NCBI GenBank assembly: GCA_044450345.1
Contig: JBIOIY010000034.1
Location: 1-35,393 of the forward strand
DNA length: 35,393 nucleotides
Direction of reading: 5' to 3'
Source of the DNA: Thermodesulfovibrionales bacterium
GTDB taxonomy: Bacteria; Nitrospirota; Thermodesulfovibrionia; Thermodesulfovibrionales; UBA6898
In this document: piece by piece, positions 1 to 35,393 of the stretch
How the letters are laid out: every line of letters starts with the position of its first letter
How positions within the stretch are numbered: the first letter of the stretch is position 1
Made by a program: the position numbers and the translations under genes
Notes under the pieces: generated by a model
The model's input: the letters and a program-made list of their open reading frames with translations, nothing else
The model's database searches: none
Told to the model about the DNA's origin: nothing

Positions 1-246
1 GGTGTTGGCCTCGCTCATTAGCCTCGTGCGGTTGCTTCCCAGGAAGCGCACTGCTCGTGTGCCTTATCCAGGTCAGCGCTGTTCCCAAAAGGAAACCCTC
101 TCCATAACTGCGTAAGCAGTTTGGTGGCGGGAGGATGTCATTCGACCTACTTTACACTTCCTTACTTACACTTCATGTATTTCCATTCTTTACTCCCTCA
201 ATACATATGTTCTTCTGCTGAAGCTTCACACTTTTGTCATAGTGTC
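1..246 (-). mobile_element. Possible non-coding left end of an IS110-family element (transposase would lie outside the window, to the left)
   Basis: No credible ORF. The minus strand reads GACACTATG...GAACAGCGCTGACCTGGATAAGGCACACGAGCAGTGCG...GCACGAGGCTAATGAGCGAGGCCAACACC, which resembles my recollection of IS110 upstream non-coding ends. It abuts a perfect inverted repeat at 258-290. Pattern recall only. Confidence 0.35.
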
Positions 247-257
247 ATTGGCTTTTA

Positions 258-290
258 CCCGGTTAAAAGGACGGAGGTCTTTTAACCGGG
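258..290. repeat. 12-bp perfect inverted repeat (REP-like hairpin or operator)
   Basis: CCCGGTTAAAAG (258-269) and CTTTTAACCGGG (279-290) with a 9-nt spacer. Confidence 0.8.
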
Positions 291-343
291 GCAACCCTTC
301 AGACGGAGGCTATGGTATAGTTAAGAAAAGGGAGGTGAGGACG

Positions 344-895
344 ATGACGGAAAAAGAGAGACCGTTGCCGGAGCCGGCGAAGCGGGCCTTTGGCAGGAAA
401 GGGCGTCATGAAGAAAGCGACGGGAAGCCCCTCATGGCTGATGAAATAGCCTTGGCTGCGGCAGAGGGCAGGCTGGAGGATTTCCTGCATAATGAGGTCC
501 CGGACAACGACTACGCCAGGACCCTTGTATCGATGATGATGGGTATGACCGGTATGGCCTCAGTCGTAACGCCACCGGATACCGCAGGTGAGGCTGTTCT
601 TAAGGATGAGACTGCGAATCCTTCCGAGCCCCCTGAGGATGTCATTGCAGCCGTCCGCGAAGGTGATACAGAGGAGATTAAAAGGCTTCTTCAGAGGGAG
701 CATAAAAAACGCAGTCCCGGTGAAGAGACTGTTGCGGAGAGACAAGCCGAGACACCTTCGAAGCCGACGGTAGAAAAAGAAGTAATCGAAAACCTTGTGA
801 AAATCGCGTCAGACAACGACGTATCCCTGGACTGGCTTACCTTGCGCGCACTCAAACTCTATGTCCAGGAATATCAAAGGACAGGGCGGCTTTAG
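344..895 (+). CDS. Hypothetical protein with a possible C-terminal ribbon-helix-helix-like segment
   Basis: ORF 242..895; ATG 344 follows GGAGGTGAGG. C-terminus VEKEVIENLVKIASDNDVSLDWLTLRALKLYVQEY is reminiscent of CopG/RHH. Confidence 0.7.
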   Translation: MTEKERPLPEPAKRAFGRKGRHEESDGKPLMADEIALAAAEGRLEDFLHNEVPDNDYARTLVSMMMGMTGMASVVTPPDTAGEAVLKDETANPSEPPEDVIAAVREGDTEEIKRLLQREHKKRSPGEETVAERQAETPSKPTVEKEVIENLVKIASDNDVSLDWLTLRALKLYVQEYQRTGRL

Positions 896-925
896 GCGGC
901 GAAGATAAGGTAATCCTTTTTTTAT

Positions 926-1621
926 GTGAAAAGGTATCTTCTTAAAGAGTACGGCTCATGGGGGGTGATGGCCCTCTCGTTCCTGACGGGTGTTTTGGTG
1001 AGCGGTGGGTTTTCGCTGAAGGTCCTGCCCGCCTTTATTGCAATTTGCCTTTTAATCAATTCTAAGCAGGCCCTTACCCTGTGGTGGCGGGCCCAACCCG
1101 CTGAATCGGGAAGGCATATGGCTGCTTTTTCTATGCAGGCCGGCCCGGCATCCGTGATATTACTCCTCCTGTTCGGAGAATCTGTCACAAAGTTTCTGCC
1201 CTATGCGGGCGTACCGCTGGCGTACATCCTGTTGAGCCGCTATGCCGGCGAACACGCTGTTTATACGGAGGTCGCCGGGTTTGCGCTCCTTGCTATGGCG
1301 GCCCCTATAGCCAAGTTCCTCTGCGCGGGGCAGGTCGATTTGCGGCTGTATATAGCAGTGGCGGTCTTTTTTTGTGCGGGGGTCTTCAAAGTCAGGGTCC
1401 AGCTCAGGAAGAGGATATGGGAAAGATCGGCAATGTGTCTTTACCTTGTTTTTGCCGCAACCGTATATTATGTGATTAGTGCGCCTTTTTTCGCCCTAAT
1501 CCCTTTGTCAGACAACCTCATATTTGCGGTGACGCTCTATAAGATAAAGCTGCGGGCTGCGGGCTGGACAGAGGTCCTCAAGGGCGTGACCTTTCTTGTA
1601 CTCATGTTTCTTTTTTATTGA
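926..1621 (+). CDS. YwiC-like multi-pass membrane protein
   Basis: N-terminal KEYGSWG resembles the YwiC P-x-E-H-G-A-W motif; many hydrophobic segments; C-terminal GWTE. Confidence 0.65.
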   Translation: MKRYLLKEYGSWGVMALSFLTGVLVSGGFSLKVLPAFIAICLLINSKQALTLWWRAQPAESGRHMAAFSMQAGPASVILLLLFGESVTKFLPYAGVPLAYILLSRYAGEHAVYTEVAGFALLAMAAPIAKFLCAGQVDLRLYIAVAVFFCAGVFKVRVQLRKRIWERSAMCLYLVFAATVYYVISAPFFALIPLSDNLIFAVTLYKIKLRAAGWTEVLKGVTFLVLMFLFY

Positions 1622-2258
1622 CACCCCGCCGGGGATTTGCCGCTTTCAATATCTCTTCATACGGGACCGCTCCGGGCCTTACAAGCGATATGTCACCCTG
1701 AGACATATCGATGATCGTCGATGGCTCACCCCCCGGGGCACTGCCGTCGTCGATAAGAAGGTCGATGGCGTCGCCGAAATATCTGATCACATCAGCCGGA
1801 TTGTCCGCCGGCGGCATGCCGGAAACGTTCGCGCTTGTGGCGGTAAGCGGATACCCGACCGCCCTGGCGAGATCCAGGGCGAACGACCTGCCGGGGACCC
1901 TCACTGCCACCTTCCCGCTTCTTCCGGTGATAAGATCCGGAAGACCCGGCCTTGCTGCAAGCAGGACGGTCAGAGGCCCAGGCCAGAACCTTTCCATGAT
2001 CCTCCACGCAATCTTGTCCGGCGGAGAAGCGATGACTGCGAGCTCGGGAACGTCCCCTATGATAAGCGGCATCGGCTTATCCTTAGGGCGTCGCTTAAGT
2101 TCGAAGAGCTTTGTCAGCGCCTCATTATCGGAAAAGGATACGCCGAGTCCGTAAAAAGTTTCAGTCGGAAAGGCGACTATCCCCCCTCCCTTTATTTCTC
2201 CTGCCGCCTCGATAAGAGCGGCCTTCCTGTCTGTGTCGGGAATTCTTATTACACGCAT
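1602..2258 (-). CDS. tsaC: L-threonylcarbamoyladenylate synthase (Sua5/YrdC/TsaC)
   Basis: Motifs VAFPTETFYGLG, KRRPKDKP, FWPGPLT, TSANVSG and PSTIID. Confidence 0.95.
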   Translation of the reverse strand: MRVIRIPDTDRKAALIEAAGEIKGGGIVAFPTETFYGLGVSFSDNEALTKLFELKRRPKDKPMPLIIGDVPELAVIASPPDKIAWRIMERFWPGPLTVLLAARPGLPDLITGRSGKVAVRVPGRSFALDLARAVGYPLTATSANVSGMPPADNPADVIRYFGDAIDLLIDDGSAPGGEPSTIIDMSQGDISLVRPGAVPYEEILKAANPRRGVNKKET

Positions 2259-2313
2259 GAATGGGACATAGTAGCATAGTAATAATTTCTTTATAAAGCC
2301 CGCTATTTAGTGC

Positions 2314-2342
2314 TTGACAAAGCCCATTAGGATTAGTATATT
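2314..2342 (+). promoter_or_regulatory. sigma70-type promoter of the RRM gene
   Basis: TTGACA (2314-2319), 17-nt spacer, TATATT (2337-2342). Confidence 0.7.
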
Positions 2343-2402
2343 TAGGCTATCCTCTGTGACCTTTCCGGCCCAGCGGGATACTGTACAAATCGAGGAGGAA
2401 GA

Positions 2403-2720
2403 ATGGGTACGATGAGACTCTACGTAGGGAACATCTCGTTCAAGGCGACTGAGGATGATCTTCGGGAGCTCTTTGCGCAGGCAGGGGAAGTGTTGTCGGT
2501 GAAACTCATCACAGACAACGCAACCGGCAGGCTCAGGGGGTTCGGTTTTGTGGAGATGGCGTCCGAGGAAGACGGCAAAAAGGCGGTCACCATGTTTAAC
2601 GGACAGTCTTTCATGGACAGATCGATTGTAGTCAACGAAGCGAAACCGCAGGAAAAAAGGGAACAGGGAGGCGGTTTCAGGGACAGGAGAGGTCCGGGGA
2701 GCAGGGGACCAAGGAGATAG
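2403..2720 (+). CDS. RRM-domain RNA-binding protein with Gly/Arg-rich tail
   Basis: RNP2 LYVGNI, RNP1 RGFGFVEM, VNEAKP; RBS GAGGAGG upstream. Confidence 0.95.
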   Translation: MGTMRLYVGNISFKATEDDLRELFAQAGEVLSVKLITDNATGRLRGFGFVEMASEEDGKKAVTMFNGQSFMDRSIVVNEAKPQEKREQGGGFRDRRGPGSRGPRR

Positions 2721-2761
2721 TCGCCTACTTTTGTAGCTGATCAATTATCCAGCCAATCGAT

Positions 2762-3080
2762 TCAGGACTTCTTAAGAATCATCGAGCCGGGTGAAAGGCC
2801 TAATTCTTTAGAGACCACATCACATTTGGACTGAAAGAGAAAGTACGTCTTTTCCGCGCTTCCGATGAGGGTCTCGAAATTACCTTGTCCTTTGCTGATT
2901 ACAAGCTCCGCTGAGTGGTACTATCTCTGAAACTCAGGAGAAGTCCATTCGAGGATGGTCCCTATCGCGTCGGAACCGTTATAGATGACCTCGCAAAAGT
3001 CAGAAAGCCCGACGACCTGTCCCTCGTCGGCAACGGTGGCGTCATTCGGTACAGGAAAAACATTCAATCTTGGTACGCAT
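2762..3080 (-). pseudogene. DUF89/ARMT1-like damage-control phosphatase remnant (internal deletion, frameshift, in-frame stop)
   Basis: ATG at 3080 overlaps the purE stop and gives MRTKIECFSC. In a shifted frame it continues NDATVADEGQVVGLSDFCEVIYNGSDAIGTILEWTSPEFQR*YHSAELVISKGQGNFETL...FLFQSKCDVVSKELG...*. NDAT, KGQGNFETL and KC are DUF89 hallmarks. The internal TAG is at 2921-2923. Confidence 0.85.
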
Positions 3081-3577
3081 CAATTCCTTCGTTCTATCTT
3101 CGCCGCCTTTTCTTCGAGTTCCATTGCCATCTCTTTCCTGTAGTCGAGAATTTTCTTGGCCAGGGCAGGATTATTTCTTGCCATAATCTGGGCCGCAAGT
3201 AAACCCGCGTTCATGGCCCCTGCCTTGCCTACGGCTACGGTGGCAACGGGGATTCCCGGCGGCATCTGGACCATGCTCAGGAGGGCGTCCATCCCGCCGA
3301 AAGGAGAAGCGTCAATAGGCACGCCGATAACCGGTATGATCGTGTGGGAGGCGATGACCCCCGGGAGATGGGCGGCCATCCCTGCCCCGGCTATGATGAC
3401 TTCGATTCCGCTTTTTTCGGCGTTTTTTGCGAGCCTCAGCGTCCTTTCAGGTGTCCTGTGTGCAGACGCCACTGTCATGAGGAAAGGTATGCTGAACCCG
3501 CGGAGTACCTTGGCGGCCTCTTCCATGACCGACAGATCGGAATCGCTTCCCATGATGATTAAAACCCTAGGTTTCAT
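3080..3577 (-). CDS. purE: N5-carboxyaminoimidazole ribonucleotide mutase
   Basis: IIMGSDSDL, SAHRTP, AGMAAHLPG, QMPPGIPVATV. Start set at MKPRV after GGAGG. Confidence 0.97.
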   Translation of the reverse strand: MKPRVLIIMGSDSDLSVMEEAAKVLRGFSIPFLMTVASAHRTPERTLRLAKNAEKSGIEVIIAGAGMAAHLPGVIASHTIIPVIGVPIDASPFGGMDALLSMVQMPPGIPVATVAVGKAGAMNAGLLAAQIMARNNPALAKKILDYRKEMAMELEEKAAKIERRN

Positions 3578-3652
3578 ATCGGCCTCCCGATTGATATTCG
3601 CTTTTATGATCTTGTCCTTCTTCTTTATTCCCTGATCGTTTCTCACTGTTTA

Positions 3653-4924
3653 CTATCTGTTCAGCGCCCTGTCAGCGATGTCTTTTCTGTAGTGCATTCC
3701 AGTGAACTGTATCTTATCAATGGCCTCATAGGCATGCCGCTTTGCCTCCGCGATACTGTTACCTGTCGCAGTGACCCCGAGGACCCTACCTCCTGACGCT
3801 ATAATATCGCTGTTTTTAAAAGCGGTCCCTGCGTGGAACACATGCACTCCGTCGACTTTGTTCGCCTCGGGGATGCCCGTGATCACGTCGCCCTTCCGGT
3901 ACTTTCCGGGATAACCCCCGGAGGATACCACTACGCATACGGCCGGGTCTTTTTTCCATTCTATCCTGATTTCAGAAAGCCGTTCATCGGTCACGGCAAT
4001 GGCGATCTCCATCAGGTCTGATTGAAGACGCGAAAGAACGGGCTGCGTTTCCGGGTCTCCCAGCCGGCAGTTGAACTCCAGTACGGAAGGCTTGCCCTTG
4101 TCGATCATCAGGCCTGCATAAAGTATCCCTTTATAGGTGATCCCCTCCGACTTCAAGGCCTTTACCGTCGGTTTCATGATCTTCTCGATTACTACGGCTT
4201 CCAGTTCTTCAGTGATCACCGGGGCAGGACTGTAGGCGCCCATGCCACCCGTATTGGGGCCCTGATCATTATCGAATATCCGCTTGTGGTCCTGGGAGCT
4301 TACCATAGGCACTATCGTTTTGCCGTCCGTGAAGGCCATAAAAGACGCCTCTTCGCCCTGCAGACATTCTTCTATCAATACCCTGTCGCCTGCGGCACCG
4401 AAGACCCTGTCCTTCATGATCTGCTTCAGAGCGTCCATCGCCTCGTCCATCGTAGCTGCTATGAATACGCCCTTGCCTGCCGCAAGACCGTCTGCCTTGA
4501 TAACGATCGGCGTGCCCTTGAACTTGACATACTCTTCCGCGTGCAGGTAAGAAGTGAAGACTTTGTAATCCGCGGTAGGAATGCCGTGGGAACGCATGAG
4601 GTCTTTTGAAAAAGCCTTGCTCGATTCAAGCCGGGCAGCAGCCTTTGTCGGCCCCAGGATCCTCCTGCCCTCATTTTCGAAGAGATCTACAATACCCTTC
4701 GAGAGAGGGTCTTCAGGTCCGACAATGGTGAGGTCGATCCACTCATACTTCACGAAATCGAGAAGCGCCTGAAAATCGTCGTGGTTTACATCGATGCATT
4801 GGGCGATCTCGGCGATGCCTGCATTCCCGGGACAGCAAAAAATCTTGTCGACCATCTTGCTCTGCGAGAGCTTCCATACTATCGCATGTTCCCTCCCGCC
4901 TCCGCCTATCACAAGAACTTTCAT
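3653..4924 (-). CDS. purD: Phosphoribosylamine--glycine ligase
   Basis: MKVLVIGGGGREHA, KADGLAAGKGV, QDHKR, GPNTGGMGAYSP, EFNCRLGDPE, GGRVL. Confidence 0.98.
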   Translation of the reverse strand: MKVLVIGGGGREHAIVWKLSQSKMVDKIFCCPGNAGIAEIAQCIDVNHDDFQALLDFVKYEWIDLTIVGPEDPLSKGIVDLFENEGRRILGPTKAAARLESSKAFSKDLMRSHGIPTADYKVFTSYLHAEEYVKFKGTPIVIKADGLAAGKGVFIAATMDEAMDALKQIMKDRVFGAAGDRVLIEECLQGEEASFMAFTDGKTIVPMVSSQDHKRIFDNDQGPNTGGMGAYSPAPVITEELEAVVIEKIMKPTVKALKSEGITYKGILYAGLMIDKGKPSVLEFNCRLGDPETQPVLSRLQSDLMEIAIAVTDERLSEIRIEWKKDPAVCVVVSSGGYPGKYRKGDVITGIPEANKVDGVHVFHAGTAFKNSDIIASGGRVLGVTATGNSIAEAKRHAYEAIDKIQFTGMHYRKDIADRALNR

Positions 4925-5044
4925 CTGCAATAACCTCACTCTGATATTAGGATGAATATAATGTACAAGTGTTCAGTCATCAGCCTTCAGCCGAAGGCCA
5001 TTACCGCGCGCTGAAAGCTTATGCCGAGCGATAAATATTATACT

Positions 5045-5735
5045 TCATTTCCCCTTCAAATAACCTTTTTCGAGCATGCTCGTATATTCTCTGTCGCCGA
5101 TTATGATATGGTCGAGGACCCTTATCCCTACGGTCTCTCCGGCGCTCTCGAGCTTCCCCGTGATCAGGATGTCTTCGCGGCTGGGCTGCGGGTCGCCGCT
5201 TGGGTGGTTATGGACGAAGATGACGGAGGCTGCGGACTCCTTTATAGCCTCTCTGAAAGCCTCCCGCGGGTGTATCAGGGAGGAGGTGAGTGTCCCCTCG
5301 GATATCCTGGAGTCCCTTATCAGTCTGTTCTTCACGTCGAGCATGGCACAGTGGAAGACCTCTTTTTTGAGGCCGGAGAACCTCGGGCGAAAATACGCGT
5401 AGACATCCTTCCCTGGCGAGAATGCGGGGCCTTTGCCGCCGGTGTCATTGAGCAGCCTCTTGCCGAGTTCCAGCGAAGCCCTCAACTGGGCCGCCTTTGC
5501 CCGGCCGATGCCTTTCAGGGAGCAGATTTCGGAAAGGGACGCCTGCTCCATTTTCTTTAGACTGCCGAACTTCTCAATTAGTTCCATCGCCATATCCATG
5601 GCGCTTTTGCCGTGCCTCCGTTCCTGAGAATTATCGCGATAAGCTGGGCGTCGGACATGATGTCCGCGCCTTTATTGAGCAGCCGTTCCCGGGGGCGCTC
5701 ATCCCGGGCCAGTCTTTGATGCTTTTGTATGCCAT
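5045..5735 (-). pseudogene. radC: radC (JAB/MPN) with two apparent single-base deletions in the 5' part
   Basis: MAYKSIKDWP / frameshift near 5705 / DERPRERLLNKGADIMSDAQLIAIILRNGG / frameshift near 5612 / GKSAMDMAMEL...HPREAF...HNHPSGDPQPSRED...VLDHIIIG. Could also be sequencing errors. Confidence 0.75.
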
Positions 5736-5981
5736 GAGATACGAAATTTTATCATTCCCCCGGGTGTTAGTAAAGCCCGAAATTGTTTTAATTGGCATGA
5801 TGCGCCATTTGAACGCTCTGTCGCGGCTGTGATAATATAAATAGTGTCGTGTCATGTCTTTTTCAATGGAGATGCCCGTATGCTTTTTCAGTATTGGAGC
5901 ATTAAGCCGGACCCGTTTAGACAGAAACAAAAAGGTATGGATGGGGAAGGTCGCAAAAAATGAAAACAGATAGGAGGAAAG

Positions 5982-6416
5982 ATGAATAATAGAGGGCTGG
6001 GAAAGAGAATAATGAACAGACGGGGGTTCACTCTTATTGAACTCCTCGTGGTTATGGTGATATTGGGCCTCCTCGCGGCGCTTGTCGGCCCGAGAATGTT
6101 TGGGCATGTAGGCGCTGCAAACCAGAAGGCGGCGAGGACTCAGATCGAGATGCTCGGCCAGGGGCTTGACGCCTTCAGGCTTGATGTAGGAAGATACCCT
6201 ACGACATCTGAGGGGCTTAATGCCCTCGTCACAAATCCAGGGGTGGAAGGGTGGAACGGACCTTACCTCAGCAAGGGACTTCCTAATGATCCGTGGAAGA
6301 AACCGTATATATATCAATCCCCAGGGCAGCACGGGGACTATGACCTTATCTCTTACGGCGCTGACGGTGCACCCGGAGGCGAGGGGGAAAACAAGGACGT
6401 GAATAGCTGGGAATAG
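5982..6416 (+). CDS. gspG: Type II secretion major pseudopilin
   Basis: Prepilin site G|FTLIELLVV; GRYPTTSEGLNAL, WNGPYL, DPWKKPYIY, SYGADGAPGGEGENKD; RBS GGAGGA. Confidence 0.95.
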   Translation: MNNRGLGKRIMNRRGFTLIELLVVMVILGLLAALVGPRMFGHVGAANQKAARTQIEMLGQGLDAFRLDVGRYPTTSEGLNALVTNPGVEGWNGPYLSKGLPNDPWKKPYIYQSPGQHGDYDLISYGADGAPGGEGENKDVNSWE

Positions 6417-6500
6417 AGGGGGGCCGCTTTATTCTAAAATCGTTCTCGTTGTCCATGACCGGGCGATTTTTTGCAGACCGTCGGTGACAAAAATAAGGTA

Positions 6501-8207
6501 ATGGACGCTATCACAAAAAGAGAGATGGAAACCATTGTGGACTCTACCCACGATGGTATGATTGCGGTCAATGAGGCCGGCGTCGTGACCCTCTTCAACA
6601 AGGCTGCCGAAAGAATTACGGGGCTGAGCGCGAATGCGATAGTAGGGCGTCCCGCTGTAGATGCCGTCCCGAACACCCGACTGCATTTTGTGCTTGCCAC
6701 AGGAGAACCCGAACTGAACCACCAGCAGAGCGTCGGGGACACGGTCATCTTGACCAATAGGGTCCCGGTTCGTAATGAAGAAGGACGGTTAATCGGGGCC
6801 GTGGCGGTCTTCCGTGATATCACAGAGATCAAAACGCTGGCCGATCAGGTATCTGACCTGTGGAAGGCAAGAAGCCTTCTAGAGGCGATCATCGAATCCA
6901 CCGAAGATGCGATTTCCGTGGCCGATGAAACGGGGAACAATATTATCGTTAATTCCGCCTACACCCGTATTACGGGACTTCCCAAAGATGTGGTGATTAA
7001 TAGATCCGTCACTGTCGACATTGCGGAAGGAGAGAGTATGCATATGAAGGTGCTCCAGACAGAAAAAGCCGTCCGTAATGTGCGCATGAAGGTGGGACCG
7101 GCCAAAAAAGAGGTGATAGTGAATGTCGCCCCTATCTTTATCGACGGCAAGATCCGCGGCAGCGTCGGTGTTATTCATGATATATCGGAGATAATCGCCC
7201 TGACCGATGAGTTGTCAAAGGCAAAGAGACTGCTCCGTCGGCTGGAGGCCCGCTACAGATGGGAGGACATTATAGGCAACAGTCCCGTCATCGTGAGGGC
7301 GAAGGAGCAGGCCAGGATGGCGGCCGAAACCCCTGCCACCATCCTTTTAAGAGGGGAGAGCGGCACCGGGAAGGAACTTTTCGCGCATGCTATTCATATC
7401 GCAAGTCAGCGGAAGAGGGGACAGTTTGTAAGGGTTAATTGCGCGGCGATAGCGGAGAACCTTCTTGAAAGTGAACTGTTCGGTTACGAGGAGGGCGCAT
7501 TCACCGGGGCATTGAAAGGAGGGAAAAGAGGCCTTTTCGAAGAGGCAAATGGCGGCACTATTTTCCTTGATGAAATAGGAGATATAAGCGGTAACCTGCA
7601 GGGCAAGCTCTTAAGGGTCATTCAGGAAAAGGAGATGATCAGGGTGGGAGGGACGAGACCCGTTCCTGCTGATGCGAGGGTCATCGCTGCGACTAACGCG
7701 GACCTGGAGTCGAAAGTCCATGGCAAAACCTTCAGGGAAGACCTCTACTATCGTCTGAATGTTATGCCGATCGGAATCCCCTCCCTGAGAGAACGTAAAG
7801 AAGACATAGGGCCCCTCTCGGAGCATCTTATTTTCAAACTGAATCAGGAGTTTGGGCGTCAGGTGCAAAGCATTTCTGATGCGGCCCTGCAGGACCTTAT
7901 TGCGTATGACTGGCCTGGAAATGTGAGAGAACTGGAAAATGTGCTGGGGCGTGCAATGATAACGATGCGCCCTCAGGACAGGATCATGGAACTGCAGCAC
8001 CTCCCTCTTTTCCCCTGCGAAAAAACGAAAAGTCCAAATATTTCAGCACATCCGCAGCCGCTCGAGCGGGTTGTCGCCGAAGCCGAAGGGGCCGCCATTG
8101 CCCGGGCGCTTCATGAAACCAGGGGCAACCGGAAAAATGCGGCATCACTGCTGGGGATTTCAATGCGCAGTCTTTTTTATAAGATGGGGAGATACGGCAT
8201 AAAATAA
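6501..8207 (+). CDS. sigma54-dependent activator, PAS-PAS-AAA+-HTH (PrpR/BkdR/RocR-like)
   Basis: Two PAS domains, Walker A GESGTGKE, GAFTGA, FLDEIG, WPGNVRELEN and a Fis-type HTH. Start uncertain (6471 TTG or 6501 ATG). Confidence 0.93.
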   Translation: MDAITKREMETIVDSTHDGMIAVNEAGVVTLFNKAAERITGLSANAIVGRPAVDAVPNTRLHFVLATGEPELNHQQSVGDTVILTNRVPVRNEEGRLIGAVAVFRDITEIKTLADQVSDLWKARSLLEAIIESTEDAISVADETGNNIIVNSAYTRITGLPKDVVINRSVTVDIAEGESMHMKVLQTEKAVRNVRMKVGPAKKEVIVNVAPIFIDGKIRGSVGVIHDISEIIALTDELSKAKRLLRRLEARYRWEDIIGNSPVIVRAKEQARMAAETPATILLRGESGTGKELFAHAIHIASQRKRGQFVRVNCAAIAENLLESELFGYEEGAFTGALKGGKRGLFEEANGGTIFLDEIGDISGNLQGKLLRVIQEKEMIRVGGTRPVPADARVIAATNADLESKVHGKTFREDLYYRLNVMPIGIPSLRERKEDIGPLSEHLIFKLNQEFGRQVQSISDAALQDLIAYDWPGNVRELENVLGRAMITMRPQDRIMELQHLPLFPCEKTKSPNISAHPQPLERVVAEAEGAAIARALHETRGNRKNAASLLGISMRSLFYKMGRYGIK

Positions 8208-8257
8208 GCGGACCGGGACCGAACCCCGGATAATTTCATGCTATGGCCGGGGCCGGT

Positions 8258-8650
8258 TTATTGTTTCTGATAGATCAGCATCGTCCGCCTGCCGAGAAAT
8301 GTTTCAGCGAGATTATGCTTTTGCTCAATCTCCTTCAGCACGTCGGTCCATGGGACATTAATCATCTTTACGCTGATCCTGCCGGACATCTCAGGAGAGA
8401 CAAAGATTTCAATGCCGTCTTTTTTCTTCGCTTCCTCTGCGATTATCCGCAATACCTGATATACTTCAGCGTCCAGGAAATCAACGGAGATCATGGAGGA
8501 CTTCAGGTTCGCTTTAAAATTTTTGGTTGGACTTGCCGGCTGGTTCTCGTATCGTTCCAGGTCTTTATTCGTATAAACCTTGCCATTTGCCGATGCAGAT
8601 GATGCGATCATGAAAACCAGAAGAGAAATGACTATCCCACTCCATTTCAC
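8258..8650 (-). CDS. Small exported protein with a stand-alone secretin N0/STN-like domain
   Basis: Signal peptide, VYTNKDL, then ISVDFLDAEVYQVLRIIAE...SGRISVKMINVPWTDVL as in the PilQ N0 domain. GTG start inferred. Confidence 0.7.
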   Translation of the reverse strand: MKWSGIVISLLVFMIASSASANGKVYTNKDLERYENQPASPTKNFKANLKSSMISVDFLDAEVYQVLRIIAEEAKKKDGIEIFVSPEMSGRISVKMINVPWTDVLKEIEQKHNLAETFLGRRTMLIYQKQ

Positions 8651-8762
8651 GCTTTCTCTTCGCAGTCCCGTCAAACGCTCTATCCTCTCATTTCTTTATT
8701 TATTATTAATATCCCAATTATAGCAGTTCTGCCGTTTGTTAGACAAAGAACTTCATAATAGA

Positions 8763-8784
8763 GCCGGGGGCTGAGGCCCCCGGC
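8763..8784 (-). terminator. GC-rich hairpin downstream of the small DUF1059-like gene
   Basis: GCCGGGGGC-TGAG-GCCCCCGGC, a perfect 9-bp stem with only a weak U-tract. Confidence 0.55.
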
Positions 8785-8810
8785 GGATAAGCTGGCGATG
8801 GAGGATCTGC

Positions 8811-8975
8811 CTATGCAGCCTTCATTTTTTCCCTTATATCCTTTTCTGAAACGCTCATATTGTGAGATTTTTTCGCATGCTGCGTTACGAGATCTATCAG
8901 CTCCTTCTCGTCATGGCTTCTGACCATGAAACCGCATGTCGGTTCGCATTCGATCTTTTTAAGGTTCCCTGTCAT
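8811..8975 (-). CDS. Small putative metal-binding protein, DUF1059-like (54 aa, absent from the ORF track)
   Basis: MTGNLKKIECEPTCGFMVRSHDEKELIDLVTQHAKKSHNMSVSEKDIREKMKAA*, with a C-x3-C...H-x4-H pattern and RBS AAGGAG. Confidence 0.8.
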   Translation of the reverse strand: MTGNLKKIECEPTCGFMVRSHDEKELIDLVTQHAKKSHNMSVSEKDIREKMKAA

Positions 8976-9113
8976 GATACTCATCTCCTTTCTCTGTTCA
9001 CGTTCCTACCGTGAACGACCTCCGGAACGAGGAGAAATATTATCTCTTTTCATGATTTTATTATATATCAATGTCCTAAGGGATTCAAAAAAGCAATCCC
9101 TCCTCTGTTTAAT

Positions 9114-9161
9114 TGCAGCAATGTGCATGCAATATATTGCATTGTAGTGCAATGCATTGCG
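9114..9161 (+). promoter_or_regulatory. Enhancer (UAS): three TGCA-N6-TGC(A/G) boxes
   Basis: Boxes at 9114-9127, 9128-9141 and 9148-9161; ATGCAATATATTGCAT and GCAATGCATTGC are perfect palindromes; 110-160 bp upstream of the -24 element. Confidence 0.7.
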
Positions 9162-9218
9162 TTTTCAAAGATTTTTTCTGAAGGTAAAAAATCCGATCCT
9201 CCAAATTTAATTAAACAA

Positions 9219-9231
9219 AATCAATCAGTTA
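9219..9231 (+). promoter_or_regulatory. IHF-binding site
   Basis: AATCAATCAGTTA matches WATCAANNNNTTR, preceded by an A/T tract, between the UAS and the promoter. Confidence 0.65.
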
Positions 9232-9271
9232 AAGGCTTCATTTTTGGCAGGTGGTGAAGTGTTTAGACAAT

Positions 9272-9287
9272 TGGCACGAAACGTGTT
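9272..9287 (+). promoter_or_regulatory. sigma54 -24/-12 promoter of the prp operon (variant -12)
   Basis: TGGCACG-AAAC-GTGTT: perfect -24 element, GT instead of GC at -12. Confidence 0.55.
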
Positions 9288-9528
9288 AACTTGTCTACAA
9301 AAGACAGCAAAATTAAATCGAGGGCGAAAAAGTAATTTTTTGAATCGCTACGGGAGGTAAATCCGGTGAAAGTAATTGGAGCAGACATATTAAGGGTGGA
9401 GAGACCTGGATGAAGGGTCATGGCATCGGTATTGTGGCCTGCGTGAATTTGCAGTATTATTGGGGAACATCCTTCCATCGCCGTCGTGGTTGGGGGGTAA
9501 TTTTGCGTTGCTTCAGGAGGACCCACTT

Positions 9529-10416
9529 ATGACGAAACCGTTATCGCCGGGAGCCCGTTTCAGGGCGGCAGTACTTGAGGAGAAACCTTTACAGGTGGCA
9601 GGCGCGATCAACGCCTACACTGCCCATCTCGCCGAGCGCGAAGGCTTCAAGGCGCTCTATGTCTCAGGCGGCGGCGTGGCCGCCGGCTCTCTCGGGGTCC
9701 CCGATCTCGGCATCAGCACGATGGATGATGTGCTTACCGACGTGCGGCGAGTTACCGATATTACCGGCCTTCCCGTGCTGGTGGATATTGATACCGGTTG
9801 GGGCGGCGCCTTTAACATTTCGAGGACCATCAGGTCGATGATAAAGTTCGGTGCCGCCGCAGTGCATATTGAGGACCAGGTCCAGGCGAAACGCTGCGGT
9901 CATCGTCCTGGAAAGGCGATCGTGAGCAAAGAAGAGATGGTTGACCGCATTAAGGCTGCGGTCGACGCGAAGACCGACCCTGACTTTGTCATCATGGCCA
10001 GGACCGACGCCTTTGCCGTTGAAGGGCTTCAGGCCGCCATCGACCGGGCCTCCGCCTGTGTGGAAGCAGGGGCCGACATGATCTTTCCCGAGGCGATCAC
10101 GGAACTCGCTATGTACAAGGAATTCGCAGGCGCAGTGAAAGTGCCGGTCCTTGCCAACATCACCGAGTTCGGCTCAACCCCCTTATTTACCGTTGAAGAG
10201 TTGCGCCGTGCGGATGTCTCCATTGTGCTGTATCCCCTCTCGGCATTCCGCGCGATGAGCAAGGCTGCGCTCTCGGTCTATCACGCGATACGCCGCGAAG
10301 GTACCCAGAAGAACGTGATCGATCTCATGCAGACCCGCGCGGAACTGTACGATTATCTTGATTACCATGCCTTTGAAGAAAAACTCGACAAAATCTTTTC
10401 CAAGGAGAAAAATTGA
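9529..10416 (+). CDS. prpB: 2-methylisocitrate lyase
   Basis: Active-site [32 protein letters not shown] after CAGGAGG. Confidence 0.97.
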
Positions 10417-11591
10417 TGAGCGCAAGCACCATTACCGAACACGCTACAGAAAACACCATGCCGAAAGTAAAAAAGTCGGTTGCCCTTTCAGGCGTCGTCG
10501 CCGGCAATACCGCGGTCTGCAGTGTGGGGCGCACAGGGAACGACCTGCACTACCGTGGCTATGACATCGTTGAGCTTGCGAGGAACGCCGCCTTCGAGGA
10601 GGTCGCCTTTCTTCTCGTCCATGGCGAATTGCCCACTCAGTCGGACCTGAAGGATTACGTGAAGAAACTAAAGAGTCTGCGCGAGCTGCCGGCGCATGTG
10701 AAGACGGCGCTGGAACTTATTCCTGCGGCGGCCCACCCAATGGATGTGCTCCGCACGGGGTGCTCTGTCCTGGGCACTGTTCTGCCCGAGAAGGATGACC
10801 GCAATATCCAGGGCGCGCGGGACGTGATAGACCGGCTCGTAGCATCTTTCAGCTCGATGCTCCTCTATTGGTGGCATTACAGTCAGAACGGCCGCAGGAT
10901 CAGTGTAGAGACGGAAGATGACTCGGTGGCGGGCCACTTTCTCCATCTGCTCCACGGAAGGAAACCTTCTGCGCTTCACGAGAAGGCGCTGGACCAATCA
11001 CTGATCCTCTATGCGGAGCATGAGTTTACCGCTTCTACCTTTGCCGCCCGCGTGATCACGGGGACGCTCTCTGATGTGTATTCTGCGGTAACAGGGGCGA
11101 TCGGTGCGCTGCGGGGACCGAAACACGGGGGCGCCAACGAAGCTGCCCACGAGATCCAGCGGCGTTACCGCTCTGCGGATGAGGCTGAGGCCGATATCAA
11201 GGCCAGGGTCGCCAGCAAGGAGATCATCATCGGCTTCGGACACCCTGTATATACGGTCAGCGATCCCAGAAACCCCATCATCAAAGAACTTGCAAAGAAC
11301 CTTTGCAGTGACGGAGATAATATGAACCTCTTTTCGGTCGCAGACCGCATCGAGACGGTCATGAGGAGGGAGAAGAATATGTTTGCCAACCTGGACTGGT
11401 ATTCCGCGGTTGCGTATCATATGATGGGTGTGCCGACTTCTCTCTTCACTCCCATATTTGTGATCTCAAGGACAACAGGCTGGGGGGCCCACGTCATAGA
11501 GCAGCGGCTGGACAACAAGATCATCCGGCCCTCTGCAAACTACATAGGAGAGGAAGACCGGCAATATGCTCCCATCAAGAGCAGGCTGTAA
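10416..11591 (+). CDS. prpC: 2-methylcitrate synthase
   Basis: [62 protein letters not shown] coupling to prpB. Confidence 0.96.
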
Positions 11592-11596
11592 CCACT

Positions 11597-13039
11597 ATGA
11601 GCGCAAATATCTCCAATGTCCGCCCTGATCCTGACAAGGTCCTGCTTGATATCGCCGACTATGTCTGCGACTACGAGATCAAATCGGCTGAGGCATTTGA
11701 CACGGCCCGCAACTGTCTAATGGACACCGTCGGATGCGGGCTTGAGGCCTTAGGGTATCCGGCATGTACGAAACTTCTCGGCCCCATTGTTTACGGCACG
11801 ATAGTTCCCAACGGGGCAAAGGTCCCCGGGACGCAGTTTCAGCTCGACCCTGTGCAGGCGGCCTTCAACATCGGCACGATGGTCCGCTGGCTGGACTTCA
11901 ATGACACGTGGCTGGCGGCAGAATGGGGCCATCCCTCGGACAATCTGGGGGGGATCCTTGCCGCCGCGGATTATCTCTCCCGCAAGTCCGTTGCAGACGG
12001 AAAAAGGCCGGTGGTGATCAGGGACGTATTGACCGCCATGATAAAGGCGCATGAGATCCAGGGGGTGATAGCCCTCGAGAACTCATTTAACCGTGTCGGT
12101 CTCGACCATGTGGTCCTGGTGAAGGTCGCCACCACCGGGGTAGTGACCAGGTTGATGGGGGGCAGCAGGGAAGAGGTGATCAACGCACTCTCAAATGCGT
12201 GGATAGACGGCCAGTCTCTCCGGACCTACCGTCATGCCCCGAATACGGGCTCCCGGAAATCGTGGGCGGCAGGCGATGCTACCTCACGGGGCGTGAGACT
12301 AGCGCTGATGGCCCTGAAAGGAGAAATGGGCTATCCCTCTGCCCTGACCGCCAAGACCTGGGGGTTCTATGACGTCCTCTTCAAGGGAAATGAATTCAAG
12401 TTCCAGCGGCCTTACGGCTCTTATGTGATGGAGAATATCCTCTTCAAGATATCCTTCCCTGCAGAGTTCCACGCCCAGACTGCTGTAGAGTGTGCGCTGC
12501 AGCTGCATCCCGGGGTAAAAGACAGGCTTGCCCGGATCGAGAAGATCGAGATCACGACCCATGAGTCGGCCATCCGCATCATCGACAAGAAAGGGCCGTT
12601 ACACAATCCCGCGGACAGGGACCATTGCATCCAATATATGGTGGCGATAGGCCTCATCTTTGGAGAGCTTACGGCTGCGCATTACGAAGACAGCGTGGCA
12701 GCAGACCCGCGGATCGACACCTTGCGGGACAAGATGACCTGTATCGAGAACCCCCAATATAGCAGGGATTATCTCGATCCTTCGAAGCGTTCTATCGCGA
12801 ATGCGATACAGATTTTTTTCAAGGACGGTACAAGCACCGAAAAGGTCGAAGTGGAATATCCCATCGGCCACCACCGTCGCCGCAAGGAAGGCATTCCGTT
12901 GCTCGTTGATAAGTTCAGGACCAATCTGGGCCGCCGTTTCCCGGTCAAACAGCAAAAGGCGATCCTCGCCGTCTGCCTGGACCAGGCAAGGCTTGAGGCC
13001 GTGCCGGTTAATGAATTCGTTGACATGTTCGTCATTTGA
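11597..13039 (+). CDS. prpD: 2-methylcitrate dehydratase
   Basis: [47 protein letters not shown]. Confidence 0.98.
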
Positions 13040-13186
13040 CCATGCTCGCGGAGTGCATCACAAAAGAGGAGTGTAGGCATAATATCTGTTATCCTTATTA
13101 TGCGTCCCTTACATGGACAGGCGATTATGAGAAAGGAACTTCGGGAAAGTCGAAGAAGAGATAAATTCCGGAATGGGAGGTAACTA

Positions 13187-15103
13187 ATGGGAAAGTACGA
13201 CGAGGTTTTTCAGAGGAGCATCAAGGACCCTACGCGCTTCTGGGGAGAGGCGGCAGAGGCCATCGACTGGTATAAGAAATGGGACAAGGTCCTCGATGAT
13301 TCACGCAAGCCCTTTTACCGTTGGTTCACCGGAGGAGAGCTGAACACGTGCTATAACGCCCTTGACCGGCACGTCGAAAAGGGAAGGGCCGACCAGACCG
13401 CGCTCATCTATGACAGTCCGGTCACTAATACGATACAGAAGTTTACGTACAGTGAACTCCTTGACATAGTTGCACGGTTTGCCGGCGGTCTGAAGGGACT
13501 CGGGGTGGGTAAGGGCGATACTATCATTATTTATATGCCGATGATCCCGCAGGCCGTAATCGCGATGCTTGCCTGTGCCCGTTTGGGCGCTGTCCACTCC
13601 GTGGTCTTCGGAGGGTTTGCGCCCCATGAGCTTGCGATCCGCATTGACGATGCAAAACCCAAGGCTGTTATTACGGCATCGGGAGCCATCGAAGGGCCCC
13701 GCATCCTCGAGTATAAGCCGATGCTCGACAAGGCGATCGAACTCGCCAAACACAAACCTGAAAAGTGCATCATCTTTCAGAGGAATTTCGTGAAGGCAGC
13801 GCTCTTCAGGGGGCGGGATCTGGACTGGGAGCAGCTTGCAGCGAAGGCAGAGCCTGCGGAGTGCGTGCCTGTGAAAGCCACGGACCCGCTTTATATTCTC
13901 TACACTTCCGGAACGACCGGGATCCCGAAGGGGATCGTCCGGGACAACGGCGGCCATGCGGTGGCATTGAGATGGAGTCTTGAAAATATCTACGACACGA
14001 AACCCGGCGAGGTCTACTGGGCCGCCTCAGACGTGGGATGGGTGGTCGGCCATTCTTATATAGTCTATGGTCCTCTTTTGACCGGCTGTACGACGGTCCT
14101 GTACGAGGGAAAGCCGGTAGGCACCCCGAACCCCGGGGCCTTCTGGAGGGTGATCTCCCAGCATGGCGTCAAGACCCTTTTTACTGCACCCACCGCCTTT
14201 CGGGCGATAAAGAGGGAAGACCCCATAGGTGAACATATAAAAAAGTATGACCTTTCGGAATTCAAATATCTTTTCCTTGCGGGCGAACGGCTTGACCCCG
14301 ATACGTATCACTGGGCCAGTAAACTTCTCGGCAAACCCGTGATAGACCACTGGTGGCAGACCGAGACAGGATGGCCCATCACGGCCAATTGCGCCGGGAT
14401 AGAATCATTCACGATTAAACCCGGTTCTTCCACAAAGGCGGTTCCCGGGTTTGACGTCCGGATTCTCGATACCGGTGGAAAGGAGCTTGGGCCGAAAGAG
14501 GAAGGGCTTGTCGCCATAAAGCTCCCGCTTCCGCCGGGGACATTGCCGACGCTCTGGAACGCGGATGAAAGGTTCATTCAGTCTTATGTAAAAATGTTCG
14601 AAGGATATTATTTCACCGCTGACGGAGGATACAAAGATGAAGACGGCTACCTCTTCATCATGGGCCGCGTTGATGACGTGATAAATGTCGCAGGCCACAG
14701 GCTTTCCACAGGCGAGATAGAGGAGATCATCGCGACCCACCCCGACGTCGCGGAATGTGCGGTCATCGGCGCCGGTGATTCTCTGAAAGGGCAGTTGCCG
14801 CTCGGCTTTGCGGTCCTGAAGGCAGGGGTGAAAAAGGATCCTGAGGATATCAGGCGGGAACTGACAAAACTCATTCGAAATGAAATCGGCCCCATTGCCT
14901 GCTACAAAGAGACGGCGATCGTGGGGAGGCTTCCGAAGACCCGTTCAGGGAAAATCCTGAGGGGCACCATGCGGAAGATCGCCGACGGCGAGGAGTTCAA
15001 GGTACCTTCCACCATCGACGATCCCGCGACCCTCGTGGAGATAGAGGAGGCGCTGAAGGGCATCGGGTACGCCAGGAAAGATAAAGGTTATCTGGTGCTA
15101 TAG
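13187..15103 (+). CDS. prpE: Propionyl-CoA synthetase (acetate/propionate--CoA ligase)
   Basis: YTSGTTGIPKG, DHWWQTETG, GRVDDVINVAGHRL, PKTRSGKILR; operon context. Confidence 0.9.
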   Translation: MGKYDEVFQRSIKDPTRFWGEAAEAIDWYKKWDKVLDDSRKPFYRWFTGGELNTCYNALDRHVEKGRADQTALIYDSPVTNTIQKFTYSELLDIVARFAGGLKGLGVGKGDTIIIYMPMIPQAVIAMLACARLGAVHSVVFGGFAPHELAIRIDDAKPKAVITASGAIEGPRILEYKPMLDKAIELAKHKPEKCIIFQRNFVKAALFRGRDLDWEQLAAKAEPAECVPVKATDPLYILYTSGTTGIPKGIVRDNGGHAVALRWSLENIYDTKPGEVYWAASDVGWVVGHSYIVYGPLLTGCTTVLYEGKPVGTPNPGAFWRVISQHGVKTLFTAPTAFRAIKREDPIGEHIKKYDLSEFKYLFLAGERLDPDTYHWASKLLGKPVIDHWWQTETGWPITANCAGIESFTIKPGSSTKAVPGFDVRILDTGGKELGPKEEGLVAIKLPLPPGTLPTLWNADERFIQSYVKMFEGYYFTADGGYKDEDGYLFIMGRVDDVINVAGHRLSTGEIEEIIATHPDVAECAVIGAGDSLKGQLPLGFAVLKAGVKKDPEDIRRELTKLIRNEIGPIACYKETAIVGRLPKTRSGKILRGTMRKIADGEEFKVPSTIDDPATLVEIEEALKGIGYARKDKGYLVL

Positions 15104-15149
15104 TGAAAAAGGCAATACAGCATGAACTGGAAACAATGAGCGCAAAGGC

Positions 15150-15821
15150 ATGAATTTCTTTAAGAGCACGGTAGGAAGAAAGATAGTGATGGCTGTCTCA
15201 GGTTTTTCGATGCTCGCTTTCATCGTGGTGCATCTCCTCGGGAATACCTCGATGTACGCGGGGCCTGACGGCATGAATGCCTATGCGCAGTTGCTGCACC
15301 GGTTCCCTCTCCTTATCTGGGTGTTCCGTCTGATACTGCTCGCGATGTTCTATGCACACGTCTTCTACGGCATTGCATTGACCCTTGAAAACAGAGCAGC
15401 AAAACCGCAGACTTACAAGGTGAAAAAAAATATCCGGGCCTCCTTTGCAGGAAAAAACATGATCTGGACAGGGGTTTTGATCGGGTTGTTCCTTGTCTAC
15501 CATCTGCTCCATTTCACGTTTCAGGTAACTGATCCCGGGATTTCGGCGAGCAGGCATCTTGATGCATTGGGCCGTCCTGATGTCTTCATGATGGTGGTGC
15601 TCAGCTTCCGTAAACTCGTTGTCTCTCTTGTGTACGTCGGCGCAATGGCCGCCCTTGGCCTGCATCTAGGCCACGCCATCCAGAGTCTGCCGCAGACAAT
15701 GGGACTGAACAATGACACCACCTTGCCGCTTTTCGTCGGGGGGGGGATACTTGTCGCGATACTCATTTCTCTCGGGTTTGCCGCATTTCCGATAGTTATT
15801 TTTACGGGTATTTTGAAATAG
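15150..15821 (+). CDS. sdhC: Succinate dehydrogenase/fumarate reductase cytochrome b subunit (single 5-TM anchor)
   Basis: STVGRKIVMAVSG, HLLGN and further TM histidines (HVFYG, HLLHF, HLGHA). Confidence 0.9.
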   Translation: MNFFKSTVGRKIVMAVSGFSMLAFIVVHLLGNTSMYAGPDGMNAYAQLLHRFPLLIWVFRLILLAMFYAHVFYGIALTLENRAAKPQTYKVKKNIRASFAGKNMIWTGVLIGLFLVYHLLHFTFQVTDPGISASRHLDALGRPDVFMMVVLSFRKLVVSLVYVGAMAALGLHLGHAIQSLPQTMGLNNDTTLPLFVGGGILVAILISLGFAAFPIVIFTGILK

Positions 15822-15875
15822 AGGTGAAAGGGCGATGATGCAAAAAGCGAAAGTAAGAAGCACAAAGAGGTTGCT

Positions 15876-17786
15876 ATGATCCTCGACGGGAAATGTCCCT
15901 CCGGTCCGCTCTCTGAAAAGTGGGAGAGGCACCGGCATGAGATGTTACTGGTGAGTCCCGCAAACAAGCGGAAGTACAAGATCATCGTTGTCGGCACCGG
16001 ACTCGCGGGTTCGTCCGCGGCAGCGACACTCGGGGAACTCGGGTATATGGTCGAGGCCTTCTGCCATCTCGACAGCGCCCGCCGCGCCCACAGCATCGCC
16101 GCACAGGGAGGCATCAACGCAGCCAAGAATTATCCCAATGACGGTGACAGCATATTCAGGCTCTTTCATGACACGATCAAGGGAGGGGATTTCAGGTCCC
16201 GCGAAGCTAACGTCTACCGGCTGGCGACGGTCAGCAACAATATCATCGACCAGTGCGTGGCCCAGGGCGTCCCCTTTGCACGCGACTACGCCGGATATCT
16301 CGATAACCGTTCCTTCGGAGGCGCTCAGGTCTCCCGCACTTTCTACGCAAGGGGACAGACGGGCCAGCAGTTGCTGCTCGGTGCGTATTCGGCGCTTTCC
16401 AGGCAGGTGAGGGCCGGCTCAGTAATACTTCATACCCGTACGGAGATGCTCGACCTGGTTGTCGTGAACGGCGAGGCGAAGGGGATAACGGTCCGCGACA
16501 TGGTCACCGGCAAGATAAGCTCTCATGCGGCAGACGCGGTCTGCCTCTGTACCGGCGGGTATATGAACGTCTTCTATCTCTCGACGAATTCGATGGGGAG
16601 CAACGTTACCGCCACGTTCCGGGCCTACAAAAAAGGCGCATTCTTTGCAAACCCCTGTTACACTCAGATCCATCCGACATGCATCCCGGTGAGCGGCGAC
16701 CATCAGTCCAAGCTCACCCTCATGTCTGAATCACTCAGGAACGACGGCAGGGTCTGGGTCCCCAGGGTCAAGGGAGACAGGCGCTCCCCCAATGAGATAC
16801 CCGAGGAGGAAAGGGACTACTACCTTGAGCGCAAGTACCCGAGTTTCGGCAACCTCGCGCCGCGTGATATCTCGTCCCGTGCCGCCAAGGAGGTCTGCGA
16901 TGAGGGCCTGGGCGTAGGCGCGGGCGGCCGCGGCGTCTACCTTGACTTTGCCGACGCGATCAGGCGGATCGGGGAGGACACGATACGCGAGCGCTATGGG
17001 AATCTTTTTGATATGTACCAGAAGATTACCGGCGAAAATGCGTATACACAACCGATGCGCATGTACCCTGCGCCGCACTATGCCATGGGCGGCCTCTGGG
17101 CGGATTACAATCTTCAGAGCAATGTCCAGGGTCTCTTTGTGCTCGGCGAGGCAAACTTCTCCGATCACGGCGCAAACAGACTCGGCGCAAGCGCACTCAT
17201 GCAGGGGCTTGCCGACGGATATTTCATTGTTCCGTATACCATAGCCGACTATCTTGCCCGTACAGAACCAGGCAAAGTGAGCACCGGCGGACCGGAGTTC
17301 ATTAAGTCGGTGGAAGAGGCCGAGAGGTTCATCAAGAGACTTCTCTGCGCTAAAGGAAAAAAGACGGTGAACGAATTTCACCGTGAACTCGGGAGTATCA
17401 TGTGGGAAAATGCCGGGATGACGCGCAGCCGCGAGGGCCTCACAAAGGCGCTTACACTGGTTTCTGAACTCCGCGACGAATTCTGGGAAAACGTGATGGT
17501 CCCCGGGAACGAAGCAGAACTGAACCAGGAACTCGAAAAGGCGGGCCGGGTTGCCGACTTCCTCGAGTTCGGCGAACTCCTCGTACGGGATGCGCTGCAC
17601 CGAAACGAGTCTTGCGGAAGCCACTTCCGCACGGAGTACCAGACCCCGGAGGGTGAGGCTAAGCGCGACGACGAGAACTTCTGCTATGTCGCCGCCTGGG
17701 AGTTCAGGGGCGGCAGAGAGCCCGAACTGCACAAGGAGCCGCTCGTATTCGAGAACGTCCATCTCGGGGTGAGGAGTTACAAATAA
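15876..17786 (+). CDS. sdhA: Succinate dehydrogenase/fumarate reductase flavoprotein
   Basis: [16 protein letters not shown] (covalent FAD His), [30 protein letters not shown]. Confidence 0.96.
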
Positions 17787-18523
17787 TGGATCTTACACTC
17801 TATGTCTGGAGACAGGGCGGCCCGGACAAACCGGGTAGGCTGGAAGAATACCGGGCGAGCGAAATAAGCCCCGACATGTCCTTTCTCGAGATGCTTGATG
17901 TCGTCAATGAGGACCTGATCAAGACGGGCAAAGAGCCGATAGCGTTTGACCACGACTGCCGTGAGGGGATCTGCGGCACATGTTCCCAGGTCATAAACGG
18001 TGTGCCTCACGGGCCTCGGGAAAAGACGACCGTCTGCCAACTCCATATGAGGCACTTCAAGGACGGTGACACCCTTTACATCGAACCCTGGCGGGCGAGG
18101 GCCTTCCCCGTGATAAAGGACCTGATCGTAGACCGGAGCGCCCTCGAACGGATCATGCAGTCCGGCGGCTACGTCTCCGTCTATACGGGAGGCGTTCCAG
18201 ATGCCAATGCGGTCCTCATCCCGAAGGCCGATGCGGATATTGCGATGGACGCTGCGGAGTGCATCGGTTGCGGGGCGTGCGTTGCTGCATGTCCGAACGG
18301 TTCCGCAATGCTCTTCACGGCTGCGAAGGTGGCGCATCTGGCGAGGCTGCCCCAGGGGAAGGTCGAGGCTGCACGGCGTGTCTGTCTGATGACCGAGGAG
18401 ATGCTTCGGGAAGGGTTCGGCAATTGCGGCAATCATTACGAATGCCAGGCGGTATGCCCGAAAGGGATCAAGGTGCAGTTCATCGCGAAACTGAACAGGG
18501 AGTTTATAAAGGCCCGGTTATAA
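17786..18523 (+). CDS. sdhB: Succinate dehydrogenase/fumarate reductase Fe-S subunit
   Basis: [32 protein letters not shown]. Confidence 0.96.
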
Positions 18524-18531
18524 GGATGCTT

Positions 18532-19494
18532 TCAGAACCTTCTCTTGTAGGTCAGATTAAAGGTGACGTCAGGGGCGCCTGCGGTATTGGGGTCTTCGGT
18601 AAGGGAAAATTCGAGGCTGTTTTTCCCGGATGCGTACCTGCCGCCAAAGGTGAGAAGCGCCGCTATCCTGTCCACAGACCCGATGTCTGTTTTGGGAAAA
18701 GGCGAGGTTTGAAACATTATCTGTCCAAGTAAACTGAAGTGCTTCCAGATCGCTGCCTCGACGCCGGCGCCTGCATGAAAAGAAGTCCTCAAGGCGACTT
18801 CGTCGCGAGCCCTGAGACTGCCGGGGAATATGACACCGGCGTTCCAGTACGACATGAATCGTTCGCTGATCCTCTTGTCGACCAGAAGGGTGAGCCCTGT
18901 ATCTATACCGCCGCTTCCATGACCGTCTGAAGCGTCACCCGTCGGGAGTTCAATCTCCGCCCGTATACTCACGGCCGGATCGTTCTTCAGTATCTCTTTC
19001 TTTAAGGTCAGGCGGACATCGCCTATCCCGATCTCTCCGTTCTTGCCCTGAACGACCAGTGCCCCGTTCCTCCTGACCTCGTAAAGAAAACTGTTGACAG
19101 GTCTTGCGTCCCTCCCGTAATCGGGGAAGCCGAAGGTCTTGTGATAGCTGTCCAGAAAGCCGTCCATGAACCCGCTTTCGAGGCTGAGTATCGGGACCTC
19201 CAGGCCGACCTCAAAGAGACCGGGGATGACCTTTTTGAACCTGAGATCGAGCTCCGTAATCTCCATGTCGAGGTTGACCGACCAGTTTGCCGAGTTCCTC
19301 GTCACGAAGACGCTCGAATGAGAGAGTGCAGCGGAAAAGGAATTTTCCGTGACGGCCGATTCGAGGACCGGAGCATCCAGATGAAGAAACAGAGGGAACT
19401 GGTTCTTTACCCGAAGCGGACCTTCGAAGGCGAATGACGGCAGTGACGAAAAAAGCATGACAGCGAGAAAGTGCAAAAAGATTCTCTTCTTCAT
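18532..19494 (-). CDS. DUF3187-like exported, probably outer-membrane beta-barrel protein
   Basis: Signal peptide, GPLRVKNQFP, GFMDGFLDSYHKTFG, LPTGD, APDVTF, terminal Phe. Confidence 0.75.
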   Translation of the reverse strand: MKKRIFLHFLAVMLFSSLPSFAFEGPLRVKNQFPLFLHLDAPVLESAVTENSFSAALSHSSVFVTRNSANWSVNLDMEITELDLRFKKVIPGLFEVGLEVPILSLESGFMDGFLDSYHKTFGFPDYGRDARPVNSFLYEVRRNGALVVQGKNGEIGIGDVRLTLKKEILKNDPAVSIRAEIELPTGDASDGHGSGGIDTGLTLLVDKRISERFMSYWNAGVIFPGSLRARDEVALRTSFHAGAGVEAAIWKHFSLLGQIMFQTSPFPKTDIGSVDRIAALLTFGGRYASGKNSLEFSLTEDPNTAGAPDVTFNLTYKRRF

Positions 19495-19546
19495 GGCGTG
19501 ATTACCATAGCAGTCTGTAGCGGACGGAGTCAATTATGCATATGGT

Positions 19547-20197
19547 TCAGAATTGTGATTTGAACCGGGTAAAGTCCTGTCTGAGCTCTTCCAGTTCTCT
19601 CCTGATCTGTGCGATCTCTTCTTCTAATCTTGCGATCGCTTCGTTTGCCGGTTCCCCGGCTTCCACAGATTCGGCATGCTGATCAGTCTTGACCGCCATG
19701 TCCTGCGGCGAGAAGAGATGCGCGTAACGTGGTTCCTTCCTCCCGGCCTCCCTCGGCAGCTTTGTAACGAGGGGCGGATCGTGTTCCAACAGAGCCCGCA
19801 GCGTTTCTTCGATTTCCCCTATATTTACGAAGGGGGCCATTCTTTCGGCATTAGAACGGAGCTCGCCGGGGGTTTGCGGGCCCCGAAGCATGAGCTCACA
19901 CAGGACCGCCACTTCAGGCCTCGACAGATCGAACCGGGACAGTAATTCATGCACGTATTTCGCAACGCGGCTGCCCGATATCTGGGTCTCCCGTGCGAGT
20001 CCATTTTGCCGCAGTCCGTCAAGTCCTTTTAATACGGTGGCTTCGTCGACCGAGAGGACGGGTCTGCGGTTTGATTTCTGGTTGCAGGCGTTCGTCAGTG
20101 CATTCAACGAAAGGGGATAATACTCGGGGGTGGTAAGCTCCTTTTCGATGAGGCAACCCAGAATACGGACTTCCATATCATCCAACACGATATCCAT
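19547..20197 (-). CDS. YceH/DUF480 (UPF0502) family protein
   Basis: RILGCLIEKELTTPEYYPLSLNAL, CNQKSNR, LRGPQTPGEL, RYAHL, coiled-coil tail. Confidence 0.93.
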   Translation of the reverse strand: MDIVLDDMEVRILGCLIEKELTTPEYYPLSLNALTNACNQKSNRRPVLSVDEATVLKGLDGLRQNGLARETQISGSRVAKYVHELLSRFDLSRPEVAVLCELMLRGPQTPGELRSNAERMAPFVNIGEIEETLRALLEHDPPLVTKLPREAGRKEPRYAHLFSPQDMAVKTDQHAESVEAGEPANEAIARLEEEIAQIRRELEELRQDFTRFKSQF

Positions 20198-20348
20198 TTT
20201 AATACCTCCTCCATCCGGTATATATAACCTACACTATCCGTGTCTCCTTTGCGACCTTCAAAAAAAATGAGTGCATTCCTCCGGCCGAGCATAGAGCTTT
20301 TTTCCGTGATATACTGTTTAAGGAAATCGGAGAAAAGGAGATACCGTC

Positions 20349-20741
20349 ATGAAATACCTCGTGCTGCTCGGAAGAATTTTGTACTCTTCAATATTCGTGA
20401 TGGCCGCACCCGGCCATTTCTCTGCAAAAACCATCGCCTTCGCCGCGGGCAAAGGCGTGCCGATAGCGTCGCTGGCGGTGCCCTTGTCAGGGGTGATCGC
20501 CTTTTTGGGAGGAATGAGTATCCTTCTTGGTTACAAGGCAAAGCTCGGCGCCTGGCTCACCGTCCTCTTTCTGGTGCCGGTCACGATCATGATCCATAAT
20601 TTCTGGGCTATTTCGGATCCGGTACAGGCGCAGATCCAGCAAGTTAACTTTATGAAAAACCTCTCCATGCTCGGGGCGGCCTTCTTGATCGCCCATTTCG
20701 GCTCGGGCCCCATGAGTCTTGACGCCAGAAAGAAGGGCTGA
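20349..20741 (+). CDS. DoxX family membrane protein
   Basis: LGRIL, HNFW, FMKNLSMLG, GSGPMSLD. Confidence 0.92.
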   Translation: MKYLVLLGRILYSSIFVMAAPGHFSAKTIAFAAGKGVPIASLAVPLSGVIAFLGGMSILLGYKAKLGAWLTVLFLVPVTIMIHNFWAISDPVQAQIQQVNFMKNLSMLGAAFLIAHFGSGPMSLDARKKG

Positions 20742-20897
20742 GGCGCCTTCACACGCAGGATTAGGAAACATATTCATTAAGTAGGGTTGATGTTTTTATA
20801 ACATAAGCGAAAATTAAGGTGAGGATGAAATGGGCCCGGAAGAAAGCGGGATACATTTTCCGGGCAGTTGCCAAATCTTTATAAACGGAGGTCAATC

Positions 20898-22163
20898 GTG
20901 TATAAAATATTCTTAAGGATTTCCATACTTGCTGCGGGAGTATTGGCATTTGTCGTTGCCGCCTCAGCGCAGACGTGCGTGGAATGTCATAAACAAATGA
21001 CTCCCCGGGCTGTCTCCGACTGGGAGATCAGCAAGCATGGCAAAAGCGGCATCGACTGTTCGGTTTGCCACGGTGATAAACACACATCAAGAGACGATGT
21101 GTCAAATGTACAGATTCCGACACCGGATACATGCGGGAAGTGTCACGACAAGCAGGTTGCGCAGTACAAAAGCGGTAAGCATGCTTTTGCGTGGGTGGCC
21201 ATGGAAGCTATGCCTACTATACACTGGCAACCTATGGCGTTGATCGAAGGCAAGAAAGGATGCGGAGGATGCCATAAAATAGGGATGAAGAGCGAAGAGG
21301 AGATAAAGGAGTTGAAAAAGAGCGGTCAGGTCTTTGGCAACGCTGCATGCGATTCATGTCACACGCGACACACCTTCTCTGTACAGGAGGCGAGGCAGCC
21401 GCAGGCTTGCCAGACATGCCATATGGGGTTTGACCACCCGCAATGGGAGATGTATTCCGGCTCCAAACACGGGGTAAGATTCTTGCTGAAACAAAATAAA
21501 ACGCTGCCGGAAGACGTCGCGGCGCCCACCTGCCAGACATGCCATATGCAGGAAGGTAATCATACGGTAAGGGCAGCATGGGGATTCCTTGCCGTCAGGC
21601 TTCCCATGCCTGATGACAAGCAGTGGGCTGATGACCGCTTAACGATCCTGCAGGCGCTCGGGGTGATTAACCCTGCCGGGAAACCGACTCCGCGCCTCGA
21701 AGTAGTGAAGGCAGCCGGCGTTGTCAGGCTGACACAGGAAGAGTGGCAGAAAGACCGTGACAAAATGATCACTACGTGCCATCAGTGCCATTCAATCAAT
21801 TTTGCGAAGGCCGAACTGGCAAAAGGTGACCAGATCATCAGGGCCGCTGACCATCTGATGGCCGAGGCAATCAGAATAATTGCCGGTCTGTATAACGACG
21901 GCATCCTTAAGCAGCCCAAGGCCTATTCATATCCATTCCCTGATCTTCTCACTTTTCATGATGCGCCGACTGTGATTGAACAGAAGCTCTTTGTTATGTT
22001 TCTGGAACACAGGATGAGGACATTCCAGGGTACGTTTCATGCCAATCCCGACTATGCGCTGTGGTATGGCTGGAGTGAGATGCAGAGAGATCTTACGGAA
22101 ATAAAAGAAGCGGCGGCTGACATGAGGGTGAAGGCTGAAAGGGGCGACAGAAAGGGAAAATAA
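20898..22163 (+). CDS. Octaheme cytochrome c, hydroxylamine oxidoreductase family (epsilon-HAO-like)
   Basis: Signal peptide; 8 CxxCH (CVECH, CSVCH, CGKCH, CGGCH, CDSCH, CQTCH twice, CHQCH); HAO signatures CHTRHTFS, CHMGFDHPQWEMYSGSKHG, HANPDYALWYGW; GTG start after GGAGG. Confidence 0.88.
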   Translation: MYKIFLRISILAAGVLAFVVAASAQTCVECHKQMTPRAVSDWEISKHGKSGIDCSVCHGDKHTSRDDVSNVQIPTPDTCGKCHDKQVAQYKSGKHAFAWVAMEAMPTIHWQPMALIEGKKGCGGCHKIGMKSEEEIKELKKSGQVFGNAACDSCHTRHTFSVQEARQPQACQTCHMGFDHPQWEMYSGSKHGVRFLLKQNKTLPEDVAAPTCQTCHMQEGNHTVRAAWGFLAVRLPMPDDKQWADDRLTILQALGVINPAGKPTPRLEVVKAAGVVRLTQEEWQKDRDKMITTCHQCHSINFAKAELAKGDQIIRAADHLMAEAIRIIAGLYNDGILKQPKAYSYPFPDLLTFHDAPTVIEQKLFVMFLEHRMRTFQGTFHANPDYALWYGWSEMQRDLTEIKEAAADMRVKAERGDRKGK

Positions 22164-22193
22164 AACAAAAAGGGTGCCGGGTTCGGGCAGTAC

Positions 22194-23042
22194 CTAGATC
22201 CGATGGCATGCAAAACAGATCGACGGAAGGCGAAGTTTGGCATAAGCACCGGCCCCTTTCGCGGCCGCCTCATGTTGAATAACTCCTTTTTGATGGGGGT
22301 TGTGACAGGTGGAACAAGTGATTCGGTCTCTCGGCACAAGGGGGAGTATCACTAAGAGTCTCTCTTCGGCCTCGCTGATGTTACGCAGAGTCTCTGCCGA
22401 GGGTTTTACAAGAAAATGCTGTGAAAAAAAGGTATCCGGCATGGGGGGATGACATCTCCAGCAGAGAAAGCCGATATCAGCCCTGAATCTAACAGTTTCT
22501 GTCCAGTCGACCTCCGGGTCCGGTTTTGTGATATGGCATAGAAGGCATACCGGTCTGCCGTTCACCTTTTTGACATTTCCCGAGCTGTCGAGCATATCGT
22601 GCGGATTGATCTTTGCAAAATCTTCAAAAAAGTGGCATTGAAAACAGATGGTCCGACGGTCGGCATAAGGGCCGCCCCTCAGGAGTTTTGGGGCGCCTTT
22701 GTGTTCTGGTCCGCCATGGATTTCATGGCAGGTAAGACATCTTATCCTGCCTTCGTAGAGAGGCAATTGGCTGCCGGGTGGCTTTGAAGGACTAAAATTA
22801 ACAGGATGATGATTTTCTGCATAGTGGTGACAATACTCGCAGATAGAGGAAGGATCGGCCTTCAACACGAGTTGGGCGGGGTTCTCCTCCCCGGAGTCAT
22901 GACAGACATCGCAATTACTATGCGGGTTGGTATATGCCTCAACAGTCCTCTTCGGGGTCTGTTCGGGCCACAAAAGTGCTTGCATATTACAGGACGCGAG
23001 AACGGCCGTCAACAGGATTGAATATTTAAGAAAACGCAGCAT
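22194..23042 (-). CDS. Octaheme c-type cytochrome, predicted lipoprotein (paired-CxxCH type)
   Basis: Lipobox LASC; CDVCH, CEYCH, CLTCH, CFQCH, CLLCH, CWRCH, CSTCH, CFACH; NPH repeats. Confidence 0.88.
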   Translation of the reverse strand: MLRFLKYSILLTAVLASCNMQALLWPEQTPKRTVEAYTNPHSNCDVCHDSGEENPAQLVLKADPSSICEYCHHYAENHHPVNFSPSKPPGSQLPLYEGRIRCLTCHEIHGGPEHKGAPKLLRGGPYADRRTICFQCHFFEDFAKINPHDMLDSSGNVKKVNGRPVCLLCHITKPDPEVDWTETVRFRADIGFLCWRCHPPMPDTFFSQHFLVKPSAETLRNISEAEERLLVILPLVPRDRITCSTCHNPHQKGVIQHEAAAKGAGAYAKLRLPSICFACHRI

Positions 23043-23182
23043 CTTAATGTCAGTATATCAAAAACTTACCGAAATATTGTTTCCCGAAAGCAGAATCGCT
23101 CTCTTATGATCTCAACACGCAGCAGTTTCGGCCGCGCAGACGATACCTGAGGATATGCAAACAAGCGGCTTAGCTGCGTGAA

Positions 23183-23212
23183 TTTAAGTCTTTTTAAGTC
23201 TTTTTCTTGACA
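23183..23212 (+). promoter_or_regulatory. Tandem 10-bp direct repeat next to a -35 box ahead of the redox operon
   Basis: TTTAAGTCTT at 23183-23192 and 23193-23202; TTGACA at 23207-23212; -10 element weak. Confidence 0.5.
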
Positions 23213-23255
23213 AACCTTTCAGTATAGGGTATCCATTTGAAAGGAGGTATTCATT

Positions 23256-23987
23256 ATGGGCAGAGTGATAATACTATTTCTTGCCGTATTTTTTTATCTT
23301 CCCTCTGTTTCTTTTGGCTATGAGGCCGCCGGGGTCCAAAACGGAGGGAGTATTGAAGGACAGGTCATATTTGCTGGAGCTACGGTCCCGAAAGATGAAC
23401 CGCTCACGTTGAGCAGCGAAACGGAATACTGCGGAAAGACCCTCCCATCGGAAAGATATTTGATTAGTGCGGATAGAAACATAAGAAACGTCGTTGTGTC
23501 CCTGACAGGGATCAAGTCAGGAAAGGCCATTCCCACCGATGTCGTCACCGTCACAAATTCTAAATGTACCTTTGTACCCCATGTAAGCGTGGGGTTCAAA
23601 GGAAACAAGCTCATCATGAAGAACGACGATCCGGTTTTTCATACGTTCGATATACATGCTTCCTTAAACGGGAAAGAGCTCTATCACGTCGGTCTGCATG
23701 AGCAGGGTTCAGCGGTGACAAAAACACTTGCCAAAACAGGGCTCATGGAATTGACCTGTTATGTCCATCCATGGCAGCTTGCGTATGTCTACATCTTTGA
23801 TCATCCTTATGCGGCGGTTACCGATGAAAAGGGCGAGTTTGTTATCAAGGAAATCCCACCGGGAACATATACTGTCGAGGCCTGGCACGAGGCGCTGGGA
23901 ATAATAAAAATCCCGGACATAAAAGTAGAAAGCGGGAAAAAGAGCACCATAAGGCTGGAGTATACCAGCCGGATAAATCTTAACTAA
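23256..23987 (+). CDS. Periplasmic cupredoxin-domain protein (carboxypeptidase-regulatory-like flanks), paralog 1, Gln axial ligand
   Basis: Signal peptide; DPVFHT...C-YV-H-PW-Q; PYAAVTDEKGEF, PPGTYTVEAWHE. Confidence 0.85.
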   Translation: MGRVIILFLAVFFYLPSVSFGYEAAGVQNGGSIEGQVIFAGATVPKDEPLTLSSETEYCGKTLPSERYLISADRNIRNVVVSLTGIKSGKAIPTDVVTVTNSKCTFVPHVSVGFKGNKLIMKNDDPVFHTFDIHASLNGKELYHVGLHEQGSAVTKTLAKTGLMELTCYVHPWQLAYVYIFDHPYAAVTDEKGEFVIKEIPPGTYTVEAWHEALGIIKIPDIKVESGKKSTIRLEYTSRINLN

Positions 23988-24000
23988 AAGGAGGAGTATT

Positions 24001-24714
24001 ATGCACAAGGCAATTTTGTTTGTGGCTGTCATGGCAGTAATGTTTTCCTTTTCCTCAATTTCCTTTGCGTATGAGACAGTGGACGTAAAAAACGGCGGAA
24101 GCATTGAGGGGGTGGTGGAGTTTACCGGGGGCAGTGTCCCGAAGGACCCGATGCTAACCCTGAGTTCCGAGCAAAAGTTCTGCGGGAAAAGCCTCCCTGC
24201 GGAAAAGTACGTGATCAAGGACAAGAAGATTGCGAACGTGGTTGTGTATATAGAAGATATCAAGGCCGGCAAGGCGATGCCGAATGAACCGGTCACATTG
24301 ACAAACTTGAAATGTGCCTTTGTCCCCCACGTTGCCGTGGGGTTTAAAGGGAACAAGTTCATCGAAAAAAATGATGACCCCATTTTTCATAATATCCATA
24401 CCTATATAAACAATAAGACTATGTATAACATCGGACTTCCTGAAAAAGGGTCGTCGGTCACAAAGCCTTTGACGAAGACAGGCATCATCGAAGTCACCTG
24501 TGACAGCCATCCGTGGATGCACGGGTTCCTCTATGTTTCTGATAATCCTTACGCCGCGGTGACCAATGAAAAGGGCGAGTTTTCGATCAAGAATGTTCCC
24601 CCCGGTACCTATACGGTCGAGGCGTGGCATGAGGCCCTCGGAAAGGTAAAGGTCGCAAATATCAAGGTCGAAAGCGGGAAGCCCAGCAAGACCAAACTGG
24701 ATTACAAGAAATAG
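24001..24714 (+). CDS. Periplasmic cupredoxin-domain protein, paralog 2, canonical Met axial ligand
   Basis: Signal peptide; DPIFHN...C-DS-H-PW-M; colinear paralog of the upstream gene. Confidence 0.87.
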   Translation: MHKAILFVAVMAVMFSFSSISFAYETVDVKNGGSIEGVVEFTGGSVPKDPMLTLSSEQKFCGKSLPAEKYVIKDKKIANVVVYIEDIKAGKAMPNEPVTLTNLKCAFVPHVAVGFKGNKFIEKNDDPIFHNIHTYINNKTMYNIGLPEKGSSVTKPLTKTGIIEVTCDSHPWMHGFLYVSDNPYAAVTNEKGEFSIKNVPPGTYTVEAWHEALGKVKVANIKVESGKPSKTKLDYKK

Positions 24715-24746
24715 ATCTGAAATATTAAAGATTAAGGAGGATGCAG

Positions 24747-26045
24747 ATGCAAAAAGTTTTACTATTTTTAGGGGGTCTGATATTGTTTTTAATGACATTC
24801 CTTTTGCCTCAGGAGTCCCGGGCTATTCCTTCCTTTGCCCGCCAGGTACAGAAGCCTTGCACAGCCTGTCATACCATTTGGGGGAACCTGAATCAAGCCG
24901 GCCGGCAGTTCAAGGTAAAGGCATACACAGATGTCTCTCAGGAATGGCAGATGATCAACAAGGATAAGTTGAATTTGCTTTACGTCTTTCCGGTTTCTGC
25001 AAGGGTCGTTTTTTATCCTTACACAAGGGAACAAGATCAGGTAGCCGGGATAAACAGCAATTCAACCCAGCTCAACACTGTTGATCTGTTTATCGGCAGC
25101 AGGGTGTTTGATTACGCCGGGATATTCGGAAATATCGAGGCAACAAATGTAACCTCAGGCGCGATGGCTTTCGATATCCCTACTATTAAAGCGGCCTTTC
25201 AGTATCCCATCGGGGAAGGAAACACCTTAGGCCTTGTATTGTTTAAAGGCTTGGCAACCTCTGCAGACCCCTTTAACAGTTTGGGGGGAAGGGACAGGGG
25301 CCTGACCTTCGACGCTGAGAGCGTCCCGTGGATATTGTCAAAGGGATGGACCTTCGACTACTGGAGCGGAGGAAACCTCGGAATGGTGGCCCACGGTTAC
25401 TTTTTGGGGAATCGTCTCTACGCCGCTGTCGGCGCGATGAGAGGCGGTAATTCTTCTGATGCGGGTTTCGGTTTCAACAACGATAATAACGGCGACCCCT
25501 TTGACGGGTACTTCCGTCTGGCATGGGACCAGAAGCTTACAAACGGAGCGGTTACCTTCGGCGGCGCATGGTACACCGGGAAGCAGAGACCTGTTGATCC
25601 GACCACCGGGGCCGCGTTGTTCGAGTCCAACGTCAGTAGAGGTTATCTCGATGCCTCCCTTGAGCAAACTTTTGGCGAAGACCACCTTTTTGAGGCCCAG
25701 GCCCTCTATGGTTACGGCAAGGAAACGAATACCTTTGGCGGGGATGAAACGAGAAAGTTTAACGGGTTTCTCGTGGAAGGAAGCTATTTCTACCAGAGGA
25801 CGTATGGTCTGATTGCATCATATAACATGATAAATATGCAGGGAGTTTTACCTACGGATATTTCGTCTGCCGGGACCGGGACCGATGAAAACAAGAAGAA
25901 CACCTGGGTCGTGGCCCTTAACTACCTTCCTTGGCTTAATACGAAGGTCGCGCTCCAGTATGCACAGACAAAGACTAAATTTGCAGGCGGTCAGCCTGAT
26001 GAAACCGACAAAGTATTCAGGGTAGTATTCGACATATTGTTCTAA
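24747..26045 (+). CDS. cyc2: Cyc2-type outer-membrane monoheme cytochrome c-porin fusion
   Basis: Signal peptide, then A|IPSFARQVQKPCTACHTIWGNLNQAGRQFKVKAY (Cyc2 motif AxPxFARQ-x4-CxxCH...L...GRxFK..GY), followed by beta-strand-rich sequence ending FDILF. Second ATG chosen for RBS spacing. Confidence 0.85.
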   Translation: MQKVLLFLGGLILFLMTFLLPQESRAIPSFARQVQKPCTACHTIWGNLNQAGRQFKVKAYTDVSQEWQMINKDKLNLLYVFPVSARVVFYPYTREQDQVAGINSNSTQLNTVDLFIGSRVFDYAGIFGNIEATNVTSGAMAFDIPTIKAAFQYPIGEGNTLGLVLFKGLATSADPFNSLGGRDRGLTFDAESVPWILSKGWTFDYWSGGNLGMVAHGYFLGNRLYAAVGAMRGGNSSDAGFGFNNDNNGDPFDGYFRLAWDQKLTNGAVTFGGAWYTGKQRPVDPTTGAALFESNVSRGYLDASLEQTFGEDHLFEAQALYGYGKETNTFGGDETRKFNGFLVEGSYFYQRTYGLIASYNMINMQGVLPTDISSAGTGTDENKKNTWVVALNYLPWLNTKVALQYAQTKTKFAGGQPDETDKVFRVVFDILF

Positions 26046-26055
26046 ATTATGGACG

Positions 26056-26081
26056 GCCCGGGGATTGAGTAATCCCCGGGC
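26056..26081 (+). other. Intercistronic 11-bp perfect hairpin without U-tail
   Basis: GCCCGGGGATT-GAGT-AATCCCCGGGC between cyc2 and the bd-like gene. Confidence 0.75.
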
Positions 26082-26110
26082 TCCCATTGTCCGGAAGAGG
26101 AGATGATGTA

Positions 26111-27853
26111 ATGGCAGAAGCAGGTGTAGGGAAGGGTATAGCAAAGGGCATAATTAAATTCACTGTTATCCTTGGAGCAGGGTTCCTGTTCCTGGCGGTC
26201 CTCAAAAGGATGCTTCCTGCTGCGACCCAGGACGGCTACCGGTTTTTTCCGCTGATCGGCAGCAGGGACTGGATATGGATAGTGGCCCAGCTGCACCTTA
26301 ATTTTGCGGCCTTTGTCCTGGGCGTCCCGATATTTGCCGTGACCATGGAATTCATAGGCTGGAGGAAGGCCGATGAGAGACTCGACAGGATCGCCTATGA
26401 TTTCACAAAGCTCTTTACCCTTGCCTACACCCTGACCGCTATCATGGGGTCGATCTTCCTTGTCAGCCTGCCGGTGCTCTATCCGAAGTTTATCGATTAT
26501 ATGATGAAGATACTCGGACCGACGTGGTGGTTATATCTTATCGTGATGTACGGCGAAGTTTTGGTCTGTTATTATTATTTTTATTCATGGAAAAAGATGA
26601 AAGACAGAAAAGGGTTCCACGTCTTTCTCGGAGTGTTATTGAATGTCTTCGGGGCGCTGCTCCTTCTGATCACGAGCACATGGGTCGGCTTTATGACTAC
26701 CCCCGCTGGTGTGAATGCGGAGGGAGAGCTGGTGAGCAGATGGGGGGCGATACACACTCATATGTGGCTTCCCCTTACGCTTCACCGCTTTGTCGCAAAC
26801 ATTGTCTTCGGCGCCGGAATTGCGGCCGCATATGCGGCCTTCAGGTTTATCACCGCAAAGACGGAAGAAGAAAAGGCTTATTACGACTGGATGGGCTATA
26901 CGTCCGCGATCATATCGATCGGCGTTTCTCTTCTTCTGCCCGGCGTCGGCTATCTTTTGGGTGTTGAAATTTATTCCTTCAACGAGCAGATGGGCATCCA
27001 GCTCATGGGCGGTTTTTTTGCGTGGCTCTGGGTCATGCAGGCGATCCTCATAGGCGCCATCCTTTTCTTCATAAACTACTACCTCTGGATTTCGCTCCAT
27101 AAGATGCCGGGCGGCGAGAGGTACTTCCCCTACGTAAAATTCCTGTTCCTGGTCCTTCTTGTCGGATATGCGGTCTGGCTTACCCCCCACGACATCGCCC
27201 TGAGCCTTGAAGAGGCGAGGAGGACCGGCGCATACCACCCGGCGCTTGGCAAGCTGGGCGTCATGGCGGCAAAAAACACGGCGGTCATCCTCTCTTACCT
27301 TGCTACGTTCCTGAGTTTCGCCATCTTCCGGATGAGCAACAAGGAACCCTCCGTGGCGTGGGCGAAGGCGGGGCATATCATCAGGGCGGCTATCATTGTA
27401 GTCTCATCCGCGGGCGTGCTGGCGCTCGGCATTTTCAGCTATTACGTGTCTGCTGCGGTAAGGGTGAAGGTCCTTTCTCCTATCCAGTTCAGTCTGTTCA
27501 TCCTTGCGATAATTGCATTGTTCATCCTTGATTATTTTATGTATAAAGGGGCCCGAGTGATAGGAGAGCCGCGGTGGGGACAGATGCCCGAGAGGTCTCA
27601 GTATGCATTGATCGCCATCACAGTGACTTTTACGTGGCTTATGGGCATGCTCGGATACATGAGGGCCGGTGCGCGGCAATACTGGCATGTCTACGGCGTC
27701 ATGATGAACACGAGTCCCGACGCCTACCTTCCCACCCACGGCGCGGCCTCGATCATTGTCACGATAGTCACGTTACTTTTCTTCGTCCTCGTCTCTCTTG
27801 TCTTTTGGTCCATCATGAAACTTGAGAAGGTTATCGGGGAAAGGAGGGGCTGA
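26111..27853 (+). CDS. Cytochrome bd-like oxidase subunit I (CydA-like, Nitrospira/anammox type, no adjacent CydB)
   Basis: Polytopic; AQLHLNFAAFVLG (H19-like), GFMTTP, LHRFVANIVFG (H186-like), WLTPH, YHP, MGMLGYMRAGARQYWHVYG (divergent GRQPW); ATG after GAGGAG. Confidence 0.85.
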   Translation: MAEAGVGKGIAKGIIKFTVILGAGFLFLAVLKRMLPAATQDGYRFFPLIGSRDWIWIVAQLHLNFAAFVLGVPIFAVTMEFIGWRKADERLDRIAYDFTKLFTLAYTLTAIMGSIFLVSLPVLYPKFIDYMMKILGPTWWLYLIVMYGEVLVCYYYFYSWKKMKDRKGFHVFLGVLLNVFGALLLLITSTWVGFMTTPAGVNAEGELVSRWGAIHTHMWLPLTLHRFVANIVFGAGIAAAYAAFRFITAKTEEEKAYYDWMGYTSAIISIGVSLLLPGVGYLLGVEIYSFNEQMGIQLMGGFFAWLWVMQAILIGAILFFINYYLWISLHKMPGGERYFPYVKFLFLVLLVGYAVWLTPHDIALSLEEARRTGAYHPALGKLGVMAAKNTAVILSYLATFLSFAIFRMSNKEPSVAWAKAGHIIRAAIIVVSSAGVLALGIFSYYVSAAVRVKVLSPIQFSLFILAIIALFILDYFMYKGARVIGEPRWGQMPERSQYALIAITVTFTWLMGMLGYMRAGARQYWHVYGVMMNTSPDAYLPTHGAASIIVTIVTLLFFVLVSLVFWSIMKLEKVIGERRG

Positions 27854-28368
27854 TGAAAGCAGGAGTCCTGAAGCTTGCTGTCATTGTAATAGGTCTGAAT
27901 CTCATCTTTGCATACATCGGCCTTGAATTTCTCCCCCAGTCCGAATCCAGGCCGCCGAAGGTGATCAAGATAGCAGAAGGCATCTCACAGGAAGATCTTG
28001 TTAATGTCGGTGAGCAGATTGTTTTCGGAAAAGGGCAGTGTATGGTATGTCATCCGGCGAAGGCGGAGTCGGGAATGAGGGCCCCGGCCATGTCCGCCAT
28101 AGGAGCGGAAATGGAAAAGGAGGCCAAAGAGCGGGGCATCACTCCAGAGGAGCACGTTTTTGAGGCCCTCGTCAATCCATCCAAATACATCGTGAAGGGG
28201 TTCGAAGATATGATGTCCCCCGTGCACACTCCACCGACCTCTTTGACCGGAGGGGAAATCATCGCAGTGTCCGCCTATCTTCAGAGCCAGGGAGGGAAGG
28301 TGACGGTTTCCTTTCCGGGGTCTCTGCCGGTACTGAAAGACCAGATAACGAAGGCAGGAGGGAAATAA
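27853..28368 (+). CDS. Membrane-anchored monoheme cytochrome c
   Basis: N-terminal TM, CMVCH, distal MMSP; TGATG coupling to the bd-like gene. Confidence 0.9.
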   Translation: MKAGVLKLAVIVIGLNLIFAYIGLEFLPQSESRPPKVIKIAEGISQEDLVNVGEQIVFGKGQCMVCHPAKAESGMRAPAMSAIGAEMEKEAKERGITPEEHVFEALVNPSKYIVKGFEDMMSPVHTPPTSLTGGEIIAVSAYLQSQGGKVTVSFPGSLPVLKDQITKAGGK

Positions 28369-28369
28369 T

Positions 28370-29173
28370 ATGCAATTTATATTCCCTGTAGTCACATTGA
28401 TCGGTTTGGCGATAGCGATAACCTCCGCCCTGAAAAAGTCCCCTTTCTTTAATTTCATAGGCATACTTGTCTTTATTTACGGAGGCATAAAGAGCCTGTC
28501 GCTGGTGATGCCGCCTCTTCCGGGGCAGGTTGTCAACATGTTCATGATCATGTCCTTCTTTTCGTTTCTCATCTATTTCTCCATCCATGATGAAACGCTG
28601 AAGGCCTTCCTTGAGCCGATGAGGGCCGTGCTCGCCGATGACGACAAAAAAATTCTGAGGGTCATCATCGTCTACCTCGTTATCCCTCTTCTTGCCGCGT
28701 ATGGTACCTATGTCAAAGTGATGCCGACCTTCGAGCCTCCGGTTTCGGCGAGGATCACTCACCCCGAACCCCCCTCTGAAATGGATTTCAAGGGCAACCC
28801 CATTAAGATATTGGGACTCGAAAACCCCTTGAGGAAAGACGCGGCGAACCTGTCGAAGAATATCGGGGAAGGGAAAGAGATATATTACAAGAACTGTTTC
28901 TTCTGCCACGGCGATGACCTCGACGGCAAAGGGAACTTCGCCCAGGCCTTCAACCCCCCGCCGCCTGCGTTCATAGGTATCGATACGATCGCACAACTGC
29001 CTGAATCCTATGTTTTCTGGCGTGTTGCAAAGGGGTGGAGGGGGCTTCCCGCGGGTGCGCATCCATGGGATTCTGCGATGCCCTCCTTCGAGGACTTTCT
29101 CGAAGAAGATGCGATATGGAAGGTGGTCCTCTTTATTTACGATGCCTCGGGCAATAAGCCCAGGACGTGGTGA
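28370..29173 (+). CDS. Multi-TM membrane monoheme cytochrome c
   Basis: 3-4 TM helices, then NCFFCHG and WDSAMP (distal Met). Confidence 0.9.
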   Translation: MQFIFPVVTLIGLAIAITSALKKSPFFNFIGILVFIYGGIKSLSLVMPPLPGQVVNMFMIMSFFSFLIYFSIHDETLKAFLEPMRAVLADDDKKILRVIIVYLVIPLLAAYGTYVKVMPTFEPPVSARITHPEPPSEMDFKGNPIKILGLENPLRKDAANLSKNIGEGKEIYYKNCFFCHGDDLDGKGNFAQAFNPPPPAFIGIDTIAQLPESYVFWRVAKGWRGLPAGAHPWDSAMPSFEDFLEEDAIWKVVLFIYDASGNKPRTW

Positions 29174-29198
29174 GCGTATGCGGAAGGGAGATTTTATA

Positions 29199-30620
29199 AT
29201 GCGGCTTCTCATGACCCTTGTGTTATTGCTGCTGTTGCCGGTCCACGCGTTTTCGGAAGATAAGGGAAAGATACTCTACGACAAGTGGTGCGCCCAGTGC
29301 CACGGCGAAAAAGGGGACGGCAAAGGCCCGGCTGCGGACTTCGTATTCCCGAAGCCGAGGGATTTTACGAAGGGCACGTACAAATTCCACTCGACCGCAT
29401 CCGGTGAACCGGTCCTGGATTCGGACATCATCCGGTCGATAAGAAACGGAAACCCCGGCACCTCGATGCCGCCCTGGACGCGGTTCAGCGACGATGACGT
29501 GAAAGCGATTGTCGCTTATCTGAAGAAGTTTTCACCCGATACCTTTGAGACGAAGGGCACCCCCTTAAAGATAGGCAAACCGCCGGGCAGTAAAGAGAAA
29601 CTGATAGCGCTCGGGAAAGAGATGTATGAAAAAGCGAAGTGCTGGGAATGTCACGGCAAGGCGGGAAGGGGCGACGGCGAGAAGGGATGGCAGGAAAAAT
29701 TCAAGGACGATTGGGGCAACAGGGCTTATCCGGCCGACCAGACCACCCCCTGGGAGTACAGAAACGGCAGTGACTTAAAGGACCTCTTTGTGACGATTAC
29801 CGCGGGCATCGACGGCACGCCGATGACCTCTTACGGGGACACGGTTTCCGAGGAGAAGAGATGGGCCCTCGCATATTATGTGAAGTCGCAGCAGCAGATA
29901 AGAAAACTCGGTCTTGCGTTGCGGGTGAAAAAAGTGACCGCTATCCCTTCTTCGACGGATGATCCGGCCTGGAACACTGTCGACTACCTCGATCTTCCGA
30001 TGGCCGGCCAGATAATCTTCGACCCCCGGGATTTCACGGCGCTCATTACAAATGCGCGAGTCAGAGGGGTATACACCGGTTCGGACCTGGCGGTTATGGT
30101 CGAATGGACAGGCAAAAAACCGAACAAGGGCGACGACGGGCATCCTCCCGATGCTGCTCGGATACAGTTCCCCTCAAAATCTTCGGAAGGCGCGGAGCCA
30201 TTTTTCCTGATGGGTGACAAGAAGCTGGCGGTCAACATATGGCAGTGGAAGGCGTCTGATGACCTCGCTGTCGAATTCAACGCACAGGGACCATCGGCCG
30301 TTACGCAGCAGGAAAAACAGGATTTACAAGTCGTTCCGTCCTATAGAGAGGGTCTGTACAGGATCATGTTCAAAAGGGCCTTGCAGACAGGGGACAAGGA
30401 CGATGCCGCTTTCGAGGTCGGAAAGTTCACACCCTTTGCAGTAACTCTCTATGACGGAAGAAATGACGAGGAGAACAACAAAGGAGCGGTATCGGCATGG
30501 TACTTCATGGAACTGGAGCCGCCTACACCCGTTAAGGTGTATGTGTTGCCGCCAATAGCGTTCATCGCTTTCCTCGGTATCGGTCTCGTCCTTCGTAAGA
30601 GCGTAAAGAGGAAAGGATGA
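29199..30620 (+). CDS. Diheme cytochrome c fused to an EbdC/DMSO-reductase-type heme b domain, C-terminal TM (NxrC-like)
   Basis: Signal peptide; CAQCH...PGTSMP and CWECH...DGTPM; DPAW, DAARIQFP, FLMGD, VNIWQWKA, YDGRNDE...NKG; C-terminal hydrophobic helix. Start reset to MRLLMTL. Confidence 0.87.
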   Translation: MRLLMTLVLLLLLPVHAFSEDKGKILYDKWCAQCHGEKGDGKGPAADFVFPKPRDFTKGTYKFHSTASGEPVLDSDIIRSIRNGNPGTSMPPWTRFSDDDVKAIVAYLKKFSPDTFETKGTPLKIGKPPGSKEKLIALGKEMYEKAKCWECHGKAGRGDGEKGWQEKFKDDWGNRAYPADQTTPWEYRNGSDLKDLFVTITAGIDGTPMTSYGDTVSEEKRWALAYYVKSQQQIRKLGLALRVKKVTAIPSSTDDPAWNTVDYLDLPMAGQIIFDPRDFTALITNARVRGVYTGSDLAVMVEWTGKKPNKGDDGHPPDAARIQFPSKSSEGAEPFFLMGDKKLAVNIWQWKASDDLAVEFNAQGPSAVTQQEKQDLQVVPSYREGLYRIMFKRALQTGDKDDAAFEVGKFTPFAVTLYDGRNDEENNKGAVSAWYFMELEPPTPVKVYVLPPIAFIAFLGIGLVLRKSVKRKG

Positions 30621-30630
30621 TTTTGAATCA

Positions 30631-31632
30631 ATGAATATGTACAAGAAGATATTGGTCCCGGTAGACAACTCGAAATATTCACAGTACTGTACGGACTTGG
30701 GAATCACACTTGCCGGACGGTTCGGCAGCGATCTCACAGGCAGCCACGTATACAGCGCCGGGCTGCACGACAAGAGGTTCAGGGACATGGAGGTCGGCCT
30801 GCCAGGACACTACAAGGAGGAAGAGAGGCTGAGGAGATCGAGGAAGGTCCATGATTCTCTCATAGGGGACGGGCTCCGGCTGATTTCCGACGCCTATCTC
30901 GACTCTTTTAAGCGCGGATGCACGGAAGCGGGAATACAGTTCAGCTGCAAGCTCATGGAGGGTAAAAACTGGCTTGAGATCCTGCGGGACGTCAGAAGCA
31001 GCGGCTACGACCTGGTGATCATGGGCGTCCTCGGGCTCGGCGCGGTAAACGGAAATCTCATCGGCGGCGTATGCGAACGAGTGGCAAGAAAGGCAAGAAC
31101 GGACGTACTTGCGGTAAAAAACGGCAGTCCCCTTGGTAAGAGGATCGTTGTTGGGATCGACGGAAGCGCGGAGGGTTTCTCGGCCTTCGGAAAGGCCGTG
31201 ATATTAGGCAAGCTCTTTGACCTGAAGGTGGAGGCGGTCTCGGTCTATGACCCTCATTTTCACCGGAGGGCATTTCAGGCCCTTGTCGGGGTCCTCTCCG
31301 GCGAGGCCGGGAAGATGTTTAAGTTCACGGAGCAGGAGAAGCTCCACGATGAAATCATAGACGACGGCCTCGGTAAGATATACCAGGGCCATCTGGACCG
31401 GGCCTATCTTGCCGGCCGCAAGGAGGGGATGGAGGTGAAAACCGTCCTTCTCGCCGGAAAGGCATACTCCGAGATATGCAGATATCTCGAAAAAGACCCG
31501 CCGTCCCTCCTCGTGGTGAGCAGGTTTGGGGCACACCAGACCGAGGAAATGGACATCGGCAATACTGCGGAAAATCTCCTCCGGCTCGCACCGTGCAGCG
31601 TCCTTCTGAGCTGCGGGGCCGGGACGGATTAG
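30631..31632 (+). CDS. Tandem-domain universal stress protein
   Basis: YKKILVPVDNS, DLVIMGVLGLG..IGGVCERV; second domain IVVGIDGS...IGNTAENLLRLAPCSVL. Confidence 0.92.
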   Translation: MNMYKKILVPVDNSKYSQYCTDLGITLAGRFGSDLTGSHVYSAGLHDKRFRDMEVGLPGHYKEEERLRRSRKVHDSLIGDGLRLISDAYLDSFKRGCTEAGIQFSCKLMEGKNWLEILRDVRSSGYDLVIMGVLGLGAVNGNLIGGVCERVARKARTDVLAVKNGSPLGKRIVVGIDGSAEGFSAFGKAVILGKLFDLKVEAVSVYDPHFHRRAFQALVGVLSGEAGKMFKFTEQEKLHDEIIDDGLGKIYQGHLDRAYLAGRKEGMEVKTVLLAGKAYSEICRYLEKDPPSLLVVSRFGAHQTEEMDIGNTAENLLRLAPCSVLLSCGAGTD

Positions 31633-31638
31633 TCTTCC

Positions 31639-32913
31639 ATGGAAGATACGCTCTCAATTATTTCCTGGAATGTGACCGGAAAATGCAACCTCAGCTGCAG
31701 ACACTGCTATCTCCCGGCCCACATGGACGGAGGCGGCCGCGATCATCATGAATTACATACCAAAGAGGCCCTCCGGGTCATCGATCAGATCGCCCTCGTA
31801 AATCCTGAGGTGATGCTGATACTCTCAGGCGGTGAGCCGCTCCTGAGAGATGACATCTTCGATCTGGCGGCGCATGCATCGGGCAAGGGGATGATGGTCG
31901 TTCTGGGCTCAAACGGACTCCTTATCGATAAAAGGGTCGCCTCATCGCTGCTCCGCTGCGGCGTTACCGGCATAAGTATAAGCCTCGATTCGGTCGATCC
32001 GAAAATTCATGATGAAGTGCGATCTTTTGACGGGGCATGGCAACGCGCTGTCGGGGCCGTCTCCGCATGCCGGGGCGAGGGGCTCCCTGTACAGATCAAT
32101 GCTGTTGTCACACGAAAGAACTACCGGACAATACCCGAACTTATCGAATATGCTCACGCGCTCGGCGCAAAAGTCTTCAGCCCCTTTTTCCTTGTATGTA
32201 CAGGCAAGGGCGAGGAGCTGACCGACATTACACCCGAGCAATACGAAGAGGTCCTTTCACGCGTCGCCGAAGCGCAGGGGAAATACGGCGACATGATGAT
32301 TAGAACGAGATGCGCGCCCACATTCAGAAGAATGCTCTATCAGCGTAATCCCGATTCGCCGCTTCTGAAGATGGATACAGGCCGATGTCTTGCCGGCCGG
32401 CGCTACTGCAGGATCACCCCTCAAGGGGATGTGACCCCCTGTCCCTATATGCCACTGTCGCTGGGGAATGTAAAGGAGACGGATTTCAATGACATCTGGA
32501 GGCGCTCCGAGGTCCTCATTTCGCTGAGAAGCCCGCAGCTGAAAGGCAAATGTAAGCTCTGTGAATTCCGTCTGCTATGCGGGGGCTGCAGGGCTAGGGC
32601 ATATGCGCTTAGAAATGATTATCTTGAAGAAGACCCCTGGTGTGCATTTATGCCGGGCGGCGGAGACGTCATTAGACCTCCTTCCTTTGTTTCTGCATCA
32701 TGCTGCAAAGCATCTCCAGGGCCGATGCCTTTATGGACCGAAGCGGCCGAGGAACGCCTAAAGAGGGTCCCTTTTTTTGTCCGGTCCATGGTCAGAGCGG
32801 CTGCTGAAAAATATGCCGTGGAGAAAGGCTGTGAGGAAATTACTCCGGAGATGATGGAGGAGTTGAAACAAAAAGCAGGGATGGGAGGAATGGGCGGACA
32901 TGGACATGGATAG
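31639..32913 (+). CDS. Radical SAM/SPASM enzyme, NirJ/AhbC/AhbD-like, with a C-terminal BchB-type PCP_red domain
   Basis: WNVTGKCNLSCRHCY, SGGEPL, SPASM C..G...C..PCPY...KCKLC...CGGCRARAY...DPWC; WTEAAEERLKRVPFFVR; tail MGGMGGHGHG. Confidence 0.88.
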   Translation: MEDTLSIISWNVTGKCNLSCRHCYLPAHMDGGGRDHHELHTKEALRVIDQIALVNPEVMLILSGGEPLLRDDIFDLAAHASGKGMMVVLGSNGLLIDKRVASSLLRCGVTGISISLDSVDPKIHDEVRSFDGAWQRAVGAVSACRGEGLPVQINAVVTRKNYRTIPELIEYAHALGAKVFSPFFLVCTGKGEELTDITPEQYEEVLSRVAEAQGKYGDMMIRTRCAPTFRRMLYQRNPDSPLLKMDTGRCLAGRRYCRITPQGDVTPCPYMPLSLGNVKETDFNDIWRRSEVLISLRSPQLKGKCKLCEFRLLCGGCRARAYALRNDYLEEDPWCAFMPGGGDVIRPPSFVSASCCKASPGPMPLWTEAAEERLKRVPFFVRSMVRAAAEKYAVEKGCEEITPEMMEELKQKAGMGGMGGHGHG

Positions 32914-33160
32914 GGAATTAACGGAAAAGGAAAAAAAATTCTTAAGCGGGGCGGCAAAGCGCAAGAGCCTTTTTTTAATATCCAGCGTTGCTACGGTCGT
33001 TGTTGCCGTGGCATTCCTCGTGTATCACGGGCTTGTCACAAAAGATATGAACGGGTCCAGGTTCGTCATCATCCTACTGCTGCTGCTCTCGGGCCGTTCA
33101 TATTTGAGACTCTATAAGAGCGCCGTCATATTCAGCAAACTTAAGAACACGGACGGTTAA
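32906..33160 (+). CDS. Small 2-TM membrane protein
   Basis: Two hydrophobic helices; overlaps the upstream stop; start at 32900 or 32906. Confidence 0.7.
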   Translation: MDRELTEKEKKFLSGAAKRKSLFLISSVATVVVAVAFLVYHGLVTKDMNGSRFVIILLLLLSGRSYLRLYKSAVIFSKLKNTDG

Positions 33161-33164
33161 GGAA

Positions 33165-33845
33165 ATGGAAACGAGACTGACATCGGGAAGACTCCCTGTG
33201 GCGTGCCTCGACTGGCTTGCTTCATCGAGACTCAAATTTTTGGAGGACATGGTCGGGGGAAGACCGATGCGGTATTTTTCCGCCCATCTGCCGGTGATGG
33301 CAACATGGCGGCAGGACGAAGATGAGACGTTCCCCGTCAATATGACCGTGAAAGGGATAGGTCTTATTCCGAGGACGGACCTCCTTATGGATTATATCGA
33401 TATCTTTGAAGGGATGATTGCGGAGGTCAGGTCGGTGCCGTGGGAGGAGAGTCTCGGAAAGAGGGTCGGTGTTATGTCAAGGCTTTATACCGATACTAAT
33501 AACTTCGAGCCAGCCATGCTCGGCGGCCTCGAGATATTCCAGGGTAAAGCGCATGAAAACATGAGAGAAAACCCCCATGCAAGCCTGCTTTATGTGGGGA
33601 TGGCATACGGCCCGGAAGGCATGCAGTACATAAGTTTTCAGGTCAACGGGACCGTCGAGATCCTCGAAAAAGACAGTCCCCATTACAGATTCCTTCTTGC
33701 CTCAAGAAAGCTCTTTGAGTTCGATAGATTTCATCTCTTTCAGCCCGACTATCCGTTCGGATATCTCCTGCGAGTGAGTGAAGTAAGGGATAAATCTCCG
33801 TGGTCAAGGGCGGCGAAGAGCTCTCAACCAGGAGAGCAACAGTAA
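33165..33845 (+). CDS. Pyridoxamine-5'-phosphate-oxidase-like split-barrel protein
   Basis: HLPVMAT, NMTVKGIG, GLEIF..KAHENMRENPHASLLY, SFQVNGTVEI. Confidence 0.65.
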   Translation: METRLTSGRLPVACLDWLASSRLKFLEDMVGGRPMRYFSAHLPVMATWRQDEDETFPVNMTVKGIGLIPRTDLLMDYIDIFEGMIAEVRSVPWEESLGKRVGVMSRLYTDTNNFEPAMLGGLEIFQGKAHENMRENPHASLLYVGMAYGPEGMQYISFQVNGTVEILEKDSPHYRFLLASRKLFEFDRFHLFQPDYPFGYLLRVSEVRDKSPWSRAAKSSQPGEQQ

Positions 33846-33956
33846 AAACTTCGCTCATGATCCCCGCAACGACTTGAATGCAGATATCTGAGCGCTATAA
33901 TGAAATCATTACGGCATTATGATAAAGAAAATATCGGGGATGTGAAAGGGGTTTCA

Positions 33957-35141
33957 ATGAAGACAATGACGAGCATATTAGTTCAAACCGCCGGGATTCT
34001 TCTCTTGCTGATTTCCTTCGTCTCTGCCCAGGGCCTTCCCGAGGAGCCTACACGAGGGGGGCGATTGTTTGTTGCCAAAGGATGCGCAAAGTGCCATGCC
34101 TTTAAGGGAACAGGAAGCAGTATAGGTCCTGATCTAAGCAAGATAGATTTAGGCGATACACAACTAGACCTGGCGGCGCAGATTTGGAACCACACCCCTG
34201 CAATGATTACGGAGATGGAGCAGTCAGGAATCACAGGGGCTGTCCTGACCGGTCAGGAATTTATTGAAATTACTTCTTATCTTTATTTTCTCAGTTTTTT
34301 TGACGAGCCTGGAGATCCTTTGACGGGGGAAAATGTATTCGAGCAGAAGGGATGCTCGTCATGCCACGCCTCATCAGTCGGGAAAAAAGGATCGGGGCCT
34401 GAGTTGCATTCCTTTCCGCGCAATCTGTCGCCCGTCTTCTTAGGCGAGGCGATCTGGAACCATAGTATACCTATGATCGCACTTATGGCCCAAATAGGAA
34501 TGAAATGGCCCAATTTCGAAGGCTCAGAAATGATGGACATATTAGAATATATAAAGACGCAGGCAAAGGGACCAGCAGGGCCTGCTTTCTTCAGAGCGGG
34601 TAATCCTAAAAAGGGCCGGGTTGTCTACGATAGCAGGAAATGTAACGAATGTCACTCAATTTATGGCGAAGGAGCAAAGGGAGGCATCGATCTGGCAACG
34701 AGGGCCAGGAAGTTCTATACAAGTCTAACCCGGATCGTTTCGAGCATGTGGAACAAAGGGCCTGTCGTCATAGTGAGGATGGCACAGACACAGTGCTGCG
34801 GTCCTAAATTCACATCTGGCGAGATGGCGGACCTGCTTGCCTATCTTTATTTCCTGCATTACCTTGACGAGCCTGGGGACGCGGTGAACGGGAAAAGACT
34901 ATTTTCTGACTTGGCCTGTGCGGGGTGTCACACTAAAGGGGGGCAAAAAAACGCGCCATTGCAATATATCGATCTCTCCAAATATCAAAACGCGGCCAAC
35001 ACTGAAATCGTAGCTGGTATCTGGAACCACACCATTCCGATGAGAAAGGCTGTGGCTAAGAAGGGCATTCCCTGGCCTAAACTAAGAAAAGGAGAGATGG
35101 CCGACCTTCTCGAATTTATTCGCAATCCTCAGGAGATCTAA
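33957..35141 (+). CDS. Periplasmic tetraheme cytochrome c made of four class-I-like repeats
   Basis: Signal peptide; CAKCH, CSSCH, CNECH, CAGCH, each followed by a WN(H/K) motif and a helix; start at MKTMT inferred. Confidence 0.88.
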   Translation: MKTMTSILVQTAGILLLLISFVSAQGLPEEPTRGGRLFVAKGCAKCHAFKGTGSSIGPDLSKIDLGDTQLDLAAQIWNHTPAMITEMEQSGITGAVLTGQEFIEITSYLYFLSFFDEPGDPLTGENVFEQKGCSSCHASSVGKKGSGPELHSFPRNLSPVFLGEAIWNHSIPMIALMAQIGMKWPNFEGSEMMDILEYIKTQAKGPAGPAFFRAGNPKKGRVVYDSRKCNECHSIYGEGAKGGIDLATRARKFYTSLTRIVSSMWNKGPVVIVRMAQTQCCGPKFTSGEMADLLAYLYFLHYLDEPGDAVNGKRLFSDLACAGCHTKGGQKNAPLQYIDLSKYQNAANTEIVAGIWNHTIPMRKAVAKKGIPWPKLRKGEMADLLEFIRNPQEI

Positions 35142-35255
35142 AAGCAGCTTAATAACGAGCTTTATGTCGGAGTCACACTGAAGACTAGTGCCCTTAAGTG
35201 TAAAAGTCAGGACTCCACCAGCCAGACAGTGTACGATTGCAAATTAATTTTATTT

Positions 35256-35332
35256 GAACACCAACGCGGCGCCGCATTCTCCATCCTTGGCGGTACGCCA
35301 GGGTGGAGTTAGGCGCCGTAGTTTTGCTGTTC
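35256..35332. other. Long imperfect hairpin (structured RNA, REP-like element or element end)
   Basis: Nested pairings GAACA/TGTTC, AAC/GTT, GCGGCGCC/GGCGCCGT, CTCCATCC/GGGTGGAG and TGGCG-GTA-CGCCA. Confidence 0.55.
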
Positions 35333-35393
35333 GATATATTGCTTTAGGACAGAAAGCGGAGCGCCGCCCGCGGATATAAGACAGTAGGACCGA

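Follow-up and report, generated by a model that had tools for sequence, protein, structure and literature searches.

A gene cluster in an uncultured Nitrospirota bacterium of the Thermodesulfovibrionales encodes, one after another, two blue-copper proteins, a Cyc2-family haem-porin and a cytochrome bd-like oxidase with cytochrome c partners. The window, the whole stretch of DNA that was analysed, is a complete contig (JBIOIY010000034.1) of 35,393 nucleotides. Judged by its recurrence across many species-level genomes, the gene order is not a product of chance. On balance, we consider it probable that the cluster is one laterally mobile operon encoding a trans-envelope electron chain, which would start at an extracellular donor, pass by way of Cyc2, a cupredoxin and cytochromes, and end at the bd-like oxidase. 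The parts are known: a module of Cyc2 and cupredoxin, and a module of cupredoxin, cytochromes c and OR-N bd-like oxidase. Their genetic linkage offers a complete, testable chain and hints at possible iron oxidation by some Thermodesulfovibrionia-like bacteria of the sulphur cycle.

Organisation and conservation of the locus

Twelve open reading frames lie co-directionally on the plus strand, with neighbouring genes spaced by -14 to +65 nt. A first-pass annotation had described twelve co-directional, mostly tightly spaced genes, and the labels it gave them agree with Pfam and NCBIfam matches and with counts of CXXCH motifs and transmembrane (TM) helices. Ahead of the first gene, a TTGACA at 23207-23212 and an AGGAGG 8 nt 5' of the ATG suggest a putative promoter and ribosome-binding region (23207..23255, + strand); these motifs were read by eye, and the scan tool reported no promoter there. 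From cup1 to the oxidase gene the gaps are 13-65 nt, and the scan found no terminator-like site beyond chance in them. The gene spacing suggests that the operon may be co-transcribed.

Eleven genes, from the cupredoxin through the split-barrel protein, recur elsewhere with their order unchanged. The first-pass annotation proposed a synteny search for cyc2 with bd-like cydA, and the two do stay together: in 14 of 19 related genomes (a count that leaves out two whose contigs stop too soon to judge) the bd-like gene comes directly 3' of Cyc2, one of the 14 being binned to another phylum. In the other five, Cyc2 is found with a cupredoxin and no adjoining oxidase, and the two modules therefore appear able to work apart; loci L012 and L013 likewise have the cupredoxin-Cyc2 pair without the oxidase. 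A cupredoxin gene is immediately 5' of the Cyc2 gene in all 20 related loci with upstream sequence, and where Cyc2 is absent the same cupredoxin family sits immediately 5' of the bd-like gene (8 of 8 loci). The copper protein is therefore the element common to both modules. Further downstream, a membrane-anchored monohaem cytochrome c directly follows the CydA-like gene in every examined locus with sequence remaining there, and every complete locus has two monohaem cytochromes c and a dihaem-c/haem-b subunit after the oxidase.

The tetrahaem cytochrome c gene (33900..35141, + strand; four CXXCH), which had been counted as a member of the operon, does not belong with these eleven, being missing downstream in seven of seven related loci. 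By this comparison it is a local addition outside the conserved operon. The scan found a promoter-like site at 33874-33901, a 57% identical paralogue is encoded on another contig (C2) and the window ends 252 bp past the gene. On the upstream side are two octahaem c-type cytochrome genes (20868..22163, + strand, and 22194..23042, - strand; eight CXXCH each, Pfam multihaem families), which are retained next to the operon only in locus L027.

CydA-like homologues that are 40-43% identical were present in 74 out of 75 genomes belonging to one family (f29), whose size and content would fit aerobic Nitrospira-like nitrite oxidisers. Neither the Cyc2 nor the bd-like gene was found in any of 14 genomes from the host's own family. 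The distribution is patchy and, as far as gene presence can tell, consistent with lateral transfer.

The Cyc2-family haem-porin

The third gene (24741..26045, + strand; 434 aa) encodes a fused monohaem cytochrome-porin; position 24747, by which the protein had been designated, is Met3 of this frame. The N terminus has a hydrophobic segment at residues 6-24 and a helix at residues 3-20 in the model and fits a signal peptide, an assignment made from these features rather than by a dedicated predictor. The single CXXCH is CTACH at residues 40-44, and three residues before it ends the motif A28-I-P-S-F-A-R-Q-V36. Among the Cyc2 criteria given by Keffer et al. (2021) are the motif AXPXFAR[Q/K][T/Y], described as unique to Cyc2, a length of at least 365 aa, a 16-strand porin with OprO/OprP as structural match, and a P-x-L four residues past the CXXCH that is not unique to Cyc2. 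The window protein matches the published motif at eight of nine positions, the last being V36 in place of T/Y; this position is V, L or I in 45 of 46 members of its clade, and Y replaces F in 30 of the 46. At the P-x-L position it has G48-N-L, while 42 of 46 relatives carry Pro.

The model of the protein has 16 strands (pLDDT 79.7), and its fold is matched best by OprP (2o4v, 1.7e-12), with OprO (4rjx) at rank 9. A profile search with the clade of this protein returned 2655 cluster representatives at E<=0.001. Among the best 150 of these, 124 are full-length; exactly one CXXCH is found in all 124, the strict motif with identical spacing in 60 and P-x-L after the haem site in 101. The clade itself is small and divergent, only 24 of the 2655 profile matches reaching E<=1e-30. 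Judged by its near-canonical motif, single haem site and barrel model, gene 3 is a Cyc2-family haem-porin, as first annotated. A 'Nitrospirae UBA9159 protein' has been named as a Cluster 2-type Cyc2 (PMC13647500), and the window protein is 70% identical to a UBA9159 protein, which may not be the same one.

The cupredoxins and their predicted docking on Cyc2

The first gene, cup1 (23256..23987, + strand), encodes a secreted protein of three domains that has a type-1 cupredoxin core and, at its C terminus, a domain resembling CarboxypepD_reg; it is 60% identical to the product of cup2 (24001..24714, + strand). Where cup2 has Met as axial ligand, cup1 has Gln (CYVHPWQ), a type also present in five other genomes. 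The cup2 ligands are H130, C167, H170 and M173; in an alignment of 31 sequences the first three do not vary, and at least 90% retain M173. Its profile matches the blue-copper structure 5fc9 (3.2e-8) and amicyanin (1.9e-6) in the PDB, and Foldseek matches of the AF2 model (pLDDT 94.1) include the NirK cupredoxin domain, the N. maritimus cupredoxin 5fc9, amicyanin and plastocyanin. Ligand set, profile and predicted fold agree with the original call of cupredoxins for genes 1 and 2, which are of type 1.

Modelling of a complex of Cyc2 with a cupredoxin, also proposed in the first-pass annotation, predicted that the two proteins meet where the haem and the copper are bound. The median ipSAE of the Cyc2-cup2 complex is 0.67 (0.67, 0.08 and 0.74, one of the three runs thus being low), against 0.00 for the best control. 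Contacts agree to at least 76% between runs, and the partner pLDDT is at least 87. Of 157 solved complexes 116 reach the docking mark, as do 2 of 215 mismatched pairs, a calibration that is only rough here because our own alignments were used and haem was included. The predicted contacts join Cyc2 residues 36-69, around the haem motif, to two loops of cup2 (residues 127-131 and 166-172) on which H130, C167 and H170 are located. Those on the barrel side fall on six short inter-strand turns of the Cyc2 model; in porins, such short turns face the periplasm.

The bd-like oxidase and its cytochromes

The CydA homologue (26087..27853, + strand) has about 13-14 hydrophobic segments, probably TM helices. 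Its likelier start is the ATG at 26111, because the alignments of relatives begin at residue 8-9. The PF01654 match is limited to residues 65-295 (1.9e-14; profile positions 8-237 of 418), and residues 54-221 align with CydA of 5doq, placing H70 on the haem-ligand His; the second half of CydA was matched neither by Pfam nor in the 5doq comparison. H70 and Glu157, both of the O2-reduction half, do not vary among 24 CydA-like sequences, and Tyr150 takes the place of Glu101, the proton-channel residue in Geobacillus CydA. The criteria for OR-N bd-like proteins in the preprint of Murali et al. include CydA homology in the N-terminal haem/O2 half, 10-14 TM helices and alternative electron donors in the operon; both this preprint and Lucker et al. 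(2013) state that such proteins lack the quinol site. The latter report that cupredoxins, mono- and dihaem cytochromes c and a 14-TM bd-like oxidase accompany the periplasmic NXR of Nitrospina, Nitrospira and Kuenenia, call the role of the bd-like protein 'enigmatic' and offer a complex-III-like alternative. The literature consulted on bd-like proteins yielded no demonstration of O2 reduction by an OR-N enzyme. On its homology, topology and neighbours, the window oxidase belongs with the OR-N form of Nitrospira type, comes with the cytochromes usual for that form and probably lacks a quinol site, in keeping with the CydA-like label first given to it.

These partners begin with a membrane-anchored monohaem cytochrome c (27853..28368, + strand; 171 aa), recognised from Pfam and from CXXCH and TM counts. 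A four-TM monohaem cytochrome c (28370..29173, + strand; 267 aa) follows, assigned by PF13442 (1.7e-8), TM and CXXCH counts and synteny. The next protein (29178..30620, + strand) combines a dihaem cytochrome c with a haem-b domain of the EbdC-like (EB_dh) kind in one chain; it has a TM anchor in its C-terminal part, at residues 448-466, and matches to PF00034 (twice), PF09459 (6.1e-15) and TIGR03477 (1.4e-24); its frame opens at 29010, and 29178 is the start that resembles a signal peptide.

Accessory genes and the host genome

A tandem universal stress protein (USP; 30631..31632, + strand; PF00582 9.6e-36, two stretches) is kept in the cluster. The radical SAM/SPASM enzyme after it (31639..32913, + strand) is of the NirJ2/AhbD group and has a C-terminal PCP_red domain (PF08369). 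It scores 324.2 bits with TIGR04055 (NirJ2) and 293.1 with TIGR04545 (AhbD), both under the equivalog cut-off of 500, and is an extra paralogue, two others on contig C1 being 38% and 32% identical. Conserved 3' of this gene is a small membrane protein (32900..33160, + strand; 86 aa) with one clear and one short hydrophobic segment and no family match in Pfam or NCBIfam. The PNPOx-like split-barrel protein (33165..33845, + strand; 226 aa) matches PF01243 under the cut-off (3.8e-4), and its nearest Atlas clusters are of the PNPOx family (score 0.94); the gene is kept in L027, L035, L036 and L039, with a fragment in L037.

No COX1 is encoded in the window. The only full COX1 of the host genome belongs to a caa3-type oxidase cluster on contig C70, and a canonical cytochrome bd is also encoded; with these two, oxygen use by the host is plausible. 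DsrAB and NrfA are present as well, on paper the repertoire of an anaerobe.

A proposed electron chain and its alternatives

In the chain that we favour, a donor dissolved outside the cell, Fe(II) being the likeliest, would give up electrons one at a time to Cyc2 in the outer membrane, and Cyc2 would pass them to a blue-copper protein (cup2, perhaps cup1) docked where the barrel opens to the periplasm. This protein, together with both membrane-anchored monohaem cytochromes c and the dihaem-c/haem-b subunit, would then deliver them to the bd-like oxidase, which would reduce a high-potential acceptor; O2 is the most likely, with NO or nitrite-derived species possible. The radical SAM enzyme, small membrane protein and split-barrel protein probably serve to tailor a tetrapyrrole cofactor or to insert it, and the USP is probably regulatory. 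Gene content, motifs and conserved order are observed, as are folds and an interface in the models; from these we infer the donor, the acceptor, the way the electrons run, the conservation of energy and the cofactor role. More tentatively, and with some doubt, the blue-copper protein, cytochromes c and OR-N oxidase might form a portable periplasmic sink, with its own radical-SAM haem-tailoring set, that plugs into NXR in nitrite oxidisers and into Cyc2 here. Lateral acquisition of such a sink would enable anaerobic Nitrospirota with DsrAB to use dissolved Fe(II) for respiration when O2 or NO is present in traces, Cyc2 handing electrons directly to the docked cupredoxin. If so, it would name the long-sought periplasmic acceptor of neutrophile-type Cyc2, for which the invariable cupredoxin neighbour with its predicted haem-site docking is the candidate, and also a physiological source of electrons for the enigmatic bd-like oxidases of Nitrospirota, to which cupredoxin and cytochromes c are attached as in nxr clusters.

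The presence of DsrAB and NrfA invites another explanation, namely that an O2-sensitive anaerobe scavenges O2, NO or peroxide at its envelope with a periplasmic or extracellular reductant such as Fe2+, without conserving energy. The conserved USP and the patchy distribution would suit such a device, but eleven conserved genes and an outer-membrane entry point are a large investment for scavenging, and homologous bd-like clusters are carried by nearly all genomes of the putatively aerobic f29 family; we consider it unlikely. Electrons might instead follow the same path to the inner membrane with the bd-like complex in a role other than terminal oxidase, and the separate caa3 or bd enzyme of the host taking the downhill share. 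Lucker et al. (2013) propose such a role for the 14-TM protein of nxr clusters, electron bifurcation by a related complex has been discussed for Manganitrophaceae (PMC9040806), and Glu101 is not retained. Against this stand the descriptions of these proteins as lacking a quinol site, the invariant H70 and Glu157, and the absence of a quinone-handling subunit among the operon genes by Pfam, which make it quite unlikely in our view.

That either module also occurs alone could mean that a Cyc2-cupredoxin pair merely lies beside a cupredoxin-dependent oxidase fed by other periplasmic donors. We regard this as very unlikely, given the short gaps free of terminator-like sites beyond chance, the order kept even in a genome binned to another phylum, and a shared element that is the same protein predicted to dock on Cyc2. 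Flow in the outward direction, with respiratory electrons leaving through Cyc2 to an oxidant such as Mn(IV) or Fe(III), is brought to mind by the adjoining octahaem genes. These stay beside the operon in one related locus only, no quinol-oxidising entry is apparent and blue-copper carriers are usually high-potential, so that we give this direction hardly any credence.

Comparison with known systems

The first-pass annotation suspected a new respiratory system in an arrangement not known to have been characterised. Literature searches indeed found no description of linkage between Cyc2 and a bd-like oxidase; the system is not wholly new: it joins two known modules, the second already known from nxr and 'TO_1' clusters. 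The 'rus-operon logic' also ascribed to the locus is supported by the conserved synteny and the predicted Cyc2-cupredoxin interface. The rus operon of Acidithiobacillus ferrooxidans is cyc2-cyc1-orf-coxBACD-rus, and like it the window brings together in one operon a Cyc2 of the outer membrane, a blue-copper protein of the periplasm, a dihaem cytochrome c and a membrane-bound terminal oxidase. The oxidase of the rus operon is of aa3 type, whereas here an OR-N bd-like enzyme comes with an EbdC-like haem-b subunit; the window cupredoxin has three domains and is closest to amicyanin and NirK-type domains, with no rusticyanin among the fold matches listed for cup2. Unlike A. ferrooxidans, the host is not, to our knowledge, an acidophile.

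The parallel drawn earlier to Nitrospira and to the anammox nxr cluster is upheld by shared gene order and by the description in Lucker et al. (2013). A locus of the Nitrospira/'TO_1' type (L025), the latter being the bd-like oxidase cluster of Manganitrophaceae (PMC9040806), has the same order of CydA-like protein, monohaem c, membrane monohaem c and EbdC-like haem-b protein, and the nxr-linked modules of Nitrospina, Nitrospira and Kuenenia share the cupredoxin partners and, with 14, have about as many TM helices (Lucker et al., 2013). By contrast, the window has a Cyc2 gene between cupredoxin and oxidase and no NXR, and its CydA-like protein is only 40-43% identical to the Nitrospira/TO_1-type copies. 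Because L025 matches residues 267-472 only, the window EbdC-like subunit bears an added dihaem c domain. The radical SAM enzyme has the SPASM architecture of AhbD and NirJ, known from alternative haem and haem d1 synthesis, but differs from the AhbD and NirJ2 equivalogs in falling under both cut-offs and in its extra PCP_red domain. Finally, in the neutrophilic pathway of Zetaproteobacteria and Gallionellaceae, Cyc2 passes electrons through Cyc1 or other carriers to a cbb3 oxidase. The window Cyc2 resembles these proteins in its single haem, a motif close to that of the family and a 16-strand barrel, whereas the proposed carrier here is a copper protein and the proposed sink a bd-like enzyme.

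Gene Content of the Predicted Operon

The host genome amounts to 3.19 Mb in 86 contigs at 91% completeness, the window being one whole contig of it (C34). Between positions 23256 and 35141, 12 open reading frames on the + strand succeed one another at spacings of -14 to +65 nt (negative values are overlaps), and the first gene is closely preceded by a TTGACA hexamer and by an AGGAGG site. The label that the first-pass annotation had given to each of these 12 genes was borne out by Pfam, NCBIfam and motif counts. The first two, cup1 and cup2, encode paralogous secreted proteins in which Pfam recognizes only a C-terminal CarboxypepD_reg domain. They are followed by a Cyc2-like protein of 434 aa with a single CXXCH and by a CydA-like protein of 588 aa whose match to cytochrome bd subunit I is confined to its first half. 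Next come a monohaem cytochrome c (c171), a four-TM monohaem cytochrome c (c267), a protein joining a dihaem cytochrome c to an EB_dh haem-b domain, and a tandem USP. The remaining four genes encode a radical SAM/SPASM protein (rSAM) that resembles NirJ2/AhbD most and ends in a PCP_red tail, a membrane protein of 86 aa, a split-barrel protein with a weak PNPOx-like match, and a tetrahaem cytochrome c. The true starts of the CydA-like and dihaem genes are likely to be 26111 and 29178, rather than those of the longest open reading frames. NCBIfam gave no match for the cupredoxins, Cyc2 or the CydA-like protein, and Pfam gave none in the Cyc2-like protein.

Positions 20868-23042, immediately before the operon, contain two genes for octahaem c-type cytochromes, one per strand; the first has a 49% paralogue on contig C12, and the two are retained beside the operon only in the closest relative, L027. 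Farther upstream (9460-18523) are methylcitrate-cycle-like genes for a PEP-mutase/ICL-family protein, a citrate-synthase-family protein, PrpD and an acyl-CoA synthetase, and then a three-gene succinate dehydrogenase/fumarate reductase set. A PAS-containing sigma-54 activator (6471-8207) precedes this group.

A Divergent Cyc2 and Its Predicted Cupredoxin Partner

According to passages of Keffer et al. (2021), a Cyc2 protein has a signal peptide, a single CXXCH with P-x-L behind the haem site, and the motif AXPXFAR[Q/K][T/Y], said to be unique to Cyc2; it is no shorter than 365 aa, and its porin part has 16 strands and matches OprO/OprP. The window protein reads A-I-P-S-F-A-R-Q-V and thus agrees at eight of the nine motif positions; three residues later comes CTACH, and then T-I-W-G-N-L. 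The proline of the haem-stabilizing P-x-L, kept in 42 of 46 relatives, is absent, with glycine at residue 48. It is kept even in the 79%-identical Cyc2 of L027.

Structural modeling agreed with the first-pass annotation, which had called this protein a cytochrome-porin. An AlphaFold model built on an alignment of the 46 relatives has 16 beta strands (mean pLDDT 79.7), preceded by a poorly modeled N-terminal haem segment, and a fold comparison with the PDB ranks the phosphate porin OprP first (2o4v, E 1.7e-12) and OprO near the top as well. For Cyc2 the ESM Atlas returned unnamed clusters only; of named families, Porin_O_P came nearest, on 20% of one cluster. When a profile of the clade was run against 1.84 billion representatives, 2655 proteins were found at E<=0.001, 538 at 1e-10 and only 24 at 1e-30. 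The 124 full-length proteins among the best 150 of the 2655 all have exactly one CXXCH; the strict published motif stands at the same spacing in 60 of them and a relaxed form in 107, and P-x-L is present in 101. We place the window protein, from its sequence, in a small and divergent Cyc2 clade, with Fe(II) oxidation as its predicted activity. For a different Thermodesulfovibrionia Cyc2, the relevant part of a 2026 paper (PMC13647500) describes Fe(II) oxidation in E. coli. The same source classes a "Nitrospirae UBA9159 protein" as Cluster 2-type; a UBA9159 protein 70% identical to the window Cyc2 was found, possibly not the one meant there.

The cupredoxin assignment rests on ligands and fold. 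H130, C167 and H170 (cup2 numbering) are invariant and M173 is nearly so in 31 homologues from the fetched loci, and a profile search of the PDB found the type-1 copper protein 5fc9 (3.2e-8), the cupredoxin domain of NirK, and amicyanins. The cup2 model (pLDDT 94.1) has a core resembling cupredoxins. In cup1 the axial position is Gln, as it is in five other genomes.

Complex prediction with Cyc2 residues 25-434 plus haem and cup2 residues 23-237 lent weight to the pairing of the two proteins put forward in the first-pass annotation. The median ipSAE was 0.67 (runs of 0.67, 0.08 and 0.74) vs 0.00 for the best control, with at least 76% contact agreement between runs and a partner pLDDT of at least 87. 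Among solved complexes 116 of 157 attain such a mark, and among mismatched pairs 2 of 215; this calibration is only rough for the present pair because custom alignments were used and a ligand was included. To the predicted interface Cyc2 contributes its haem-motif segment (36-69) and six short turns of the barrel, and cup2 its copper-ligand loops. The model supports binding of cup2 by Cyc2, short of demonstrating it.

The bd-Like Oxidase Module

Passages of Murali et al. and of Lucker et al. (2013) describe the "bd-like oxidase" (OR-N family), the type to which the CydA-like protein belongs. Its residues 54-221 align with Geobacillus CydA, H70 falling at the haem-ligand His and E157 corresponding to Glu108; the position of Glu101 is taken by Tyr150. 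H70, H178, H233, H368, H384, H534 and E157 are invariant in 24 aligned homologues, and about 13-14 hydrophobic segments are predicted. The account in Lucker et al. (2013) is of a bd-like protein with 14 helices and no Q-loop, whose role is called enigmatic there, and which has cupredoxin and cytochrome c partners in the nxr clusters of Nitrospina, Nitrospira and Kuenenia. Proteins 40-43% identical to that of the window, usually in three copies, occur in 74 of 75 genomes of one large Nitrospirota family, and a locus of that family (L025) has the same order of CydA-like, c171, c267 and EbdC-like genes.

The rSAM, a third paralogue in the host genome, scores under the NirJ2 and AhbD equivalog cut-offs, and among the loci examined it accompanies the Cyc2-bearing form only. 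It may tailor a tetrapyrrole for the oxidase complex.

Conservation and Phylogenetic Distribution

A close Cyc2 orthologue (46-79% identity) is present in 21 other genomes, and a cupredoxin gene lies directly 5' of it in all 20 with upstream sequence. The juxtaposition of Cyc2 and a bd-like oxidase, read as one operon in the first-pass annotation, recurs widely: the bd-like gene is immediately 3' of Cyc2 in 14 of the 21, a count that takes in L037, with fragmented oxidase genes, and L045, with Cyc2 split over three frames. It is absent within 7.9-10 kb downstream of Cyc2 in five genomes, and two were left out of this judgement since their contigs stop too early. Both L045 (the same as L011) and L037 show cluster decay, the latter with CydA-like, c171, USP, rSAM and split-barrel matches reduced to short fragments. 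No Nitrospira-like genome had the Cyc2 and bd-like genes on one contig among the matches listed.

Genes for USP and rSAM/2-TM (and split-barrel) proteins follow downstream in 10 of 11 loci with enough sequence. The tetrahaem cytochrome, counted in the system by the first-pass annotation, was rejected as a member, its gene being downstream in none of seven related loci.

A close bd-like module (71-77% identity) stands in eight further loci behind a cupredoxin, without Cyc2 and without rSAM. Upstream of such modules (L017, L019 and L020; also L015, L018, L021 and L023) are NosD, an ABC ATPase, an ABC-2 permease, and transglutaminase-like and thioredoxin-like proteins; a second cupredoxin homologue in the L017, L019 and L020 group lacks the Cys-His-Met ligands. 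In Gemmatimonadota MAGs (L053-L084), cupredoxin homologues of this family (CN[VI]HPWM) are encoded some 2 kb away from proteins that have only the N-terminal haem motif of Cyc2, and the linkage of Cyc2 to cupredoxin therefore reaches beyond Nitrospirota. The two are separated in L053 by a dihaem cytochrome c.

Neither Cyc2 nor the bd-like gene is found in 14 of 14 genomes of the host's own family, one of the same genus included. Copies in another class of the phylum share 84-88% identity with the CydA-like protein, whereas for PurD, a housekeeping protein, identity is 60% to those other-class genomes and 83% inside the genus, a distribution that fits lateral transfer. L032, a MAG labelled Thermodesulfobacteriota, also has the whole cluster, cupredoxin through rSAM (CydA-like 79% identical), owing to either lateral transfer or mis-binning.

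Proposed Electron Chain

The cupredoxin is the element common to the Cyc2 module and the bd-like module. An electron donor would reduce Cyc2, which would pass electrons to the cupredoxin; this would in turn reduce the cytochromes c and haem b, from which the bd-like enzyme could deliver them to a high-potential acceptor. Such a chain is the most economical reading because of the shared cupredoxin, the predicted Cyc2-cup2 interface and the nxr precedent.

Other readings are weighed here in falling order of probability. The system might scavenge protectively and take no part in respiration, which is unlikely. That the bd-like complex instead drives electrons uphill to quinone is improbable, and there is a slim chance that two independent modules are merely adjacent. 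Outward electron flow through Cyc2 we regard as highly improbable. As to the host, contigs C70, C59, C1 and C6 carry a caa3-type oxidase cluster (SCO1-like, COX1, COX3, haem-c COX2 and CtaB), a canonical cytochrome bd, NrfA and DsrAB, and no NarG above cut-off was found in its genome. This repertoire resembles that of an anaerobe that encounters oxygen.

Comparison with Known Systems

The first-pass annotation knew of no characterized system with this combination, and a full-text literature search likewise found no description of Cyc2, bd-like oxidase and cupredoxin together; further searches yielded no operon of this makeup. Literature passages matching the search hold no description of a Cyc2-cupredoxin linkage in Nitrospirota, and the association of bd-like oxidase with cupredoxin, as far as the passages of Lucker et al. 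(2013) go, concerns nxr clusters. Cyc2 and a bd-like oxidase appear, each treated separately, in the relevant sections of one work on Manganitrophaceae (PMC9040806), whose "TO_1" is of the same bd-like type as the window oxidase. The individual parts are thus known, and their wiring is, as far as searched, new in print.

Follow-up and report, generated by a model that had tools for sequence, protein, structure and literature searches.

The locus examined here raises the question of what a CydA-like membrane protein does when it is encoded beside cytochromes c rather than beside CydB. The gene lies in a stretch of 35,393 nucleotides (hereafter, the window) of a Thermodesulfovibrionales bacterium (assembly GCA_044450345.1, contig JBIOIY010000034.1), and its features are listed in Table 1. 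The first-pass annotation had described an oxidase subunit that might reduce NO or might be fed by cytochrome c. The protein matches the published bd-like oxidases (OR-N family, 14-helix type), among them bd-like_3 of Nitrospira and TO_1 of Ca. Manganitrophus, and is not a new kind of protein. The most likely function is that of a terminal reductase fed by cytochromes c and cupredoxins, with O2 as the favoured oxidant, and we give an even chance to the fuller claim that the product is the membrane subunit, carrying the haems, of a bd-like complex of the OR-N type that reduces an oxidant with electrons from these donors.

Table 1. Features of the window around the CydA-like gene, in order of position.
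Feature	Position	Strand	Details
Octahaem HAO-family protein	20868..22163	+	431 aa; eight CxxCH; outside the conserved module
Cup1	23256..23987	+	Cup2 paralogue; Gln at the Met ligand position (CYVHPWQ)
Cup2	24001..24714	+	Periplasmic; putative cupredoxin-like plus CarboxypepD_reg-like beta-sandwich; PF13620
Cyc2-like fused monohaem cytochrome-porin	24741..26045	+	Signal peptide; single CTACH at residue 40; long C-terminal region with a terminal Phe
GC-rich hairpin between the Cyc2-like and CydA-like genes	26055..26082	+	12 bp; MFE -30.6 kcal/mol; z -2.5
CydA-like (bd-like, OR-N type) membrane subunit	26111..27853	+	580 aa; 14 predicted TM helices; no CxxCH
CytC1, monohaem cytochrome c	27853..28368	+	One N-terminal TM helix (1-29); CxxCH at residue 63
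CytC2, cytochrome c	28370..29173	+	About four N-terminal TM helices; PF13442/PF00034
alt-NxrC	29199..30620	+	Signal peptide; dihaem c (Kustc0457-like); EB_dh/NxrC-like haem b; C-terminal TM anchor
Tandem universal stress protein	30631..31632	+	PF00582; conserved downstream (synteny)
Radical SAM/SPASM protein, NirJ2/AhbD kind	31639..32913	+	C-terminal PCP_red (PF08369)

First, the identity of the protein was established from several comparisons. The reading frame opens at ATG 26111, with AGGAG about 9 nt 5' of it, and the in-frame TTG at 26087 is a less likely start because the homologues are 579-582 aa long. Pfam matches the N-terminal half only to PF01654 (E 1.9e-14), and hhalign aligns residues 51-250 with E. 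coli CydA (probability 93%). The AF2 model built with alignment A1 (pLDDT 86.8, pTM 0.88), used instead of a single-sequence model (pLDDT 49.9), has 14 long helices, in agreement with hydropathy. The best 10 PDB matches of this model in Foldseek are CydA chains (E 1e-8 to 7e-6), with E 1e-8 to 7e-7 and a TM score of 0.5-0.6 on the target for the canonical CydA of E. coli bd-I and Geobacillus (5DOQ), and no structure from the bd-like family was found in the PDB by Foldseek or in a literature search. Public records name the protein 'cytochrome ubiquinol oxidase subunit I', and this name, together with the PF01654 match, would suit an ordinary quinol-oxidising CydA with its cydB elsewhere in the genome. 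We give that reading hardly any credence. Canonical CydA has 9 helices, whereas the present protein adds one helix at the N-terminus and four after helix 7; the Q-loop is absent, and in the AF2 model a short loop (residues 291-303, about 13 in all) takes its position; neither E99 nor E445 is retained; and the conserved partners are cytochromes c. No region compared resembles E. coli CydB, and Pfam detected neither PF02322 (CydB) nor a second PF01654 match among the 68 window ORFs of at least 110 aa. In the tree, E. coli CydA is a distant outgroup, separated from the bd-like family by about 6 changes per site, and the CydA-like protein groups with the operon-linked proteins of Nitrospira and Manganitrophaceae. 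The missing Q-loop and the lack of cydB in the window had both been correctly noted in the first-pass annotation, as had the kinship with non-quinol CydA relatives of the Nitrospirota.

Several traits of the OR-N family (Murali, Gennis, Hemp) are present, i.e., no quinol site, no haem c motif, 14 TM helices, and an operon with alternative donors (cytochromes c and a periplasmic cytochrome b). The OR-C family was also considered and rejected: its members are expected to carry a C-terminal CxxCH extension and about 8 helices, whereas the present protein has zero CxxCH, a single Cys, and 14 helices. None of the NCBIfam models covers the CydA-like protein, either Cup protein, or the Cyc2-like protein. 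The novelty implied by the first-pass annotation was overstated, as a bd-like protein with 14 helices was published as early as 2013, described as missing the quinol residues and as having helices in place of the Q-loop (PMC3578206). It was later classed as OR-N, in which 14 TM helices mark the N1 and N2 types (bioRxiv 10.1101/2021.01.16.426971). In the published cluster, its neighbours are described as a monohaem c, a second cytochrome c, cupredoxin-like proteins, and an alternative NxrC (PMC3578206; PMC6606698).

Second, the residue pattern is partly that of canonical CydA and partly its own. Alignment with E. coli CydA places H62 at H19, H225 at H186, H170 at H126, and E149 at E107, so the two haem-ligand equivalents named previously are confirmed; H62 is invariant in 55/55 homologues. 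E99 is replaced by an invariant Tyr (Y142), with a spacing of 6 rather than 7 residues to E149. The motif A519-G-A-R522-Q-Y-W525-H526 aligns with E. coli E445-Y-G-R448-Q-P-W451, a match that is weak when taken alone (the domain E value is 31 with E. coli bd-II, and the score with bd-I is negative); R522 and W525 are retained, and the position of E445 is Ala in the window protein, Ser in most relatives, and Glu in none, as expected from the rewritten motif reported at first pass. In E. coli, E445 and E99 serve the b595/d site; the active site of the CydA-like protein is not a copy of the canonical one, because both are absent. Three extra histidines, H360 (WLTPH), H376 (YHP), and H526 (YWH), had also been pointed out; all 33 close homologues keep them, and of 22 distant homologues, 20, 20, and 22, respectively, do so. 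Together with H62, H170, and H225, they make six invariant histidines in the subunit. E80, D92, and K167 are invariant in the family, as is the YYDWMGY motif (D259, W260, M261) in the cytoplasmic third of helix 6. M299 is also invariant, and its place in the topology would suit that of the haem b558 ligand M393. In total, 25 functional-looking positions are practically invariant; among the 39 operon-linked rows whose sequence is distinct from that of the window, 2 carry one or two substitutions at these positions, as do the second paralogues of Nitrospira.

Third, the gene is followed by a series of cytochrome c genes that overlap or are separated by 1 nt. The stop codon of the CydA-like gene (TGA, 27851-27853) overlaps the ATG of CytC1 as TGATG, which fits the translational coupling to a cytochrome c proposed earlier. 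The match of CytC1 to PF00034 is weak (E 7.3e-4), its 21.2 bits falling marginally short of the cut-off of 21.3. The gene holds the same position in 49/60 loci, and it is fused to the CydA-like body in the relatives L056, P0121, P0125, and P0130; C-terminal cytochrome c domains were found in 3/13 longer relatives scanned. In CytC2, R128, H131, C176-x2-C179-H180, and M237 are invariant (alignment A2, 41 sequences). A complex of the CydA-like protein with CytC2 was predicted with an ipSAE of 0.76 in 3/3 runs, compared with 0.00 for the best of 3 controls; the mark passed is one reached by 116/157 solved complexes and by 2/215 mismatched pairs. The runs agreed in at least 74% of contacts, with a partner pLDDT of at least 81, and the prediction is unlikely to reproduce a known structure, because the PDB contains none of the bd-like family. 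The predicted interface joins residues 357-379 and 523-524 of the CydA-like protein to residues 122-134 of CytC2, and in the model the invariant H131 of CytC2 would be set against the extra-His loop of the CydA-like subunit. The three coupled cytochrome c genes, the synteny, the fusions, and the CytC2 prediction all point to cytochrome c as the likely donor, as the first-pass annotation had suggested.

The fourth gene of the series, alt-NxrC, may start at 29178 instead of 29199, as judged from the start-codon context. The protein contains two PF00034 domains and PF09459, scores 86.6 bits with TIGR03477 (below its cut-off), and matches NXR subunit C (PDB 7b04_C) with an E value of 3.8e-11. The core order of bd-like gene, monohaem cytochrome c, 4-TM cytochrome c, and alt-NxrC was observed in 49/60 related loci from Thermodesulfovibrionia, Nitrospira, Manganitrophaceae, and one Fibrobacteria MAG, and 9 of the 11 loci without the full order sit at contig ends. 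Thermodesulfovibrionia, magnetotactic Nitrospirota among them, carry CydA-like orthologues at 66-97% identity. The bd-like oxidase of the module linked to NXR in Nitrospira, Nitrospina, and Kuenenia ('bd-like_3'; OR-N1/N2) shares the 14 helices, the N-terminal haem ligands, and the helices replacing the Q-loop, and three Nitrospira loci (L058-L060) have a gene order identical to that of the window. However, the identity is only 42-43%, and the window has no NXR gene, a Cyc2-like insertion, and a host of the Thermodesulfovibrionia type. In Ca. Manganitrophus, TO_1 has been described as a bd-like clade I protein with two cytochromes c and a periplasmic cytochrome b (bioRxiv 10.1101/2021.11.15.468770); the window protein is 39% identical to it, and the same gene order is found in L042, with three of the four genes detected in L039. 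The module has also been described in strictly anaerobic anammox bacteria (PMC3578206; PMC6606698). The Thermodesulfovibrionia orthologues, the predicted CytC2 interface, and the Kustc0457-like dihaem domain near an HAO-like gene are new here. One paper on Cyc2 in Thermodesulfovibrionia contains no mention of bd-like oxidases, and the top-ranked paper on Thermodesulfovibrionia and bd terms reads cydA transcripts as a defence against ROS. For cytochrome bd in Magnetobacterium, nothing relevant emerged from the literature search.

The genes upstream suggest periplasmic and outer-membrane donors. Ligand-like residues of Cup2 are retained in its homologues (H130 in 67/67, C167 in 50/67, H170 in 67/67, and M173 in 56/67), and in 44/60 loci a Cup2 homologue is encoded 5' of the CydA-like gene. 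Pfam gave no cupredoxin domain for Cup1 or Cup2 at E <= 10, and the matches of Cup2 to blue-copper domains in the PDB are very weak (E 0.11-0.14); from this ligand pattern and these matches, both proteins may be cupredoxin-like. The putative Cyc2-like cytochrome-porin is compared with Cyc2 on the basis of its layout. Exactly one CxxCH, at residues 34-51, is found in 117/118 full-length homologues, and an aromatic C-terminal residue in 117/118. Nothing meaningful was matched in the window protein by Pfam at E <= 10, and porin families matched 5/20 homologues at E <= 0.05, one of which reaches the cut-off; the protein atlas places the protein in unnamed clusters, with porin families on a minority of members. 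All 120 homologues listed, from 175 at E <= 0.001, are called 'hypothetical protein', and none is named Cyc2. The gene is present in 13/60 loci, 12 of which fall in the window sub-clade of the tree while L027 is absent from the tree; this distribution suggests an insertion in that sub-clade only, which is new here. A hairpin comparable with that of the window, of different sequence, was found in 8/11 related loci. Downstream, the radical SAM/SPASM protein scores 324 bits with TIGR04055 and 293 bits with TIGR04545, both below the cut-offs, and is possibly a haem-cofactor maturase; its gene follows the module in 14/60 loci, including the Fibrobacteria MAG L038. A scan of 20100-33200 for sigma-70 promoters and terminators returned fewer than shuffled sequences did (8 vs 11.6 and 8 vs 12.6, respectively) and does not delimit the operon.

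The octahaem gene and alt-NxrC bear on two other readings of the module. The dihaem domain of alt-NxrC (residues 21-235) matches Kustc0457 (PDB 6h5l_B; E 8e-48), the partner of the HAO-like nitrite reductase of Kuenenia, and the best PDB match of the octahaem protein is Kustc0458 (6h5l_A; E 7.6e-30). However, the dihaem domain of the window forms one polypeptide with an NxrC-like haem b domain and a TM anchor, and the octahaem gene lies outside the operon and is missing from 59/60 related loci, L027 being the only one in which it accompanies the module. These matches would fit a membrane electron hub like alternative complex III, instead of a terminal reductase, in which the alt-NxrC/dihaem subunit tethers redox enzymes of the periplasm, namely NXR in nitrite oxidisers and an HAO-like enzyme in the present case, and electrons pass in either direction between the menaquinone pool and the cytochromes c or cupredoxins. 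Such a role has been proposed in print for the module, partly from its occurrence in anammox bacteria (PMC3578206; PMC6606698), and the YYDWMGY motif, in a region that is cofactor-free in canonical CydA, could be a quinone site. Nevertheless, we regard the hub as unlikely. None of the quinol-binding features of canonical CydA is retained, as was also described for the family (PMC3578206), the invariant H19 ligand and the invariant residues of the putative cytoplasmic proton path would be superfluous for a pure electron conduit, and the HAO-like gene accompanies the module in a single locus. A proton path facing the cytoplasm would suit an exergonic terminal reduction and would be counter-productive for quinone reduction driven by the pmf.

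Haem-copper oxidases and NORs carry a three-His metal site, which the extra histidines recall. The complex could reduce NO, alone or besides O2, a possibility raised at first pass. Periplasmic NO would then be reduced at the H62 haem, with the extra His forming a non-haem metal site. The three invariant extra His face the periplasm, and the HAO-family octahaem gene lies 4 kb upstream, with Leu aligned to the cross-link Tyr of N. europaea HAO. The closest solved relative of the octahaem protein makes NO from nitrite (PMC8042395), and NO is an intermediate in the anammox bacteria that carry the module (PMC3578206; PMC8042395). This reading is nonetheless very unlikely in our view: the fold is that of CydA and not of haem-copper/NOR subunit I, as Foldseek matched cytochrome c oxidase subunit I only at E >= 0.03 with TM 0.12-0.15, the HAO-like neighbour is lineage-specific, and the module is reported as highly expressed in aerobic nitrite and Mn oxidisers (PMC6606698; bioRxiv 10.1101/2021.11.15.468770).

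Herein, we propose a path for the cytochrome-c/cupredoxin-fed terminal reductase. The complex would consist of the CydA-like subunit, the anchored monohaem cytochrome c, the 4-TM cytochrome c, and the tethered dihaem-c/haem-b protein. Electrons would be supplied on the periplasmic side by the cytochromes c together with one or two cupredoxin-like proteins, and quinol would not be the donor; in the sub-lineage of the window they probably begin at the Cyc2-like outer-membrane cytochrome-porin. They would arrive at the haems of H225, with M299 as the likely second ligand, and of H62 in the first helix bundle, while protons would be taken from the cytoplasm through a putatively retained channel (E149 and H170, with E80, D92, and K167 at its mouth). 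At the conserved haem site the oxidant would be reduced, for which O2 at low tension is the most probable candidate, and the reaction would add to the membrane potential. H360, H376, and H526, the clustering of which is argued from topology and the predicted interface list, may form with H131 of CytC2 an additional cofactor site for haem or copper, which would either replace the Q-loop as the point of electron entry or substitute for the lost E445 ligand. The occurrence of the module in strictly anaerobic anammox bacteria, and in Thermodesulfovibrionia, a class known mainly as anaerobes, speaks against this reading. Two reports favour O2: TO_1 is described at the 98th expression percentile in the aerobic Mn oxidiser (bioRxiv 10.1101/2021.11.15.468770), and OR-N is given as the sole candidate oxidase in some cultured Nitrospirales (PMC12342949). 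The accounts of the family in PMC3578206 and PMC12342949 report no purified or assayed member.

A bolder proposal, which we consider quite unlikely, concerns the sub-lineage of the window. Here, a single cluster would encode a complete metal-oxidising chain that ends at the inner membrane in the bd-like complex, running from the Cyc2-like porin-cytochrome to the cupredoxins, the cytochromes c, and the bd-like subunit, with an inter-subunit His cofactor site in place of the Q-loop and E445. Cyc2 iron-oxidation chains include that of the Acidithiobacillus rus operon and the Cyc2-Cyc1-cbb3 chain of Zetaproteobacteria. They share the same logic, i.e., an outer-membrane monohaem cytochrome-porin, a periplasmic Cu protein or cytochrome c, and an inner-membrane terminal oxidase encoded together; however, the oxidase of the window is bd-like and not haem-copper. 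In Ca. Manganitrophus, by contrast, Cyc2 is described as a candidate at a separate locus (bioRxiv 10.1101/2021.11.15.468770), whereas the Cyc2-like gene of the window lies inside the cluster. If the HAO-like enzyme docks on the Kustc0457-like domain, Fe(II) oxidation might be coupled to the reduction of nitrite or NO as well as of O2, which, if true, would make the assembly a candidate enzyme system for iron oxidation that depends on nitrate or nitrite.

In nitrite oxidisers such as Nitrospira and Nitrospina, and in the Mn-oxidising Manganitrophus, OR-N bd-like complexes are presumed to serve as terminal oxidases, and so to carry out the last step of respirations of global importance. A concrete set of residues can now be named, comprising the six invariant His of the CydA-like subunit, H131 of CytC2, and the predicted interface between the two subunits. 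Moreover, one sub-clade appears to have wired a Cyc2-like outer-membrane cytochrome into the bd-like module. The module is highly conserved in Thermodesulfovibrionia and the window is without NXR; therefore, the module is not tied to nitrite oxidation.

The CydA-like protein (580 aa) belongs to an already known, uncharacterised bd-like kind. First, homology to CydA was observed in sequence searches. PF01654 (Pfam) matched only the N-terminal half of the protein (E 1.9e-14), phmmer matched Geobacillus CydA 5doq_A (E 2.3e-8), a PDB search with a profile built from 55 family members recovered five CydA sequences (E 9e-17 to 1e-6), and hhalign aligned residues 51-250 with E. coli CydA at 93% probability; no part resembled CydB (probability 0.1). 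In the residue map derived from these alignments, H62 and H225 are the equivalents of E. coli CydA H19 and H186, as claimed in the first-pass annotation, H170 corresponds to H126 and E149 to E107. Y142 replaces the Glu at the E99 position, with six residues between Y142 and E149 compared with seven in E. coli CydA. The C-terminal motif Y516-M-R-A-G-A-R-Q-Y-W-H526 aligns with E. coli F442-V-A-E445-Y-G-R448-Q-P-W451, and therefore A519 occupies the E445 position; weak alone (domain E 31 versus bd-II in the 55-member profile search), this alignment is backed by the topology and by the top ten CydA chains in Foldseek, aligned over 460-590 columns.

Second, the features noted at first reading are genuine and under selection, because they are conserved in 55 homologues (33 close, at least 60% identity; 22 distant, below 60%) from 60 genome loci. 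H62, H170, H225, and H526 are invariant (55/55), and the Glu of the GRQPW motif is indeed lost, with Ala or Ser at residue 519 in all sequences but one, which has Leu, and Glu in none. The extra histidines reported earlier, H360, H376, and H526, are present in all 33 close homologues and in 20, 20, and 22 of the 22 distant ones, respectively; the two sequences without H360 and H376 are second, operon-less Nitrospira paralogues in which the entire 360-385 loop is missing. Such a second paralogue (29-31% identity) was observed in three Nitrospira loci (L058-L060) at about 2150-3870, 4 kb upstream of the operon-linked copy, and has no H360, E368, H376, or M385, residues of a loop predicted to contact the four-helix (4-TM) cytochrome c.

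Third, the AF2 model built with the family alignment A1 (pLDDT 86.8, pTM 0.88) contains 14 long helices, consistent with hydropathy. The top ten Foldseek matches in the PDB were CydA chains (E 1e-8 to 7e-6; TM 0.50-0.61 on target), and the library searched contained no structure of the CydA-like (OR-N) family. A haem-copper oxidase fold was rejected, reaching only E of at least 0.03 and TM of about 0.12-0.15. The Q-loop and GRQPW loop of CydA are periplasmic, and the topology was inferred from these positions and the positive-inside rule. An extra helix would precede CydA helix 1, helices 1-7 would correspond to CydA helices 1-7, four helices (residues 335-477) would be inserted, and the final two would correspond to CydA helices 8-9. 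The suspected absence of a Q-loop is borne out in this topology, in which a 13-residue loop would stand at that site. H62, H225, M299, H360, E368, H376, M385, R518, R522, W525, and H526 are predicted to face the periplasm, and E80, D92, K167, and H170 would lie where the first four-helix bundle opens to the cytoplasm.

The ATG of the gene follows AGGAG by about 9 nt; a start at the in-frame TTG at 26087 instead would lengthen the protein by 8 residues, compared with homologue lengths of 579-582 aa. The proposed translational coupling to the cytochrome c gene fits the TGATG overlap of stop and start codons observed here. The third core gene starts 1 nt after a TAA, and the fourth 5-26 nt from the stop of the third. 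The coordinates are collected in the table.

Features of the window around the bd-like module
Feature	Position	Strand	Remark
PAS/sigma-54 activator	6471-8207		upstream of methylcitrate-cycle set
Methylcitrate-cycle set	within 9460-18523		PrpB-like, citrate synthase-like, PrpD, acyl-CoA synthetase
Succinate dehydrogenase/fumarate reductase	within 9460-18523		three subunits, after methylcitrate-cycle set
Octahaem HAO-family protein	20868-22163	+	best PDB match Kustc0458 (6h5l_A), E 7.6e-30
Octahaem cytochrome, 282 aa	22194-23042	-	eight CxxCH, lipoprotein-signal-like N-terminus
Cup1	23256-23987		cupredoxin-like
Cup2	24001-24714		cupredoxin-like
Cyc2-like gene	24741-26045		putative kinship to Cyc2
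Hairpin	26055-26082		perfect, 12 bp, GC-rich
CydA-like gene	26111-27853	+	ATG start
TGATG overlap	27851-27855		CydA-like stop, next start
Fourth core gene, start	29199		probable; preceded by GGAAGGGAG
Radical SAM/SPASM protein	31639-32913		NirJ2/AhbD kind; C-terminal PCP_red domain; under both models' cut-offs
PNPOx-like protein	33165-33845		after radical SAM gene

The second core gene encodes a monohaem cytochrome c with one TM helix, and the third a cytochrome c with about four TM helices, a CFFCH motif, and an invariant linker, R128-x2-H131-P-x-P-P. The fourth protein combines a dihaem domain matching Kuenenia Kustc0457 (6h5l_B, E 8e-48) with a C-terminal TM helix and an EB_dh domain, for which the matches were NXR subunit C and ethylbenzene dehydrogenase gamma. 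C-terminal cytochrome c domains were found in 3 of 13 longer CydA-like relatives scanned. Complex prediction supports binding of the CydA-like protein to the 4-TM cytochrome c: ipSAE was 0.76 in three runs and at best 0.00 in three controls, the benchmark mark being reached by 116/157 solved complexes and 2/215 mismatched pairs. Contacts agreed between runs to at least 74%, with partner pLDDT of at least 81. In the predicted interface, residues 43-77, 122-134, and 228-229 of the cytochrome meet the CydA-like protein at helices 7-8, in the 357-379 loop, and at residues 523-524.

A type-1-copper-like ligand pattern was observed in the Cup proteins and their homologues (n=67), with H130 and H170 in 67/67, C167 in 50/67 (Ser in the other 17), and M173 in 56/67; Pfam detected no cupredoxin domain in the Cup proteins, and their PDB matches were very weak. 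The putative Cyc2-like protein has a signal peptide, a single CTACH at residue 40, and a C-terminal Phe. Exactly one CxxCH and an aromatic C-terminal residue were each found in 117/118 full-length homologues, and porin families matched weakly in 5/20. The hairpin that follows its gene (MFE -30.6 kcal/mol, z -2.5) shows no obvious U tract; at this position, 8/11 related loci have a similar hairpin of other sequence, in several cases with T runs after it. The hairpin in the window may terminate transcription in part or stabilise the mRNA, and so set how much Cyc2-like transcript is made relative to that of the complex. The radical SAM and PNPOx-like proteins could act as a pair in haem modification or maturation of the complex.

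CydA-like orthologues (66-97% identity) occur in Nitrospirota of Thermodesulfovibrionia type, including Ca. Magnetobacterium, Magnetominusculus, and Magnetomonas, and relatives (37-46%) in Ca. Manganitrophaceae, Nitrospiria, Nitrospira, one Chloroflexi MAG, and one Fibrobacteria MAG. The complete module (70-80%) was also present in three Aquificaceae MAGs (L015, L016, L026) and a Thermodesulfobacteriota-labelled MAG (L008), which nest beside or inside the Nitrospirota clade, by either horizontal transfer or mis-binned contigs. The four-gene order is found in 49/60 loci; nine of the other 11 end at the CydA-like gene or no more than about 1.2 kb beyond it, three of four core genes were detected in L039, and the CydA-like protein is fused to cytochrome c in L056. 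A Cup-like protein lies upstream in 44/60 loci, a Cyc2-like gene between Cup and CydA-like genes in 13/60, and USP and radical SAM genes downstream in 14/60, the Fibrobacteria locus among them. A quick IQ-TREE analysis covered 73 rows: the window, E. coli CydA, 16 representatives of clusters, and those 55 locus ORFs in which 450 residues or more were aligned. Truncated loci and L027, the closest locus, were excluded. The window lies in a 34-row clade (SH-aLRT 100) whose sister is the Chloroflexi pair (SH-aLRT 98); the operon-linked Manganitrophaceae/Nitrospiria and Nitrospira clades adjoin it, and E. coli CydA is distant, on a branch of roughly 6 changes per site. The deep order is unsafe because several branches are long. 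All 12 Cyc2-carrying loci in the tree fall in the window's sub-clade, L027 being a further carrier. In L027 (8001-9741), the CydA-like gene (97% identity) is split into two ORF pieces, by either a frameshift or an assembly error of that MAG; its protein-database form (P0114) has 473 aa.

The module has been described in Nitrospina, Nitrospira, and Kuenenia by Lücker et al. 2013 (PMC3578206), with an alternative NxrC, one monohaem and one dihaem cytochrome c, a pair of cupredoxin-like proteins, and a bd-like oxidase of 14 helices, which conserves the N-terminal haem ligands, has helices for the Q-loop, and lacks the quinol residues; its function was called "enigmatic", and an ACIII-like role was raised. 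A bd-like_3 cluster was within the 40 most transcribed genes of Mundinger et al. 2019 (PMC6606698), the module was named TO_1 by Yu et al., with expression at the 98th percentile (bioRxiv 10.1101/2021.11.15.468770), and OR-N was defined by Murali et al., N1 and N2 having 14 helices (bioRxiv 10.1101/2021.01.16.426971). Two later papers describe experimental confirmation as lacking or oxygen affinity as unknown (PMC10839748; PMC12342949). Our literature search found no published structure of the module and no prior description in magnetotactic Nitrospirota; a narrower check found none in Thermodesulfovibrionia, a gap less firmly established.

A hub or quinone-linked role of the bd-like complex is a serious rival because the module has been reported in anammox bacteria. 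We favour a periplasmically fed terminal reductase, since neither the H19 ligand nor the proton path from the cytoplasm varies, a predicted cytochrome c docking surface takes the place of the quinol site, and the module is very highly expressed in aerobic lithotrophs. Both octahaem cytochromes are common only to the window and L027, and in the alignment the HAO-family protein has Leu where N. europaea HAO has its cross-link Tyr, so that this protein is probably reductive. NO as the acceptor gains a little from this neighbour, whose closest solved relative produces NO and has a natural partner resembling the dihaem domain of the complex, but just 1/60 loci has this gene alongside the module. 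Of the two acceptors proposed earlier, NO keeps slight support, and the expression in aerobic lithotrophs favours O2, which is more likely the acceptor of this terminal reductase.
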